Origin: Patescibacteria group bacterium
Lineage (GTDB): Bacteria; Patescibacteriota; Patescibacteriia; JACRDY01
DNA: 64,000 nucleotides
Assembly (NCBI GenBank): GCA_041671565.1
Contig: JBAZBH010000004.1
Location: 9,308-73,307 of the forward strand
Direction of reading: 5' to 3'
Every line of letters starts with the position of its first letter. Position 1 is the stretch's first letter. The translations under genes were made by a program, and so were the position numbers. Below are positions 1 through 64,000 of this stretch, in pieces. The notes under the pieces were generated by a model that did no database searches, was not told the DNA's origin, and saw only the letters and a program-made list of their open reading frames with translations.

Positions 1-228
1 GGCGCCACAACCGCTACTTATTTGAATAAAGTCGTTAGCCGGATCATCCTGGGCGGCGCTTTATTCCTCGGTATTATTGCGGTTTTGCCGTTAACGGTCC
101 GATACCTTACCGGCATGCAGACGCTGGCAATTGGCGGCACTTCGCTTTTGATTGTGGTGTCGGTGGTGATTGAAATTGTTAAACAAGTGGAATCACAGTT
201 GACGATGCGGGACTATGAAGGATTTTAG
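1..228 (+). CDS. secY: Preprotein translocase SecY, C-terminal fragment (gene begins upstream of window)
   Basis: Translation ends ...GGTSLLIVVSVVIEIVKQVESQLTMRDYEGF, the conserved SecY C-terminus (TM10 + QxESxLxxRxYEGF). The ORF-track Met at 22 is internal. Confidence 0.7.
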   Translation, partial: GATTATYLNKVVSRIILGGALFLGIIAVLPLTVRYLTGMQTLAIGGTSLLIVVSVVIEIVKQVESQLTMRDYEGF

Positions 229-268
229 GTAGGCAGGAGGATAGGAAGTTAGGAGGTTAGGAAGATAG
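228..268. repeat. AGGAGGTTAGGA-word repeat (same family as 1187-1268)
   Basis: aggtaggcaggaggataggaagttaggaggttaggaagatagg. Confidence 0.5.
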
Positions 269-290
269 GCGCCCGAGGGGCGTTCTTTTT
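268..290 (+). terminator. Intrinsic terminator after secY (GC hairpin cgccc-gag-gggcg + T-run)
   Basis: ggcgcccgaggggcgttctttttt directly after the secY stop. Confidence 0.5.
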
Positions 291-292
291 TG

Positions 293-452
293 TAGATTTA
301 AGAATCAAGAATAAATGCCCAATGCCCAAGCTCCAATGTCCAATCAAATCCCAATGACCAATGTCCAACCCCAACGGGGTCGCTTCGGGATTACCACCTT
401 TGGTCATTGGACATTGATTGGACATTGGGATTTGGATATTGGACATTTTTAC
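293..452. repeat. CCAATG-word palindromic intergenic element (family shared with 57640-57680, 60783-60999, 61861-62045)
   Basis: aatgcccaatgcccaagctccaatgtccaat...ggtcattggacattgattggacattgggatt. Internal inverted symmetry. The ORF-track entries 315..503 and 249..455 are translations of this repeat. Confidence 0.65.
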
Positions 453-577
453 CATAGTTATTCGTTCAAGTCAGAATCATTGATATTCTTAAAATTACCC
501 TAAAATTAAACTATTTTCGCCATTTGCTTTAGAATAATTTTTTTGTTATAATAGCCTCGTTAATTAAACCAATTTTT

Positions 578-1186
578 ATGGTGTTTCTACCGTGGCAAAA
601 GAGCAATTTCTGGCAAAATGAAAAACTGCGCGAAGCGGTCGGTTTTAGCTTAGAAATCATTAAAATCGTCATTATTTCTCTGGCCATCATTTTTCCGGTG
701 CGCTATTTTCTGATTCAGCCGTTTTATGTCAAAGGCGCGTCGATGGAGCCGAATTTTTATAATCACGAGTATTTGATTATCAATGAGATTTCCTATCGGT
801 TTGAAGCGCCCGTCCGCGGCGAGATTGTGGTTTTCCGGCCGCCGAATGGGCCAGCCGGCGATTTCTTTATCAAACGGATTATTGGTTTGCCGGGCGACCG
901 GGTGGTGGTCCAAGACGGTAAAATCAAGATTTTTAACGAAACTCATCCTACTGGAGTGGTTTTAGATGAAACCCAGTATTTGGAGCGGCGGCTAGTGACC
1001 GCCGGCAATTCAGATGTGACACTCGGCGCTAATGAATATTTTGTTTGCGGCGACAACCGGCCTTCTAGCCTTGATTCACGGACTTTTGGGCCGATCAAGG
1101 CGAGCAGTATTGTCGGCAAGGTTTGGTTGCGCGGCTGGCCCTTTGACCGGGTGACGATTTTCGGAGTGCCGGCGTATAATTTATAG
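578..1186 (+). CDS. lepB: Signal peptidase I
   Basis: N-terminal TM, then GASMEPNF (Ser box), VVFRPP, FIKRIIGLPGD (Lys box), YFVCGDNRPSSLDSRTFGPI. Confidence 0.9.
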   Translation: MVFLPWQKSNFWQNEKLREAVGFSLEIIKIVIISLAIIFPVRYFLIQPFYVKGASMEPNFYNHEYLIINEISYRFEAPVRGEIVVFRPPNGPAGDFFIKRIIGLPGDRVVVQDGKIKIFNETHPTGVVLDETQYLERRLVTAGNSDVTLGANEYFVCGDNRPSSLDSRTFGPIKASSIVGKVWLRGWPFDRVTIFGVPAYNL

Positions 1187-1268
1187 GAGGTTAAGAGGAT
1201 AGGAGGTTAGGATGATAGGAGGCTTATTTTCCTATCCTCTTATCATCCTATCCTCCTAACTACCTATT
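1187..1268. repeat. AGGAGGTTAGGA-word hairpin element
   Basis: aggaggttaagaggataggaggttaggatgataggagg / cctatcctcttatcatcctatcctcctaac form a near-perfect inverted repeat between lepB and hisS. Confidence 0.65.
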
Positions 1269-1269
1269 T

Positions 1270-2664
1270 ATGCCTAAGAAAAAAATTATCAAAAATCACA
1301 TGCCAGTAAAAAAAATCAGCCCGACACAGACCAAGGCCGAAAGAGAAGTGGTGGCCGAGGAAAAACGCGAAAAAATCCGCAAGGGTTTTCAGTTGCTCCG
1401 GGGAATGAAGGATATCTTGCCATCCGATCAGCCGGCTTGGCAGTTTTTGTATAAAAAAGCCGAGGAATTGACTGGTTTTTATGGCTTCAGGCGGATTGAG
1501 ACGCCGATTTTGGAGTCCAGTAATCTCTTTAAACGCTCGGTCGGCGATGTGACCGATATCGTGGAAAAGGAGATGTACACCTTCAATGATCCGGGCGGCG
1601 AGTCAGTTAGCCTGCGGCCAGAGGCGACCGCTTCAGTTTGCCGGGCTTACCTAGAACACGGTTTAATCAACCAACCTCAGCCAGTTAAACTCTGCTATTG
1701 GGGACCAATGTTTCGCCATGACCGGCCGCAAAACGGCCGTTACCGCCAGTTTCACCAATGGGGCGCGGAAACTATCGGCGAGATCAATCCGGCGGTGGAC
1801 GCGGAGTTAATTCTCTTGGCTTGGTTGTTTTTCAAGGAAATCGGCCTTAAAGTCAATCTGCAAATCAACAGCATCGGCTGTCCGAACTGCCGGCCGGAAT
1901 ATAAAAAGAATTTGGTGGCTTATTACCGCCGCAAGAAAAAGCACTTGTGCGCGGACTGCCAGCGGCGGCTCCTTAAAAATCCGTTGCGGCTTTTGGATTG
2001 CAAAGAAGAAGGTTGCCAAGAGGCCAAGGCCGAGGCGCCGCAGATTATTGATTGGCTGTGTGAGGAATGTAAAAATCACTTCATGAAAGTTTTGGAGTAT
2101 TTGGATAGCATGGAAATACCTTACCAATTGGATAATTTCTTGGTGCGCGGCCTGGATTATTACACCAAAACCATTTTTGAATTTTATCCGGCGGCCGCGG
2201 CGAAAGAAGGCGAAGAAGCCACGCGCCAGTCGGCTCTCGGCGGGGGCGGGCGCTATGACGGCCTTTTGGAAATTTTGGGCGGCCGGCCGACTCCGGGCGG
2301 CGGCTTTAGCCTGGGGATTGAACGGATTATCAATGAAATGCGCCGCCAAGAAGTGGAGCCGACGGTAAAAAAACCGCCGCAGATATTTCTCGCTCAGATT
2401 GGCGAGCAAGCGAAGCAAAAGGCTTTCCGGCTTTTTGAGGAACTCCGCCGGGAAAAATTACCCGCCGGCCAGATGTTTGGCAAAGACAGCCTGAAAGCCC
2501 AACTAGAAATCGCCGATAAAATGGGCGTTAAATATGTTTTGATTTTGGGCCAAAAAGAAATCTTGGAAGATACGGTCCTGCTCCGCGACATGGACGGCGG
2601 AGTGCAGGAAACCATTGGCTTTGACCGCGCGGTGGCCGAAGTCAAGAAGAAATTAAAGAGCTAA
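1270..2664 (+). CDS. hisS: Histidyl-tRNA synthetase (class II) with Cys-rich insertion
   Basis: LLRGMKDILPSD, RYRQFHQWGAE (motif 2), GGGGRYDGL (motif 3), C-terminal anticodon-binding domain. Insertion: CPNC...CADC...CKEEGC...CEEC. Confidence 0.9.
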   Translation: MPKKKIIKNHMPVKKISPTQTKAEREVVAEEKREKIRKGFQLLRGMKDILPSDQPAWQFLYKKAEELTGFYGFRRIETPILESSNLFKRSVGDVTDIVEKEMYTFNDPGGESVSLRPEATASVCRAYLEHGLINQPQPVKLCYWGPMFRHDRPQNGRYRQFHQWGAETIGEINPAVDAELILLAWLFFKEIGLKVNLQINSIGCPNCRPEYKKNLVAYYRRKKKHLCADCQRRLLKNPLRLLDCKEEGCQEAKAEAPQIIDWLCEECKNHFMKVLEYLDSMEIPYQLDNFLVRGLDYYTKTIFEFYPAAAAKEGEEATRQSALGGGGRYDGLLEILGGRPTPGGGFSLGIERIINEMRRQEVEPTVKKPPQIFLAQIGEQAKQKAFRLFEELRREKLPAGQMFGKDSLKAQLEIADKMGVKYVLILGQKEILEDTVLLRDMDGGVQETIGFDRAVAEVKKKLKS

Positions 2665-2797
2665 ACGCGATGCTAAATGCGATGCTAATCTACGAATGAC
2701 CCCAGCATACGCGGGGCAGGCATGCGAATGCTACAAATAAGGCTCCGCATTTGTAGATTCGCATGTAATCCGTAGCATTCGCATCGCTTCCAGCCAG
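2665..2797. repeat. GCGAATGCTACGAAT-word palindromic element (family with 27895-27960 and 30950-31100)
   Basis: gcgatgctaaatgcgatgctaatctacgaatg...cgcatttgtagattcgcatgtaatccgtagcattcgcatcgc; inverted symmetry. Confidence 0.6.
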
Positions 2798-2863
2798 ATG
2801 GACAAAGCGAGCCACGCGAATTATCGGCGGAGATTAACAGTTAGTCATTATATTCTTTATAAT

Positions 2864-3199
2864 ATGTGTGTGTTTTGCCAGATTATTAATAAAGAGATCC
2901 CGTCAAAACTGTTGTTTGAAGATGATGAAATGGTGGCTTTCCCTGATATTAAGCCGTCGACGGCGGTCCACCTTTTAATTGTCCCCAAAAAGCATTTGGC
3001 GTCTTTAGCCGAAGTGGATGACTTGGACCAAGAGCTTTTGGGTCGGCTCTTGTACCGGGCGAAAGAGCTGGCGGCGGAACAGGGGATTGCTGAAGGCGGT
3101 TATAAGATCGTGATCAATACCGGCAAAGACGGCGGCCAAATTGTGCCGCATTTACACCTGCACCTTTTGGGCGGCGAGCCGCTAAAACATCCGGTTTAA
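2864..3199 (+). CDS. HIT-family (histidine triad) nucleotide hydrolase
   Basis: MCVFCQII N-terminus and HLHLHLLGG (HxHxHxx) motif. The 111 aa length fits Hint. The ORF-track start at 2798 would add 22 atypical residues overlapping the repeat. Confidence 0.8.
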   Translation: MCVFCQIINKEIPSKLLFEDDEMVAFPDIKPSTAVHLLIVPKKHLASLAEVDDLDQELLGRLLYRAKELAAEQGIAEGGYKIVINTGKDGGQIVPHLHLHLLGGEPLKHPV

Positions 3200-3325
3200 G
3201 GCTGTGAATTTGCCACCAGATTCCTTTTGACAGCGTTGGTTTTTAATGATATTATTTAGTTGAGATTAGCTAATAAATAACAGGATAGCTTTATGGCTAT
3301 TCTGACTTAGAAAGGCAGGTGTAAC

Positions 3326-3556
3326 ATGTCAGAAGTCAAACGGAAAAAAGGCGAATCTTTCGAGGCGCTTTTACGGCGGTTTAATAAGACCACAATTCGC
3401 AGTGGCCGGATTTTACAAGCCAAGAAAATCCAGTTTTATCGCAAGCCGAAAAATAAAAGCGCGCGCAAGACCTCCGCTCTCCGCTCCAAAGAGCTGCGGG
3501 AAAAGCGCGAGTATTTGCGTAAAATCGGCAAATTACCCGAAGAATATCAAAGATAA
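3326..3556 (+). CDS. rpsU: 30S ribosomal protein S21
   Basis: MSEVKRKKGESFEALLRRFNK...FYRKP; basic 76 aa protein. Confidence 0.85.
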   Translation: MSEVKRKKGESFEALLRRFNKTTIRSGRILQAKKIQFYRKPKNKSARKTSALRSKELREKREYLRKIGKLPEEYQR

Positions 3557-3561
3557 AATTT

Positions 3562-4002
3562 GTGTCTTTACTGGAAACTATTGAGCAAGATTTCCAAGCG
3601 GCGATGAAAAGCCGGACCGCAACCGTAGTTTCTACTCTACGGTTGCTTAAGGCTGAAATCATGAAAAAAGAGCGCGCCGGCAAGGAGCTGAAAGCTTTGA
3701 CTGAGGAGGAAGTAGCGGCGGCAGTAAAAGGCCAGATTAAACAGCGGCAGGATTCGATTGCCGAATACCAGAAGGCTGGTCGGGCTGATTTAGCCGAGCC
3801 GGAAGAGGCCGAGCTCAAGATTCTCCAGAAATATCTGCCCGAACAGCTGTCCGAGGCGGAAATTGAAAAGCTGGTTGAGGCGGCCGCCGCGGAAGTCGGT
3901 ACAGCCAATTTTGGCCAGCTGATGGGCGCGGTGATGAAAAAAGTCGGCGGCGCGGCGGACGGTAGTGTGGTTAGCCGGCTAGTTAAAAACAAAATAGTCT
4001 GA
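3562..4002 (+). CDS. yqeY: GatB/YqeY-domain protein
   Basis: LRLLKAEI, LKILQKYLPEQLSEAEIEKLV, GQLMGAVMKK; GTG start; ends with TGA. Confidence 0.8.
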   Translation: MSLLETIEQDFQAAMKSRTATVVSTLRLLKAEIMKKERAGKELKALTEEEVAAAVKGQIKQRQDSIAEYQKAGRADLAEPEEAELKILQKYLPEQLSEAEIEKLVEAAAAEVGTANFGQLMGAVMKKVGGAADGSVVSRLVKNKIV

Positions 4003-4179
4003 GATGGTTACAAAATTGTTTTTGCCGTAATTTGTCCTTTTTGGCTAAGGCTTCGTCAAGGTAGCGACAAAATTATTTTCGTCGTAGCTCGGCTACGGCT
4101 CAAATCATTTTGTCGCCCTTTCCTCGCCTTAACCAAAAAGTCCTAAATTCCGCCTAAAAACAGTTTTGTAACCATCTCA
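4001..4179. repeat. 179 bp palindromic element with 18 bp perfect terminal inverted repeats
   Basis: gagatggttacaaaattg ... cagttttgtaaccatctc. Internal arms are also mutually complementary (ggctaaggc / gccttaacc). A tataaat box follows immediately. Confidence 0.6.
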
Positions 4180-4208
4180 CAGTAAATAGTTATAAATTGG
4201 GCGAGAAG

Positions 4209-6536
4209 ATGGCGGGTTACTTCAAATTTTTTAAACCCATGAGCCCCAAGAAAAACAAAAAAATCCTAGTGAGTTTTGCCGGCATTGTTTTAGTGCTGGT
4301 TTTTTTATTATTGGGCGTGAAGCTGGCTTTAGCCTTAGATCAAACGACACTGGGCCTGCAACCGGTCGCCGAGAGCACGATTTTGCCGACAACCGACATT
4401 CGGGTGATTGTGGCGCGGATTATCCAGGTGGCGCTCGGCGTAGTCGGCCTGCTGTCGGTCGGCATGATTATCTATGCCGGCTGGCTTTGGATGACTTCAG
4501 GCGGGGAAGAGGATAAGATCAGTGAGGCTAAGAAAACCATGCTGAACTGGGCGATTGGTCTAATTATTATTTTTCTCGCTTTTGCGATTGTTACCTTTAT
4601 TTTCCAGATGCTGGGCGTGCAGATGGACGGGTTTATCTTCAGCGAGCGGCCGGGGACTAATAGCTTCGGCACTGGGGCGCTCGGCAACGGCATTATCGAG
4701 AGCCATTATCCGGCCCGGGACGCCGTTGGCATACCGCGCAACACACGGATCATTGTGACTTTTAAAGAGGCAATAAGCTTGTCGACGATATTTGATGCGG
4801 CGGCTGGTATTAGGCAAACTGAAAATCCGGTAACTCATGTGATTAAATACAGCGGTTTTTTAAATAGCGACAATATTAAAATTTTTGCTAAAGAATTAGA
4901 TGATGCCGCCACCACGGAGATCGAAGGCGCTCTCGCCTCAACTGAAGTGACCGTGGTGACGATTGATAAAAAAACTTTTACTTTTTCGCCGCCTTTACTC
5001 GGCAGCCAGTCGCATAATATGGATTATGCCGTGCGGCTGGGCGAGGGGTTGAAAAAATCTAACGGCGACAACGCTTTTCCGGCCGGAATAAACAGTTTTT
5101 ACATCTGGCAGTTCCAAGTCAGCACTTTTCTCGATATCACGCCGCCGCGAGTGGTGGATTTTTTCCCGCAACATGACCCACTGGGCGGAACGCCGGAATA
5201 CCGGAATGCGATTGTCCAGATTACTTTTGACGAGGCAATTGATCCGACCACGGTTGACCGACTGACGGTTTATGAGCTTGATGCGCCTAACGGATTGATA
5301 ACGAAACCGGTTGTCGGCAAATTTAGTATCTCCAATCAATATAAAACCTTGGAATTTGTGCCGGATGATTTTTGCGGGGTGAACTCTTGCGGCGACGAAA
5401 TTTTCTGTTTGCCGAAGGACACCAATCTTAAAGTGGTGGCGCCGGCCGGCACTTTATATATTGATCCCATTACTCATGAACCTTCTCCGGATTGGCCGGC
5501 TAAGAGCGATGGATTGGATGGCATTACCGATGTCTGTGCCAACTCGCTTAACGGCAACGGCACGGCGGGCGCGATTTGCGCGGATGACCGCGAAGTGGAA
5601 ATAGACGGCGCGTTTCCGTTTAATTGTTTAGGTAATACCGCGGCCGAGGTTGGCGGGGTGCCGGTGGTTCATCTTGGCCATTGCGCTTGCGCCATCGGTC
5701 CCAATCCGGCGCCAACGGCGGTTCAGGGCGCCACCCCACCACATTGGGATAACTTTGTCTGGCAGTTTAAAGCGGGCGATGAGATAAAAGTTACCCCGCC
5801 GCTGCTGGAAGAAATCAAACCCGGGCCGACCATTGACGATCGGAGTTGGGTGAATCTGGCGGCGGCGGCCACCGGCAAATTTGACGGACGGATGATGGGC
5901 CAGACCCTGACTAGCGACAATATTAGGCTAAAAACCGATAATAAAATTTTGTTTCCGCCGGATACTACCCAGCCTTTAGACGAGACGGATTTCCTTTGGT
6001 ATTTTATCCATTTTGATAACGAAGGCACTCCCCACCAAGTCCCGGCTTGCCAAAAAGCGTCGGCAACCAGAGAACTTAATTGTACAGACTTGGCCGGGTC
6101 GCAAGCGATGTGCCAGAATTCGGCTTGGCAGTGCCATTGGGTTAGTCCTAATGAATGTTTTTATGGTTGGCCGGATATCGAAGATCGGCCACAATGTTCG
6201 GATATTACTAATGAGGCCGAGTGCGGGCAAACTAGCGGCATTTGCGCTTGGCAACCGACCGGCGGAGTGAACACCACCTACAAAACCAAAGTTTATATTG
6301 AGCACCGGCCGTATCAAGAGACGCTAAGGACTCAATCGTCAGCTTTTGACTATTCAACGCATTTTCTTTCCGGGGTTAAAGATGTTTATCAGAATTGCTA
6401 TAAACCTTCCAGTTTACATGTTAATGCGACTGATTGGTGTGACGGTACTGATTCTTGTTGTATTAGTCAGTATTATTATTCTTATACTGGGGCGTGTCCG
6501 GAGCCTTTGCCGGTGGATTGGACGCCGGAAGAATAA
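4209..6536 (+). CDS. Surface protein with N-terminal T4SS-pilin-like (TrbC/VirB2-like) TM domain and Cys-rich C-terminus
   Basis: Signal/TM segment, then DIRVIVARIIQVALGVVGLLSVGMIIYAGWLWMTSGG...AIGLIIIFLAFAIVTF (pilin-like two-helix domain). About 600 aa extracellular region with a C-terminal CxW Cys cluster. Start is uncertain (TTG 4197, ATG 4209 or ATG 4239). Confidence 0.7.
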   Translation: MAGYFKFFKPMSPKKNKKILVSFAGIVLVLVFLLLGVKLALALDQTTLGLQPVAESTILPTTDIRVIVARIIQVALGVVGLLSVGMIIYAGWLWMTSGGEEDKISEAKKTMLNWAIGLIIIFLAFAIVTFIFQMLGVQMDGFIFSERPGTNSFGTGALGNGIIESHYPARDAVGIPRNTRIIVTFKEAISLSTIFDAAAGIRQTENPVTHVIKYSGFLNSDNIKIFAKELDDAATTEIEGALASTEVTVVTIDKKTFTFSPPLLGSQSHNMDYAVRLGEGLKKSNGDNAFPAGINSFYIWQFQVSTFLDITPPRVVDFFPQHDPLGGTPEYRNAIVQITFDEAIDPTTVDRLTVYELDAPNGLITKPVVGKFSISNQYKTLEFVPDDFCGVNSCGDEIFCLPKDTNLKVVAPAGTLYIDPITHEPSPDWPAKSDGLDGITDVCANSLNGNGTAGAICADDREVEIDGAFPFNCLGNTAAEVGGVPVVHLGHCACAIGPNPAPTAVQGATPPHWDNFVWQFKAGDEIKVTPPLLEEIKPGPTIDDRSWVNLAAAATGKFDGRMMGQTLTSDNIRLKTDNKILFPPDTTQPLDETDFLWYFIHFDNEGTPHQVPACQKASATRELNCTDLAGSQAMCQNSAWQCHWVSPNECFYGWPDIEDRPQCSDITNEAECGQTSGICAWQPTGGVNTTYKTKVYIEHRPYQETLRTQSSAFDYSTHFLSGVKDVYQNCYKPSSLHVNATDWCDGTDSCCISQYYYSYTGACPEPLPVDWTPEE

Positions 6537-6548
6537 AAAATAAATAGC

Positions 6549-9500
6549 ATGTTTAAGAAATTCAGTAAAATTTTTTTGGTGCTAGGTTTGACCGCAGTTT
6601 TGTTGCTGACGGCTTTTGGCGTCAGAACCGCGCTGGCGGCTGATGCCACTGACCTCGGTTTGTCTTATGTTAGCAATAACACCATATTGCCGACCGGCGA
6701 CATTCGGGTGTTGATTGCCAATATCATCCGCTACGCGCTGGGACTCCTCGGGATCGTGGCGGTGGTGATTTGCCTTTACGGCGGCTGGCTGTATATGACT
6801 TCGCAGGGCAATGAAGAGCAGACCACCAGGGCTAAAGCCGTTCTCCGCGACGGGCTGATCGGCCTCGCGATTATTTTGCTCGCTTTTGCCATTGTTTCCT
6901 TGGTCTTTAATTTCTTGGTTAATGCCACTAACCCAGGAGAAAGCTGCGCGCCTGGTGATCCGCCTCGGGGTTGCAATTGGGCTCCAGGACCTAATTGTTC
7001 TGGCACTCAACGCTGTGAGAGTAATAACCGTTGGGGCGGTTGTATTCCCAATTACCCGATACCACCTGAGTGCGAACTTCGTGATCAATTCTATATTCAT
7101 CATTTTTCGCCGCCACCTTATCCGCCGGTTACCGACCCATCAAAAATTGGTTATTGGCATGCGATTAAAGTCCGCAATGCGACCGAGGAGATAACTTTTA
7201 GCATGGCGGTTAATCCCGAGACTTTATTTGAAACCGCGCCAGATTCAGCGGCGTCGACTGCGGAGCCGGCTTTTATTGTGAGTAAAACATTTTTAAGTTT
7301 AAGCGGTGTTGATTATAGCGACCACTTGGTGATGACGGCGTCCAAGACCGGAAACGGAATAGAGATATTGTCAAACGGACAGAATGTGGCGCCTCTGGCT
7401 GACGGCATAAATAATTTCAAGTGGGCGGTCGTCAAGGTGACTGGCGGAAATTGGTCGGGCGACAACATCACGGTGATATTCCGGACTGATCAAATAACCA
7501 ATCAAGGTGATCTAGAGAGCTGGCTCGGCCAGCACAATGACATTGACGCGGGAAATTATACGGTGGTCAATATATTTGCGGTGGAAATTGCGGCCGCCGG
7601 GGTAGGCCATGACTACTTTACAGAATTCCCGCCAGCGGCCACCTATGCCGCCGGATCCGATCCGGCTGGCAGTATTTATTTGAACTACAGCGCGGCGGAG
7701 GCCGCCCAATCTGGTTCGGCGCGCATTAAGGTTTATAATCTCGGTATTACTTATGACCCAGCGAGCGCTGATCCGGCTAGGCATTTAGACGCGGTGGGCC
7801 AGCAACTTAAAGATATGTCAGAAGCTGATCTCAAGGCTTTGATGTTGCCCGATAAGCAAGTAGCCGGTGATTTGGTGGTGGTCAATGGGACAATAGTAGC
7901 GTTTAACCCGTCCGCGCCTTGCCCGGCAGGCCATGAGACTTTCTTTTGCTTTGATCAAAATACGGCCTATGGTGTGCTGGTGCTACCGGGTGTGGAAAGC
8001 CAGACGGGCAAACGGCTATTAGTGGACAGCGCTTGGCCTGATTTTGCTTACTTCTTGACCGGCGACAAAATCGACACCGAAGCGCCGGCAGTTACCTTAA
8101 ATATGCCGTTTGAAGGCCAGGGAGTTTGCGCCGACCAGTTTAACTTATCACCCGCCCAGAGCAATCTACAAAGTGACGCTCGGGATGACACCGAGATTAC
8201 GCGGGTGGCTTATTCAGTTTATGACGCTTCCGGTCCCCGGGGGCAATTGCCGATTCATTATTTTATTGATGGTGGCACTGGAAAAATTATGCCGAATACA
8301 GAAGCGTTATGGCATATTGACTATCCGAGCGGCGGACCGCTACCCGATAAGTATATTTCTTATGGTTCTTGGGATACTTATGGCTTTACATTTGTTACTC
8401 CACCACCACCGCGGGTGACTGTCAAAGCCGAAGCTCATGACTGGAATTTGAGTGTGGAAGACAGTAATACGGTGGTGATGCGGGCGGATCACTGTTGTAA
8501 TGGGAAAAAAGACCTCGATGAAACCGGAGTTGATTGCGGCGGGGCGTGGTGCGGCGGTTGTGACGGCGACGCTTGCAGTCTGGATACACAGTCTTGCCAG
8601 CCTGATCCCACGCTTTGCGCTTCCAGTTTTTGCGATCCGACCACCTGTGTTTGCCGGCATTTGCCAATCATTACTGAGGTGGATCCGGGTAATGGCGCGC
8701 CCGGCAATTTTATTACTATTTATGGCAAGTTTTTTGGGTCGCAGATCGGGCAAGTGGTATTTCTCGGCGCGGCTGGAGCCGGCGACGATAAAGTTGCTAA
8801 ATTACCGAACGAAATTAACCCGGCTTGCGGCAATACCTGGCAAGATGAACAGATTGTGGTGGCGGTGCCAACTGGCGCGGTTGATGGCCCAATTAAGGTG
8901 GTGACGGCGGGCGGCTTGGAAGACACCACCGAGTCCGGACCTTTACACCAAAGATATCCGGAAGAAGTGGTAATGACTTTTGATGTTAATCTGACTTTGC
9001 GGCCGGGGGCTTGTTTACTTCGTCCCGCGAGCGGTAAATTTAGCGAACAGGTGGATATTGTTGGCACCGGCTTTGGCCTGGGCACCGGCACTAGTGACAA
9101 AGTTTATTTTGGTACTATCGTTGGACCGGCAGTGGCTAACAGTTGGACACAAACGACGGTCGGGGCGCAGGTGCCAAATATCGCGGGCGGGCAAACCGTG
9201 GCGGTCAAAGTGCAAGTTGGGGCGGAGCAGAGCAATGGGCTGAGGTTTAATGTTACCGACGAAGGGGATAATAATTTTCCGCAGATTAATTATTTGGATC
9301 CGGTTGATGGCAATATCGGCCAATATGTGACAATTTTTGGCAAGAATTTTGGCGGCGACACCGGCACGGTGTTGTTCACTTATAACGCCGGCAGTGAAGC
9401 TCAGACCGCGTGGGGCGACTTTAATTTTCCGGCCGGTTGCGGCCAGACTTGGTCTGATAGCCAGATCATTGTTAAAGTGCCGCCGAGCTTTTTAAGTATT

Positions 9501-12500
9501 GGCGAGGTTCCCGGCGGGCCGCTGGTGTTGAATGTTAATTATAAGGTTAGCGTCAAGCGCCGGAACGACGGAGCCGAGAGCAATGCCGTGACCTTTTCCA
9601 CGGTTGATCGGGCGCTTAGCCCGGGCATTTGCCGCCTGAATCCGGACAACGGCCCGGAGGGCACGCCGGTTTACGCGTTGGGTGAAAATTTTGGCGCTTC
9701 CGATGAAGAGAAGAACGGATTTTTATTCTTTTCTTTAACTAAAGCTGATAATGTCGCCCGTGCCGGAGTGCCGCTCTGGGGCGATACCGCGGCTAAAGTT
9801 TTTGTGCCAGCGGAAGCCAATACCGGACCGGCTTATCTTTATAATCAAGGCTATTTTCCTTATACCGGCAAAAGCAATGAGGTTGGTTTCCGGGTCGGCG
9901 CCTGCACCCAAAATCTTTGCAATAATTATCCTGATGGCCTGGCCTGTAATAGCGGTAATCGCGGTCAACACGCGCCGGACGGCGCTCGCTGTTGGCTGTG
10001 TCTCGCTAACGGCTGGGAGTGGGATTACACGGCCGCGGATTGCAGCAGTCAGTTTAAAGATTGTTGCGATGACGGCGTTTGTTTAGATAAAAAATCCACT
10101 AACCCTCAGCCTTGCGCCACCCGCGGCAACAATTCTTCGCTTGCCTGGGCGTTTTCGACTGGTGAGATACCGGTTTATCCCCGCGTGGTGGAGGAGTGCA
10201 CTCAGTCGCTAAGTTGCAATCAAGCTAATCTGCCCAGCCCCAGCCCTTGGACGCCGGATTTTGACATTGATCGGGAATATGAGCTGGCTTGCAGTAACTC
10301 GGTAATTACCGCCCGTTTTACCGCGCCTATGAAACCGACTTCTTTTATTTATTTGACGGCGAGAAGTCCAGATGTCTATAAAGATGGCACTGGCGCCATT
10401 CAGCCAGCGTCAGCCACGGCCACGGTTGAAGTTAAAAAATGCGTAACCGCGGTGGTGGTTGATAATCATTTTATTAGTTGCAGTAACTGGGATAATCCGC
10501 TGCCGGGCGAACCGGAAATGCCGCCCAGCCCTGATAGTTTTCAATTTTATCCCGGCAGTAAAGCCGTCGGCACGGCGTTAGACCCTGATAGCTGGTATCA
10601 AGTGACACTTTTTGGCCGGCCGGCCGGGCAGACAAGCGGGGGACTGGTGGGGGTGAATGACTATCCGTTGCAGCAGAATTATGTTTGGCAATTTAAAACC
10701 CGTTCGGCTGCTGACGAGCCTTGCAAGGTGGGCTGTGTGACTGTGACGCCACCCAGTGTCACCGCCAGATTTTTAGGGCCTCTTCATCATTATAGCGCCG
10801 ATGGGATTGAGGGCGATCTTTGGTATCACCAGGCCTTTATTAGCGCCGAAGATAGCCCCTGTAATTTAATTAATGCCAGCGCTTATGGTTGGCTCTGGTA
10901 TGCGACTCAAAATGAGTTTATTAGGAAAGGTGCACGGGTAAACCATATCGCCTATAATCGGGTGAATGGCGCGCCGGATAAGCAGTTGGTTACCGCCCAG
11001 TTTGAGACCGCCGGTTTGCCAGTATTGTTGTGGGCCGAAGAAACATCTAGTCATCATAAAAATAAGGGCGATGTGTATGTCGATCTGGTTGACCCGCAGA
11101 TTATCGCCCGCTGGCCGGATTGTGGCACGGCTTGCGTTAACGCGCAGATTGGCGCGGCGTTTAACACCGAGATGGTCGCAAACGATTTTGATAGCGCCGA
11201 TACGGTTCAACTATTTTCCTGCGGCACTGATGCCACTTGTTCCGGCGTTATGGCCAGCGTGCCAATCAGCGATGTTTTTTATCAAGATCAAGACCAGCGC
11301 GCAACTTTACCGCCCGGCCATTATTTTCACGAATTAACCTTTAACGCCTCGGCGGCGCTCCTACCTAACATCTATTATCGGGTGGTGATCAAAAATACGG
11401 TTCAGAGCGTTGACGGCGTCTTTTTGACCATACCCAATGCCGCTGATCGTTATGACAGCAATCCGCAGGATGGCAATGTTGACGGTTATAGCTGGATTTT
11501 CAAAACTAAAAATGATTTTAACCTTTGCGCGATCGGTCGGGTGGCGGTGTCGCCCGCGGCGGCCAAACTGATTTGGATACCGGATTACCAGTTTTTTGGC
11601 GCGCAGGCTTATGGCTTTCCTGATGATTGCAACCAGTATGGCCAACGATTGGTTAATAGCTCTTACGCTTGGGATTGGGCGGCGACGGATAAAGCTAATG
11701 AACCACCATACGAAAATCCGGTGGCCAGAATTTCTCAGGTGCCGGCAGTCGGTTGCGGCAACGGCCTGATCAACCGCGGCGAGGACTGCGACGCTGGCCC
11801 GCGGAACGGCTTAGTTGGCAGTGGTTGCACGACCCAGTGTTTACATACCGGCAGTGTGGCTGGCGGCACTTGTCGTAATGGCGTGGTGGATGTTGGCGAG
11901 GAATGTGATTATGGTGAATTGGTAAATAATGATGATGACAGTACTAATTATAGCTTAAAATATTGTGATTCCGTCACTTGTTTGCGGTTGGGTAACGGCA
12001 ATAGCGGCACGGTTTGCGGCAACGGCCTCTTGGAGCCTGGCGAAGCGTGCGACACACTCTTTGAACCCAATGGCGATGATAGCGATGGTTGCACTGACCA
12101 CTGTACTCATTCTGGTAGTTTGCCGCTAGCCGCTGGCGGCACTTGCGGCGACGGCCGAGTGGGTCTGGGTGAGGAATGTGAAAGTTGTCTGGTGTGCCAA
12201 GGGGGGACGGCAGCTAATAACTGTTCGGCTAAAGAGCCAACCGCGGCGGCTTGCATCATGCCTTGTTCAGTGCGGACAGCCACTACACCTTACTGGGAAT
12301 GCACGGGGGCGACTGGTTGTTCGGCTAAAGGTGAAACCTCTTGCCGCGCTGACAATGCCTGTGTCTGGACCAGAAGAACTTTAGCCTGCGAGACACCGAC
12401 GGCATCCAGCGAGGGTTGTTACACTAATTGTTTATTACTAAATGGCGATTTGTATAAATATTCCGGCAGTAATTATTCAACTTCTATGTCGGTTTGCCAT

Positions 12501-15500
12501 AACGGTCTGGTGGAAATCGGCGAGGAGTGCGATTTGGGGCTGCCAATCAATATTGGCGGCGCGGATAATTATAGATTAAATCAGTGTAACTCTGCCAATT
12601 GTTTGAATGCCGGCGCTCCAATTTTAACAACTTATGCGCCGGCCGGCCCGTTTCAGATTGCCACTTCGGTTAATGAAGGCTTTTCTGAAATCACCGCGGC
12701 GGCCGGCGGGTTTTGCGCTAGCGACCACAGTAAAGCTTGCGTAGCCAATTTTGATTGTCCGGTTAATGACACCTGCGACATTAGCCTCCAAAAGAAGAAT
12801 GACCCGGTGTCCGAACTGGAAGTGGTCTGCCATCTGGCCGCTGAAGATTGCCCTTATTCCACGCCTAGCGACCTTTTTCCCAGAGGACTAGATAGCAATG
12901 GTTGTTGCCGTCTGCGGCCGCAAGTCGCGGTGATGGTGCCGGCCAATAACCCTGACTCGGATTGGGAGTGTGTCGGTCCGGGTACTTGTTCGAGTAACGG
13001 CCGTAGCGCTTGCCTAGCGGATACTTCATGTTCTTGGACTAGAAAAAATGCGGTTTGCCGCAATACCGTGATCACGGCTTCGTTTAACTATCCTGATGGC
13101 ACCGTTACATTAGAGGCCATGGATGCCAGTAGTTTTACCAAAGATAATGTGGTTTTGGAATATAATAACGGCTTGAATGTCTGTCCGGGAGCGCCGGTCA
13201 GTTTCTTACAAAATAAGTTCCCCTGGATTAAAGTGTTTGGCCAAGATGGCTTGTTATCTTGGGGTTATCACAAGTTAGGGGAGCTAGCCAAAAAGTTTTT
13301 GGGCCAAGACGCTTTAGCCGATGCCCGGCCGGAGGATATCTGGTGTCCGGTCAAGTCTTCAGTCACCGGCAGCGGGGATAAATTGGAGGTTAATCTCTTA
13401 GAAATGTTGCCGGCGAATAAGCAAATCCGGGTGGTAGTGAAAGAAGGTGTGAAAGACAGCCACGGCACGCCGCTCGGTAATTTCAATCACCGAATAGTTG
13501 ACGGGCTCGATATCTCTTGCAACGACCGAGATGGCAATGCTAATGGCTGTAATAGTTTTGTTTGGACCTTTAATACCGGCGCGGATATTTGTCTTTTAAA
13601 CCGAGTAGTGGTTGATCCGCTACAGGCTTCTTTGAACTACCATTTTGACGCCGCCACCCAGCTTGATGGCAGTTATTACGACCCGAAAGCCACCGCCAAG
13701 AGTTCTAACGGCCCGATCCAAATGGTGCCGGGGACTTATAGTTGGACTTGGAGTTGGTCTAAGGGCAGTTTGCCGGACGCCGTGGCGACGATGACTGATA
13801 ATCGATATTGTTCCGAAAATCCGTCGCAGGTTTGCACTAATAATACTGTTGCTTGCGCTAATGACAAAGGCGCTTGCACGGCTGACGCCGCGCCGAGCGT
13901 TTTAAAACATTGTTCCGGCGATCCAACGGTTGATTGCACCGCTGACGCCACGGTTTGTAAACCAAATTGCGTTTCTCACGACCAGCAAAAGGTTATGGCC
14001 CAGCAGCAAAACGGCGAAGGTGTGATCACCGCCACGGCTAAAGTTAATCAGGTTGACCCGTCGCTCGTGAGTGAAACTTTACTGGGCGCGGCTTATTCCG
14101 GCGAGTCGCAACTGGTGGTTTTCTTCTGCAATAATCCTTGGCCGCGGGTTTGTAAACATTATGATGCTAATTCTAACTCGTGGTTAACAAGCAGTCCTTT
14201 AACACCTTGTCAGATTGGTGATGATTTACTTGATGATGATTGCGCGGCGGGGGACAGTTGCAGTTTTGACGCTTGGGGACTGGAAGATTCGTCAGACACA
14301 GCGGTTCCGGCTTTCTTAAGCAATCCGGTTTATACCAATTTTAAAACTTATTATTGCCGCGATGCCGGCGCTGCTGACCGGACTAGCGACGATTTGCCCT
14401 CACTCGCTTTCCCGCCAACCGTGATTCCGCCCAATATACAGCCGCTCGGAGTGGGCGGCAGTAGCCAGCTTCTGCGGCACATGCTCCTGCCACGGGCGAT
14501 TGATTCCTCCTTCTGGGGGAGTGAGATTGGCGGTTCCAGCGACGCGGTGATTATCAGCGTGGAAAAAAATATTGAGCACCTTTCGCCGGCGCTTTGGTTC
14601 ACCGAGAAGTTCGGCGGCGCGCCCACGGCGGAAAAAGTTGACGGCTATGAGGCGGTCAATTCGGGCAACACGCATTATATCAACGCCGGTAATTTTGTGC
14701 CGGCCACCGGGGAAACTAATTATGGCCCCTGCGTCTTGCCTGCCGGTAACGGTGTTTGTCGGCTACAACCGTCGTTAGCTTGTCAAAATGACGGGCAGTG
14801 CCGTGTGCCTAGCGATAGTAGTTGGACTAGTAGAACCAGTATCCCTGATCGGAGTTGGCAGTCGGTCGCTTATGGTAATGGTAAATTTGTTGCCGTGGGT
14901 CAAACTGATATAGTGATAACTTCACCGGATGGCATTAACTGGACTAGTCAAACCGCCATTAATAATACCTGGCAATCCGTCACCTATGGCAACGGCATCT
15001 TTGTGGCAGTGAATGATTCTAACACCGGTGATCGGGTAATGACTTCGCCAGATGGCATTACTTGGACCAGCCGACCAGCTGATTATGGCCAATATACTCA
15101 ATGGCAATCCGTCACCTTTGGCAATGGTAAATTTGTGATGGTGAATAGCAATGGTACTGGCAATCAAGCGATGACTTCACCGGATGGCATTAATTGGACT
15201 AGTCAAACCACGCCGACCCCCAATAATAGTTGGTCTGCCGTCACCTACGGCAATGGTTTGTTTGTGGCCGTGGCTGATTCTGGCGCTGGCGTAATGACTT
15301 CACCGGATGGCATTACTTGGACCAGCCGCACCGCCGTTGATAGTGAATGGCGATCTGTCACCTATGGCAACGGCTTATTTGCAGCCGTGGCAATATCATC
15401 TGGCTCCCATCCTAGAGTAATGACCTCACCGGACGGCATTACTTGGACTAGCCGAACTGCCCCGGCTCAGCTTTGGTCATCCGTCACCTATGGCAATGGC

Positions 15501-18500
15501 TTGTTTGCGGCCGTGGCTTATTCTGGTACCGGCAATCAAGCCATGACTTCACCGGATGGCATTACTTGGACCAGCCAAACTCCCGCTCATAATTTTTGGT
15601 CCGCCGTCACCTATGGCAATGGCTTGTTTGTGGCGGTGGCTTATGGCGGCGGCACTGGCAATCGAGTGATGACTGCTTCGCTCTCAGCCGGTGGGGAAAC
15701 CGATTATGGGCCTTGTGATATTGCTACCGGCGGCACTTGTGAACTCAACTCGTCTTTAGCTTGCCAAAATGATGGCCAGTGCACGGTTCATAGCGGCGGC
15801 GGTGTCAACGATCGTTTATACACCAATATTTACATTTTGTCCCAGACCGAGAATTCTAATTCCAACACCAATAATATCTTCCAACAGTTGTTGAGGAATT
15901 TAACCTTTAACACCAATATCCCCAGCTCTAATACTTGTTTTAAACAAATCGGGGCCACCCCCCAAGAAATTTTGGACGCCGATGGCAATCCGGTGGTCTG
16001 TAGCCAAGATGCCGACTGTTATCGCTGTTCTCCGAACATTTCTGTCGCCAATCCTAACCCGGATAAGATTTGCGAGATTAGTGACGATTGCGCGGCGCCC
16101 GGAACCACGGCGTTGGAGTGTGATGCCGATCGTCCCGGTGTCACCATTACTTGCAACAGCCCCAAACTTAAAGTTACCCGCAATGTCAAACGGGCGGCGG
16201 ATATTCATGATACGCGCAGTCTCCTGGCGGCCTATGGCGAACAGCATAAAGTTGATAATATCAAAACTTACCCGAGTTTAGCCGCCGGCAGTTATCTTAA
16301 TGGCCAATCTTACAGCGCTTGGCCGTCCTGGCAGGCGACGCTGGGCAATGCGCTTGGCCGCACGCTGGCAATTGATCCGCTGAATGCTTTTTATGGTTGT
16401 AGCGCGCCTTATAATTCTACCACTTGCTGGGACCAGAAGACCCTGCGGTTTGCTTGTCCGGCGAAGTCTTACACCTATTATTACAGCGTGGCGCCGGATC
16501 TGAAGACTTATCGGCTGCTGGCTAATTTTGAGCAGTTTAGCACTACGCCGATAGCCGATCTTTGGGATGTGTTTAAAGATTATGAAAGCGTATTGCAGGA
16601 GGTTTGTTATAACTTTGAAGGGCGGAATTTTGACGATTACGACCAGGACGGTGTCAAAGACAGCGTGGATAATTGTCCGGGCGACAAGAATGGCTATACC
16701 TTGCCTTGCGACGGTTCTAATGACGGACTGTGCTGTCCGTACGACGATGTTCGCTTTTGTTGCCCTTATTATAATCCTGATATGCCAGATACTGATCCGG
16801 GTTTTGATGCCATGATAGCGGCGGTACGGGATAATTGCGGCCACACCAGGACCGGCCAAGCCGATACTGACGGTGATGGTATTGGCAATACTTGCGAAGA
16901 TTGTCCGAATGACGCCAACCATAATGACGCGGATAACGACGGCTTATGTGGGCAGGAGGATAATTGCTGGATGATTAGTAACCCAGAACAATTGGATAGT
17001 GATAATAGCTGTCCGGAGCCGCCATTTTATACCAGCGGCGCTGATCCCCAAACTTACGATCCGGCCTGCGGCGATGTTTGCGATTCTACCTGTCGCGGCC
17101 TGGGCGATGATGATTGCCAACAGGTTTGTGAGGGTAATAATAATGTTTGGTTAAATCAGGGCGGGCAGTCTAACTGTTGCGGCGACGATCCGGGTGAAGG
17201 CGCGGTGGGGACGATTGAAACCGGTAGCCAGTGCTTTGACGGCATTGACAACAACTGCGACGGCCGGATTGACGAAAGTGTTGACCCGGACAGCGACGGC
17301 GCCGGCTCCTGCGACCGGCCGGTGGCGGATTGTAATAACGATCCCGCCAGCCGTCCCGTTAGCGGTTCCGATATCTATCCTGGGGCAACCGAAGATTGTT
17401 ATAATAATATTGATGATAATTGCAATGGATTACTCGACGCCGCTGATCCGCAGTGCGCTCTTGTTACTTTTTCTCTTTCTGAAGCCATAACCCCGACTAC
17501 CGATTCTTATTATATTAAATTTACTAAAGATGATGATCCTAATTTTGTCGGTATGGTCGGGGCGCCGCAGGGCGTTTCCTATGGCCTACCCAATGAATTA
17601 GTTTGTTTTGGCACTAATACTTCCGGTGTCGTGCCAGCGCCATACCGAGCCTGCTTTGATAAATCCGGGCAAAGACCATTTTCAGATTTTCAAGGGTTTA
17701 TTTTGCCAGTCGGTAACTATACGGCCGAGATTTATCCAATTGAACCTAGTTCGGCGGTTGGCGATTATAGCCTGACGGCCAGCCAAAATGTTGCCGTTAC
17801 TGATATTTCTCATCCTAGCTGTGTTAATAATAACTACCTTAATTATGGCGCGGCTGACGGCGGACATTGCCTGCCGTGGAGCCATACCGAGTTTTGGGCC
17901 GACGCCTCTGATTGCGCCCTGACTGTCGGGGGGAACCATTATACTGATCCTAACTATTTACAAGCTTGGGGCGTGGATGGAAATGTTTTAACCACGCCAA
18001 CGAGAGAGCAACAACATTGTTTCAATCTCGCGCCGACTGATAAATATTACACTTTTCGGTTGGATAGCGACCATAGTGTTTTAAACGCGCCTTTACCCGA
18101 CTTTGAAAATACTTTTGTCGGCGCTGAATATGATTGGCAAGGTGTGGCTTATGGCGAGAACACATTTGTGGCGATTAGCGCTGACAAGGTAATGACTTCA
18201 GCTGACGGCGCCACTTGGATTGCCCGTAACGGTGGCGGCATGCAAGATTGGCATAGTGTGGCCTATGGCGGTGGCAAATTTGTGGCCGTAGCCAATAACG
18301 GCCACGCTGGCCTTAAAAGGGTGACGATTTCCGATGACGGCATTACTTGGCGGTATGGGATGTCTACCGGAGATCGAGAGGATGATTATCAGAGCATTGC
18401 TTATGGCGGTGGCAAATTTGTGGCCGTGGCTAGCGGCACTGGCAATCGAGTTATAACTTCGTCTGATGGCATCGCCTGGACTGCCCACGCTACTCCAAAC

Positions 18501-19082
18501 AACAATGATTGGCAAAGTGTGGCTTATGGCGTTGTCCAGAGCCGCGGCACATTCGTGGCCGTGGCTAATTCCGGCACCGGCCGGATTATGACTTCAACGG
18601 ATGGCGCCAGTTGGACGGCTTTAAATATCGGCGACGCTTATGATTGGCAGAGTGTGGCTTATGGCGAGGGCAAGTTTGTGGCGGCGGGCACTGATAGCGC
18701 GGGCAAATTAGTTGAAGCCTTTTCCGATGGCGCTAGTTGGACAGTCAATGTTTCGGCTAATACCGGCAAAGTGTATGCCTTGGCTTATGGCGGCGGCACA
18801 TTTGTGGCCGTGGTTGATAGCGCCGCGGGTAAGCAAGTAATAACTTCACCTGATGGCGCTAGTTGGACACCTTCGCCCAACCACACGCTGGATAATGATT
18901 GGCGGAGCATTGCTTATGGCGGCGGTAAGTTTGTGGCCGTGGCTAGTTCCGGCGTGGGCAACCGAGTGATGACTTCTTATAATGGCATTGATTGGGAACC
19001 CCAAGCCGCGGCGGTTTCGCCTAACCCAGTTTATTGGGATCCGGATGTTTTAATTAAATTTAGGTTTACCGTTACACATTAA
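6549..19082 (+). CDS. Giant (4177 aa) surface/adhesin-like protein with the same N-terminal pilin-like domain, followed by IPT/TIG domains, Cys-rich repeats, TSP3 Ca-binding repeats and two BNR/Asp-box beta-propellers
   Basis: N-term DIRVLIANIIRYALGLLGIVAVVICLYGGWLYMTSQG...LAFAIVSLVF. IPT/TIG-like ITEVDPGNGAPGNFITIYGKFFG (x3). CGNGxxExGEECD Cys-rich repeats. DQDGVKDSVDNCPGD / DTDGDGIGNTCEDCPND TSP3 repeats. About 7 + 8 repeats of WxSVxYGNGxFVAV...MTSPDGITWT, where SxDGxTW is the BNR/Asp-box. Confidence 0.8.
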   Translation: MFKKFSKIFLVLGLTAVLLLTAFGVRTALAADATDLGLSYVSNNTILPTGDIRVLIANIIRYALGLLGIVAVVICLYGGWLYMTSQGNEEQTTRAKAVLRDGLIGLAIILLAFAIVSLVFNFLVNATNPGESCAPGDPPRGCNWAPGPNCSGTQRCESNNRWGGCIPNYPIPPECELRDQFYIHHFSPPPYPPVTDPSKIGYWHAIKVRNATEEITFSMAVNPETLFETAPDSAASTAEPAFIVSKTFLSLSGVDYSDHLVMTASKTGNGIEILSNGQNVAPLADGINNFKWAVVKVTGGNWSGDNITVIFRTDQITNQGDLESWLGQHNDIDAGNYTVVNIFAVEIAAAGVGHDYFTEFPPAATYAAGSDPAGSIYLNYSAAEAAQSGSARIKVYNLGITYDPASADPARHLDAVGQQLKDMSEADLKALMLPDKQVAGDLVVVNGTIVAFNPSAPCPAGHETFFCFDQNTAYGVLVLPGVESQTGKRLLVDSAWPDFAYFLTGDKIDTEAPAVTLNMPFEGQGVCADQFNLSPAQSNLQSDARDDTEITRVAYSVYDASGPRGQLPIHYFIDGGTGKIMPNTEALWHIDYPSGGPLPDKYISYGSWDTYGFTFVTPPPPRVTVKAEAHDWNLSVEDSNTVVMRADHCCNGKKDLDETGVDCGGAWCGGCDGDACSLDTQSCQPDPTLCASSFCDPTTCVCRHLPIITEVDPGNGAPGNFITIYGKFFGSQIGQVVFLGAAGAGDDKVAKLPNEINPACGNTWQDEQIVVAVPTGAVDGPIKVVTAGGLEDTTESGPLHQRYPEEVVMTFDVNLTLRPGACLLRPASGKFSEQVDIVGTGFGLGTGTSDKVYFGTIVGPAVANSWTQTTVGAQVPNIAGGQTVAVKVQVGAEQSNGLRFNVTDEGDNNFPQINYLDPVDGNIGQYVTIFGKNFGGDTGTVLFTYNAGSEAQTAWGDFNFPAGCGQTWSDSQIIVKVPPSFLSIGEVPGGPLVLNVNYKVSVKRRNDGAESNAVTFSTVDRALSPGICRLNPDNGPEGTPVYALGENFGASDEEKNGFLFFSLTKADNVARAGVPLWGDTAAKVFVPAEANTGPAYLYNQGYFPYTGKSNEVGFRVGACTQNLCNNYPDGLACNSGNRGQHAPDGARCWLCLANGWEWDYTAADCSSQFKDCCDDGVCLDKKSTNPQPCATRGNNSSLAWAFSTGEIPVYPRVVEECTQSLSCNQANLPSPSPWTPDFDIDREYELACSNSVITARFTAPMKPTSFIYLTARSPDVYKDGTGAIQPASATATVEVKKCVTAVVVDNHFISCSNWDNPLPGEPEMPPSPDSFQFYPGSKAVGTALDPDSWYQVTLFGRPAGQTSGGLVGVNDYPLQQNYVWQFKTRSAADEPCKVGCVTVTPPSVTARFLGPLHHYSADGIEGDLWYHQAFISAEDSPCNLINASAYGWLWYATQNEFIRKGARVNHIAYNRVNGAPDKQLVTAQFETAGLPVLLWAEETSSHHKNKGDVYVDLVDPQIIARWPDCGTACVNAQIGAAFNTEMVANDFDSADTVQLFSCGTDATCSGVMASVPISDVFYQDQDQRATLPPGHYFHELTFNASAALLPNIYYRVVIKNTVQSVDGVFLTIPNAADRYDSNPQDGNVDGYSWIFKTKNDFNLCAIGRVAVSPAAAKLIWIPDYQFFGAQAYGFPDDCNQYGQRLVNSSYAWDWAATDKANEPPYENPVARISQVPAVGCGNGLINRGEDCDAGPRNGLVGSGCTTQCLHTGSVAGGTCRNGVVDVGEECDYGELVNNDDDSTNYSLKYCDSVTCLRLGNGNSGTVCGNGLLEPGEACDTLFEPNGDDSDGCTDHCTHSGSLPLAAGGTCGDGRVGLGEECESCLVCQGGTAANNCSAKEPTAAACIMPCSVRTATTPYWECTGATGCSAKGETSCRADNACVWTRRTLACETPTASSEGCYTNCLLLNGDLYKYSGSNYSTSMSVCHNGLVEIGEECDLGLPINIGGADNYRLNQCNSANCLNAGAPILTTYAPAGPFQIATSVNEGFSEITAAAGGFCASDHSKACVANFDCPVNDTCDISLQKKNDPVSELEVVCHLAAEDCPYSTPSDLFPRGLDSNGCCRLRPQVAVMVPANNPDSDWECVGPGTCSSNGRSACLADTSCSWTRKNAVCRNTVITASFNYPDGTVTLEAMDASSFTKDNVVLEYNNGLNVCPGAPVSFLQNKFPWIKVFGQDGLLSWGYHKLGELAKKFLGQDALADARPEDIWCPVKSSVTGSGDKLEVNLLEMLPANKQIRVVVKEGVKDSHGTPLGNFNHRIVDGLDISCNDRDGNANGCNSFVWTFNTGADICLLNRVVVDPLQASLNYHFDAATQLDGSYYDPKATAKSSNGPIQMVPGTYSWTWSWSKGSLPDAVATMTDNRYCSENPSQVCTNNTVACANDKGACTADAAPSVLKHCSGDPTVDCTADATVCKPNCVSHDQQKVMAQQQNGEGVITATAKVNQVDPSLVSETLLGAAYSGESQLVVFFCNNPWPRVCKHYDANSNSWLTSSPLTPCQIGDDLLDDDCAAGDSCSFDAWGLEDSSDTAVPAFLSNPVYTNFKTYYCRDAGAADRTSDDLPSLAFPPTVIPPNIQPLGVGGSSQLLRHMLLPRAIDSSFWGSEIGGSSDAVIISVEKNIEHLSPALWFTEKFGGAPTAEKVDGYEAVNSGNTHYINAGNFVPATGETNYGPCVLPAGNGVCRLQPSLACQNDGQCRVPSDSSWTSRTSIPDRSWQSVAYGNGKFVAVGQTDIVITSPDGINWTSQTAINNTWQSVTYGNGIFVAVNDSNTGDRVMTSPDGITWTSRPADYGQYTQWQSVTFGNGKFVMVNSNGTGNQAMTSPDGINWTSQTTPTPNNSWSAVTYGNGLFVAVADSGAGVMTSPDGITWTSRTAVDSEWRSVTYGNGLFAAVAISSGSHPRVMTSPDGITWTSRTAPAQLWSSVTYGNGLFAAVAYSGTGNQAMTSPDGITWTSQTPAHNFWSAVTYGNGLFVAVAYGGGTGNRVMTASLSAGGETDYGPCDIATGGTCELNSSLACQNDGQCTVHSGGGVNDRLYTNIYILSQTENSNSNTNNIFQQLLRNLTFNTNIPSSNTCFKQIGATPQEILDADGNPVVCSQDADCYRCSPNISVANPNPDKICEISDDCAAPGTTALECDADRPGVTITCNSPKLKVTRNVKRAADIHDTRSLLAAYGEQHKVDNIKTYPSLAAGSYLNGQSYSAWPSWQATLGNALGRTLAIDPLNAFYGCSAPYNSTTCWDQKTLRFACPAKSYTYYYSVAPDLKTYRLLANFEQFSTTPIADLWDVFKDYESVLQEVCYNFEGRNFDDYDQDGVKDSVDNCPGDKNGYTLPCDGSNDGLCCPYDDVRFCCPYYNPDMPDTDPGFDAMIAAVRDNCGHTRTGQADTDGDGIGNTCEDCPNDANHNDADNDGLCGQEDNCWMISNPEQLDSDNSCPEPPFYTSGADPQTYDPACGDVCDSTCRGLGDDDCQQVCEGNNNVWLNQGGQSNCCGDDPGEGAVGTIETGSQCFDGIDNNCDGRIDESVDPDSDGAGSCDRPVADCNNDPASRPVSGSDIYPGATEDCYNNIDDNCNGLLDAADPQCALVTFSLSEAITPTTDSYYIKFTKDDDPNFVGMVGAPQGVSYGLPNELVCFGTNTSGVVPAPYRACFDKSGQRPFSDFQGFILPVGNYTAEIYPIEPSSAVGDYSLTASQNVAVTDISHPSCVNNNYLNYGAADGGHCLPWSHTEFWADASDCALTVGGNHYTDPNYLQAWGVDGNVLTTPTREQQHCFNLAPTDKYYTFRLDSDHSVLNAPLPDFENTFVGAEYDWQGVAYGENTFVAISADKVMTSADGATWIARNGGGMQDWHSVAYGGGKFVAVANNGHAGLKRVTISDDGITWRYGMSTGDREDDYQSIAYGGGKFVAVASGTGNRVITSSDGIAWTAHATPNNNDWQSVAYGVVQSRGTFVAVANSGTGRIMTSTDGASWTALNIGDAYDWQSVAYGEGKFVAAGTDSAGKLVEAFSDGASWTVNVSANTGKVYALAYGGGTFVAVVDSAAGKQVITSPDGASWTPSPNHTLDNDWRSIAYGGGKFVAVASSGVGNRVMTSYNGIDWEPQAAAVSPNPVYWDPDVLIKFRFTVTH
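14850..15700 (+). repeat. Tandem ~135 nt coding repeats (7 BNR/Asp-box blades) inside the giant ORF
   Basis: Repeated ...tggcaatccgtcacctatggcaatggc...atgacttcaccggatggcattacttggacc... Confidence 0.65.
18128..19005 (+). repeat. Second tandem BNR/Asp-box blade array (about 8 blades) at the C-terminus of the giant ORF
   Basis: Repeated DWQSVAYGGGKFVAV...MTSxDGxxWT units. Confidence 0.6.
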
Positions 19083-19091
19083 CGCTAAAAT

Positions 19092-19586
19092 ATGGTATTT
19101 TTGCCCGCTAACGATCCGATGCAACCGGATAAAAACCGCAAGTTAATCTACGCGATTGTTGCCGTGGCAGTTTTGATTTTAGTGGTTTTTGGTTATATTC
19201 TATTGAAGTGGTGGCAGAGGCCGCCTGCCGAACCGCAGGGACAGACGCCGGCAATTAACCAACCAGTTAATGAGGCGCCGGCAGTTAATCAGCCAACCGC
19301 CGAAAACCCAGAAGGCAAGCCTTCGGCGGGCGAAGTAACCAAGGTTAAGGGGGAAAATGGCAATTATTTAACTTTGGCCGAAGTAGAGAAAATATTAAGT
19401 GAAGCTAAGCCGGTTCTGGGGCCAGACGCGGATAATGACGGCCTGAGCGACAGTGAGGAAAAGTTTTATGGCACAGATAAGAATAACCCCGACACTGACG
19501 GCGACGGCTATAAAGACGGGGAAGAGGTGCAAAAAGGCTACAATCCGCTTGGCCCCGGCCGCGACATCAAGATCTTTACTCAATAA
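19092..19586 (+). CDS. Small TM-anchored protein with bacterial TSP3-type Ca-binding repeats (paralog 1 of 3)
   Basis: N-terminal TM; PAINQPVNEAPAVNQP linker; GPDADNDGLSDSEEKFYGTDKNNPDTDGDGYKDGEEVQKGYNPLGPG. Confidence 0.65.
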   Translation: MVFLPANDPMQPDKNRKLIYAIVAVAVLILVVFGYILLKWWQRPPAEPQGQTPAINQPVNEAPAVNQPTAENPEGKPSAGEVTKVKGENGNYLTLAEVEKILSEAKPVLGPDADNDGLSDSEEKFYGTDKNNPDTDGDGYKDGEEVQKGYNPLGPGRDIKIFTQ

Positions 19587-19613
19587 ATAATAATAATTAA
19601 TTTTTTAAAATCT

Positions 19614-20396
19614 ATGTTTGATGATGCCAAAAAACCAGACACGGCTGTAAACACCGAAGACATTTTCTCGGAAGTGGATCAGACGCCAGCCACGCCAGTT
19701 CGCCAGCCGTTTAACCAACCAGCGGTTCCGCCAGCGCCGGGTATGCCTGAGCCGGGATTTCCCAGTATGGGCGGCGGCCGGCCGTGGCTCAAGATTGTCT
19801 TGGTGGTTTTGATAGTTTTGGCAGTGGTGGTTTTGGGGGCGGTAGCCGCGAAATTTTTGTGGCCGACCGGCAATACGCCAGCCATTAATTCCACGCCAAC
19901 TTTAAACCTGAATAGCGCCATTAACCAAGAGCCGGCGTTGAATTTAAACCAGCCAATTATTAATCAAGATGAAGTAGAGCCTTTAATCAATGAGCCGGTA
20001 GCAGCGCCCTTGGACAGCGACAGCGACGGGCTAACCGACGCCGATGAGATAAAATATGGCACCAATCCTTATTTGCCGGACACGGATTTGGACGGTTTGT
20101 TTGATAAAGAAGAGATCGAAATTTACAAAACCAATCCGCTCAACGCCGATACTGACGGTGACAGCTACCAAGACGGGGCAGAGGTGAAAGGCGGTTATAA
20201 CCCGAATGGTCCTGGCCGGCTCTACAGTCCGGCGGCGCCCGCCACTAATTCGAATCAAACCGCTACCCCGAGTTCAAGTTTTACCTGCCCAACTGCCACC
20301 GAGACCACCAACTGTATGCCGGTTTTAACTAGCGAACGAGCTATCTTTTGCCAATGGGTCAAAGACAATTGCCCGAATGCTAAAATTGTTTACTAA
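19614..20396 (+). CDS. Small TM-anchored TSP3-repeat protein (paralog 2 of 3)
   Basis: TM helix; N/P/Q-rich linker; [68 protein letters not shown]; Cys-containing C-terminus. Confidence 0.65.
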
Positions 20397-20398
20397 TT

Positions 20399-21397
20399 AT
20401 GTTCAATTGGGGCAAGAAAAACACGGCCACGCCCGCGGTTAAGCCAAAACCGGCGGCCAAATTGCGGCCGGAAGAAATCCAGGTGATGCCGCGGCAGTTT
20501 TTTGCTACCTCGCATTCAGGGCTTAGTTCTCGCGCCAAAGTGATTATTCTTGTAGTTTTATGTCTAATTTTAATTGGCGCTTTGGTGGTGTTTTTCGCGG
20601 TTGACTGGCGAACAGTTAATCAGTTGGCAGTTAATTCCACTCCGGCAGTTAACGAACCGGTGGTTGCTCCGGCAGTAGAAGAAGCGCCGGTGGCGGTTAA
20701 TGCTAATATTAACGCCGAAGCTTTGCCTGAGGTGAATGCCAATCAGCCGACTACGGAAGTTAAGCCAATCGCTGAAGAAACGCCGACAACCGGCGGCGCG
20801 ATAACGCCAGTGTCGTCGCCAGTGACGGTTAAGCTAACCAGCGGGCCGGATGCTGATGGCGACGGTCTGACTGACGCCGAAGAAGCGGCGCTGGGCACCA
20901 ATCCAAACAAGCCCGATACCGACGCCGATGGTTATGTAGACGGCCAAGAGGTGAGGAGCGGTTTCGACCCGTTATTGCCCAATAAGACGCTAAGCGCTTC
21001 CAAAGCGGTCCAGAATTATGCCAGTCCGATTTATCATTATAACTTGTTTTATCCCGCCGCCTGGAAGGTACGGGCGATGGATGAAACCGGCGCCCAACTG
21101 ATTATTCAGCCGCCGGCCGGCAAAGAGTTTCTCGAGGTGATTGTGATTGAGGGCGTTAGCGGCGGCCTTGGCAAGTGGTATCAGACTTATGTTAGCCAGT
21201 CGGCCAGCCAGCCGGCGGTCGCTCAGCTTAATAGCTGGCAGATAATCTATAGCGACGATCATTTAACCGCTTATTTAAGTCAGCCGGACCTGAAGCAGGT
21301 ATTTATTGTTAATTATAATAACGCCGGGCAAGCGGAGTTAAGCTGGCAGACAATTTTTCAGCTGGTGATTAATAGTTTTAAGCTGGCGGCTAGTTAA
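20399..21397 (+). CDS. TM-anchored TSP3-repeat protein with extra C-terminal domain (paralog 3 of 3)
   Basis: TM; [25 protein letters not shown] linker; [46 protein letters not shown]. Confidence 0.65.
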
Positions 21398-21405
21398 TAA
21401 AACGG

Positions 21406-21885
21406 ATGCGAATAGAAATAAACAAACAAGTGCGGTCGCCAATCAGCCCGCGGCTAGTTGAAAAAATCGGCCGGGCGTTTGTTTCGCTGGTTTTGGTTAA
21501 TTGGCGGGAAGTATCGCTTGGCATAGTGGGGGACAGCGAGATAAAAAAGTTGAATCGCCGTTATCGCCACCATGATCAAGTGACCGATGTTCTCAGTTTT
21601 GCCGTCTCGCCTGATAATTTTCCCGCAGCCAGCGTGGTTACCGGCGGTGAGATTATCATTTGTTATCCGCAGGCCGTCCGCCAGGCCAAAGCCGCCGGGC
21701 GGCCGATTGCCGAGGAATTCAGTTGGCTTTTAATCCACGGTTTGTTGCATCTGTCCGGTCTGGACCATGAGAAAAGCGCCAAAGAAGCCAAAATTATGGC
21801 TCGTTTGGAAGAAAATTTGTTATCTCAGATTTGGCGAAAAAAGGCAAAAAGAGGTATAATTAGGCAAGTTAAAAAAAGCCGATAG
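21406..21885 (+). CDS. ybeY: Endoribonuclease YbeY (rRNA maturation)
   Basis: HGLLHLSGLDHE zinc-binding motif (HxxxHxxGxDH). Confidence 0.85.
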   Translation: MRIEINKQVRSPISPRLVEKIGRAFVSLVLVNWREVSLGIVGDSEIKKLNRRYRHHDQVTDVLSFAVSPDNFPAASVVTGGEIIICYPQAVRQAKAAGRPIAEEFSWLLIHGLLHLSGLDHEKSAKEAKIMARLEENLLSQIWRKKAKRGIIRQVKKSR

Positions 21886-21896
21886 TCATCAACAAT

Positions 21897-23150
21897 ATGT
21901 CTTCCGAAGAATTAATCACTGGCCTGGATGTTGGTTCAGCTACCATTCGTATGGTAGTGGGCCAGCGGTCGGCCGAACAAAAACTTAATATCATTGCCGC
22001 CGCCGAGGTGTCGGCTGAAGGTATTAGCAAAGGCACGATTGTTAGTATTGAAGACGCGGTCGCTAGCATTAATAAATGCTTGGAAAAGACCGAAAAAATT
22101 GCCGGCGCCGCCATGGAAAAAGCCTGGGTGGGTATTTCCGGCAGTCATATTATTTGTCAGGAATCAAAAGGGGTGGTGGCGATTTCCCGGTCGGACGGCG
22201 AGATTACCGAAGAGGATGTGGATCGGGCGATTGAGGCCGCGCGGACCGTAGCGACCCCGTCCAATTACGAGATTTTGCATGTGATTCCACGGTCTTTCAG
22301 TATTGACGGCCAGACCAACATCAAAGACCCGGTGGGCATGTCCGGTATTCGCTTGGAGGTAGACACGCAGATTATTCAAGGCCTAGGCTCGCAAATCAAA
22401 AATTTGACCAAATGCGTTTATCGCACCGGCCTGGATATTGAGGATTTAGTTTTATCAATTTTGGCGGCGGCGGAAGCGGTGCTGACCAATCGCCAGCGGG
22501 AACTTGGTGTGGTTTTGGTTAACATCGGCGCGGCGACCACTTCCTTGATAGTTTTTGAAAACGGCGATGTTTTACATACGGCCGTTTTGCCGATTGGTTC
22601 TGACCATATTACTTCGGATATTGCCATTGGCCTGCGGGTTTCAATCGATACCGCCGAGCAAGTGAAGCTGAACTACGGCACAGCCTCAGCCAAAGATATT
22701 TTGAAAAAAGAAGAAATTGATTTATTTGACCTCGACCAGACCGTCACTCAAACTGACAGTGTGGTTTCTCGCAAATATGTGGCGGAAATCATTGAGGCGC
22801 GGGTGGAAGAAATCTTTGAAAAAATAGACGCCGAGCTGAAAAAAGTTGAACGATCCGGCAGTCTGCCGGCCGGCGTGGTTTTGATCGGCGGCGGCGCCAA
22901 GTTGCCCGGCGTGGTGGATCTCGCCAAAAGAAAACTAAAACTGCCGGCTTGCCTGGGTTTTGCCCAAAATCTAACTTCGGCGATTGATAAAGTGCAGGAC
23001 CTAGGCTTTCTCACGGCTGTGGGTTTGGTCGTCTGGGGTGACCAACTAACTCGCGGCAAAAAACGCGGTTTTTCTTTGTCGCAGTTTAAGAGCGTGGCGG
23101 TCGTCGGGGAGAAGATTCGCGGGTGGTTTAAGGGCATCAGCGGCAACTAG
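21897..23150 (+). CDS. ftsA: Cell division protein FtsA
   Basis: ITGLDVGSATIRMVVGQ actin-like N-terminus; SHSP/actin fold motifs; followed by ftsZ. Confidence 0.9.
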   Translation: MSSEELITGLDVGSATIRMVVGQRSAEQKLNIIAAAEVSAEGISKGTIVSIEDAVASINKCLEKTEKIAGAAMEKAWVGISGSHIICQESKGVVAISRSDGEITEEDVDRAIEAARTVATPSNYEILHVIPRSFSIDGQTNIKDPVGMSGIRLEVDTQIIQGLGSQIKNLTKCVYRTGLDIEDLVLSILAAAEAVLTNRQRELGVVLVNIGAATTSLIVFENGDVLHTAVLPIGSDHITSDIAIGLRVSIDTAEQVKLNYGTASAKDILKKEEIDLFDLDQTVTQTDSVVSRKYVAEIIEARVEEIFEKIDAELKKVERSGSLPAGVVLIGGGAKLPGVVDLAKRKLKLPACLGFAQNLTSAIDKVQDLGFLTAVGLVVWGDQLTRGKKRGFSLSQFKSVAVVGEKIRGWFKGISGN

Positions 23151-23244
23151 ATTTATTCCAGTTTTAGGATGTTTATGATATAATATCGGTAGTTATCTGT
23201 TACTGTTGATAAATTGAGTAAGATTAGTATTCATCATTATTTTT

Positions 23245-24405
23245 ATGGCTGAGGTCAAGCCCGACATTGAAACTTTTGCCAAGATAAAAGTTTTGGGCAT
23301 CGGCGGCTCCGGCGGTTCGGCTCTCAACCGGATGATCGCCGCCAAAATTAAAGGCGTGGAATTTATTGCCATCAATACCGATGTGCAAGCGCTTTATTAT
23401 TGTCAGGCGCAGAAGAAAATCCATATTGGCAAGGCGGTGACCAAGGGCCTCGGCGCCGGCATGGATCCGGATTTGGGCCGGTCGGCGGCGGAAGAAAACC
23501 AAAACGAGATCCGCGACGCGGTGCGTGACGCTGATATGATTTTTATCACTTGCGGGCTAGGCGGCGGCACTGGCACGGGCGCGGCGCCGATTGTCGCCGA
23601 GATTTGCCGCGATGTTGGGGCGTTGACGGTCGCAGTAGTCACCAAGCCGTTTGCTTTTGAAGGCGCGCAACGGCGGGCGATCGCCGAAAAAGGTTTGGAA
23701 GAATTGCAGAGCCGGGTGGACACGATTATCACTATTCCCAATGACCGCCTCCTGCAAATTATTGATAAAAAAACCCTGCTTTTGGACGCTTTTAATATCG
23801 TTGACGACATCTTGCGCCAAGGCGTGCAGGGCATTTCCGAGTTGATTACCATTCCGGGTTTGATCAATGTGGACTTTGCCGATGTTAAGGCGATCATGAA
23901 AGACAGCGGTTCGGCTTTGATGGGCATTGGCCAGAGTAAAGGCGATAACCGGGCGATTGAAGCCGCTAAATCGGCGGTTGCGTCGCCGCTTTTGGAACTT
24001 TCCATGGAAGGCGCCAAGGGCATCTTATTTACCATTTGCGGTTCTAAGAATCTAGCCATGCAAGAGGTGAGTGAGGCGGCGAAGGTGATTACCGCTTCGG
24101 CTGACCCGGACGCTAAGATTATCTTTGGCGCGGTGATCAATGAAGACATGGGCGATGACATCAAGATTACGGTGGTGGCGACCGGTTTTGAAAAAGGCCG
24201 CAAGCCGTCGGAGGCCATGAATCAGCCGACCGGTTATAAGCCCAGCCGGTTTATTAGCCGGCGCCAAGACGAGGCGGAGGCCGAAGAGAGCGATGACGAA
24301 GATGATGTTAAGCCGCGGGTTTTCGGGCGCAAAAAAGTAGAAGATAAGCCGGCAGATGATGAGGAATTGGATATCCCGGCTTTCATCAGAAAAAAAATGA
24401 AGTAA
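23245..24405 (+). CDS. ftsZ: Cell division GTPase FtsZ
   Basis: [13 protein letters not shown], tubulin signature [10 protein letters not shown], acidic C-terminal tail with DIPAFIRKK. Confidence 0.95.
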
Positions 24406-24802
24406 ATTAGATAGCGGAGTAACGAGGCCTCTGGCCTCGTTGTGTTTTTAGCACAATCTCAGGTTGTGTTTTTTAGTTTATCTTACTAATTTTCTTTTGC
24501 CCATCGCCTGCGGCGGGCTTTGCTACTTTCTGTGACCAGAAAGTAGCGCAAAGAGTCCCGGGGTGGCCCCGCATGCGCAGGGGCAGGCAAAAAGCCCGAT
24601 CTTCGTGGCACCTGGGTTCTTCTCGCCCCGCCTCACCTCGCAGTCGCTACCTTTGGTTCTATTACCCCTATATATCGCTTTGCGGCAACATATATTTACT
24701 AGTTAGTAGAAAGGGTCGGTTCGTCTCGGTCCGCCAACTGGCGGACACCCCGGACCCCGATTCTGGTTGGTTTTGTACTTTTGAATAAAAGACACTGTAG
24801 AG
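24406..24802 (+). repeat. ~400 nt non-coding element, copy A (second copy at 48556-48989)
   Basis: Shares with copy B the 5' block aaattagatagcggagtaacgRggcc..ggcc.cgttgtgttttt, the core tactttctgtgaccagaaagta..aaagagtc..gggg, gttcttctcgccccgc and the 3' block ttttgaataaaagacactgtagag. Confidence 0.6.
24421..24449 (+). terminator. Intrinsic terminator after ftsZ
   Basis: aacgaggcctctggcctcgtt hairpin + gtgttttt. Confidence 0.6.
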
Positions 24803-24888
24803 ATGTTCTTAAATAAAAACTTAATTTGTATGAGGATGGTAGTTTGTTTCTGGCTTTTTGCGGTTATTTTTGCTAAGATAAGAGTAAT

Positions 24889-26298
24889 ATGGCATTAAAA
24901 CTCCACAATACTTTAACGCGGCAAAAGGAAGAATTCCGCCCGTTACGGGGCAAAAAGGTCACGATGTATCATTGCGGCCCGACGGTTTATTGGACTCAGC
25001 ATATCGGTAATCTGCGGGGGATGGTGATGGCTGATTTAGTAGTTCGGACCTTGAAGTATCTGGGCTATAAAGTTAAATTGGCGCGCAATTACACTGATGT
25101 TGGCCACCTAACTTCCGACGGTGACGAGGGCGAGGATAAGATGGCAAAGGGCGTTAAGCGGGAAGGCTTGTCGCCGCGCCAAATTGCCAAGAAATATATC
25201 AAAATTTTTGAGCATGATTATCGCGCCGTGAATGTTTTGGAGCCGGATTATAAGCCGCGCGCCACCAAGTATATTAAGGAAATGATTAAGTTGGTGCAGG
25301 AGTTAATAGCCAAAGATTATGCTTATCCGACTGATTTAGCGATATATTTTGATGTAACTAAGGCGGCTAATTACGGCCAACTTTCCGGCCAAGGGTTAGC
25401 TGATAAACTGGAAGGCGCGGGTAAAGGCGAGGTGGAAGACGGGCAAAAAAAACACCCGGCGGATTTTGCTTTATGGTTTTTTAAAGCCGGACGGCACCAA
25501 AACGCGCTGCAATTTTGGCCCTCGCCGTTTCAGTCGCCTTTAGTAAGAAGGGGGATTGGTTTTCCTGGCTGGCATATCGAGTGTTCGGCCATGGCGCGGA
25601 AACTGCTTGGCAAAACTCTGGACCTGCACATGGGCGGCATTGAACATATTGCTGTCCATCATACTAATGAAATCGCCCAGAGCGAAGCGGCTAATGGCGT
25701 CAAATTCGTTAATTATTGGCTCCACAACGAACATTTGTTAGTCAATGACCGCAAGATGGCCAAATCCGAAGGCACGGGCTACAGCTTGGCGGAAGTGGAG
25801 GAAAAAGGTTTTGGCCCACTCGCGCTCCGTTTTTTCTTTTTGCAGGCGCATTACCGCGGCAAGCAGAATTTTACTTGGGAAGCGCTCGGCGCGGCCGCGA
25901 GCGGACTCCAAAATATTTATAACCAAGTTAGGGAATTGGGCGGTAAAAAGGGCAAAATTAGCATTGAGTTTAAAAATAAGTTCATCGAGAAAATTAGCGA
26001 CGATTTCAATTTACCGCAGGCTTTAGCCGTAGTTGCCGAGATGTTGAAAGCGGATTTGCCGGCCAAAGATAAGCTGGCGACGATTTTGGATTTTGATAAG
26101 GTTTTGGGGCTGGGTTTAGGCAAACTGAAAAAAGAAAAACTAACCATCCCAGCGGCAGTTAAACAGTTGGCTGAAGACAGATTAAAGGCCCGTTTGGTTA
26201 AAGATTGGGCTAGATCTGACGAGTTGAGAAAGAAAATCGGGGAGCTGGGTTACACGGTTGAAGACGATAAAGACGGTTATCAGATCAAAAAAAAGTGA
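24889..26298 (+). CDS. cysS: Cysteinyl-tRNA synthetase
   Basis: MYHCGPTVY..HIGN (HIGH), KMAKSEGT (KMSKS), Cys-binding GWHIECSAM. Confidence 0.9.
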   Translation: MALKLHNTLTRQKEEFRPLRGKKVTMYHCGPTVYWTQHIGNLRGMVMADLVVRTLKYLGYKVKLARNYTDVGHLTSDGDEGEDKMAKGVKREGLSPRQIAKKYIKIFEHDYRAVNVLEPDYKPRATKYIKEMIKLVQELIAKDYAYPTDLAIYFDVTKAANYGQLSGQGLADKLEGAGKGEVEDGQKKHPADFALWFFKAGRHQNALQFWPSPFQSPLVRRGIGFPGWHIECSAMARKLLGKTLDLHMGGIEHIAVHHTNEIAQSEAANGVKFVNYWLHNEHLLVNDRKMAKSEGTGYSLAEVEEKGFGPLALRFFFLQAHYRGKQNFTWEALGAAASGLQNIYNQVRELGGKKGKISIEFKNKFIEKISDDFNLPQALAVVAEMLKADLPAKDKLATILDFDKVLGLGLGKLKKEKLTIPAAVKQLAEDRLKARLVKDWARSDELRKKIGELGYTVEDDKDGYQIKKK

Positions 26299-26345
26299 TA
26301 ATTTAATAAAGAGACGCGCCGCGGCGCGTCTCTACTAGTGCTAAC

Positions 26346-26900
26346 ATGTCAGATGATAAATTTAAGAATAAATATCGGATACCGTCGGCGCGTTTAAAAA
26401 ATCATGATTATTCCGGGGTTGGTCTATATTCGGTGACCATTTGTGTGAAAGATAGAAAATGTTGCTTGGGGGAGATTAAAGACGACAAGGTGGTTTTATC
26501 AGCGATTGGAGAGATAGTTAGAGAAGAATTGCTAAAAACGCCACAAATGCTGCCGAATGTTTTATTGGATACCTGGATAATAATGCCGAATCATATTCAT
26601 GCCATTTTTGAGATCATGTCTACCGGCGTAGAGACGCGCCGCGGCGCGTCTCCGCAGAATCAATTTGGTCAAATTTTTAGAAATTCCATCCCCGTTATTA
26701 TTAATCAATTTAAGGGTTCGGTCGTTCGTCGCATAAACCAAAAATACGGCCCCGGCCATTTTGCCTGGCAACCGCGCTATTACGACCATATCATCGCCGA
26801 TGAAAGGGAATATAACAATGTTGCTCAGTATATTCTGGATAACCCGAGCCAATGGCCGAAAGACGAGAATAACCCAGTAAACTTTAAAAATGCCAAATAA
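26346..26900 (+). CDS. REP-associated tyrosine transposase (RAYT) / IS200-like Y1 HUH transposase
   Basis: HuH motif IIMPNHIHAIF and catalytic Tyr region QPRYYDHII. The palindrome gagacgcgccgcggcgcgtctc lies upstream (26311-26334) and again inside the ORF (26628-26651). Confidence 0.75.
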   Translation: MSDDKFKNKYRIPSARLKNHDYSGVGLYSVTICVKDRKCCLGEIKDDKVVLSAIGEIVREELLKTPQMLPNVLLDTWIIMPNHIHAIFEIMSTGVETRRGASPQNQFGQIFRNSIPVIINQFKGSVVRRINQKYGPGHFAWQPRYYDHIIADEREYNNVAQYILDNPSQWPKDENNPVNFKNAK

Positions 26901-27837
26901 ACTGTTTAAAAGTCAGCCGCTTCTCGCTCTCGCGCCGATGGCCGGAATTACGGACTCGGCGTTTCGTTTGTTGTGCCGCGAATCGGGCGCTGATTTGGTG
27001 TACTCGGAAATGGTTTCGGCTGACGGGCTGGTTTATGGCAAAAAAAGTTGGGAATTGGTTAAATTCAGTTCACGGGAAAGGCCAATTGTCATTCAACTTT
27101 TTGGCAAGAAGCCGGACAAATTCGCCGCCGCGGCCGCGATGATTGTCCGGAAAATCAAGCCCGAGGCGATTGACATCAATATGGGTTGTCCGGCCAAAAA
27201 AGTCGTGCGCTCCGGCCACGGTGTTGTCCTGATGCAAGACCCGGCGCTCGCTTGCCAGATTGTCCAAGCCGTCAAAAAGGCGGTTGGCGATAAATGTTTA
27301 GTCTCGGTCAAAACACGCCTCGGCTTTAGCAACAAAAAAGAGATTTTATCGTTCGCGCCCAAACTGGAAAAGGCCGGTATGGATTTTCTCTGCCTGCACG
27401 GCCGGACTTACCCCCAAGGATTCAGCGGCGAGGTTGATTTACTGATGATTAAAAAAGTTAAAGATTTGCTTAAAATTCCGGTTCTCGCGAACGGCGGAGT
27501 GAAAACGCCGGAACAAGCCGCGGCGATGTTAAAAGTGACCGGCGCGGACGGGCTGGCGCTCGGCTTGGGAACTTTGGGCCGGCCGTGGTTATTTCAAGAA
27601 ATCAAAGAATTTTTAAATACGGGCGCTTACCGCGAACTAACTTGGTCGGAGATTAAAAAAGTAATGATGCGCCAGGCTAAACTCGCTTATCAGCAAAAGG
27701 GGAGTTTCGGCCTAGTGGAACTGCGAAAGCACTTGTGTTGGTACACTAAGGGCCATGCGGGCGCCGCCGAGTGGCGGGCGCGGCTAGTACGAGTGGAAAC
27801 GCTCCGGGATATCCAAAAGATTTTAAAAGAGATATAG
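26890..27837 (+). CDS. dus: tRNA-dihydrouridine synthase
   Basis: LAPMAGITDSAFRLL, IDINMGCPAKKV (FMN/catalytic Cys region), TIM-barrel Dus family. Confidence 0.85.
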   Translation: MPNKLFKSQPLLALAPMAGITDSAFRLLCRESGADLVYSEMVSADGLVYGKKSWELVKFSSRERPIVIQLFGKKPDKFAAAAAMIVRKIKPEAIDINMGCPAKKVVRSGHGVVLMQDPALACQIVQAVKKAVGDKCLVSVKTRLGFSNKKEILSFAPKLEKAGMDFLCLHGRTYPQGFSGEVDLLMIKKVKDLLKIPVLANGGVKTPEQAAAMLKVTGADGLALGLGTLGRPWLFQEIKEFLNTGAYRELTWSEIKKVMMRQAKLAYQQKGSFGLVELRKHLCWYTKGHAGAAEWRARLVRVETLRDIQKILKEI

Positions 27838-27894
27838 TTTAATTAATAGTTTTGGTTATTTATAATCATTTGTCGGTAATTCATATTAATCGTG

Positions 27895-27960
27895 TTATTT
27901 ATCCGGCTGGAAGCGATGCGAATACTACGAATTACATGCGAATGATGCGAATAATAAGGC
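27895..27960. repeat. GCGAATGCTACGAAT-word element (copy 2)
   Basis: ggctggaagcgatgcgaatactacgaattacatgcgaatgatgcgaat. Confidence 0.55.
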
Positions 27961-28028
27961 AATCAATTAACATAAGCGGTTTATAAAACAACCATTTAAC
28001 CAGGGCTCAAGTTGGCAGGAGGGCAAAC

Positions 28029-28400
28029 ATGAGTGAGGCAAATGGTTCTGGTAAGTGCCAGGTTTGCGGTTTTGATTTCAGAGTCGTGATTAGCGATTCG
28101 GAAGAAGCCAAACGGCTGGCGGAAGTGTGCCGGCGCGGCCGGCCGGTTCTTAAAGAACCGCGATTGGCGGTTGGTTTGTGGGTTTGGGCGACATTACCGA
28201 GCCAGAATGGCAACGGCATCCAGCCAGCGGTGGTCGGCCGGATCCGGGAGGTTATTTGGCTGAACGCGTTCACTGCGGTTTATCCCGAACGGCCGCATGC
28301 CATTGTGTATGCCGTTGAACTGTCCGACGGCCAAATAGTCAGGCTGCCCGATCGGTTAAAAGTCATCAGCATCCATCCAAGATCTTTGCAGGTAACATAA
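28029..28400 (+). CDS. Hypothetical protein with N-terminal CxxC
   Basis: ORF with RBS ggcaggaggg; CQVCGFDF; no recognisable family. Confidence 0.4.
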   Translation: MSEANGSGKCQVCGFDFRVVISDSEEAKRLAEVCRRGRPVLKEPRLAVGLWVWATLPSQNGNGIQPAVVGRIREVIWLNAFTAVYPERPHAIVYAVELSDGQIVRLPDRLKVISIHPRSLQVT

Positions 28401-28401
28401 A

Positions 28402-28437
28402 AGGCGGCATTTCATCAATGGCCGCCTTGTTTTTTTA
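28402..28437 (+). terminator. Intrinsic terminator
   Basis: aaggcggcatttcatcaatggccgcctt + gttttttt. Confidence 0.6.
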
Positions 28438-28640
28438 AAAAAGAGAATCAAGAATTAAGAATCATGAATCAAGAAGCCCTTTTTATTCTCTTATTCTTAA
28501 TTCTAGTTCTGATTTCTTAATAACTACTTGGTATATGGTATATCGTATATGGTATGTGGCTGCTAAGTTTACTTGGTTCTTTAGAGATTAACTTGGTATT
28601 AAACCCTCTTGATTCATGATTCTAGCTTCATGATTCTCCT
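28438..28640. repeat. Composite palindromic element: GAATCAAGAATTAAGAATC-word arms around a ggtatatggtatatcgtatatggtatgtgg core (inverted copy at 57606-57815)
   Basis: gagaatcaagaattaagaatcatgaatcaag ... cttgattcatgattctagcttcatgattctc. Confidence 0.65.
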
Positions 28641-28642
28641 TC

Positions 28643-29575
28643 CTACCACCACCGTTTCTTCTTGAAAATTAGAATTAAAACTCCCGCCACCACCGCCATC
28701 AGCGCGATAATCAGCCAAAAATCCGCTGGCTGGCCAACGAGGGGGTGATAGACCGTATTCATGCCAAAGATGAAGGCGAGGAGGTTAATTGGCATGAAAA
28801 TCACCGAAATAATGGTCAGGGTTTTGATAATCTGGCTTAGCTGATAAGAGGCGAGCGAAGCGTGAGTTTCATACAGGGCGTTAACCGTGTTTTGGCAGTT
28901 TTCCAGTGTGTCCCAGATTTCTTTTGATTGTTCCACCAGATTTTTAAAGCGGAGTTCCAGCTTCTGGCCCGGCAAAAGGCGGTCGCCCGCTTCCATCAAC
29001 CGGTAGATCAGGTTTTTATGGGTTTGCATCGCCTGGCGGAAATTAACGATATTTTTTTTGATCAGGGCAATCTCCCGGATTAATTTTGGCCCTGGGGCGG
29101 TGAAGATCTGGCTTTCAATCTGGTTAACATCGTTATTGAGATGGGCGAGCATGGGGAAACAGTATTCGGTCAAGCGGTTGAGGAGTTCATAAAGCAAAGC
29201 CGCCGGGCCGCCGCTGAGCAGGTGGGCAAACATTTCCGTGTCCTTTTGGCAAAGGGCAAAAAAGTCGCGAAGGGGCGGCAATTGGCTGTCGTGGCAGGTG
29301 ACGAGAAAATTTTGGCCGATAAAAAAGTCCACTTCCACGGCTTTAATCTCCCGGGTGGGGCGGTTATAAATCGGGAAAAGCAAGGTTAAAAACAAGTAAT
29401 CGCGCCGTTCCAGGAGTTTGGGCCGGTTGTTGGGCGGCAGGCAGTCTTTGAGGTCGAGCGGGTCAAAATCAAAGTTTTTCTTCAGCCAGTTGATCTCGCA
29501 GAGTGTATTCTGGGTGGCATTAACCCACTGGTAGTTGTTTTCGCGCAAGAGATGGATGTGTTTGGGTTGAGGCAT
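28643..29575 (-). CDS. corA: CorA-family Mg2+/Co2+ transporter
   Basis: Two C-terminal TMs with GMN motif (FIFGMNTV), acidic N-terminal funnel domain, KKRWW terminus. Confidence 0.75.
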   Translation of the reverse strand: MPQPKHIHLLRENNYQWVNATQNTLCEINWLKKNFDFDPLDLKDCLPPNNRPKLLERRDYLFLTLLFPIYNRPTREIKAVEVDFFIGQNFLVTCHDSQLPPLRDFFALCQKDTEMFAHLLSGGPAALLYELLNRLTEYCFPMLAHLNNDVNQIESQIFTAPGPKLIREIALIKKNIVNFRQAMQTHKNLIYRLMEAGDRLLPGQKLELRFKNLVEQSKEIWDTLENCQNTVNALYETHASLASYQLSQIIKTLTIISVIFMPINLLAFIFGMNTVYHPLVGQPADFWLIIALMAVVAGVLILIFKKKRWW

Positions 29576-29600
29576 ATTTTTGTTTTAAAATTATTCAATC

Positions 29601-30233
29601 CTATTTTTTTCCGTCCCATTCTGATAAAAATTCATTTAAAAAGTTTTTCATAAAGATTACCCTCCGTTTGGCTATATATTTTGCAGTCTTTGTATACATT
29701 TTTGAGTCAAGTAGTAATAGTTTCTCATAAAAATGATTAACCATCGTTTTACTCCCACCAATAAAAGTCGGGTTGGGCCTAATGTCGGGATCATGAATTG
29801 GCCTATTTTTGCTGACGCAGTATTGAACCGTTCGAATTACGCCAATAGCTCCAACTGCGTCCATGGCATCACAATCAGCAATTATTTTTGCTTCTATAGT
29901 TTTAGGTTCTCCAATTTCGTCAGACCAAGAATGGGTTAATATGCAATCGGCAATGGGGTCAAGTATTTTAGGTGTAAGTTTAAATTGTTTGAGAAATGTT
30001 TTTGCAACCGAAGCACAAGATTTGGTATGGGTAAATGCTGGACCGTGCTCGCCAATGTCATGCAATAAAGCGGCAAGTTGCACTATAAACACATTAGCCT
30101 TTTCCTTTTTAGCTATCTTTTCTGCTATTTTAAACACTCTTATAACATGCCAATAATCATGACCCGAATTATCACTAAGTAACTTTTTTTTAATAAAGCT
30201 TTTAGTTTTTTGAAGAATTTCTTTTTTATTCAT
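29601..30233 (-). CDS. HD-domain phosphohydrolase
   Basis: H...HD motif (YWHVIRV ... LLHDIGE). Confidence 0.7.
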   Translation of the reverse strand: MNKKEILQKTKSFIKKKLLSDNSGHDYWHVIRVFKIAEKIAKKEKANVFIVQLAALLHDIGEHGPAFTHTKSCASVAKTFLKQFKLTPKILDPIADCILTHSWSDEIGEPKTIEAKIIADCDAMDAVGAIGVIRTVQYCVSKNRPIHDPDIRPNPTFIGGSKTMVNHFYEKLLLLDSKMYTKTAKYIAKRRVIFMKNFLNEFLSEWDGKK

Positions 30234-30408
30234 TTGCGTTGTCTTAAGAATATTAACTGTATTGCATGGTTGGTTATTATCAGATTTTGTGATATTGGTT
30301 GAAATTATTATAACATATTTATGCCGGCCGCCGAAATCGGTTTTTCTTTTTTGCGGTTTTTTGTTATAATAATGCCAGTTAAATCAAGGATGGTTAACCC
30401 TAGAAATT

Positions 30409-30918
30409 ATGCCTTTAGATAAAAATCGGCAGGCAGAGCTGGCGCGGGAGGCGGTTCGGCCGCCAACAGAAACCAAGATTGAGTCAGCGCCAAAGCCGTC
30501 AACGGAAATTAGCCAAGAGAATCGGCCGGAGAAGCAGTTTTTGGGCGAGGTCAAGGCTGGTCCGGAAAGGGCGGCCGCGGCGAGTATTGTTAGTCCGGCT
30601 CATCCTAACGCTGTCGCTGACCGCGAATCCGAAAAACTTCATGAAATTGAAGAGATTTTGGCCGAAGATTTGGAGGAGATTTACCTCGGTCTTTCGCCCG
30701 CCAAAAAAGAAGAGTTTAAACGGGAGGGCGAAAAAGCCGCTTCTTTAATTTTAGTCTTGTTGCGGCAAGTTAAAATTCATACCGCCAAAATTTACCGTTT
30801 GATCCGCCGGTGGCTCAAAATTATTCCCGGAGTCAGCCGTTATTTTCTTGCCCAAGAAGCAAAAATCAAAGCCGATCGGTTAGTGGCCGATGAGGAAAGG
30901 GAAAGGCAAAGAAGATAA
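30409..30918 (+). CDS. Hypothetical charged protein
   Basis: ORF after a ttgttataat promoter-like box; low-complexity E/K/R-rich. Confidence 0.4.
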   Translation: MPLDKNRQAELAREAVRPPTETKIESAPKPSTEISQENRPEKQFLGEVKAGPERAAAASIVSPAHPNAVADRESEKLHEIEEILAEDLEEIYLGLSPAKKEEFKREGEKAASLILVLLRQVKIHTAKIYRLIRRWLKIIPGVSRYFLAQEAKIKADRLVADEERERQRR

Positions 30919-30949
30919 TTGCGTTGATAATTTACGGAATTAGGTTTAT

Positions 30950-31100
30950 TGATCTGGCTGTAATGCGATGCGAATGCTACGAATTACATACGAATGCTAC
31001 AAATTATGCCGATCATTATGTATAATTTTAACTATTTTTACCGTCGTCTTTATTCGTAGATTCGCATGTAATTCGTAGCATTCGCATCGCTTCTTAGCGT
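30950..31100. repeat. GCGAATGCTACGAAT-word palindromic element (copy 3)
   Basis: ggctgtaatgcgatgcgaatgctacgaattacatacgaatgctacaaat ... cgtagattcgcatgtaattcgtagcattcgcatcgc. Confidence 0.6.
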
Positions 31101-31107
31101 CGCTTTT

Positions 31108-33792
31108 ATGGGCCAAACTGATGTTTTTAACCAATTTGACCAAACCCAAAAGTTGGGTGATTTCGGTCAGACCGCCGCGGCGGGCGGGCAGTCTTTGTTA
31201 AGCCAGCCAGTGGTGGCCGGGGTTTTGTATTTTATTTTGTTTATCGCGATCGTGGTTGCTGGTTTGGCGCTTTTGCGGTTTTTGTTAATTGCTTTGCGGC
31301 GCCGGTTGGCGACTTTTAACCGGGTGGTGTTGCAAGTTCTCCTGCCCAAAGAGTCGGAGGAACAGGCGGAGAAAGAAGAAGCGATCCAGAAAAAAGACAT
31401 TAAAGAAGTGATCGCCGAGGTAGAGGGGCTCTACGCCGCCTTGATCGGCACGGCGCGGCCGCATAATTGGGGTTATTGGTGGTACGCTTTTCGGCGGTTT
31501 TGGACCGGCCACCACAGCCATTTGTCCTTGGAAATGGTGGCTTGGCAGGATAAAATCAAGTTTTATCTGGTCACGCCGAAGCACTTGGCGGAATATGTGG
31601 AGAAGCAAATTCACGCCGCTTACCCGGACGCCACGGTGGAAAAAACGAGTGACTATAATATCTTTACGCCTCACGGCGCGGTGGCCGGCAGTTACCTTTG
31701 TCCCAGCCGCAGCCAGATTTTGCCGCTCCGGACTTATAAAAAAATGGACTTTGATCCGCTGGAGTCAGTCACCAGCAATCTGTCCAAGTTTGAGGCGGAG
31801 GACGGCGTGGCGATTCAACTTCTGGTCCGGCCCGGCAAAAGCAAATGGCGCAGCCAGGGGATTGGCATTGCCAAAAAAATGCACCAAGGTGAGACGCTGG
31901 AAAACGCCTTGCGGGGACAAAGCGGTTGGTTGAATTTTATCGGTTGGAGTTTTGGCTTACCTTATAAAGGGTTGAAATTTTTGGTGGACAACTTTTTCGT
32001 CACCGCGCCGAAACCGGGCGCGGAAAAGCCGGCCGGGGAAATGAGCGAAGGCGATAAAATGCGCCACGCGCCGGTCCGGATACTGAAACGGGAAGAAGAG
32101 CTGATTCAGGCGCTGGAAGAAAAATACGCCAAACCCTGTTTTGAAGCCAATCTGCGGCTGGTGGTTTCGGCTAAAACCCCGGAACGGACGACAATACTCC
32201 TCCGCAGTGTTATTGGTTCGTTTTCGCAGTTCAGCTCCACTTCCATTAATAATCAGCTCAAAGGGCCGCTCCTTTGGTTCAAGAGCATGTTTATCAATGA
32301 TTTTATCTGCCGCAACTTCCGGGAGTTTAAAAAATTTATCATTTCCAGCGAAGAATTGGTTAGTTTGTATCATTTCCCGCTGTCTTTCAATGAAACGCCA
32401 AATATCGTTTGGCTGCCTTCCCGCCGCGCCGCGCCGCCAGTGGATTTGCCCACCGAAGGCATTATCTTGGGCAAGAGTGTTTATCGCGGGCAAGAGAAAT
32501 TGGTGCGGCTGCAAAAGGACGACCGCCGGCGCCACACTTATATCATCGGTAAATCCGGCACCGGTAAATCGTTTCTCCTCGCCAATATGGCAATCCAGGA
32601 CATCCAGGCCGGCGAGGGTGTTTGTATTATCGATCCGCACGGCGATTTGGTGGACGATGTTTTTGAGCGGGTGCCGAAAGAGCGCGCCGACGATGTGATT
32701 TTATTTGACCCGGCGGACATTGAGCGGCCGATGGGTTTAAACTTATTAGAATACGATCCGCGCTACCCGGAGCAGAAAACTTTTGTGATCAACGAAATGA
32801 TCAAGATTTTTGACAAGCTTTATGACCTTAAACAAACCGGCGGGCCGATGTTTGAGCAATACATGCGGAACGCCATGCTTTTGGTCATGGAAGACCCGGA
32901 GAGCGGTTCCACTCTAATGGAGATTTCCAAGGTTTTGGTTGATCCGGATTACCGCCGTTACAAAATCAGTAAATGCCAGACGCAAGTAGTCAAGGACTTT
33001 TGGGTGAAAGAAGCGGAAAAAGCCGGCGGCGAGGCGGCCCTTGCCAACATGGTGCCTTACATTACTTCCAAATTAACCTCTTTTATTTCCAATGATTTCA
33101 TGCGGCCGATTATCGGCCAACAGCACAGCGCCATCAACTTCCGCGATGCCATGGACAGCGGCAAAATCCTGCTGGTTAAACTGTCTAAAGGGCGCCTGGG
33201 CGACATTAACACCAATTTAGTCGGCATGATGATGGTCGGCAAGATCCTGATGGCCGCCCTTAGCCGGACGGATATGCCGAAAGAAAAGCGCCGAGATTTT
33301 TACCTGTATATCGACGAGTTCCAAAACTTTACGACCGACAGCATTGCGGTGATTTTGTCCGAGGCGCGGAAATACATGCTTAACTTGATTATTGCCCACC
33401 AGTATATTGGCCAATTGGTGAAGCATGACGACACCACCATCAAGGACGCGGTCTTTGGCAATGTCGGCACGATGATTGCTTTCAAAATCGGCGCCGAAGA
33501 CGCCGAGCATATCGCCAAGGAGTTCGCCCCGATTGTTAACCAGTTTGACTTGATCAATGTCGAGCGCTTCAACGCCTACATCAAACTCTTGATCAACAAC
33601 CAAGCCTCGCGGCCGTTTAACCTCCAGACTCTGATTTTGCCGCCGGGCAACCCGGAATTATCCCAAAAAATCAAAGAACTCTCGCGCCTCAAATACGGCC
33701 ACGACCGGGCAAGCGTGGAGCGGGAGATTATTGAACGGAGCCGCTCGGCCGAGTTTTCTTTGGGTAAAGTTGACAAAGAGGCGAAAATCTAG
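31108..33792 (+). CDS. Membrane-anchored FtsK/HerA-superfamily ATPase, VirB4/TraC- or DUF87-like (T4SS-type)
   Basis: N-terminal TM (VVAGVLYFILFIAIVVAGLALL); Walker A IIGKSGTGKS followed by IIDPHGDL; Walker B LYIDEFQNF; about 450 aa N-domain before the P-loop, as in VirB4. Confidence 0.6.
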   Translation: MGQTDVFNQFDQTQKLGDFGQTAAAGGQSLLSQPVVAGVLYFILFIAIVVAGLALLRFLLIALRRRLATFNRVVLQVLLPKESEEQAEKEEAIQKKDIKEVIAEVEGLYAALIGTARPHNWGYWWYAFRRFWTGHHSHLSLEMVAWQDKIKFYLVTPKHLAEYVEKQIHAAYPDATVEKTSDYNIFTPHGAVAGSYLCPSRSQILPLRTYKKMDFDPLESVTSNLSKFEAEDGVAIQLLVRPGKSKWRSQGIGIAKKMHQGETLENALRGQSGWLNFIGWSFGLPYKGLKFLVDNFFVTAPKPGAEKPAGEMSEGDKMRHAPVRILKREEELIQALEEKYAKPCFEANLRLVVSAKTPERTTILLRSVIGSFSQFSSTSINNQLKGPLLWFKSMFINDFICRNFREFKKFIISSEELVSLYHFPLSFNETPNIVWLPSRRAAPPVDLPTEGIILGKSVYRGQEKLVRLQKDDRRRHTYIIGKSGTGKSFLLANMAIQDIQAGEGVCIIDPHGDLVDDVFERVPKERADDVILFDPADIERPMGLNLLEYDPRYPEQKTFVINEMIKIFDKLYDLKQTGGPMFEQYMRNAMLLVMEDPESGSTLMEISKVLVDPDYRRYKISKCQTQVVKDFWVKEAEKAGGEAALANMVPYITSKLTSFISNDFMRPIIGQQHSAINFRDAMDSGKILLVKLSKGRLGDINTNLVGMMMVGKILMAALSRTDMPKEKRRDFYLYIDEFQNFTTDSIAVILSEARKYMLNLIIAHQYIGQLVKHDDTTIKDAVFGNVGTMIAFKIGAEDAEHIAKEFAPIVNQFDLINVERFNAYIKLLINNQASRPFNLQTLILPPGNPELSQKIKELSRLKYGHDRASVEREIIERSRSAEFSLGKVDKEAKI

Positions 33793-33832
33793 CTATAATT
33801 AGCTATAAAAATCAAAACAATACCAAAACCAA

Positions 33833-34444
33833 ATGACCAGTAAAAAACAAAAAGACGACGATTTTTTGGAATTTGCCGAGGAGGTTCCCGGAGAAGATCA
33901 GTTGGCAGGCCAAAAATTAGCGGTCGTTAAAAAGATACTTTTGCAATTGCGCTCTAACCTCGACAAGGCGTTAAGGCTTTTGGATGAAGCCGGACCGGGG
34001 AACGCGACGCTGGTTTTGGAGAAACTGGAAGAAATCAAAAACGGCGCTTTTAACGAGCAGGAAGTGTTAAATAACGCGCAAGTGGTCGAAGGGGTTTTCG
34101 ACGGCCAGAAAATGGTGGGCGCCGATGGCCGGGAATATCAAGTGCCGCCGAACTACGCTTCCAAGTCAAAGTTGGTGGAGGGCGATATTCTGAAACTGAC
34201 GATTGATAACCGCGGCAATTTCATTTACAAACAAATCAGCCCGATTGAACGATCGCGGGTCAAAGCCAAACTTTTCCAAGACGCCGAGACGCGGCAGTAC
34301 TTTGCCACCGCCGGCAGTAAGCGTTGGAAACTCTTGACCGCGGCGGTGACTTATTTCAAAGGCAGTCCGGATGACGAAGTGATAATCCTGATTCCGCAGA
34401 AAAGCAAGTCGGCCTGGGCGGCAGTTGAAAATATAGTGAAATAG
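33833..34444 (+). CDS. Hypothetical protein
   Basis: ORF in operon position after the ATPase; no recognisable motif. Confidence 0.4.
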   Translation: MTSKKQKDDDFLEFAEEVPGEDQLAGQKLAVVKKILLQLRSNLDKALRLLDEAGPGNATLVLEKLEEIKNGAFNEQEVLNNAQVVEGVFDGQKMVGADGREYQVPPNYASKSKLVEGDILKLTIDNRGNFIYKQISPIERSRVKAKLFQDAETRQYFATAGSKRWKLLTAAVTYFKGSPDDEVIILIPQKSKSAWAAVENIVK

Positions 34445-34496
34445 TTTTGGCCTCCCATGTCGTCGCTGTTTACTGTTAAAATCAACAATCGTGGTT

Positions 34497-34632
34497 AAAA
34501 GTTCAAAACCCAAAGTTCAAAGTTCAAATCAAGTTCAAATGCCAAAAGGTGGCTTCACGGTTAGCCAAGAATAGCATTTGATATTTGAACTTGATTTGAA
34601 CTTTGGGTTTTGAACTTTGAACTTTTGGCCGT
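34497..34632. repeat. GTTCAAAGTTCAAAT-word palindromic element
   Basis: gttcaaaacccaaagttcaaagttcaaatcaagttcaaatg ... catttgatatttgaacttgatttgaactttgggttttgaactttgaac. Confidence 0.65.
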
Positions 34633-34667
34633 GTTTATTGGTTTAAATGGCTATTATGTAATTTTTT

Positions 34668-35312
34668 ATGGTTCGTAAGCCGATATATCAAATAGTATTT
34701 CTGGGCCCTCAGGGTTCGGGCAAAGGCACGCAAGCCGAAAAGCTGGCGGCCGATTTTAAAATTCCGGTGATTGCCACCGGCCAGATTTACCGTGATGAAG
34801 CCAAAAAGAAAACCGTTTTGGGCGACAAAGTTGCCAGTTGCGTTAACCAGGGCAAACTGGTGCCGGACGATATTACTAACGATTTGATTATTCGGCGCCT
34901 CGGCAAAAAAGATTGCCGCCGCGGCTTTATTCTCGATGGTTATCCGCGGACTTTGGCGCAGGCCGAGGCCTTGGCGGCGATTACTTCTTTAACCCAGGCG
35001 ATTTCGATTGATCTGCCTGACCGCGAGGCGATTGCGCGGATTGCCGGCCGGCTGATTTGCAATGAATGCGGCGCTACTTATCACTTGAAAGCCAATCCGC
35101 CGCAGGAGCCAGGTATTTGCGATAAGTGCGGCGCGGCGCTGTTAGCGCGCAAAGACGACCAAGCCGAAGCGGCTTTACGCCAGCGGTTGGCGATTTATCA
35201 TGAGCAGATTGACCCGATTGTTAAATTTTATGAAAATCAGGGGATTTTGTGCCGAATTGACGGCCGACAGAGCATTGACGAGGTTTATCGGGCAGTGAAG
35301 AAAGTCTTTTAA
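34668..35312 (+). CDS. adk: Adenylate kinase (Zn-lid type)
   Basis: IVFLGPQGSGKGTQ P-loop, GFILDGYPRT, lid CNECGATYH...CDKCGAAL. Confidence 0.9.
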   Translation: MVRKPIYQIVFLGPQGSGKGTQAEKLAADFKIPVIATGQIYRDEAKKKTVLGDKVASCVNQGKLVPDDITNDLIIRRLGKKDCRRGFILDGYPRTLAQAEALAAITSLTQAISIDLPDREAIARIAGRLICNECGATYHLKANPPQEPGICDKCGAALLARKDDQAEAALRQRLAIYHEQIDPIVKFYENQGILCRIDGRQSIDEVYRAVKKVF

Positions 35313-35314
35313 GT

Positions 35315-35392
35315 ATTCAGGGAACAGTATTCGGGGATCAGGGAGGGGTTCAAATTCACCGTTCATGGATATAATCCCCTGAATACTCTTTA
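35315..35392. repeat. Palindromic terminator-like element (GTATTCAGGGGAT arms)
   Basis: tattcagggaacagtattcggggat ... atcccctgaatactc. Confidence 0.55.
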
Positions 35393-35396
35393 ATTT

Positions 35397-36161
35397 ATGA
35401 TTACTACCAAAACCGAGGAAGATATCAAAAAACTGGCTTACAGCGGCCGGTTGCTGGGTAAAATTTTAAAGCAACTGGTCAAGGCGGCCAAGCCCGGTGT
35501 TAGCACGCAGGAGTTGGACATGATGGCCGAAGATTTAATCCGGCGCGCCGGCGGCCGGCCGGCTTTCAAAGGTTATCAGGGCAGTCGCAACGATCCGCCG
35601 TTTCCTTCCACTATTTGCGCTTCCGTCAATAACGAACTGGTCCACGCGCCGGCTTCGGCGCGGCGGTTGAAAGACGGCGATATTCTTAGTATTGATATTG
35701 GTATGAATTACGAAGATTTATACACGGATATGGCGACCACCGCGCCGATTGGCCATATTCCGAGCGAGATTAAAAGGCTTTTGCGGGTGACGGAAAAGTC
35801 TTTGACTCTCGGGATTAAACAAGTCAAACCCGGAAACTTCGTCCACGATATTTCTCGCGCGGTCCAGACTTATGTTGAGGGGCAGGGGATGGCGGTGGTC
35901 AAAGATTTATTCGGCCATGGCGTCGGCTACGCCGTCCACGAAGATCCGCGGATTCCCAATTTCTTGGCCGAGAACCAGCCGCGGGTGGAGTTGCGGCCCG
36001 GCATGGTGATTGCGATTGAACCAATGGTCAGCCTGGGCACGGACAAAATTGCCACACTGGACGACGAGTGGACGGTAGTGACGGCCGACGGCAAGCTTTG
36101 CGCTCATTTTGAACACACGGTGGCGGTCACGGCGAAAGGACATCTCATACTTACTAAATGA
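35397..36161 (+). CDS. map: Methionine aminopeptidase type I
   Basis: SIDIGMNYED, FGHGVGYAVHE, EPM, FEHTVAVT metal ligand motifs. Confidence 0.9.
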   Translation: MITTKTEEDIKKLAYSGRLLGKILKQLVKAAKPGVSTQELDMMAEDLIRRAGGRPAFKGYQGSRNDPPFPSTICASVNNELVHAPASARRLKDGDILSIDIGMNYEDLYTDMATTAPIGHIPSEIKRLLRVTEKSLTLGIKQVKPGNFVHDISRAVQTYVEGQGMAVVKDLFGHGVGYAVHEDPRIPNFLAENQPRVELRPGMVIAIEPMVSLGTDKIATLDDEWTVVTADGKLCAHFEHTVAVTAKGHLILTK

Positions 36162-36165
36162 TTAT

Positions 36166-36290
36166 AGGAGATTTGATGAACGGAAGGGTTTAATAGGTTG
36201 ATAGGTTGTTAAGTCGTTAGGTGGTTATGGCGCCGCCTGCGGCGGCGCAAACCTAACAACTTAACGACCTATCAACCTAACCACTATTCT
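36166..36290. repeat. TAGGTNGTTAGG-word palindromic element (family with 36686-36760, 56116-56212, 56775-56830)
   Basis: ggtttaataggttgataggttgttaagtcgttaggtggttatggcgccgcctgcggcggcgcaaacctaacaacttaacgacctatcaacctaacc. Confidence 0.65.
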
Positions 36291-36291
36291 T

Positions 36292-36684
36292 ATGTCCAAA
36301 ATCCTCGGCATCGACTACGGCAGTAAAAGGATCGGCCTGGCGCTCGGCGACGAAGAAAGCCGTCTCGCTCTGCCTTTTGATGTCGTCGATAACCAGCGGG
36401 GGATGATTGGCGAATTGCGGCGGATTATTGAAGGCGAAAAAATTTACCGGCTGGTGGTCGGGTTGCCGCTTAACATGTCCGGCGGCGAGACCCAAAAAAC
36501 CGCTGAAGTCCGGCAGTTTATTGAGCTACTCGAACAAAATTTTAATCTGGCGGTGATTACCGAGGATGAACGGTTGACTTCCAAGGCGGCCGACAGCCTT
36601 TTCCGTTCTTACCGGCAAAAATACGACCGCGACGCCATCGCCGCGATGGTGATCTTGCAGGGGTATTTAGATAAAATCAAGTAG
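36292..36684 (+). CDS. ruvX: Putative pre-16S rRNA nuclease / Holliday junction resolvase-like YqgF
   Basis: ILGIDYGSKRIGLALGD RNase H-like N-terminus. Confidence 0.85.
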   Translation: MSKILGIDYGSKRIGLALGDEESRLALPFDVVDNQRGMIGELRRIIEGEKIYRLVVGLPLNMSGGETQKTAEVRQFIELLEQNFNLAVITEDERLTSKAADSLFRSYRQKYDRDAIAAMVILQGYLDKIK

Positions 36685-36685
36685 G

Positions 36686-36760
36686 CAGGTGGTTAGGTCG
36701 TTAGGTCGTTAGGTTTGCGGCGCCATAACCACCTAACTACCTATCAACCTAACCACTACC
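36686..36760. repeat. TAGGTNGTTAGG-word element
   Basis: gcaggtggttaggtcgttaggtcgttaggtttgcggcgccataaccacctaactacctatcaacctaacc. Confidence 0.6.
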
Positions 36761-37486
36761 ATGGAATACTTCACCCAAGCCATTGTCCTCAGTAAAACCG
36801 GCGTTCGGGAATACGACCGCCTTTTTTGTCTTTATACCAAGCATTTGGGTAAAACCACGGTCCTCGCTCGCGGCGCTCGGCGGCCGGGCAGCAAGATGGC
36901 CGGGCACCTAGAACCGTTTGGTTTATTAGCTGTTAAAATCGCCATCGGCCGCGGCCAGCCGCTCCTCGCCAATGTGGAAACCTTAAAGCGCTATCAAAAC
37001 ATTCTTAAAAATCTGGAGCTGATTAAATTGGCGCGCCGTTCAACGGCTTTAGTCGACCGGCTGGTTAAAGAGGGGAGTTGCGATTTGGGGATTTTACAGC
37101 TTCTGAACCAAATTCTGGAGCTTCTAAATTCGCCGGCCGCTAGCCTGCCGACCAAAGTTTTTCTAGTCCAAGTTTTTCAGCTTCAACTTCTAGGCCACCT
37201 CGGTTACCGGCCGGAGCTCGGGCAGTGTTTAGTCTGCCGGCAGAAGCTTCAGCCCGCAGGCAACTTCTTTGATCCGTTAAAAGGCGGCGTTGTCTGCCCG
37301 GCTTGCCAAGCGAAAGTTGTTGATTTACATCAGGCCAGAGTCATTAGCGCGCCGGAAATCAAACTTTTGCGGTTGGCTCTCGGCGAGAAGCTGTCATTTT
37401 TTGCCGGCAAGCGGGTGGCGGCGGAGTTAGCCACCAGTGTTGGCGCGATCATTGATTCTTTTGTCCGAGTGGTGAGTGAGAAGTAA
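36761..37486 (+). CDS. recO: DNA repair protein RecO
   Basis: OB-fold N-terminus (AIVLSKTGVREYDRLFCLYTKHLGK) and CLVC...CPAC zinc motif. Confidence 0.8.
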   Translation: MEYFTQAIVLSKTGVREYDRLFCLYTKHLGKTTVLARGARRPGSKMAGHLEPFGLLAVKIAIGRGQPLLANVETLKRYQNILKNLELIKLARRSTALVDRLVKEGSCDLGILQLLNQILELLNSPAASLPTKVFLVQVFQLQLLGHLGYRPELGQCLVCRQKLQPAGNFFDPLKGGVVCPACQAKVVDLHQARVISAPEIKLLRLALGEKLSFFAGKRVAAELATSVGAIIDSFVRVVSEK

Positions 37487-37522
37487 ACTTGACTTTTTAT
37501 GCCATTATGCTATACTAACATT

Positions 37523-37579
37523 ATGAAAACTTACCAAGCCGTGAATAATAATAACAATAATAACCAGCTACGGGGCTGA
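37523..37579 (+). CDS. Putative 18-codon Asn-rich leader peptide MKTYQAVNNNNNNNQLRG
   Basis: tatact -10 box at 37511-37516. ATG at 37523; 7 of 18 codons are Asn; TGA stop. A terminator/antiterminator follows. Confidence 0.35.
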   Translation: MKTYQAVNNNNNNNQLRG

Positions 37580-37604
37580 GAGGTTTTCTATTAATAAAAA
37601 CCTA

Positions 37605-37637
37605 AGGCCCCGTGAAAGCGGGGCTTCTTTGAATTTT
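37605..37637 (+). terminator. Intrinsic terminator / attenuator hairpin
   Basis: ggccccg-tgaaag-cggggc + ttctttgaatttt. The upstream cggggc (37571-37576, inside the last leader codons) can pair alternatively with gccccg. Confidence 0.5.
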
Positions 37638-37750
37638 ACGGACTTCTCAAGTTCGCCGCAGGCGAACGCCGAGAAGGCCAGAGTAAAATTCATCCGCCGA
37701 ATCCAGCTGCAGAACCCTGCGGCTGGAGAAGGCGGATAGTTGTTTGCTAG

Positions 37751-37806
37751 GCTCTGGGGTAGTTTAATGGTAAAACGCCTGGCTGCCTGCCCGCAATGCT
37801 CTGCGC
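37751..37806 (+). pseudogene. Degenerate 5'-half copy of tRNA-Asn
   Basis: gctctggggtagtttaatggtaaaacgcctggctg closely mirrors the genuine 5' half gctctgggatagttcagtggtagaacgcctggctg. Confidence 0.5.
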
Positions 37807-37878
37807 TCTGGGATAGTTCAGTGGTAGAACGCCTGGCTGTTAACCAGGATGTCGCAGGTTCGAATCCTGCTCCCAGAG
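37807..37878 (+). tRNA. tRNA-Asn (GTT)
   Basis: Cloverleaf: acceptor tctggga/tcccaga (U1-A72 as in E. coli tRNA-Asn); D stem gttc/gaac; anticodon loop ctGTTaa; T arm gcagg-ttcgaat-cctgc; CCA not encoded. Confidence 0.85.
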
Positions 37879-37880
37879 CA

Positions 37881-37920
37881 TAGCGCAGGCAGGCGGGCGT
37901 TCGATTCCTCCCCCCAGAGC
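37881..37920 (+). pseudogene. Degenerate 3'-half copy of tRNA-Asn
   Basis: gcgggcgttcgattcctccccccagagc mirrors the genuine gcaggttcgaatcctgctcccagagc; acceptor complementarity to the upstream 5' pseudo-half (gctctgggg/ccccagagc). Confidence 0.5.
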
Positions 37921-37967
37921 TTAATAGATAATACTTGGCCGCTTAATCTTTACTCTAAATTAAGATA

Positions 37968-40184
37968 ATGGTAATATATAGGTATATGCCATGGAAACTT
38001 CCGATCCCATCAAAAATAAAAAGGATTGAGACAAAGGATAAAAAAGAAGCGGCTAGTTTTAAAAAAGCCGGTTTTTCTCAAAAAAGAATGAAAAGCGGCA
38101 AGTTTGTTTTAGAAAGAAAACTCCCAAAATGGGAATACTTTCAAGAAAAAGTTCGTGTATTTTTAGATGTTCTTGGATTTCAGGATATTGAATGTGGACA
38201 ATCGGCTCGATTGGGGAGATATCAGATTGATGTTTTTGGTGGGTACGAAGGGACCTTTTTGGTTTTTGAATGCAAAAGTGTTAACGAACCAAAGCGAAAA
38301 ACGATTAGACAGATTATAAATGATTTTGCCGGAAAAAAAGCAGAAATAGAGCAAGCAATAAGAGAAAGATTTGGTTCTAAATACAATGAAGTTAAATTTA
38401 TTTTAGCTCTCGAAGAAATAGACATTTTAGAAGAAGATGAAAAAACTGCTCGTGAAAATGATATTTATATATGGGGTAGTAGTTATTTAAAAACTGGTGA
38501 AGATCTCTTTTCACTTATTGGTCCGTTGGCTTTACATTATGTTTTAAAAGAATTAGGTGTTAGTTCAAAACCCATTAAAGATGAGGAAGGAGGGGCTGAT
38601 TATAAAGTTCCAAGTTTTCGTATAACGGTGGGAGATCAACAATTATATAGTTTTTTTCTTCCTGCCGAAAAATTGTTAAATTTAGTGTATGTTTTTCGTC
38701 TTCAGCCGGGGAATGAAGATGCCTATCAAAGATTTATTTCAAAAAAACGTATTCTCGGAACAAAAGATGAAATTGGTATAACTGATTTTATAAACAACGG
38801 CGGATTTTTTAAAAACACCGTTGTTTGTAGTTTTGAAAGGCAAGTCCATTTTGAGGCAAAACCAACTGGTCTTTTATTGCAATCAACAAATATAGAATTT
38901 GGTATTTTGAGCATTCCAAAATTATATGGAACAGTTTGGGTTATTGATGGACAACATAGAATCTATGGTTATGCCGGTGCAAATCCTGAAACTAAAAAAT
39001 CACATATTGGGATAATGGCTTATCAAGATATTGAAAAAAAACGTCAAGCAAAAGATTTTATTGATATTAATCAAAAACAAAAATCAGTAGATCCTAATAC
39101 TCTTTGGGATTTACTTTCCCAAACAGATCCATATTCAATGCAGGGTGCGATAACAAAAATTGCTCGCGGATTGAATAAAAATGGAATTTTTAAAAATAAA
39201 ATTTTAATTCCAGGGAAAATGTTTCATGGTAAAAAATCATTATATCCATTAAAAATAGCCAATATTTGTAATAGTTTGTATGATCGCAGATTACTTGACT
39301 ATAAAGGCCGCGACAATTTATATAAAAGAACTTCAGATGTAGCGGATAGTAATTATTACCCGGATAGTGTTATAAACTACCCAGTAGATGTCCTTAATCA
39401 GTATTTTTCTTTACTTTGGGATATTGCAGACAAAACTCCAGAATGGAGAAAGGGGTTTATCATTCAAAATAATGGATTTAATATTTTTTTGCGCGTTCTC
39501 GCAGAAGTTTTGAAATTTCAAAAAGGCAATTGGGATAAACAGGTAGCAAAAGAATTAATGGATGAACCATTGAAATTATATTTTGAAGAGCAGTTTGAAA
39601 AAATAAAAGATATAAGGATCTCAACAAGTAATGAGGCGGGTAGAGCAAAGGTTGCTTTAGAAATTATAAAGCATATTAACCAGAAACAAGAGTCTTTTGC
39701 CCGTGAATTTATTGCGGAAACAGAAAAAAGAGAACGGTCGGCTTTTGAAAAATTAGAGCCTTATCAAACATTAAAAGAATTAGAAACAAGTTTAAGGGTT
39801 TTTATTGAGGAAAAATTAAAGCAATTAACACCAAATTGGTGGAAACAAAGAATCCCATCGGATGTTCAGGAAAAAGCTGAAGAAAACATGGCTAAAAACG
39901 AAAGTCCTTGGCCATGGGTACCAATAGAGGAAAAATCGCCGATCTTTTATATTAATTTTCCTGATTATGGGAAAATAATTCAAAGAAAAGATAACTGGAA
40001 TGATATTTTTTCAAAAATATTTAAAGATTCTAATATAATCTTTTCTTGGTTGAGGGAGTTGGAGGATATCCGCAATAAAATTGCCCATTTTCGTCCTATT
40101 TCCGTTGAAGAGTCTACCACCCTTAGACTTAATACAAGTAAAATTATAAAAACTATCAAACCAACAGAAGAGAAAGAGGAGTAG
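37968..40184 (+). CDS. Three-domain fusion: PD-(D/E)xK (Mrr_cat-like) nuclease + DGQHR (DndB-like ParB-fold) domain + C-terminal HEPN (Rx4H). Candidate defense protein on an AT-rich islet.
   Basis: N-term FLDVLGFQDIECGQSARLGRYQIDVFGGYEGTFLVFECKS (D..ExK); middle GTVWVIDGQHRIYGY; C-term WLRELEDIRNKIAHFRP (R-N-K-I-A-H). About 36% GC versus about 50% flanking. An alternative start at 37986 is possible. Confidence 0.75.
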   Translation: MVIYRYMPWKLPIPSKIKRIETKDKKEAASFKKAGFSQKRMKSGKFVLERKLPKWEYFQEKVRVFLDVLGFQDIECGQSARLGRYQIDVFGGYEGTFLVFECKSVNEPKRKTIRQIINDFAGKKAEIEQAIRERFGSKYNEVKFILALEEIDILEEDEKTARENDIYIWGSSYLKTGEDLFSLIGPLALHYVLKELGVSSKPIKDEEGGADYKVPSFRITVGDQQLYSFFLPAEKLLNLVYVFRLQPGNEDAYQRFISKKRILGTKDEIGITDFINNGGFFKNTVVCSFERQVHFEAKPTGLLLQSTNIEFGILSIPKLYGTVWVIDGQHRIYGYAGANPETKKSHIGIMAYQDIEKKRQAKDFIDINQKQKSVDPNTLWDLLSQTDPYSMQGAITKIARGLNKNGIFKNKILIPGKMFHGKKSLYPLKIANICNSLYDRRLLDYKGRDNLYKRTSDVADSNYYPDSVINYPVDVLNQYFSLLWDIADKTPEWRKGFIIQNNGFNIFLRVLAEVLKFQKGNWDKQVAKELMDEPLKLYFEEQFEKIKDIRISTSNEAGRAKVALEIIKHINQKQESFAREFIAETEKRERSAFEKLEPYQTLKELETSLRVFIEEKLKQLTPNWWKQRIPSDVQEKAEENMAKNESPWPWVPIEEKSPIFYINFPDYGKIIQRKDNWNDIFSKIFKDSNIIFSWLRELEDIRNKIAHFRPISVEESTTLRLNTSKIIKTIKPTEEKEE

Positions 40185-40305
40185 GGGAGTTTTGTGGATG
40201 AATATCTATAAGTTGATATTCTCTGGGCGAGTATTGTCCCGAGAATTTTTTGTTTATCCTTTACCCCACCCTTGGGGATAACTGGCTATTTACCCCTTAA
40301 CGGCG

Positions 40306-40334
40306 TTGACTTTTGGCTAGCCGGGCTCTATAAT
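40306..40334 (+). promoter_or_regulatory. Near-consensus sigma70 promoter (TTGACT-17-TATAAT)
   Basis: ttgact tttggctagccgggctc tataat. Confidence 0.6.
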
Positions 40335-40380
40335 TTTGCTAGTGTTAAAGCATAATCCTTTGGAGGGCGAGATAAATAAT

Positions 40381-40497
40381 ATGGTCCTAGACCAAGTGGC
40401 GATAGGTGAGAGTGAGCCGCCTAGCGGTTGTCGGTTTTTAAGCAAGTTAAATTTACAAAATAATTTATCGCTTGGTTTGATTATTCAGTCGTTTTAA
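40381..40497 (+). CDS. Possible 38 aa leader micro-ORF (MVLDQVAIGESEPPSGCRFLSKLNLQNNLSLGLIIQSF)
   Basis: ggaggg SD 14 nt upstream; spans a ccgcctagcgg hairpin + T-run; lies in the ~190 nt leader of the ATP-grasp/KamA cluster. Confidence 0.25.
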   Translation: MVLDQVAIGESEPPSGCRFLSKLNLQNNLSLGLIIQSF

Positions 40498-40525
40498 AAC
40501 CGGCTGTTTTTTAATTAACTAATTT

Positions 40526-41641
40526 ATGACCGAAGGCAACGGGACAAACGGGCAAAACAACAATGGCGTTGGCGCGGCGGCGGATAAAAGGGCCGCGGCT
40601 TTGGTTTTGCCGCAAAAAGTGGCGATCATTTACAGCGAGGTCAAGCGGGAGTATTTTCCTACAGAAACCCAGTATTTGACCGAGAAAGACGCGCTTCGCG
40701 ACGCCCAGGCGGTGGCCGGCTATTTGGAAAAACTGGGCGTGACGCCAATGCTTTATCCCGGCGACGCTGACTTGGCGGAGAAAATCCGTCACGACCGGCC
40801 GGAAATGCTGATCAATATGGTCGGTTCGGTCAAAGGCAATGAGTATCTGGCTTCCGCCATTCCGGCGCTCGCCGAGCTCCTAGACATTCCTTATACTGGC
40901 GCCGGCATTTTGGGCGAGTCGCTCGCTTACAATAAATTTCTGGTTAAAAAACTTTTACAGCAAAACGGCGTGCCGGTACCCAACTACCAGCTGTTTAGTG
41001 ACCAAAATGATTTTCTCGACCCGACACTGCGGTTTCCGGTCATTTCCAAACTCAATGAAATTCATGGCGCCGTGGAAATTACCAAAGACGCCGTGTCCGA
41101 GAACGAAAAGCATTTGCGGGCGCGGCTCAGTTTCCTGATCAAAACCTACGAACAGCCGGTTTTGGTGGAGGAGTTTATCGCCGGCCGGGAAATTTCCGCC
41201 ATGCTTTTGGAAGGTTTGAACAAAAAGGTTTATCTTGCCGAAAAGGTTTTTAACAAGCCGGATGAAAAATACGCCTTTGCCACTTTTGAAGACCAGTGGT
41301 TGGAAGAGGCCTCAGGCAAAGCGCCATTCACTTACCAAAAGTTTCAGGACAATATTCTCAAAGAATATGTGAAAAAAGCCTTTGAAATCACCAAAATGGC
41401 TGACTATGGCAAGTTTGATGTCCGGCTGGATAACTCCGGCCGCTACTACTTTGTGGACTGCAACAGCAACCCGGCGTTTGGCCCGAAAGAAGTGGACTGC
41501 GCCATTGCCAATATCCTTGATCTTTACGGTGTCTCTTTTTTAGAAATTTTGCGGCGGCTCCTCCTTAACACCGCCCGCGACGCCAAGTCCAAGATTTCGC
41601 CCAGCCCGGATTCTGGCGATGACAGCAATAATGAAAAGTAA
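40526..41641 (+). CDS. ATP-grasp ligase, D-alanine--D-alanine ligase family (paralog 1)
   Basis: Ddl-like N-domain (KVAIIYSEV...LGVTPMLYP), central LAELLDIPYTGAG, ATP-grasp core KLLQQNGVPVP...PVISKLNEIHGA...VLVEEFIAGREIS, C-terminal VDCNSNPAFG. Confidence 0.7.
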   Translation: MTEGNGTNGQNNNGVGAAADKRAAALVLPQKVAIIYSEVKREYFPTETQYLTEKDALRDAQAVAGYLEKLGVTPMLYPGDADLAEKIRHDRPEMLINMVGSVKGNEYLASAIPALAELLDIPYTGAGILGESLAYNKFLVKKLLQQNGVPVPNYQLFSDQNDFLDPTLRFPVISKLNEIHGAVEITKDAVSENEKHLRARLSFLIKTYEQPVLVEEFIAGREISAMLLEGLNKKVYLAEKVFNKPDEKYAFATFEDQWLEEASGKAPFTYQKFQDNILKEYVKKAFEITKMADYGKFDVRLDNSGRYYFVDCNSNPAFGPKEVDCAIANILDLYGVSFLEILRRLLLNTARDAKSKISPSPDSGDDSNNEK

Positions 41642-41644
41642 TTT

Positions 41645-42676
41645 ATGAAGAAGCTTAACCTAGGCTTCATCTATAATGTCCGCCACACGGCGCCGGATTT
41701 AAACAATCCGCAGTATTTGCTGGAAGCGGAATTTGACACGCCGGAGACGATTGCCGGCATCACCGGGGCGTTGGAAAGTTTGGGCCACACGGTTTATCCG
41801 GTGGAGGCGGACGAAGACGCTTACCCTAAACTCAAAGAATTAAAAGGCAAAGTTGATTTGGTTTTTAATGTTGCTGAAGGCATTCGCGGCGCCGACCGTG
41901 AAGCGCAGTTGCCGGCGATGATGGAAATGCTCGGCTTGCCTTACACTGGGCCGCCGCCGATCGGCTACGCTTTAGGTTTAAACAAAGCCGTGGCCAAAGA
42001 AATCCTGGCTTATTACCACATTTTAACCCCGCGCTGGCGGACAGTTTCGCGTTTAGAAGAATTGGAACAAAAGCAGTTTGATTTTATGCCGGTGATTGCG
42101 AAGCCGCTGTCCGAAGGCTCGAGCAAGGGGATACAAGCTAAGAATTTAGTTCATAATTTAGCCGACTTAAAAACCATCACGGCGGAACTTTTGGCGGCCT
42201 ATCATCAGCCGGTGCTTTTGGAGGAATATCTGCCGGGCCGCGAGTTTACCGTTGGCGTGATTGGCACGCCACCAGAGGTCCTGCCGATCATCGAGGTGTC
42301 GTTTGACGCTTTACCCCCGGAGATGCCCAAATTTGACCATTTTGAGGCTAAATGGGTATATGACAATCCGGCCACGGAGGCTGATCCGCTGGTTTGCCCG
42401 GCCGTTCTTTCGCCGGAGCTGGAAGGGCAGATCAAGAACCTTTGCCTGCAGGCGTTTGATGTCCTGGAAATGGCGGACTGGGCGCGGTTTGATGTGCGGC
42501 TCGACAAGAATAATTTACCCCACATCTTGGAAGTTAACTGCCCGCCGGGGATTATCCCGGACCCGAAAGAAAATTCCCGCTTTCCGCGGGCGGCGCGGAC
42601 CGCTGGTTACAGTTTCCCGCAAATGTTAGAAAAAATATTGCTGTCGGCTTGCCACAAAACTCTCGCCCCACCTTAG
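41645..42676 (+). CDS. ATP-grasp ligase, D-alanine--D-alanine ligase family (paralog 2)
   Basis: FNVAEGIRGADREAQLPAMMEMLGLPYTGP (Ddl N-domain), PVIAKPLSEGSSKGI, VLLEEYLPGREFTVGVIG, LEVNCPPGI. Confidence 0.7.
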   Translation: MKKLNLGFIYNVRHTAPDLNNPQYLLEAEFDTPETIAGITGALESLGHTVYPVEADEDAYPKLKELKGKVDLVFNVAEGIRGADREAQLPAMMEMLGLPYTGPPPIGYALGLNKAVAKEILAYYHILTPRWRTVSRLEELEQKQFDFMPVIAKPLSEGSSKGIQAKNLVHNLADLKTITAELLAAYHQPVLLEEYLPGREFTVGVIGTPPEVLPIIEVSFDALPPEMPKFDHFEAKWVYDNPATEADPLVCPAVLSPELEGQIKNLCLQAFDVLEMADWARFDVRLDKNNLPHILEVNCPPGIIPDPKENSRFPRAARTAGYSFPQMLEKILLSACHKTLAPP

Positions 42677-42716
42677 AAAACTGGTTAAAACCTGCCCGGC
42701 CATCCGCCGGCAGTTT

Positions 42717-43574
42717 GTGCCGAGCGCGAAGGAGGGGAAAGACGAAGTCCTGACTTCGACTGACCCGCTGATGGAAGAGCACTTTACCGTCACCCGCGGC
42801 CTGGTCCACAAATATGGCAATCGCGCTTTGGTTCTTCTGACTATGAATTGCGCCGCTTACTGCCGGTTTTGCACGCGCCGCCGGTCAGTGTCGGATATTC
42901 AAAAGGGGATGATTACGCCCGCCGACATCAAGAAAATGGTTAGTTATGTCAGAAAGCACCGGGAAATCACCGAGCTGATTTTTTCCGGCGGTGATCCGCT
43001 GACCGTGCCGGCGATTTTAAAAATGGCTTTACGGCAGTTTGCTAGTTTGCCGCAGATTAAAGTCATCCGGGTGGGTTCGCGCCTGCCGGTGTCGAACCCC
43101 GCGGCCGTTAATCGCCAAGTGATTTCGGCGCTTCAGGAAGTTAAAAAGCAACCATTATATCTCATGCTCCACTTTGAACATCCGGCGGAAATCACGCCGG
43201 CAACGGTTGCGGCGGTTAAACGGCTGCAGTCAGTTGCCACCATGACGCTGTCGCAGTCGGTTTCGCTGAAAGGTGTTAATGACTCAGTTAAAACGCTTTA
43301 CGAGCTTTTCAGCCGGCTGGTGGAAATCGGGGTCAAGCCTTATTACCTTTACCGTTGTGACCCAGTCAAAGGAGCCGAGCATTTTATTGTGGATTTTAAA
43401 AAAGAAGTCCGAATTTTTACCGAACTTCGTAAACGCCTCAGCGGTCTCGCCACGCCCCTGTATGTCATTGACGCGCCCGACGGCGCCGGCAAAATTCCCG
43501 TGCCGCTCGATTTCTGGCAGTTTGACGCTACTGGTTACCGAGATTTCCGGGGGAAGAAGTTGAAAGTGATTTAG
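42717..43574 (+). CDS. KamA-family radical SAM protein (lysine 2,3-aminomutase / EpmB-like), short form
   Basis: CAAYCRFCTRRR (Cx3Cx2C cluster in the KamA-specific CRxCxRR context); SGGDPL; only 285 aa. Confidence 0.7.
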   Translation: MPSAKEGKDEVLTSTDPLMEEHFTVTRGLVHKYGNRALVLLTMNCAAYCRFCTRRRSVSDIQKGMITPADIKKMVSYVRKHREITELIFSGGDPLTVPAILKMALRQFASLPQIKVIRVGSRLPVSNPAAVNRQVISALQEVKKQPLYLMLHFEHPAEITPATVAAVKRLQSVATMTLSQSVSLKGVNDSVKTLYELFSRLVEIGVKPYYLYRCDPVKGAEHFIVDFKKEVRIFTELRKRLSGLATPLYVIDAPDGAGKIPVPLDFWQFDATGYRDFRGKKLKVI

Positions 43575-43612
43575 ATAGCCGATAGCACATAGCTCATAGC
43601 CGATAGTTGGAC
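43575..43612. repeat. GATAGCCGATAGC-word repeat
   Basis: gatagccgatagcacatagctcatagccgatag. Confidence 0.45.
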
Positions 43613-43643
43613 GAGTTGTAAGTTCTTCTTTTTATAATAAAAT

Positions 43644-44984
43644 ATGGAAGGGATACTCGTTATAATAGGGATAGCTATAATTTGGGGAATAATTTCTTGG
43701 TTTATTGAAATTTTTTCTAATTCAAAAAGATACTTAGAATTAAAGCCAAAACTAGATAATTTAGAAAAAGCAACGAAGGAGCAAGAATTAAAAATTTTAA
43801 ACAATGCGGCAAAATTAGAGGCAGAGTCACAGAAAAGATTAGATGAATTTTCGCAAAAAGTTAAGAAAACAAGCGACGAATTTGAGCTAAAAGAAAAATT
43901 ATGGAATGAACAGATGCAGAGGGAGATAGGTGAAATTCAAAAAATAGCTAAACAAAAATCAATGGGATTTCCTTGGTTAGCCGAAGCATATGCAGATTAT
44001 TTCACATTAGAAGATTATAAATTAGAAAAATATCTAAAAGATAAAAAACATCCAGCATATACTGCCGCAGAAAATGTAAGGATTATTAAAAATGAAAAGA
44101 GGGAATTATTGAAGGAAAATAAAATAGTCAGATATAAAATTAATTATTTTGAAAAATTATTTCCATGGCTCTCCGAATTAATTGCTGAAGACGAAGACGA
44201 ATATATTCCAGTTAGAATTGATAATATAGATGATGACAATAATGAAGATAGGGTTAAAGATTTTCTTACACCAGAAGAATACAAAAATCTTCCCTCTGTC
44301 GAAAGAAATCAAATAGCCCTAGATAGATATTTGAAAAATAGAAATAAGTCAAAATGGGCGATTGGCAGAGATTATGAAATGTATGTTGGGTATTTATATG
44401 AACAAGCCGGGTATTCTATCGAATACAAAGGAATTCTCGATGGTTTTGAAGATCTGGGTAGAGATATTATTGCTAAAAAGGGTGGTGAAGTTTGTATTAT
44501 CCAATGTAAACACTGGGCACAATATAAGGAGATACATGAAAAACATATTTTTCAACTCTTTGGAACAACGATGGAATATTGGATAAATAATTATCAAGCT
44601 GTGAGGAGCCAATTAAATTTATTCTCTCAAAATTTGAATAGTAATAATGCACCTAAAAGTTTTGAAGAATTTGCAAAATTTTTAAATGAAAATAAACTTC
44701 GGCCAATATTTTTTACATCAACAAAACTATCTAATAAAGCCAAGGAAATGGCAAATGCCTTGAGCGTTGAAATTAGAGAAAACGAATCACCTGGCGAATT
44801 TCCAAGAATCAAATGTAATATAAATAGCGACGAGTTTAGTTATCCAACAAAAATTTATCACCTGCCAATGGATCAGCAATATGATCGGACTATAATAGGT
44901 AATCGTTCAGGAGAGTTTTATGCTTTTACGGTTAAACAGGCAGAAGATGCTGGATTTAGGCGAGCTTTTAAGCACAGATTTTAG
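43644..44984 (+). CDS. Membrane-anchored coiled-coil protein with Mrr_cat-like (PD-(D/E)xK) restriction-endonuclease domain; AT-rich islet
   Basis: N-terminal TM; about 120 aa K/E-rich coiled coil; GRDYEMYVGYLYEQAGYSIEYKGILDGFEDLGRDIIAKKGGEVCIIQCKHW (Mrr_cat pattern). About 31% GC. Confidence 0.6.
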   Translation: MEGILVIIGIAIIWGIISWFIEIFSNSKRYLELKPKLDNLEKATKEQELKILNNAAKLEAESQKRLDEFSQKVKKTSDEFELKEKLWNEQMQREIGEIQKIAKQKSMGFPWLAEAYADYFTLEDYKLEKYLKDKKHPAYTAAENVRIIKNEKRELLKENKIVRYKINYFEKLFPWLSELIAEDEDEYIPVRIDNIDDDNNEDRVKDFLTPEEYKNLPSVERNQIALDRYLKNRNKSKWAIGRDYEMYVGYLYEQAGYSIEYKGILDGFEDLGRDIIAKKGGEVCIIQCKHWAQYKEIHEKHIFQLFGTTMEYWINNYQAVRSQLNLFSQNLNSNNAPKSFEEFAKFLNENKLRPIFFTSTKLSNKAKEMANALSVEIRENESPGEFPRIKCNINSDEFSYPTKIYHLPMDQQYDRTIIGNRSGEFYAFTVKQAEDAGFRRAFKHRF

Positions 44985-45061
44985 GTGATTCTTACTGCTC
45001 GTCATTCAAAAAATAAAATTAATATTATATATAAAAAAACACTTACCTTAGTTTTTTATAA

Positions 45062-45093
45062 AAAGGCTAAAGCCCGCGAAATGATTCGCGGGC
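45062..45093. terminator. Bidirectional intrinsic terminator
   Basis: aaaaaggctaaagcccgcgaaatgattcgcgggcttttt. Confidence 0.6.
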
Positions 45094-45108
45094 TTTTTGT
45101 GACGGTTG

Positions 45109-45312
45109 TCAGGAGGGCAGGCCGATATTGCCGGACAGCGCTTGGGCGATGATGCCCAGCAGTTTGACCAGCACTTCTTCCAGGCCGACGAAAATGCTCG
45201 GCAGGAAGAGTTTGATCACGACGATGGCCAGGGCCAGCGACAGCGCGCTTCTCATAGATTTTAGTCTATGAATTAGTCCAGCGAGGTTGAACCATTCAGC
45301 CGGGCTGACCAC
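45109..45312 (-). CDS. Possible small membrane protein (67 aa)
   Basis: Hydrophobic ORF on the opposite strand immediately after the bidirectional terminator; no family signal. Confidence 0.25.
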   Translation of the reverse strand: MVSPAEWFNLAGLIHRLKSMRSALSLALAIVVIKLFLPSIFVGLEEVLVKLLGIIAQALSGNIGLPS

Positions 45313-45434
45313 GCCCGCTGTTAGGCTGGCCTTTGGTTTCCCTCCTGGCGCAGTGCTCCTGCGTCAAGAGGGAAAATTGGCAATGTTCAGGGGGTAATAC
45401 CTTTTTAACTTATTTAATCAATCCTGCCAATGAT

Positions 45435-45463
45435 TTTGCTTTTTTGTCAACAGAGGTGTATAC
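45435..45463 (+). promoter_or_regulatory. Putative sigma70 promoter (TTGCTT-17-TATACT)
   Basis: ttgctt ttttgtcaacagaggtg tatact, about 60 nt upstream of the CYTH gene. Confidence 0.4.
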
Positions 45464-45522
45464 TGGAAGCAATTTTGAAAATTAGTAACATTATTTTTTT
45501 GCCGCCGTCTAAATAAGCGTTT

Positions 45523-46101
45523 ATGGCGATTGAATACGAGGCAACATTTTGGCCAGTTGATAAGGATGAAGTCAGAGACAGATTGAAACAAGCCGGCGCA
45601 AAACTTTTGCGGCCGGAATTTTTGCAACGGCGGTATAATTTTGCTTTGCCGGGCGTCGGTAAGGTGACGGACACTTGGCTCCGGGTGCGCGACGAGGGGG
45701 ATCAGATTACGATGAGCCTGAAAGGCGTTTACGGCGAGCGGATTGAAGACCAAAAAGAGATTTGCCTGAAAGTTGATAATTTTGAAGAAGCGAAAAATTT
45801 TCTGGAAGGCTTAAACTGCCAGATTAAATCTTACCAAGAGACCAAAAGAGAAATTTGGCAGCTTGACGGCGTCGAGATTGTGATTGACGAGTGGCCTTTT
45901 CTGGAGCCGCTGGTTGAAATCGAAGGCCCGGGTGAGGCGGCGGTCAAAGCCGCAGCCGTTAAGGCCGGGTTTGATTACACCACGGCGCAGTTTTGTTCCG
46001 TTGCCAAACTCTATAAAGACAAATATAACTTAGAATGGGACCAAATCAGCAACCAGACGCCGAAAATTGTTTTTGAAATGGCTAATCCGTTCGTTAAGTA
46101 G
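45523..46101 (+). CDS. CYTH-domain protein (class IV adenylyl cyclase / triphosphatase fold)
   Basis: IEYEATFWP (ExExK-type start), TWLRVRDEG, ...EPLVEIEG acidic tunnel motifs. Confidence 0.65.
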   Translation: MAIEYEATFWPVDKDEVRDRLKQAGAKLLRPEFLQRRYNFALPGVGKVTDTWLRVRDEGDQITMSLKGVYGERIEDQKEICLKVDNFEEAKNFLEGLNCQIKSYQETKREIWQLDGVEIVIDEWPFLEPLVEIEGPGEAAVKAAAVKAGFDYTTAQFCSVAKLYKDKYNLEWDQISNQTPKIVFEMANPFVK

Positions 46102-46115
46102 TTAAGAGGGGCTAT

Positions 46116-46748
46116 ATGGCTAATTGGGATAAAATTTATCGTGATTATAAAAAAGGAGGCGAGGCATGGGCAACTCTCAGTGAAGATATTCATCCGCTGT
46201 TTAAAAGCTTAATCAAGAAAACAAATTTTAAGTTTAAACAGGTTTTGGATATTGGCTGTGGTACCGGAAAATACGCCCTTTTCTTGACTGGCAAGGGATT
46301 TGCGGTTGATGGCATTGATTCTAGCGCTACCGCTATCCAAATGACTAAAGATTTACTTGGCAAGAAAGCCGGCCTAATAAAAAAGGCCAATATGTTTAAA
46401 TCGCGTATCGCTAAAGGCAAGTATGATTTGATAATTTCCGTGGCCACCATACATCACGGCGTTAAAAAAGATATTCAAAGTTTGATTGATAAAATATTTT
46501 TTTCTTTGGTGGCGGGTGGTAAGGCGTTTATTACTCTGCCAGACTTCGAAAGTTCAAAGAAATGGAATACCTTTAAAGATCATCAGGATTTGGGCGGCGG
46601 TACCTTCACTCCATTGTCCGGCCCGGAAAAAGGTTTGCCTCATAGTTTTTACACTAAGGTGGAAGTTCAAAAATTATTTACCCAATTTAGTAAGGTCAAA
46701 ATAAGCTTGGATAATATTGGTCGTTGGGTGGCTCAAGCGTCTAAGTAA
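46116..46748 (+). CDS. Class I SAM-dependent methyltransferase
   Basis: VLDIGCGTGKYALFL (motif I), GFAVDGIDSS (motif II). Confidence 0.75.
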   Translation: MANWDKIYRDYKKGGEAWATLSEDIHPLFKSLIKKTNFKFKQVLDIGCGTGKYALFLTGKGFAVDGIDSSATAIQMTKDLLGKKAGLIKKANMFKSRIAKGKYDLIISVATIHHGVKKDIQSLIDKIFFSLVAGGKAFITLPDFESSKKWNTFKDHQDLGGGTFTPLSGPEKGLPHSFYTKVEVQKLFTQFSKVKISLDNIGRWVAQASK

Positions 46749-46791
46749 CAGATTTTATAACCTTTCAGAATAAAGTTTATTAAAACAGTTT

Positions 46792-48552
46792 ATGAAATAC
46801 AACACTAAAAAAACTCTCAGTTACTACTTGCGGGCGGCGAGCCACTATCCGTTCTCCGGCCTGAGTTTGGTGTTGGCGGCGATTAGCTCCACGGTTGCTA
46901 CCAGTATTATCCCTTTATATTTTAAGGATCTTTTTGATGTGCTGAGCGCCGGCGCGCCGAGCGATTCGGCGGTTAGTCGGCTGTTTGGGATTTTGGCCAT
47001 GATTATTGGTTTGAGCCTTTTGGAGTGGCTGTTTTGGCGGCTGGCGACTTGGGCGGCGATTTATTTTCAGAATCATGTCATTATTGATTTAAGTAATTCT
47101 TGTTTTGCTTATCTCCATCGCCATTCGGTTACTTTCTTCAATAACAATTTCGCCGGTTCGCTGGTTAAGCGGGTCAAATGGTTTTCCGGCGCTTTTGAAA
47201 ATATCGCCGATGCCATTGTCTGGCGGATTGTGCCGCTAGTCGTTAATATCATCATGATTATTACGATTTTGTCTTTTCGCAATCGCTTGTTGGCGGGCGC
47301 GGTGGGGTTGTGGATTGCGTTTTTTCTCACGGTTAATTGGATATTTACCAAATACAAACTCCGTTATGATATCGCCCGGAGCGCGGCCGAAACCAGCATT
47401 ACCGGCTTGCTCGCCGACACCATTGGCAATCAAAGCTCGGTCAAGCTGTTTAACGGTTATTGGCGCGAGCTGAAAAGATTTGCCGCTTCGGCGGCTAAAT
47501 TGGGCGAGGCCCGCCGGCTGACTTGGAGTTTGGACATGTATTTTGAGGCGGTGCAGGGCCTATTAACCTTGGTTTTGGAAGTGGGAATTTTTTATTTGGC
47601 GATCAGATTGTGGCAGCAAGGCCTGGTGACGGTTGGTGATTTCGTTTTACTGCAATCTTATGTTCTGACGATTATTATGCGGGTGTGGGACTTTGGCAAA
47701 ACCGTTCGTCAGATTTACGAGCGCCTGGCTGATGCCGAGGAAATGACGATAATTCTGGAAACGCCGCACGAGATCCAAGATCTGCCAGCTGCCAAAAGTT
47801 TAAAAGTGCCGGCCGGCCGGATTGAGTTTAAAAATGTTGACTTTGCCTATCATCAAACCCGGAAAGTATTGAAGAAATTTAATTTAATTATCCAGCCGCA
47901 TGAACGGTTGGCGCTCATCGGGCCGTCGGGCGCCGGCAAAAGCACGGTGGTGCGGCTGCTCCTGCGTCAGCATGATTTAACCGCCGGGGAGATCTTGATT
48001 GACGGGCAAAATATCTCTGAAGTCACCCAGGAAAGTCTGTGGCAAAATATCAGCTGGGTGCCGCAGGATCCGATTTTGTTTCACCGGACGCTGAAGGAAA
48101 ATATCCGCTATGGCCGGCCGAGCGCCACCAACGCCGAAGTCTTGGCCGCCGCCAGAGCCGCCCATTGCCATGAGTTTATTAAAAATTTCCCTGAAGGTTA
48201 TGATACTTTCGTTGGCGAGCGGGGAGTGAAGCTTTCCGGCGGCGAACGCCAGCGGGTGGCGATTGCCCGGGCGATACTCCGTAACGCGCCGATCTTGATC
48301 TTGGATGAAGCTACTTCCAGCCTGGACTCTGAGTCTGAAGGCCTGATTCAAGATGCGCTGAATAAATTAATGGTTAATAAAACCGTGATTGTGATTGCCC
48401 ACCGGCTGTCCACGATTAGAAAAATGGACCGGATTATTGTGGTGGACCGTGGCGGCATCATTGAAGAAGGCGCGCATGACGACCTGACCGGCAAGGCCGA
48501 TGGCTTATACAGCCGGTTGTGGCGGATGCAGGCGGGCGGGTTTTTGAAGTAA
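46792..48552 (+). CDS. ABC exporter, fused permease + ATPase (MsbA-like)
   Basis: 6 TM N-domain; IGPSGAGKST Walker A; LSGGERQRVAIARA signature; ILILDEATSSLD Walker B. Confidence 0.9.
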   Translation: MKYNTKKTLSYYLRAASHYPFSGLSLVLAAISSTVATSIIPLYFKDLFDVLSAGAPSDSAVSRLFGILAMIIGLSLLEWLFWRLATWAAIYFQNHVIIDLSNSCFAYLHRHSVTFFNNNFAGSLVKRVKWFSGAFENIADAIVWRIVPLVVNIIMIITILSFRNRLLAGAVGLWIAFFLTVNWIFTKYKLRYDIARSAAETSITGLLADTIGNQSSVKLFNGYWRELKRFAASAAKLGEARRLTWSLDMYFEAVQGLLTLVLEVGIFYLAIRLWQQGLVTVGDFVLLQSYVLTIIMRVWDFGKTVRQIYERLADAEEMTIILETPHEIQDLPAAKSLKVPAGRIEFKNVDFAYHQTRKVLKKFNLIIQPHERLALIGPSGAGKSTVVRLLLRQHDLTAGEILIDGQNISEVTQESLWQNISWVPQDPILFHRTLKENIRYGRPSATNAEVLAAARAAHCHEFIKNFPEGYDTFVGERGVKLSGGERQRVAIARAILRNAPILILDEATSSLDSESEGLIQDALNKLMVNKTVIVIAHRLSTIRKMDRIIVVDRGGIIEEGAHDDLTGKADGLYSRLWRMQAGGFLK

Positions 48553-48555
48553 AAA

Positions 48556-48989
48556 ATAAATTAGATAGCGGAGTAACGGGGCCTTTGGCCCCGTTGTGTT
48601 TTTCGGAATGACCCCGCCGTGGCGGGGTCATTTTAGTTTGACCAAATAAGTTTATTTCGCTCCTGCGCGGGTCTTAACCGGCTGGTTTAGTAGGATGGCG
48701 AGTAGGGGCAATCCACGAATTGCCCTAAACTAATTACCTTAATTTATTACCTAAGTTTAGCCCTCGCCGGGTAGGCGTTACTTTCTGTGACCAGAAAGTA
48801 ACCAAAGAGTCTTGGGGGTTCCAGACGCGCGACTGCTCGCCACCTTAGTTCTTCTCGCCCCGCTCCGCCACTCCCGCTCGTCCGCCTCCGGCGGACTCGA
48901 CTCCCGTGGCTCCGCTCGGCGCGGCCTTCCGCCCCCAAACCCCCGACTGCTTGGCAATTATTATCTTTTGAATAAAAGACACTGTAGAG
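48556..48989 (+). repeat. ~430 nt non-coding element, copy B (see 24406-24802)
   Basis: Same conserved 5' terminator block, tactttctgtgaccagaaagta core, gttcttctcgccccgc and 3' ttttgaataaaagacactgtagag as copy A. Confidence 0.6.
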
Positions 48990-49000
48990 GAGTTCTGGAA

Positions 49001-49040
49001 AAAAACAAAAACCACCTTAAATTAAAGTGGTGTTTTTGTT
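49001..49040. terminator. Bidirectional terminator (serves zupT on the - strand)
   Basis: aaaaacaaaaaccaccttaaattaaagtggtgtttttgtt. Confidence 0.55.
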
Positions 49041-49047
49041 AATTTTA

Positions 49048-49791
49048 TTATTCACTAATCAGTAATCCGGCGCCGTACATGACGGCGAGGCCGAGGAGTA
49101 GGACTAAAAAATGAATCAAGGTATTTTTGGTGCCACGGTCTTGGTTGGTCATGGGGACCAGGTCAGTGAGGGCGATATAGATAAAGTTGCCGGTCGCTAG
49201 AGCGATCAAAATCAGGCTGAGCGATTGGACTTCGCCTTTCAGAAACCAAACAAATAAACCGCCCACCAGGCTACCGGCGGCCGAGAGCAGGTTATAAAAA
49301 ATAATCTTGCCAGGCTTCATTTGATTGTGGAGCATCACGGCGAAATCGCTGATTTCTTGGGGAATTTCGTGAAATAAGACGGCTAGAGTGGTAATAATGC
49401 CCAGGCGGAAATCAACCAGAAACGCGCCGGCGATAATCGTGCCATCCAGGAAATTATGGATGGTGTCGCTAATGATTATTAAAGTGCTGGAAGTGTGGAC
49501 CTCACATTCGTCATTTTCATGGCAATGGTAGACGATTAACAGCTTTTCCAAGAGGTAGAAAATTAAGATACCAAGTAAAACCAAAATTAGCGATGTTTCC
49601 ACTTTTGGCGACCCATTAATCAATTCCGGCAGTAAATGGGTGAAAACCGCCACCAACATGGCGCCAATAGCAAAAGAAACCATGAAGCCGGAGATTCTTT
49701 TGGCGCGGTTTTCTTGCCACAATAACAGCAAGCCGCCAGATAAGCCTAAAAAACCGGAAAGGGCGATAGCGAGGATAATATAGAGTAGCAT
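49048..49791 (-). CDS. zupT: ZIP-family zinc/metal transporter
   Basis: HNFLDG and HEIPQEISDF ZIP signatures; 8 TM. Confidence 0.8.
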   Translation of the reverse strand: MLLYIILAIALSGFLGLSGGLLLLWQENRAKRISGFMVSFAIGAMLVAVFTHLLPELINGSPKVETSLILVLLGILIFYLLEKLLIVYHCHENDECEVHTSSTLIIISDTIHNFLDGTIIAGAFLVDFRLGIITTLAVLFHEIPQEISDFAVMLHNQMKPGKIIFYNLLSAAGSLVGGLFVWFLKGEVQSLSLILIALATGNFIYIALTDLVPMTNQDRGTKNTLIHFLVLLLGLAVMYGAGLLISE

Positions 49792-49923
49792 AGCTTAAGT
49801 TAAAAGTTAGGAATGAATTTGTAGTCTTATTTTAACCAATTATTCCGTATAAAGCAAATTGAGTCGGCTCATTTTGACTTTGGGGGTAAATTACCCTATA
49901 ATTAAATAAAATAAGCTAAAATT

Positions 49924-51219
49924 ATGTCATTATCTTTAATTTCTCAATTGGCCGCTAAGGCGGGTGAAAGCGTGACGCTTGGTGGCTGGGTTTATAATTT
50001 CCGCTCTTCGGGCGGACTTTATTTTTTGCAACTGCGCGACGGTAGCGGGTTTATCCAGGCCGTAGTGGATAAAGAAAAAGTCAGTTCGGAAGTTTGGTCG
50101 GCCTGTGAAAAGATTACTATAGAATCATCAGTTGAAGTTACTGGCCAAGTAACCGAGCACCCCAAAAAACCGGGCGTGTTTGAATTGCAAGTTAGCGGCT
50201 TAAAAATTGTGCAGATTGCCGAGGAATATCCGATCGGCAAAAAAGAGCACGGGCCGGACTTTCTTTTGGACAACCGGCATCTGTGGCTCCGTTCTGGCCG
50301 GCAATGGGCGATTCAGCGGGTGCGCGACGCGATCATTACCGCGATTTACGAGTTTTATCACCAGCGCGGTTTTATTAAAATTGACACGCCGATTATCACG
50401 CCGAACGCTTGCGAGGGGGCAACGACTTTATTTGATATAAAATATTTTGACCAAGGCAAAGCTTATTTGTCGCAGTCCGGGCAACTTTATTTGGAAGCGG
50501 CGATTATGTCGGTCGGGCGAGGTTTTGATTTTGGTCCGGTATTCCGCGCCGAGAAAAGCAAGACGCGGCGGCATTTGGCCGAGTTTTGGATGATGGATGC
50601 CGAGGCGGCATTTGTTGACCACGAGGGCAATATGAAACTGCAAGAGGATATGATTTGTTATATTGTAGAATATTGCTTGACGCATTGCCAAACGGAATTG
50701 GCGCTTTTGGAACGCGACCTAGAACCGTTAAAAAAGATTAAGGCGCCGTTCACGCGTTTGACTTATACTGAGGCGATTAAAAAATTGCAAGAATTAGGTT
50801 CAGACATCAAGTTTGGCGAAGATTTGGGCAACGACGACGAAGGCCTATTAACCCAAGACAGCGCCGTGCCGGTTTTCGTCCACAAATGGCCGGCGGCGAT
50901 AAAGCCGTTTTACATGAAAGTCGATCCCGATAACGCCGAATTGGTTTTAAACGATGATTTAATCGGCGTTGAAGGCGCCGGCGAGCTGATTGGCGGCAGC
51001 CAACGCGAGGATAGTTATGAAATTTTGAAAGCGAAAATTGAAAAGGAAGGTTTAAAGGGCGAAGAATACCAGTGGTATTTGGATCTGCGGAAATACGGCA
51101 GTGTGCCGCACAGCGGTTTCGGCTTGGGTCTAGAACGAACCGTCGCTTGGATCGCCGGCGCCGAACACATCCGCGAGACCATTCCGTTCCCGCGGTTGAT
51201 TAATAGATTAAGGCCATAA
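49924..51219 (+). CDS. asnS: Asparaginyl-tRNA synthetase (class IIb)
   Basis: N-terminal OB fold, FRAEKSKTRRHLAEFWMMDAEAAF (motif 2 AsnRS type), GGSQRE, GFGLGLER (motif 3); 431 aa. Confidence 0.8.
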   Translation: MSLSLISQLAAKAGESVTLGGWVYNFRSSGGLYFLQLRDGSGFIQAVVDKEKVSSEVWSACEKITIESSVEVTGQVTEHPKKPGVFELQVSGLKIVQIAEEYPIGKKEHGPDFLLDNRHLWLRSGRQWAIQRVRDAIITAIYEFYHQRGFIKIDTPIITPNACEGATTLFDIKYFDQGKAYLSQSGQLYLEAAIMSVGRGFDFGPVFRAEKSKTRRHLAEFWMMDAEAAFVDHEGNMKLQEDMICYIVEYCLTHCQTELALLERDLEPLKKIKAPFTRLTYTEAIKKLQELGSDIKFGEDLGNDDEGLLTQDSAVPVFVHKWPAAIKPFYMKVDPDNAELVLNDDLIGVEGAGELIGGSQREDSYEILKAKIEKEGLKGEEYQWYLDLRKYGSVPHSGFGLGLERTVAWIAGAEHIRETIPFPRLINRLRP

Positions 51220-51274
51220 AAAATAATAAAAATAATAGCACTTTTTATTTTTAAGTGAGGAGGCAGTTAGGAGG

Positions 51275-51493
51275 TTGATTATGTGGAAATGGCTAAAAGA
51301 TTTTTGGGTAAAGATTTTTAGCGAGCCACATCGGACCGGTATGTGTCCGGTTTGTGATGAACAAGTGTCAATCACAAAAAAAGGCGGAAACTTTATAATC
51401 GAACTTCATTTTGAAGACGGCAGCAGCTATCTTCGCTGCGGCGGAAGTTCAGAAGAGCCGGTTGAAGGCACGGTTTCCCTCAAAGGCAGATAA
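51275..51493 (+). CDS. Small Zn-ribbon-like hypothetical protein
   Basis: Strong SD (gaggaggcagttaggagg); CPVCDE...RCGG. Confidence 0.45.
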   Translation: MIMWKWLKDFWVKIFSEPHRTGMCPVCDEQVSITKKGGNFIIELHFEDGSSYLRCGGSSEEPVEGTVSLKGR

Positions 51494-51538
51494 TATTTCC
51501 GCCTCCTCACTTAAGAATAAAAAATTAATTATAATTAT

Positions 51539-51976
51539 ATGGCCGAATTTAAACATTCAGCTTCGTTTAATCCGCAAGGTCAACCCAACTTTGTTACCAT
51601 TGCTTCCGGGCCGGTGATTATTAAAGATGGCAAAGTTTTGCTCGACAAACACGGCGATGATTTTTGGAAATTTCCGGGTGGGGCAGTGGAGAGCGGCAAC
51701 AGTTTCGAGGAAAACGCCAAGCGGGAAGTCAAAGAAGAGTTGGGGGTGGAAGTTGAGCTTAAAGGCGAGCCATATATTATCAGTTTTACGCGAGAGAAAG
51801 ACGGCAAAGAGGAGTTGGTGATTTTAATCCACTATTTGGCGGAGATCATCAGCGGTGAGCCGCAGGCCGGACAGGATGTGGTGGAATTTGGTTGGCACGA
51901 TGTTAACAGCTTGCCGGCTGACTGCGCGCCGAACATCAAGCCGGTGGTTGAATATTTTAGAACATTAAAACATTAA
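51539..51976 (+). CDS. NUDIX hydrolase
   Basis: Nudix box GGAVESGNSFEENAKREVKEELGVEV. Confidence 0.85.
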   Translation: MAEFKHSASFNPQGQPNFVTIASGPVIIKDGKVLLDKHGDDFWKFPGGAVESGNSFEENAKREVKEELGVEVELKGEPYIISFTREKDGKEELVILIHYLAEIISGEPQAGQDVVEFGWHDVNSLPADCAPNIKPVVEYFRTLKH

Positions 51977-52040
51977 AACACTAGAACATTAAAACCAAAC
52001 GAGGTCCGATGTTTTAATGTTTTTATGTTCTAGTGCTTTA
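51958..52040. repeat. ACATTAAAAC-word palindrome
   Basis: aacattaaaacactagaacattaaaacc...gatgttttaatgtttttatgttctagtgctttaatg. Confidence 0.5.
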
Positions 52041-53315
52041 ATGAATTATATGAAAGAGGCAATTAAGAAGATTTTCCGGAAAATCGGTCCTGGGTTTATC
52101 ACTGGCGCGGCGGACGATGACCCGTCAGGCATTGGCACTTATTCGGCGGCTGGCTCGCGGTTTGGTTTGGGCCAGCTGTGGACGCCACTCTTCACTTTTC
52201 CCTTGATGGCGGCGGTGCAAGAGATCTGCGCGCGGATTGGCCTGGTGACCGGCCGGGGACTAGCCGGAGTGATTAGAAAAAATTATTCACGAAAGCTTTT
52301 ATTTTTTTGTGTTACTTTGTTAGTTATTGCCAATACCATTAATATCGGCGCCGATATTGGCGCGATGGCGAGCGCCGTTGGCCTTTTGACCTCGCGAGCA
52401 TCCTTTGCTTTTACCGCCGGAGCGTTAACTTTTCTGATTTTGGCCTTGGAAATTTTTGTGCCGTATCGGGTTTATGCCAGGTTTTTGCGCATTTTTGCTT
52501 TCTCTCTATTCGCTTATTGGCTGACGGCGCTGTTTATCAAAATCAACTGGACGGAAGTGGCGACGCGGACTTTCTGGCCGCAATGGCAATGGAATTTTGA
52601 TTATATTTTAATTTTGGTCGGCGTTTTTGGCACCACCATCTCACCTTATCTTTTTTTCTGGCAAGCTTCCGAAGAAGTGGAAGAAGAAATTATTGAAGGC
52701 CGGTGGTCGATCAAGTCGCGTCAGGGCGCAACACTGCCGGAGATTAAAGATATGCGCGAGGATGTATTTATTGGCATGCTCTTTTCCAATATTACGATGT
52801 TTTTTGTTATCTTGGTCGCCGGCTCGACGCTCTTTGCCAACGGTGTTTTTAATATTGAAACCGCCGAACAAGCGGCATCGGCTTTAAAGCCGCTCGCGGG
52901 GGATTGGGCGTATTTACTTTTTACTTTGGGGATTATCGGCGTTGGCTTGCTGGCAATACCGGTGCTGGCCGGATCGGCGGCCTACGCGGTTAGCGAGGCG
53001 TTGAAGTTGCGCGAGGGCTTGGGTTTGAAATGGAATCAGGCCAAGGGTTTTTACGCTATTATTTTATTGGCTACCGTAGTTGGTTTAGGCATGAATTTTT
53101 TGGGGATCAATCCGATGCAGGCGCTCCTTTACACCGCGGTCCTGAACGCCATCATTTCCGTGCCGCTCCTGTTTGTGATTATGAAAGTGGGTAATGACGG
53201 GAAAATCATGGGTGAATTCAAAAACGGCCCGTTAGCAAACTTTCTAGGCTGGGCGGCGACAATTGTTATGACGCTTGGCGCGGTCGTTTTATTCATTAGT
53301 TTTATCGTGAAATAA
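52017..53315 (+). CDS. mntH: NRAMP-family divalent metal (Mn2+) transporter
   Basis: GPGFITGAADDDPSGIGTYSAAGSRFGLGQLWTPLF and MAAVQEICARIGLVTG NRAMP signatures. The true start is probably the ATG at 52041 or 52050. Confidence 0.8.
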   Translation: MFLCSSALMNYMKEAIKKIFRKIGPGFITGAADDDPSGIGTYSAAGSRFGLGQLWTPLFTFPLMAAVQEICARIGLVTGRGLAGVIRKNYSRKLLFFCVTLLVIANTINIGADIGAMASAVGLLTSRASFAFTAGALTFLILALEIFVPYRVYARFLRIFAFSLFAYWLTALFIKINWTEVATRTFWPQWQWNFDYILILVGVFGTTISPYLFFWQASEEVEEEIIEGRWSIKSRQGATLPEIKDMREDVFIGMLFSNITMFFVILVAGSTLFANGVFNIETAEQAASALKPLAGDWAYLLFTLGIIGVGLLAIPVLAGSAAYAVSEALKLREGLGLKWNQAKGFYAIILLATVVGLGMNFLGINPMQALLYTAVLNAIISVPLLFVIMKVGNDGKIMGEFKNGPLANFLGWAATIVMTLGAVVLFISFIVK

Positions 53316-53317
53316 AT

Positions 53318-53965
53318 ATGGCGGCGAAAATCAGTGAAATTTATTTTGTCCGCCATGGCGAGTCAACCAATAATGTTGAAGGCACTTTTGTCCAGGAGAA
53401 TAAGCACTGGCTGACGGCCAAAGGTGAAAAACAAGCGCAAAATCTTATAAAAGTTTTAAGAAAAGAAAAATTTGACTTGATTGTCACTTCTAGTTACGAG
53501 CGGACGCAGTTGACCGCCTGGCCCCTGCTTAAAAAACATAAAAAAGATTTTGTAGTCTGGCCGGTGCAAGAGTTTACGCCGTTGCCCAGCAAGCGGTACT
53601 CAAAATTAACCATCGCTGAGCGGCGGCGTTTAAACACCGCCTATTGGGAGAAATGTGATCCTGGTTATCAGGCCGACCGCGGCACAGAAAATTATATTGA
53701 TTTTATAAAAAGAATCGATGCCGTAAAAAAGCGGATTCTCAAAGGAAACTTTAAAAAGATTGTTATTTTTACCCACGGCGCTTTTATTCGTCATTTTATC
53801 TGGCGCAATTTTTATCCGCGAAGGAAAATTGATAATCAAGCAATGTTGTCAGGGGCGAGAGTCGGTTGGGGGTTGGCGATAAAAAATACCGAAATAATTA
53901 AAGCCATTAAAATCAATAATAAATTATATTTTGGAGAATTGGACTCCCGCCATTTAAAAAATTAA
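53318..53965 (+). CDS. Histidine phosphatase (phosphoglycerate mutase-like) family protein
   Basis: IYFVRHGES (RHG motif), second His in FTHGAFIRH. Confidence 0.75.
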   Translation: MAAKISEIYFVRHGESTNNVEGTFVQENKHWLTAKGEKQAQNLIKVLRKEKFDLIVTSSYERTQLTAWPLLKKHKKDFVVWPVQEFTPLPSKRYSKLTIAERRRLNTAYWEKCDPGYQADRGTENYIDFIKRIDAVKKRILKGNFKKIVIFTHGAFIRHFIWRNFYPRRKIDNQAMLSGARVGWGLAIKNTEIIKAIKINNKLYFGELDSRHLKN

Positions 53966-54055
53966 AACGCCAAAGCAATTTATATTTCAAGATTTAAGAA
54001 AATTAATTACTGAGTTTTATTCTTAAATCCTAAATCTTAATTCTTAAATCTATTC
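53966..54055. repeat. TTAAGAATC / TTCTTAAATC-word repeat
   Basis: caagatttaagaaaattaattactgagttttattcttaaatcctaaatcttaattcttaaatc. Confidence 0.5.
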
Positions 54056-54058
54056 ATT

Positions 54059-55480
54059 ATGAAAACCTACATCAACGAAACTTTAACTAAAGTTGGGGAG
54101 ACGGTGGAGCTCAAAGGCTGGGTGCATGTTAAGCGCGATATGGGCAAGATTTCTTTTATTGATCTGCGCGACTCCACCGGGATTATTCAAGTCGTTTTGG
54201 TGCCCGGGGAAATGGATGAGAGCAAAGATTTGGTCAAAGAATTGCGGCCGGAGTTTGTGGTGGCGATTAAAGGCGTGGTTCAGGAACGGAATGCCAAGAG
54301 CGTTAACGCGGAAATGCCGACTGGCAAAATTGAGGTGCTCGCCAAAAATTTGGTGATTATCAATGAAGCGGCCCTGGCGCCGTTTGAGATTAACACCGAA
54401 GAGCGGCAGGCGAACGAAGAACTGCGGTTGAAATACCGTTATTTGGACCTGCGCCATCCGCGCCTCGCTAAAAACTTGCAAGCGCGTTCGGCGGTTATCC
54501 GCTTTGTGATTGATTATCTGGCGGATCAAGGTTTTACTTATCTGCAAACGCCGATTTTGTCCAAATCCACTCCCGAAGGCGCTCGCGATTACTTAGTCCC
54601 TTCCCGGGTGCACCAGGGCCAGTTTTTCGCGCTACCGCAGTCGCCCCAGCAGTATAAACAGCTTTTGATGGTGGCCGGCTTTGAACGATATTTTCAAATC
54701 GCGCCGTGTTTCCGTGATGAAGACGCGCGGGCCGACCGCAGTCCGGGCGAGTTTTATCAACTGGATATTGAAACTTCATTTTTCAGCCAAGACGAGATTC
54801 TCCAGTTAGTCGAAGGCATGTTCACCACCATGATTAAAAAACTGTTTCCGGAAAAGCATTTTACTTTTTCACCTTGGCCGCGGTTAAAGCACGACGAAGT
54901 TAAGGCGAAATATCAGAGCGACAAGCCGGATCTGCGGAAAGATAAAAATGATCCGAATGAATTGGCTTTCGCCTGGGTAGTGGATTTTCCGCTCTTTACC
55001 GAGCAGAGAGAAGACGATTTTTTCCATGGTTCGGGAGCCGGTAAGTGGGCGCCGTCGCACCACATGTTTACCCGACCGAAAGACGAGGACTTGGCGCTTT
55101 TAGACAAGGATCCGGGCAAAGTCCATTCTTATCAGCATGATTTAGTCTTGAACGGCATTGAGGTGGGCGGCGGGTCGGTCAGAATCCACGACCCGAAACT
55201 CCAGGAAAAGGTTTGGGATTTAATTGGTTTTACCGCCGCGCAGAAAGAGCAGTTTAAGCATTTGATTGAAGCTTTCCAATACGGCGTGCCACCGCATGGC
55301 GGTATCGCGCCGGGTTTAGATCGGCTGGTTTCACTTCTTTGCGGCGAAAAAAATATCCGTGAAGTGATCGCTTTCCCCTTGACCGGCGACTGCCGCGATC
55401 CGTTGATGGAAGCGCCATCCGCCGTAACCAAAGAACAGTTGGATGAGCTCGGAATTGAAATTAAAAAAAAGAAAAAATAA
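54059..55480 (+). CDS. aspS: Aspartyl-tRNA synthetase, short form lacking the GAD insertion
   Basis: FRDEDARADRSPGEFYQLDIETSF (AspRS motif 2), QSPQQYKQLLMVAGFERYFQIAPCFRDE, GGGSVRIHD, GIAPGLDRL (motif 3); 473 aa. Confidence 0.85.
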   Translation: MKTYINETLTKVGETVELKGWVHVKRDMGKISFIDLRDSTGIIQVVLVPGEMDESKDLVKELRPEFVVAIKGVVQERNAKSVNAEMPTGKIEVLAKNLVIINEAALAPFEINTEERQANEELRLKYRYLDLRHPRLAKNLQARSAVIRFVIDYLADQGFTYLQTPILSKSTPEGARDYLVPSRVHQGQFFALPQSPQQYKQLLMVAGFERYFQIAPCFRDEDARADRSPGEFYQLDIETSFFSQDEILQLVEGMFTTMIKKLFPEKHFTFSPWPRLKHDEVKAKYQSDKPDLRKDKNDPNELAFAWVVDFPLFTEQREDDFFHGSGAGKWAPSHHMFTRPKDEDLALLDKDPGKVHSYQHDLVLNGIEVGGGSVRIHDPKLQEKVWDLIGFTAAQKEQFKHLIEAFQYGVPPHGGIAPGLDRLVSLLCGEKNIREVIAFPLTGDCRDPLMEAPSAVTKEQLDELGIEIKKKKK

Positions 55481-55492
55481 ACTATCAAAAAT

Positions 55493-55741
55493 ATGGCAGA
55501 AAAAATTGGTGGAGTGGGCGCGCCTAAATCAGAAAATAAGGTGTTGCCGCCGGAGAAGATTGGACGGGTTGGCGATCGGCGGCAAAATTTACCGACTGAG
55601 GCGCCAGAAGGCGCCGGCGCCGAACCAAATAAAAGTCCGTTGGAAAAAGAAGATACAGTAACGATTAGCGATACCGCTAAAAAAATGGCGGCGTGGCAAA
55701 AACGCCGAGAAAAAGAGTTGACTAGCGATAATGAGAAATAA
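55493..55741 (+). CDS. Hypothetical protein
   Basis: ORF with low-complexity G/P/E-rich sequence. Confidence 0.35.
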   Translation: MAEKIGGVGAPKSENKVLPPEKIGRVGDRRQNLPTEAPEGAGAEPNKSPLEKEDTVTISDTAKKMAAWQKRREKELTSDNEK

Positions 55742-55821
55742 TTTAAAGCAGGTTCTTAAGCTTGGTTTAGTTGTTTTTTATAATAAAATCAGCTATAATT
55801 TAAAGGTTAGGAGGATGTTTT

Positions 55822-56115
55822 ATGCGTCTTTCCGCCTTACAACGGCATATCTTGCGCCAGTGCTTCCAGGCGCGAAAAAAACTTAGCCGGGCGCGGTTAG
55901 TTGATTTTTATAATAACGCCAAAAACAAACCAAAAAGCGAGGACCAAATTAATATCATTACCAAGAGTATTGAGCGGCTGATTACTAAAGGCCTGTTAGT
56001 CGGTTACGGCGTTAAAACCGCGGAAAAGTGGTTTATTCGCGAGATTAGCTTGACGCGGGCAGGCCAAAAGGCGGCGCGCGAGGCGCTGGGCAAACAGCAG
56101 AAACTCAAGATTTAG
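55822..56115 (+). CDS. Small basic hypothetical protein, possible winged-helix
   Basis: SD aggagg 8 nt upstream; basic 97 aa. Confidence 0.4.
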   Translation: MRLSALQRHILRQCFQARKKLSRARLVDFYNNAKNKPKSEDQINIITKSIERLITKGLLVGYGVKTAEKWFIREISLTRAGQKAAREALGKQQKLKI

Positions 56116-56212
56116 TTGTTAGGTTGTTAAGTTGTTAGGTAGTTAGGTGCGGCTCCGCCGAAGGCGGAGCCGCCATAACGACTTAACGACCTAACTACTT
56201 AACCACTACTTT
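56116..56212. repeat. TAGGTNGTTAGG-word palindromic element
   Basis: ttgttaggttgttaagttgttaggtagttaggtgcggctccgccgaaggcggagccgccataacgacttaacgacctaactacttaacc. Confidence 0.65.
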
Positions 56213-56213
56213 T

Positions 56214-56774
56214 ATGATCAACCAAAAAGTCCTCAACTACCTTAATAAACAAAAAGTTGGCTTCACCGTGATTGACCACAAAAAGATTTTTACGGCTTAT
56301 GATTTGGCGCAGACGCTTAAAATGGATTTAAAAAAAGTTGCCAAAACACTACTGGTGCAAGCCGACAAAAAGTTTGTGATCGTGATTGTGCCGGCGCATT
56401 ATCGGCTGGATTTTAAAAAGCTCAAAAAAGTTCTAAAAGCGAAGCAAATCAAGATTCCTTCCGAGAAGATTATGGAAAAAGTTTTAAAGGTGAAAGTTGG
56501 CGGCATCACGCCGTTTGGCGCTTTGCACGGGCTGGAAACGGTGGTGGATAAGAGCCTCTTAAAAACTCAAGAAACCATTCTTAACGCCGGCAGTTTTACC
56601 CAGAGTTTGCGGTTGAAAGTTAAGGATTTCCTTAAAATGGAAGAAGCTAGACTCGGCAGTTTTGTGGAATCGGCGGGGTATAAGAAGCCAAAGGTTAATA
56701 AACCCAAAAAAGTGAAAGCCAAAAAGGCAAAGAAAATTAAGAAAGTTAATAGAGTTAATAAAAAGAAAAAATAG
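56214..56774 (+). CDS. ybaK: YbaK/ProX-type aminoacyl-tRNA deacylase domain protein with Lys-rich tail
   Basis: FTVIDHKKIFTAYDLAQTL...VKVGGITPFG; C-terminal KPKKVKAKKAKKIKKVNRVNKKKK. Confidence 0.65.
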   Translation: MINQKVLNYLNKQKVGFTVIDHKKIFTAYDLAQTLKMDLKKVAKTLLVQADKKFVIVIVPAHYRLDFKKLKKVLKAKQIKIPSEKIMEKVLKVKVGGITPFGALHGLETVVDKSLLKTQETILNAGSFTQSLRLKVKDFLKMEEARLGSFVESAGYKKPKVNKPKKVKAKKAKKIKKVNRVNKKKK

Positions 56775-56830
56775 AATCTAACTACCTAACTACCTATCAA
56801 CTTAACAACTTAACTACCTAACAACTAATC
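56775..56830. repeat. CTAACTACCTA-word repeat
   Basis: aatctaactacctaactacctatcaacttaacaacttaactacctaacaactaatcc. Confidence 0.55.
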
Positions 56831-56918
56831 CTATGACTTGTGGTTGCTGTTGCGGCGGGATGAAGAAAAAAACCGCCCCCAAAAAGAAAGTTAAAAAAGC
56901 GAAGAAAAAATAAACTCT

Positions 56919-57605
56919 GTGGTTTATCAGATAGCGAGTGAACAATTTTCCGGGCCGCTGGATTTGCTTTTACATTTGATTGAAGGCGAAAAACTGGATA
57001 TCACCAAGATCTCGTTGGCAAAAGTCGCCGACGAGTATTTGCGTTTCGTCCAGGCCGAAGCCAAAATCGATCCGCAGGATTTGGCGGATTTTTTGATGGT
57101 GGCTGCTAAGTTGATTTTGATTAAATCCAAAGCGTTGCTCCCTAATTTTGAACTTGAGGCCGAGGGTGACTTGGAAATTCAACTAAAACTTTACAAAGAG
57201 TTTTTGGCCGCGTCCAAGGTGGTGGAAGGGCTGATCAAGCAAAAAAAATTCAGCTATTCGCGCGAGAAATTGCCCGTGGGGATTGAGCCGGAGTTTAACC
57301 CGCCCAAAAAACTGACCGGCGAGAAAATGGCGGAAATTTTTTGGCTCGCTCTCGCGCGGCTGGAGCCGATTGTCCATTTGCCAGAGAAAACTCTAGAACG
57401 GGTGATTAACATCGAAGAGCGGATCCGGCACATTAAAGATTATATTATCAATAAAATTCAGACGACTTTTCATGAGATTGTCGGGCGCGGCGATAAAGCT
57501 GAAGCGATTGTCAGTTTTTTGGCGCTCCTGGAACTGGTGAAGCAGAGGACGCTGGTGATGGACCAGGAGGAGTTGTTCGGGGATATTACGGTAAAGAAAA
57601 TATAA
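56919..57605 (+). CDS. scpA: Segregation and condensation protein A
   Basis: FSGPLDLLLHLIEGEKLDITKISLAKVADEYL kleisin N-terminus. Confidence 0.85.
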   Translation: MVYQIASEQFSGPLDLLLHLIEGEKLDITKISLAKVADEYLRFVQAEAKIDPQDLADFLMVAAKLILIKSKALLPNFELEAEGDLEIQLKLYKEFLAASKVVEGLIKQKKFSYSREKLPVGIEPEFNPPKKLTGEKMAEIFWLALARLEPIVHLPEKTLERVINIEERIRHIKDYIINKIQTTFHEIVGRGDKAEAIVSFLALLELVKQRTLVMDQEELFGDITVKKI

Positions 57606-57815
57606 TAGCAGAATCAAGAATCATGAATTAAGAATCAAGAGTAAATGCCCAATGTCCAAATACCAATGACCAAGCAAACTTAGCAGCCGCATACGACATA
57701 CCATATACGATATACCGACCAAGATGATAAGTAGTTAGAATGGGAATAAAGAATTAGGAAATTAAGATCCGCCAGCTGGCGGGCTTAATTCTTAATTCTT
57801 AATTCTTAATTCTAC
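57606..57815. repeat. Composite element (GAATCAAGAATCATGAATTAAGAATC arms + CCAATG fragment + catacgacataccatatacgatatacc core); inverted copy of 28438-28640
   Basis: cagaatcaagaatcatgaattaagaatcaagagtaaatgcccaatgtccaaataccaatgacc...gcttaattcttaattcttaattcttaattc. Confidence 0.65.
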
Positions 57816-57819
57816 TTTT

Positions 57820-58374
57820 GTGTCTACCCTAAAATCCAAACTCGAAAGCCTATTATTCATTTCGCCGAAGCCTTTGTCGCTCGGTAAACTTGCCGAACTG
57901 ACCGAACAAGGCAAAGAAGCGGTGGGTGAGGCGCTAAAACAGCTAATGGTGGAAACTGCCGATCGTGGCATCGTCATTAAGCAGGCGGATGATAAATTTC
58001 AAATGATGACTAGCGGCGACAACCATAAGCTGGCGCAGGATTTTGTTAAAGAAGAAATCACCGGTGAATTAACGCGGCCGTCACTGGAAACTCTAACCGT
58101 GGTTGCTTACCGCGGGCCGATAACCAAAACCGAGCTGGAGTTGATCCGCGGCGTGAACTGCAGTCTGATTTTACGGAATTTAATGATTCGCGGGCTAGTG
58201 GAAGAGAGCGAAGACAAGCAACGGGGTTTGCTTTATCAGGTTACGCTTGATTTTCTCAAACATTTAGGCCTGCAGCAGATCAGCGATTTGCCAGATTACC
58301 AAAAATTAAACCAAGATGAAAATCTGCAAAAACTGCTCGCCGCGACGCCGACAGCGCCAGAAGCCGTTGAATAA
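57820..58374 (+). CDS. scpB: Segregation and condensation protein B
   Basis: LESLLFISPKPLSLGKLAEL ... tandem winged-helix; GTG start. Confidence 0.85.
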   Translation: MSTLKSKLESLLFISPKPLSLGKLAELTEQGKEAVGEALKQLMVETADRGIVIKQADDKFQMMTSGDNHKLAQDFVKEEITGELTRPSLETLTVVAYRGPITKTELELIRGVNCSLILRNLMIRGLVEESEDKQRGLLYQVTLDFLKHLGLQQISDLPDYQKLNQDENLQKLLAATPTAPEAVE

Positions 58375-58386
58375 TACGATTAAATT

Positions 58387-59349
58387 ATGTTCTCGGTTTT
58401 ATTAAATTTAATTTTTTCCGTTATTTTAACTAAGGCTGATTGGCCGCAAGTTGAACGAGAGTATTTTATTGCGCCAATTGCTGAAACAGTTGAGATTATT
58501 CCGCAAAGCGGGGGAGACCAAGTTTATGCCGGTCGGCTCAAGTCCGCAGCGGATAAGCCGGTAGCGCCGAAGAAAATTAACCAAAACAGTTTAGGTGTGG
58601 AAGTGACGGCGCTTAGCGGATTAGCGGTTGATTGGGACAGCGGTAAGGTTTTGTGGGAGAAAAACTCCGGTGAGAAAAGGTCTTTGGCGAGCCTGACTAA
58701 ATTGATGACCGCCTTGGTTTTTCTGGAACATAATCCAGGCTGGGATAAAGAGGTGGAAATCACCGCCGAAGACCAGCGGGAAGGTGGCGCTAATTTTTTC
58801 TTGGTCGGTGAGACTACAACAGTTCGTGATTTATTTTATTCTACTTTAATTGGCTCGATCAATTGTTCGGCGGTGGCTTTAGCCCGTTCCACCGGTTTGA
58901 GCGAAGCTGACTTTGCCCGAGCGATGCAACAAAAAGCTAAAGCGTTGGACTTGGTATCGGCGATTTTTGTTGAACCGACCGGCCTGCTTGACGGCAATCA
59001 AGCCACAGCCGAGGACACGATAAAGCTTTTGCGGGCGGCGCTCGGCAATACGGCGATTGGCAATGCCACTACGCTGGGCAGTTATGAAGTTAATATTTTG
59101 AATAAAAATAGTAAACGGACGGTAAGTAATACTGATTGGCTTCTGGGCGGCTTTCTCAATCAATCACCTTATAGCATATTAGGCGGCAAGACCGGCTACA
59201 TTGATAACGCCGGCTATTGTTTGGGGCTTGGCGTGGAGCGCGGCGGCCGGCGAGTGCTTTCGGTGATGCTCGGCAGTAATAGCTTAGAAAACCGCTTTCA
59301 GGACACTAAGGCCGTGGTGGATTGGATTTTCCGTAATTATCAGTGGTAG
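58387..59349 (+). CDS. D-alanyl-D-alanine carboxypeptidase (peptidase S11, PBP5/6-like)
   Basis: SLASLTKLMT (SxxK), SINC (SxN), KTGY (KTG) motifs. Confidence 0.8.
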   Translation: MFSVLLNLIFSVILTKADWPQVEREYFIAPIAETVEIIPQSGGDQVYAGRLKSAADKPVAPKKINQNSLGVEVTALSGLAVDWDSGKVLWEKNSGEKRSLASLTKLMTALVFLEHNPGWDKEVEITAEDQREGGANFFLVGETTTVRDLFYSTLIGSINCSAVALARSTGLSEADFARAMQQKAKALDLVSAIFVEPTGLLDGNQATAEDTIKLLRAALGNTAIGNATTLGSYEVNILNKNSKRTVSNTDWLLGGFLNQSPYSILGGKTGYIDNAGYCLGLGVERGGRRVLSVMLGSNSLENRFQDTKAVVDWIFRNYQW

Positions 59350-59399
59350 AGTGATTTTTACAAGAAAACAAAAAATACCATATAAGTTATGGTATCTTT

Positions 59400-59476
59400 T
59401 GGTAGCTGGGGAGGGAGTTGAACCCTCGACCTCGGGCTTATGAGTCCCACGCTCTAACCAACTGAGCTACCCAGCC
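59400..59476 (-). tRNA. tRNA-Met (CAT), elongator-type, CCA encoded
   Basis: Reverse complement: ggctgggtagctcagttggttagagcgtgggactCATaagcccgaggtcgagggttcaactccctccccagctacca. Confidence 0.8.
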
Positions 59477-59514
59477 ACGAAATAAATATAAATTGTTAAA
59501 TTAACATAGTTTTA

Positions 59515-59580
59515 CGAGCCCCACGCTCTAACCAGCCCCGGGCCGACGACCCGCTAGGGCCGGGCCTGAGCTACCCAGCC
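59515..59580 (-). pseudogene. Pseudo-tRNA: 5' half of tRNA-Met interrupted by a GC-rich palindromic insertion
   Basis: Reverse complement ggctgggtagctcag[gcccggccctagcgggtcgtcggcccggggc]tggttagagcgtggggctc; no T arm. Confidence 0.5.
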
Positions 59581-59694
59581 AAGACTCAAAAACTTCTACC
59601 ATTTTAGATGAATATAGGGCAAAAGTCAACTTTATCCTTTGACAGTTTAGTAAATTTAGATTAGACTGATAACTGAATTAAGCTATTTTAACCG

Positions 59695-59778
<84 letters not shown>

Positions 59779-59858
59779 TTTAAAAAATTGGTTTAGATTC
59801 TTGCTTTTTTCCAAAAAAGAGAATATAGTATAATCCTCTATTAAATATCGCGGGGTAG

Positions 59859-59935
59859 AGCAGTCTGGCAGCTCGTCGGGCTCATAACCCGAAGGTCGTC
59901 GGTTCAAATCCGACCCCCGCAACCAAGAAACTATT
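59859..59935 (+). tRNA. Initiator tRNA-fMet (CAT), CCA encoded
   Basis: C1xA72 mismatch; three G-C pairs in the anticodon stem (tcgggctCATaacccga); tataat box at 59840. Confidence 0.8.
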
Positions 59936-60017
59936 TTTGAATAAAAAGTAGTTTTTTGTTTGAAAAAATGTTATAATTAAGCCACGCGTTAATATAAAGG
60001 TTAGGTTTAATTAAGGT

Positions 60018-60782
60018 ATGGCGAGAGTAATTTCCATTGTTAATCAGAAAGGCGGAGTGGGGAAGACCACGACCGCGGTGAATCTGGCGGCTTATCTCGC
60101 TAAATACGGCCGCAATGTTTTGCTGGTTGATATGGATCCGCAGGCGAACGCCACTTCGGGCCTAGGAATCGACCATCAGACTTTGCCCTATGGCATTTAT
60201 GAGGTAATTGCCGGTCTGCAGCCTTTGCGCCAAGTGGTGGTGGGCACAGCGCACGCGGGGCTAAAAGTGGCGCCGGCGACGATTTCGCTTGCTGGGGCGA
60301 GTGTGGAACTGGTTAATGAAGCGGAAAGGGAATTTAAGCTTTATCGCGCTCTTTTGGAAGGGGCCGGGGCTTATGATTATATTTTAGTTGACTGTCCGCC
60401 GTCACTCGGTTTAATCACGATTAACAGCTTAACCGCCGGCGATGAAGTGCTGATTCCGGTCCAAGCCGAGTATTACGCCCTAGAAGGACTGGGTCAGCTT
60501 TTAAACACTATTAATTTAGTCAAAGAGAATTTAAAGCCGAATTTAAATATCTTGGGCGCGGTGTTGACCATGTATGACCGCCGCAACAAACTGTCCAATG
60601 AAGTGATGGAACAGCTTTACCAGTATTTTCCTAACCGAATTTTCCGTTCCGTGATTCCGCGGGTGGTGCAACTGGCGGAAGCGCCGTCGCACGGTAAATC
60701 AATTTTGCATTATCGGCCGTTGTCGCGCGGCGCTTGGGCCTATGACCGGCTGGCAAGGGAAGTGATGGCAACGGAAAAATAG
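60018..60782 (+). CDS. parA: Chromosome partitioning ATPase ParA/Soj
   Basis: ISIVNQKGGVGKTTTAVNLAA deviant Walker A. Confidence 0.9.
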   Translation: MARVISIVNQKGGVGKTTTAVNLAAYLAKYGRNVLLVDMDPQANATSGLGIDHQTLPYGIYEVIAGLQPLRQVVVGTAHAGLKVAPATISLAGASVELVNEAEREFKLYRALLEGAGAYDYILVDCPPSLGLITINSLTAGDEVLIPVQAEYYALEGLGQLLNTINLVKENLKPNLNILGAVLTMYDRRNKLSNEVMEQLYQYFPNRIFRSVIPRVVQLAEAPSHGKSILHYRPLSRGAWAYDRLAREVMATEK

Positions 60783-60999
60783 ATTTAAGAATTAAGATTT
60801 AGGATTTAAGAATGCCGGTCATTAGAGTTTAAACTATAAACCTAGTTAAAAATGTCCAATATCCAAATCCCAATATCCAATCAATGTCCAATGACTAAAG
60901 GTGGTAATTGGACATTGGTCATTGGGATTTGATCGGTCATTGGAGCTTGGGCATTGGGCATTTATTCTTAAATCTTAAATCTTAAATCTACTTAAAAAT
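60783..60999. repeat. CCAATG-word palindromic element flanked by TTAAGAATC / TTAAATC-word arms
   Basis: aatgtccaatatccaaatcccaatatccaatcaatgtccaatgactaaaggtggtaattggacattggtcattgggatttgatcggtcattggagcttgggcattgggcatttattcttaaatcttaaatcttaaatc. Confidence 0.65.
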
Positions 61000-61860
61000 A
61001 TGTCTCTCGGCCGCGGTCTAGATTCACTTATTCCCAAAAAGATTGTTTTGCCGTCCTCGCCTTCGCCTGACAAACCGGACGAAACCGTGGGCGGGGAGCG
61101 GATTTTGCAATTGGCGCCGAGCCAGATCGCGGTTAATCCGCACCAGCCGCGGCAGGAGTTTGGCCATGCTGACCTGGAAGAGCTGATTAATTCCATTAAG
61201 GAACACGGCATTCTGCAACCATTAATTGTGACTAAAGTTGGCAACGGCTATGAATTAATTGCCGGGGAGCGGCGGCTGCGCGCGGCCAAAGTTTTGGAAT
61301 TGGGGGCGGTGCCGGCGATTGTCCGTGAAGCGAGTGAAAACGAGAAACTGGAACTGGCGATTATTGAGAATATCCAGCGCAAAAATCTTAATCCAATCGA
61401 AGAGGCAGTGGCTTACCGGCGGCTAATGGAAGAGTTTTCCCTGACCCAAGAAGAAACTGCCAAGAAAGTCAGCAAGTCGCGGGCGGCCGTCGCCAATGTT
61501 CTCCGACTTTTAGATTTACCAGCCGAAGTGCAGGAGGCGATTTCCCAGGAAAAAATCTCTGAGGGCCACGCCAAAATCCTCGCCGGCATTAATGATCCGG
61601 CCGAGCAACTGAAATTTTTCAAAAAAATTGTTGAGGAAAAGCTTAATGTCCAGGATACCGCCACTGTCGTCCGGGCAACCAAACCGGGCAAAGCGGCGAA
61701 ACCTTTGGCCTTGCCCGACGCGGAAACTCTTGCCCAAGAAGAAACGCTCCGCGGCAAATTGGGGACTAAAGTAAAAATCGAGAAGCAGGGCGGGCGGGGC
61801 AAGATAATTGTAGAATTTTATTCAGAGGAGGAGTTGAGGGGGTTGATAGAAAGGATTTAG
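61000..61860 (+). CDS. parB: Chromosome partitioning protein ParB/Spo0J
   Basis: GILQPLIV, LIAGERRLRAAK ParB boxes; HTH; C-terminal dimerisation region. Confidence 0.9.
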   Translation: MSLGRGLDSLIPKKIVLPSSPSPDKPDETVGGERILQLAPSQIAVNPHQPRQEFGHADLEELINSIKEHGILQPLIVTKVGNGYELIAGERRLRAAKVLELGAVPAIVREASENEKLELAIIENIQRKNLNPIEEAVAYRRLMEEFSLTQEETAKKVSKSRAAVANVLRLLDLPAEVQEAISQEKISEGHAKILAGINDPAEQLKFFKKIVEEKLNVQDTATVVRATKPGKAAKPLALPDAETLAQEETLRGKLGTKVKIEKQGGRGKIIVEFYSEEELRGLIERI

Positions 61861-62045
61861 GATTTAAGAATAAATGCCCAATGACCAAGCTCCAATGACC
61901 AATCAATGTCCAATGACTAATGTCCAATAACCGACTTTTGGCATTTGGCATTGATTGGACATTGGGATTTGGAAATTGGACATTTTTAACTAGGTTTATG
62001 GTTTAAACGCGAACTGCCGGCATTCTTAAATTCTAAATCTTAAAT
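61861..62045. repeat. CCAATG-word palindromic element (near-copy of 293-452)
   Basis: ggatttaagaataaatgcccaatgaccaagctccaatgaccaatcaatgtccaatgactaatgtccaat...attgattggacattgggatttggaaattggacattttta. Confidence 0.65.
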
Positions 62046-62051
62046 CTTTTT

Positions 62052-62570
62052 ATGAAAATTATTGTTGGTCTCGGCAATCCCGGCAAAGAATACGCCAAAA
62101 CCCGCCATAATCTAGGCTGGTTGGTTTTGGATAAGCTGGCCGGCAAAAATAAATGGCAAGAGAATAAAAAAGCCAAAGCTTTATTTTTGGCCGCCGAAAT
62201 TGACGGGCAAGAAGCGCTACTGGTTAAACCGACGACTTTTATGAATAACTCCGGCCTGGCGGTTAGGGCGATGATAAAGAAATACAATTTAAAACCAAGC
62301 GACTTGATTGTGGTTCATGATGATAAAGACTTGGACTTCGGCCGGATCAAAGTGACCGGGGACTCTGGCTCCGCCGGGCATAACGGCGTTAAATCGTTAA
62401 TTGATGTTTTGGGCACACAAAAATTTATTCGCGTTCGAGTGGGAGTGAAAAATGAGTTATTAGAAAAAATGCCGACGGATAAGTTTGTTTTGGGGCGATT
62501 TAATAAGGAAGAAATCAAACAACTCGACAATATTCTTAAAGAAATAATTGCCAAAATATGCCAGAATTAG
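62052..62570 (+). CDS. pth: Peptidyl-tRNA hydrolase
   Basis: MKIIVGLGNPGKEYAKTRHNLGW, catalytic His region, VHDDKD. Confidence 0.9.
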   Translation: MKIIVGLGNPGKEYAKTRHNLGWLVLDKLAGKNKWQENKKAKALFLAAEIDGQEALLVKPTTFMNNSGLAVRAMIKKYNLKPSDLIVVHDDKDLDFGRIKVTGDSGSAGHNGVKSLIDVLGTQKFIRVRVGVKNELLEKMPTDKFVLGRFNKEEIKQLDNILKEIIAKICQN

Positions 62571-63733
62571 CAGGGGAATATCCGATAAAAGGGGATGAGG
62601 CCTTTTCCGCAGAAGCTAAGGAAAGCCAAATTGAGCCGGAAGGCATTGAATTTTCTATAGTAAAAGATTATAAAATACCGGGCAAGGAAGAAAGAGGCCA
62701 GCATGAGTTATTGGCTGAAGCTATGGGCCAATTAATCCATAAGATTAAAGAGGGCCATTATGCCAGCGTGGTATTTTTAGACAAAGCCGCTCGGCCGCTA
62801 GTTACAATGTTGCAGGATATGTGGCCGTATAATTTTGATGCCAATGGTAAATTGGTTGGCTTAGAAGAAGATGGGTCTCACTTACCAACCATAAATTTTT
62901 TAAATGTGGGTACGGAAACGGAAGAAGTTTTTACAAATTATTTTACCGGTAAAAAGAAGAAAAATTCTTTGATATCTGGGGCAGAAAAGCAATTGCAGAC
63001 GGCTACGGCGGCGAAAGATAATTTAGAAGAAACAATTTTGGCCGGTCCATATTCTAGGGCAATTGGTTATTTCCGATATCAAAACAGTTGGCTTGGTTAT
63101 CTTGAAGGTAAAAGTGAAGAAGAAAAAAAAGAAATAGAAAATATAGTAGAGATATTCTCAAAGGCTAAAGATGAAGTTGGGCATTGGAAAGATCTAGAGT
63201 CTCGGGTAAGAAATGAAGGATATTTTATTCCTCAATTTGTTGAAGATAATGATTACGCTAGATTAATGTCGTTGATTACCAATGATATGACTATTGAGGC
63301 TGTTGGCAAAGAAAAACTACAGAAGTTGGTAAAAGAGTATGCTTTGTTTAAAAATAGTGGGCCAGTATTAATTGTTGATGAATATTCTAATACCGGCCAA
63401 TCTTTGGAACTGGCAAAAAAAGTTATAGAAGCCGGCATGGCTTTAAAAGACAAAAATAATTTAATTGACGGATATAATTTTTCCGACGAGCGGCGAAGCT
63501 ATCTTTTTACAAAAGAAGATGGTTTTCGCGTTAATCCGCCTTGGCGAGAAAGCTCGTCTCAGTCGGAAATGAGAGGTGTCACTGGCGTAGTGGATCCGGC
63601 CGAAGGCGAATTGACCGCCGAAAAATATGGCCGAGAAAATCCAGAAGCCGCCAAGCGCGTACAACAACTGAGGGCTGAATTGCATGCCATCGCCAATAAA
63701 TATTTGGAAAAAGAAAAAGAAAGGTTGACATAA
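62558..63733 (+). CDS. Hypothetical protein with C-terminal phosphoribosyltransferase-like motif
   Basis: VLIVDEYSNTGQSL matches the type I PRTase PRPP-binding loop; the rest is unassigned. Confidence 0.4.
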   Translation: MPELAGEYPIKGDEAFSAEAKESQIEPEGIEFSIVKDYKIPGKEERGQHELLAEAMGQLIHKIKEGHYASVVFLDKAARPLVTMLQDMWPYNFDANGKLVGLEEDGSHLPTINFLNVGTETEEVFTNYFTGKKKKNSLISGAEKQLQTATAAKDNLEETILAGPYSRAIGYFRYQNSWLGYLEGKSEEEKKEIENIVEIFSKAKDEVGHWKDLESRVRNEGYFIPQFVEDNDYARLMSLITNDMTIEAVGKEKLQKLVKEYALFKNSGPVLIVDEYSNTGQSLELAKKVIEAGMALKDKNNLIDGYNFSDERRSYLFTKEDGFRVNPPWRESSSQSEMRGVTGVVDPAEGELTAEKYGRENPEAAKRVQQLRAELHAIANKYLEKEKERLT

Positions 63734-63833
63734 TAGTCGGTTGAGGTAAATATTGAAGCGGCTAAGAAGATGATTGAGGTGTTATAAAAGCAGCAAAGGT
63801 TTTAGTTCAGTTGATAAAGTAAAAATTGCGATA

Positions 63834-64000
63834 TGAGTGGTAACCAGAAAATTGAATCAAATATCTGGAAATACTATCTAGCGGTTTCGCTGGCTTATTT
63901 TGCATTTTATACGCCGATTATACAGCTATTTTATCTTGATCGCGGTTTAACTATTCTTAAAATCGCGATTCTGGGAATTGTCTGGACTATAGTAAAAATG
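63834..64000 (+). CDS. 5' end of a membrane protein gene (continues beyond the window)
   Basis: MSGNQKIESNIWKYYLAVSLAYFAFYTPIIQLFYLD... hydrophobic. Confidence 0.4.

What the first reader, a model, noticed from the sequence alone, without database searches (positions are those of the whole stretch)
43644..44984. Second AT-rich islet: membrane-anchored coiled-coil protein with Mrr-like nuclease domain
This gene is about 31% GC. It has an N-terminal TM helix, a roughly 120-residue K/E-rich coiled coil, and then GFEDLGRDIIAKKGGEVCIIQCKHW. That sequence fits the Mrr_cat restriction-endonuclease core (D..D-x10-E-x-Q-C-K). A membrane-tethered PD-(D/E)xK nuclease is unusual. It lies 3.4 kb from the DGQHR-HEPN gene, bracketing a normal-GC cluster, so the region is a mosaic accessory stretch. 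It could be a second defense-related nuclease or an abortive-infection-type effector.
Basis: partly seen in the sequence, partly recalled or inferred. Interest (0 to 1): 0.6.

Follow-up and report, generated by a model that had tools for sequence, protein, structure and literature searches.

The report
Mobile membrane-anchored Mrr-type nuclease gene
This AT-rich gene is a horizontally acquired, stand-alone DNA-cutting enzyme predicted to be tethered to the inner face of the cell membrane; in other bacteria it travels as an integron gene cassette, and it most likely defends against invading DNA, though its function has never been tested.

Summary
ORF 43644-44984 (446 aa) has 30.9% GC and GC3 0.23, against 0.54±0.08 for 40 other window genes (z = -4.0).

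The family is large (>2,500 hits) and 57-85% identical across at least 8 phyla. It is under strong purifying selection (dN/dS 0.04-0.10). It is always solitary, with no methylase or other recurrent partner, and almost always lower in GC than its host.

DNA similarity stops at the ORF ends. The exception is short cassette ends in about 13 of 32 loci. In several non-Patescibacteria phyla these are canonical integron boundaries (G|TTAGC plus an attC), once beside an integron integrase. Patescibacteria copies carry a different bounded unit. The window copy has lost its ends and sits downstream of a conserved operon that lacks it in relatives.

Topology prediction puts the nuclease in the cytoplasm, as in the validated membrane-bound defence nucleases SNIPE and Epona. 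It lacks their defining domains, so it is at most an analogue.

Verdict: a real, foreign, probably defensive nuclease and a new variant of a known kind. Function is inferred, not shown.

The parts
43575..43643 (+). 69-nt spacer between the kamA-like stop codon and the ATG. It contains an 11-nt direct repeat ATAGCCGATAG x2 (43575-43585 and 43596-43606). It also holds a possible degenerate copy of the Patescibacteria cassette boundary site (43606-43632), and the only flank still shared with relatives (TTATAATAAAAT, 43631-43642). No terminator or Shine-Dalgarno sequence is present, so the gene is probably co-transcribed with the upstream operon (inference).
43644..44984 (+). Complete ORF, 446 aa: a membrane-anchored Mrr-family nuclease (identical to P0001, NCBI 'MAG: restriction endonuclease [Patescibacteria group bacterium]').
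43650..43715 (+). Single N-terminal TM helix (residues 3-24). The N-terminal tail is only 2 residues and acidic. Positive charges lie on the C-terminal side (SNSKRYLELKPK), so the predicted topology is N-out/C-in.
   Evidence: conserved W19, S27, Y30, L33-K34-P35, D38
43716..43952 (+). Juxtamembrane motif plus K/E-rich alpha-helical stalk (residues 25-103). Its length varies between homologues (22-residue indel; duplicated in P0006 and P0010). It is the fastest-evolving part of the protein.
43953..44183 (+). Conserved helical 'FPWL' module (QKSMGFPWLAEAYADYF ... YKINYFEKLFPWLSELIA, residues 104-180). It is a helical hairpin with no Pfam or PDB match, and its function is unknown.
44184..44258 (+). 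Acidic, low-confidence linker (residues 181-205).
   Evidence: pLDDT below 50
44259..44783 (+). Nuclease domain (residues 206-380): a conserved helical lead-in (LTPEEY...RNQ.ALDRY) and the Mrr_cat alpha-beta-beta-beta-alpha core. E245, D270, D274 and Q287-C288-K289 are invariant in 136 sequences.
44802..44966 (+). C-terminal 'sunset' domain (residues 387-441: IKCNIN...KIYHLP.DQQY...AGFRRAF), a small beta-beta-beta-alpha unit with a basic C-terminal tail. K390, C391, Y405, H406, D410, Q411, Y413 and R439 are invariant. It is presumed to bind nucleic acid (inference).
44985..45068 (+). AT-rich 84-nt tail of the inserted segment. It shares only TAG-GTG with relatives' tails and does not fold better than shuffled sequence, so the cassette 3' recombination site is absent or decayed.
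45069..45096 (.). GC-rich 12-bp hairpin (AAAGCCCGCGAA/TTCGCGGGCTTT) with T-runs on both sides. It is the host terminator of the convergent small ORF (45109..45312, minus strand) and the likely stop for the nuclease transcript. It marks the right-hand limit of the insertion.

Best explanation
The gene encodes a stand-alone, horizontally acquired Mrr-family (PD-(D/E)XK) DNA endonuclease. It is anchored in the cytoplasmic membrane by one N-terminal helix, with the whole catalytic part facing the cytoplasm on a long helical stalk.

Shown: the domain identity, the invariant catalytic residues, the compositional foreignness, the absence from the syntenic site in relatives, the lack of any methylase or other conserved partner, strong purifying selection, and cassette-type mobility of the same gene in other genomes.

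Predicted from sequence, not demonstrated: the N-out/C-in topology (positive-inside rule).

Inferred: it acts as a single-gene defence against invading DNA. The most likely mechanism is that tethering keeps the nuclease away from the chromosome, so it cuts DNA only where foreign DNA enters or contacts the membrane. This is the spatial self/non-self logic demonstrated for SNIPE. In this reading the Mrr_cat-sunset pair is the DNA-binding and cutting unit, and the stalk and FPWL module set its reach or keep it auto-inhibited.

The window copy is probably a former cassette that has lost its recombination ends. It now appears to be read through from the upstream grasp-grasp-kamA operon.
For: Nuclease identity:
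- Mrr_cat scores 33 bits against a gathering score of 21; a PHROG 'restriction endonuclease' family also matches.
- E245, D274, Q287 and K289 are invariant in 136 sequences spanning about 36-89% identity.
- The AF2 model has mean pLDDT 86. Its core matches AF1548, the MspJI catalytic domain, Cdn1, EndoMS and Hjc.

Topology:
- K+R count is 4.2 on the C-terminal flank against 0.06 on the N-terminal flank.
- N-out/C-in is predicted for all 118 close members with a TM and for 87% of distant ones.
- The TM is kept in 118 of 120 close and 82 of 120 distant members.

Foreign origin:
- GC3 z = -4.0.
- The gene is absent downstream of kamA in the 17 related metagenome loci.

Stand-alone status:
- No neighbour family recurs in more than 3 of about 38 loci.
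- Only 1 methyltransferase appears among 123 nearest neighbours.
- No DNA methylase is found among the ORFs of 150 aa or more scanned between about 31 and 54 kb of the window.

Mobility:
- DNA identity of 73-77% across phyla is confined to the ORF.
- Integron boundaries G|TTAGC plus an attC with R''/L''/L'/R' boxes occur in loci from at least 4 phyla.
- The Scalindua locus has intI, an attI-like site and a cassette array.
- A distinct bounded unit occurs in Patescibacteria.

Defence link:
- Integron cassettes are enriched 2.2-fold for defence systems and include the validated Mrr_cat+TM system Epona.
- In SNIPE, removing the TM is toxic and the membrane-bound enzyme cuts phage DNA during injection.
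- SoFic (4), DpdF (2), a HigB-like toxin and integrases occur among neighbours.
- A DGQHR-HEPN gene lies 3.4 kb away.

Selection: dN/dS is 0.04-0.10.
Against: - No experiment exists on any family member.
- PADLOC gives no hit for the protein.
- Most neighbours are housekeeping genes, so defence-island association is modest.
- Conservation is far higher than usual for defence genes. It extends to the TM and juxtamembrane region, which in SNIPE is hypervariable. That argues against an arms-race sensor, or for a different role.
- The family is absent from the phage GenBank set and nearly absent from plasmids.
- Topology rests on the positive-inside rule only.
- The window copy shows no recognisable recombination site or integrase.
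Confidence: 0.5

Rival explanations
1. It is a type IV (modification-dependent) restriction enzyme. The Mrr_cat domain cuts only DNA carrying foreign modifications, and the sunset or FPWL domain reads the modification. The membrane anchor is secondary. This is not mutually exclusive with the best explanation.
For: Mrr_cat is the catalytic domain of Mrr. The best structural matches include the modification-dependent enzymes MspJI and AspBHI. There is no cognate methylase in 34 loci or in the window.
Against: No Mrr_N, SRA or other known modified-base reader domain was detected. The structural matches cover only the catalytic core. The TM anchor is strongly conserved, which a purely soluble logic does not explain.
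Confidence: 0.2
2. It is an abortive-infection or toxin-type effector. The nuclease is held inactive at the membrane and is released or activated by infection-induced membrane perturbation. It then degrades host and phage DNA and kills the cell.
For: A low-confidence acidic linker (residues 181-205) could be a cleavage or release point. SNIPE without its TM is toxic through chromosome cleavage. Integron cassettes often carry toxin-like and Abi-like systems. HigB-like toxin and SoFic genes occur among neighbours.
Against: No sensor, protease or antitoxin partner is conserved. No direct evidence of toxicity exists. The family persists as a single gene in tiny Patescibacteria genomes.
Confidence: 0.12
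3. It has a housekeeping or nutritional role: a nuclease that processes incoming or scavenged DNA for nucleotide supply, for example coupled to DNA uptake in Patescibacteria.
For: The family is most frequent in Patescibacteria. One paper notes a suggestion that restriction enzymes could help epibionts source nucleotides from exogenous DNA.
Against: The predicted topology is cytoplasmic. Distribution is patchy, and the gene is absent from close syntenic relatives. It occurs in integron cassettes of free-living Proteobacteria, Planctomycetota and Bacillota. No linkage to com or pil genes was seen.
Confidence: 0.05
4. It is a selfish nuclease that promotes its own spread or retention (homing-like or addictive) rather than benefiting the host.
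For: It is a solitary ORF-sized unit found in unrelated intergenic sites across phyla, with DNA similarity ending at the ORF.
Against: The cassette ends and integrases explain its mobility without self-encoded cleavage. A membrane tether is hard to reconcile with sequence-specific homing. No conserved target sequence flanks the insertions.
Confidence: 0.05

Closest known systems
SNIPE (E. coli membrane-bound anti-phage nuclease; Saxton et al., Nature 2026, PMC13190303)
   Same: Single gene. N-terminus outside, one TM helix, and an elongated cytoplasmic region ending in a nuclease. There is no methylase, and TM-less variants exist in the wider family. Membrane sequestration offers a plausible way to spare the chromosome.
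   Different: SNIPE uses DUF4041 plus a GIY-YIG nuclease, and neither was detected here. This protein has Mrr_cat plus a sunset domain plus an FPWL module. SNIPE N-termini are hypervariable, whereas here the TM and juxtamembrane region are among the conserved parts. It is an analogue, not a homologue.
Epona (V. cholerae superintegron cassette; Darracq et al., bioRxiv 10.1101/2024.07.02.601686)
   Same: An Mrr_cat nuclease fused to a membrane-spanning N-terminal region. It is a single-gene integron cassette and an experimentally anti-phage system.
   Different: Epona is described as having a holin-like domain with 2 TM helices and as almost restricted to V. cholerae. This protein has 1 TM, a long stalk and a sunset domain, and spans at least 8 phyla.
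E. coli Mrr and MspJI-type type IV restriction enzymes
   Same: The catalytic fold and the D...(Q/E)xK motif match, and there is no cognate methylase.
   Different: There is no Mrr_N or SRA-like reader domain. The membrane anchor and sunset domain are absent from those enzymes.
Integron gene cassettes (attC-bounded, IntI-mobilised)
   Same: In relatives from Pseudomonadota, Planctomycetota, Bacillota and Desulfobacterota the gene is bounded by G|TTAGC and a ~70-nt attC. One copy lies in an intI-attI-cassette array. Solo copies resemble insertion outside integrons.
   Different: The window copy has no attC, no GTTRRRY boundary and no integrase. Patescibacteria copies use a different 27-nt boundary site and hairpin.

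Membership tests
Mrr_cat (PF04471) / PD-(D/E)XK nuclease superfamily | Profile HMM score above the curated gathering threshold | tested here: met
   33 bits against a cutoff of 21, E = 7e-8, residues 242-311. PHROG restriction endonuclease E = 2.8e-5.
Mrr_cat (PF04471) / PD-(D/E)XK nuclease superfamily | Catalytic E ... D ... (E/Q)xK residues present and conserved | tested here: met
   E245, D274 and Q287-C-K289 are invariant in 136 sequences.
Mrr_cat (PF04471) / PD-(D/E)XK nuclease superfamily | Alpha-beta-beta-beta-alpha-beta core fold | tested here: met
   AF2 mean pLDDT 86. Foldseek matches to 1y88, MspJI 4f0p, EndoMS and Hjc.
Mrr_cat (PF04471) / PD-(D/E)XK nuclease superfamily | Mg-dependent DNA cleavage | not testable with these tools
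   Needs biochemistry.
Type IV restriction enzyme (E. coli Mrr type) | N-terminal Mrr_N (winged-helix) or other modified-DNA reader domain | tested here: not met
   No such Pfam or NCBIfam hit at E <= 1.
Type IV restriction enzyme (E. coli Mrr type) | No cognate methyltransferase | tested here: met
   1 MTase among 123 nearest neighbours of 34 loci. No DNA methylase was found among the window ORFs of 150 aa or more scanned between ~31 and 54 kb.
Type IV restriction enzyme (E. coli Mrr type) | Cleavage dependent on DNA modification | not testable with these tools
   Needs in vitro or in vivo assays.
SNIPE | Single-pass N-terminal TM, N-terminus out and nuclease in the cytoplasm | tested here: met
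   Positive-inside analysis. This is a prediction only.
SNIPE | DUF4041 domain | tested here: not met
   No Pfam or PADLOC hit.
SNIPE | GIY-YIG nuclease domain | tested here: not met
   The nuclease is Mrr_cat, not GIY-YIG.
SNIPE | Cleaves phage DNA during injection | not testable with these tools
   Needs experiment.
Epona (superintegron Mrr_cat system) | Mrr_cat catalytic domain | tested here: met
Epona (superintegron Mrr_cat system) | Holin-like domain with two TM helices | tested here: not met
   One hydrophobic segment only. No holin family hit.
Epona (superintegron Mrr_cat system) | Sequence homology to Epona | not tested
   The sequence is not in the held text or supplement.
Integron gene cassette | G|TTRRRY 5' boundary and a 3' attC with R''/L''/L'/R' boxes | tested here: not met
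   Not met in the window: the tail does not fold (z = 0.02) and has no cassette-end similarity. Met in relatives L001, L002, L007, L012, L021 (and L025, L032, L037).
Integron gene cassette | Integron integrase and attI adjacent to the array | tested here: not met
   The window has no integrase. Met in relative L012: best hit TIGR02249, 219.6 bits, truncated by the contig end, with an attI-like GTTAGCC.
Sunset domain (NCBIfam NF051437) | HMM score at or above the curated cutoff | tested here: inconclusive
   26.1 bits against a cutoff of 27 for the window protein. All 20 aligned relatives match at E <= 0.01, best 2e-7.
Classical type II restriction-modification system | Adjacent cognate DNA methyltransferase | tested here: not met

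The most novel reading that the evidence does not exclude
This is a previously unrecognised, pan-bacterial family of entry-site defence nucleases that uses membrane tethering instead of methylation to tell self from foreign DNA. Its unusually conserved TM and juxtamembrane motif docks onto a universally conserved membrane feature. It spreads between phyla as an integron cassette and, in Patescibacteria, through an undescribed integron-like or invertible cassette system. That system uses a 27-nt site (GTTATAYGAAAYACAYGTTTTCCTTTT) and a XerA/IntI-like recombinase that lacks the IntI-specific insertion.
Probability: 0.2. Interest if true: 0.75.

Novelty: new variant of a known kind. Interest (0 to 1): 0.5.

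Why it matters
If the inferred role is right, the spatial self/non-self principle recently shown for SNIPE extends to a second, unrelated nuclease superfamily. It would also extend to very small-genome Patescibacteria, which mostly lack CRISPR. The family would be a compact (~1.3 kb), methylase-free, broadly transferable defence module and an easy candidate for functional screens. The cassette evidence documents the same gene moving across at least 4 phyla through integrons. It also points to a possible distinct cassette system in Patescibacteria. Finally, the family gives the uncharacterised 'sunset' domain a consistent partner (Mrr_cat), which makes its function testable.

Tried and rejected
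- **PADLOC on the protein:** no meaningful hit.
- **PDB searches:** the sequence search found nothing. The profile search gave only weak AF1548 and coiled-coil-type hits.
- **GenBank phages:** no match. PLSDB plasmids gave only four Hymenobacter plasmids at 41% identity.
- **Exact-sequence contig lookup of P0001:** not on record.
- **First AF2 run on 20 close homologues:** too shallow (pLDDT 58). It was redone with 136 diverse sequences.
- **Literature on 'sunset domain':** none found.
- **Searching the sunset region alone against 1.8 billion representatives:** mostly returned the same family, so little was learned about other partners.
- **Empty-site search using the kamA-like neighbour:** found only 58-79% identical relatives. 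This shows absence of the gene there, but gives no exact empty site.
- **Multi-gene system idea:** rejected, because no neighbour recurs.
- **Recent transfer idea:** rejected, because dS is saturated.
- **PWM search for remnants of the Patescibacteria boundary site:** the two flanking hits rank 8th and 12th in the window, but AT-richness confounds this, so it is not counted as evidence.
- **blastn-short of cassette ends against the window:** only noise.
- **Epona sequence:** not retrievable.
Full report
**1.

An ATG-initiated ORF runs from 43644 to 44984 on the + strand and encodes 446 aa.
- GC is 0.309, against 0.50 and 0.46 in the flanks.
- GC3 is 0.228. The mean for 40 other ORFs of at least 150 aa in the window is 0.540, sd 0.078, so z = -4.0.
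- The DGQHR-HEPN gene at 37968-40184 shows the same anomaly (GC3 0.222). It starts 89 nt after a tRNA-Asn.
- The three genes between the two islets are two ATP-grasp genes and a KamA-like radical-SAM gene. They have normal GC. The same three-gene order recurs in 8 of 17 related metagenome loci, none of which carries the nuclease gene.

**2. Anatomy of the protein**

- **Residues 3-24** form the only strongly hydrophobic segment.
- **Residues 25-105** are a K/E-rich helix, continuous with the TM helix in the first AF2 model. Its heptad signal is weak and its length varies between homologues. It is best called a helical stalk that may form a coiled coil.
- **Residues ~104-180** are a highly conserved helical hairpin with two FPWL motifs. 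It has no Pfam, PDB-sequence or Foldseek match.
- **Residues 181-205** are an acidic, disordered linker.
- **Residues ~241-380** are the Mrr_cat domain (Pfam 33 bits against a gathering score of 21).
- **Residues 387-441** match NCBIfam's 'sunset' domain. The score is 26.1 bits against a cutoff of 27, and all 20 aligned relatives match.

With a 136-sequence alignment the AF2 model of residues 95-446 reaches mean pLDDT 86. Its core aligns to the following:
- AF1548 (Mrr-like);
- the catalytic domain of the modification-dependent enzyme MspJI;
- Cdn1, EndoMS/NucS and Hjc.

Phage 'restriction endonucleases' match in BFVD. E245, D270, D274, Q287, C288 and K289 are invariant across sequences that are about 36-89% identical to the query, as are eight sunset residues. 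The protein should therefore be an active nuclease.

**3. Topology**

The N-terminal tail is 2-4 residues long and acidic or neutral. The 15 residues after the TM carry on average 4.2 K+R, against 0.06 before it. The positive-inside rule gives N-out/C-in for all 118 close homologues with a TM and for 87% of the distant ones. All soluble domains are therefore predicted to be cytoplasmic. This is a prediction, not a measurement.

**4. Family and evolution**

- **Size.** More than 2,500 proteins match among the 8,000 candidates scored.
- **Distribution.** The species-representative genome scan found the family in many Patescibacteria classes, and in Omnitrophota, Planctomycetota, Desulfobacterota, Elusimicrobiota, Verrucomicrobiota, Bacillota and Pseudomonadota, at 57-85% identity. 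*Spartinivicinus ruber* is the one cultured-organism genome among the hits examined.
- **Wider family.** A superfamily at 30-45% identity keeps the same plan. 113 of 120 members keep the sunset YHxP motif and 82 of 120 keep the N-terminal TM. Some members add SWIM fingers.
- **Core unit.** Mrr_cat plus sunset is the invariant core; TM-less proteins of 197-299 aa keep both.
- **Selection.** dN is 0.10-0.16 while dS is saturated, so dN/dS is 0.04-0.10. The stalk evolves fastest.

Two inferences follow. The gene is functional, and the copies are anciently diverged rather than recent transfers of one another. The 73-77% DNA identity across phyla reflects protein conservation plus AT-biased codons. 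Gene GC is below host GC in nearly all 45 loci. The window copy is far from host composition, which points to a comparatively recent arrival from a low-GC donor.

**5. It is a single-gene unit**

- Neighbours differ from genome to genome: ilvB/arfB, PNPase, Sua5, and a P2-like prophage edge.
- No neighbour family recurs in more than 3 of about 38 loci.
- Among 123 nearest ORFs there is one methyltransferase. There is a sprinkling of SoFic (4), PDC-S04, DpdF (2) and integrases, but the neighbours are mainly housekeeping genes.
- The ORFs of 150 aa or more between ~31 and 54 kb in the window include no DNA methylase. The nearby methyltransferase at 46116-46748 is of the small-molecule type.

**6. 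How the gene moves**

Aligning the flanks of all homologues revealed sharp cassette boundaries.

*Group A* comprises L001 *Spartinivicinus*, L002 Planctomycetota, L007 Pseudomonadota, L012 *Scalindua* and L021, plus L025 Desulfotomaculaceae, L032 and L037.
- The upstream sequences are unrelated until an invariant GTTA(GC). A conserved 32-nt leader then runs to the ATG.
- Downstream similarity in L001, L007 and L021 runs from the stop codon through GCTAAC-aaa-TCACTG ... CCAGTGA-gttcaaac-GTT and then stops. L002 shares only the first ~43 nt, up to the GCTAAC motif.
- The L001 copy of that 70-nt element folds with AAC/GTT and L-box pairing plus bulges, as attC sites do.
- In L012 the gene is the second cassette after a divergent integrase whose best match is TIGR02249 'integron integrase', and after an attI-like GTTAGCC. 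Cassette 1 has its own attC.

These are integron cassettes. Copies without a nearby integrase fit the documented insertion of cassettes outside integron att sites.

*Group B* comprises the Patescibacteria loci L005, L015, L016, L018 and L020, which include the window's closest relatives.
- It has a 135-145-nt leader beginning at GTTATA(Y)G.
- It has a ~65-nt hairpin tail with compensatory changes between copies (dG -12.8 and -15.5 kcal/mol, z about -3.1).
- In L005 the 1.6-kb unit is bracketed by ~75-nt inverted repeats. It lies next to a XerA/IntI-like recombinase that lacks the IntI-specific insertion.
- In L016 the unit is bracketed by 33-nt direct repeats that overlap the 3' end of tRNA-Leu.

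I could not decide whether Group B is an integron-like cassette, an invertible segment or a MITE-like element.

*Group C* (L023, L026, L028) shares at least 400 nt upstream, including a 137-aa ORF of unknown family.

*The window copy.*
- It keeps only 12 nt before the ATG and TAG-GTG after the stop in common with Group B.
- Its 84-nt AT-rich tail does not fold.
- No integrase is present in the 64 kb.
- The insertion is bounded by the kamA-like stop codon (43574) and by the GC-rich terminator of a convergent host ORF (45069-45096).
- No terminator separates it from the upstream operon. It is probably read through from that operon, as promoterless cassettes are (inference).

**7. Function**

Nothing in this family has been tested, so the function is inferred. 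Two experimentally characterised systems have the same logic.
- **SNIPE** is a single-pass, N-out membrane protein with a cytoplasmic DUF4041 and a GIY-YIG nuclease. It cuts phage DNA during injection. Removing its TM makes it attack the chromosome.
- **Epona** is a *V. cholerae* superintegron cassette that fuses Mrr_cat to a two-TM holin-like domain and is anti-phage.

The window protein has neither DUF4041/GIY-YIG nor a two-TM holin domain. It belongs to neither family but plausibly works like them. The supporting points are its methylase-free solitary state, its cassette mobility, the reported 2.2-fold enrichment of defence systems in integron cassettes, and its position 3.4 kb from a DGQHR-HEPN gene.

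Against a classical arms-race defence gene stands its extreme conservation, which includes the membrane-proximal part. Modification-dependent (type IV) cutting, abortive-infection release, a nutritional role and a selfish role remain as rivals, with the weights given in the rivals section.

**8. Verdict**

The finding is real and the nuclease assignment is correct. The gene is foreign and, in other genomes, demonstrably cassette-borne. It is not rare, and NCBI already names it generically 'restriction endonuclease'. What is new:
- the defined architecture (TM, stalk, FPWL module, Mrr_cat, sunset);
- the predicted cytoplasm-facing tether;
- the cross-phylum cassette mobility;
- the analogy to SNIPE and Epona.

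I rate it a new variant of a known kind, of moderate interest.

Noticed in passing
window 37807-40184: The first AT-rich islet is a 738-aa protein with DGQHR (TIGR03187, 96.9 bits), DndB-like and Swt1-like HEPN domains. It also has a weak Hjc-like N-terminal hit and PADLOC PDC-M34B matches. It starts 89 nt after tRNA-Asn(GTT), and its GC3 is 0.222 (z = -4.1). It looks like a separate tRNA-adjacent insertion.
   Followed up: partly
window 29601-30233 (-), 62558-63733 (+), 46116-46748 (+): These are further low-GC3 genes: an HD-domain protein (GC3 0.284, z = -3.3), a 391-aa ORF with a faint major-capsid-like hit (GC3 0.334), and a small-molecule SAM methyltransferase (GC3 0.384). The window therefore holds more than two compositional islets.
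   Followed up: partly
window 6549-19082: A giant ORF of 4,177 aa with normal GC.
   Followed up: no
window 31108-33792: An 894-aa protein with TrwB/VirD4-type coupling-protein and HerA-like ATPase hits.
   Followed up: no
window 40526-43574: Two ATP-grasp (D-Ala-D-Ala-ligase-like) genes plus a KamA-like radical-SAM gene form an operon whose order is conserved in 8 related metagenome loci (52-76% identity). It may be a beta-lysine or peptide-ligation pathway.
   Followed up: partly
window 43575-43606: The 11-nt direct repeat ATAGCCGATAG occurs twice, 21 nt apart, in the spacer just upstream of the nuclease gene. Its meaning is unknown.
   Followed up: no
L005 7868-9480; L016 5588-7260: In Patescibacteria the gene travels in a ~1.6-kb unit bounded by a 27-nt site (GTTATAYGAAAYACAYGTTTTCCTTTT). 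The site is inverted in L005, next to a XerA/IntI-like recombinase lacking the IntI insertion. It is direct in L016, where 33-nt repeats overlap the tRNA-Leu 3' end. This could be an undescribed cassette or inversion system.
   Followed up: partly
L012 1-4200 (Candidatus Scalindua contig JANLHC010000114.1): A complete-looking integron: intI truncated by the contig end, an attI-like GTTAGCC, and at least four same-strand cassettes, of which the nuclease is the second.
   Followed up: partly
P0006, P0010 (homologues of 607 and 592 aa): These carry an internal tandem duplication of the juxtamembrane motif, stalk and FPWL module. The FPWL module itself looks like an internal ~64-aa repeat.
   Followed up: no
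L023, L026, L028 (Saccharibacteria and Harrisonbacteria loci): A conserved 137-aa ORF with no Pfam hit lies directly upstream of the nuclease gene, within at least 400 nt of shared flank. It may be a lineage-specific partner or may simply reflect shared synteny.
   Followed up: partly
L001 1-9242 (Spartinivicinus ruber CP048878) and L046 (IMG/VR): This Group A cassette copy sits at the edge of a P2-like tail gene cluster and is included in an IMG/VR viral contig. It could be prophage cargo or could lie just outside the prophage.
   Followed up: no
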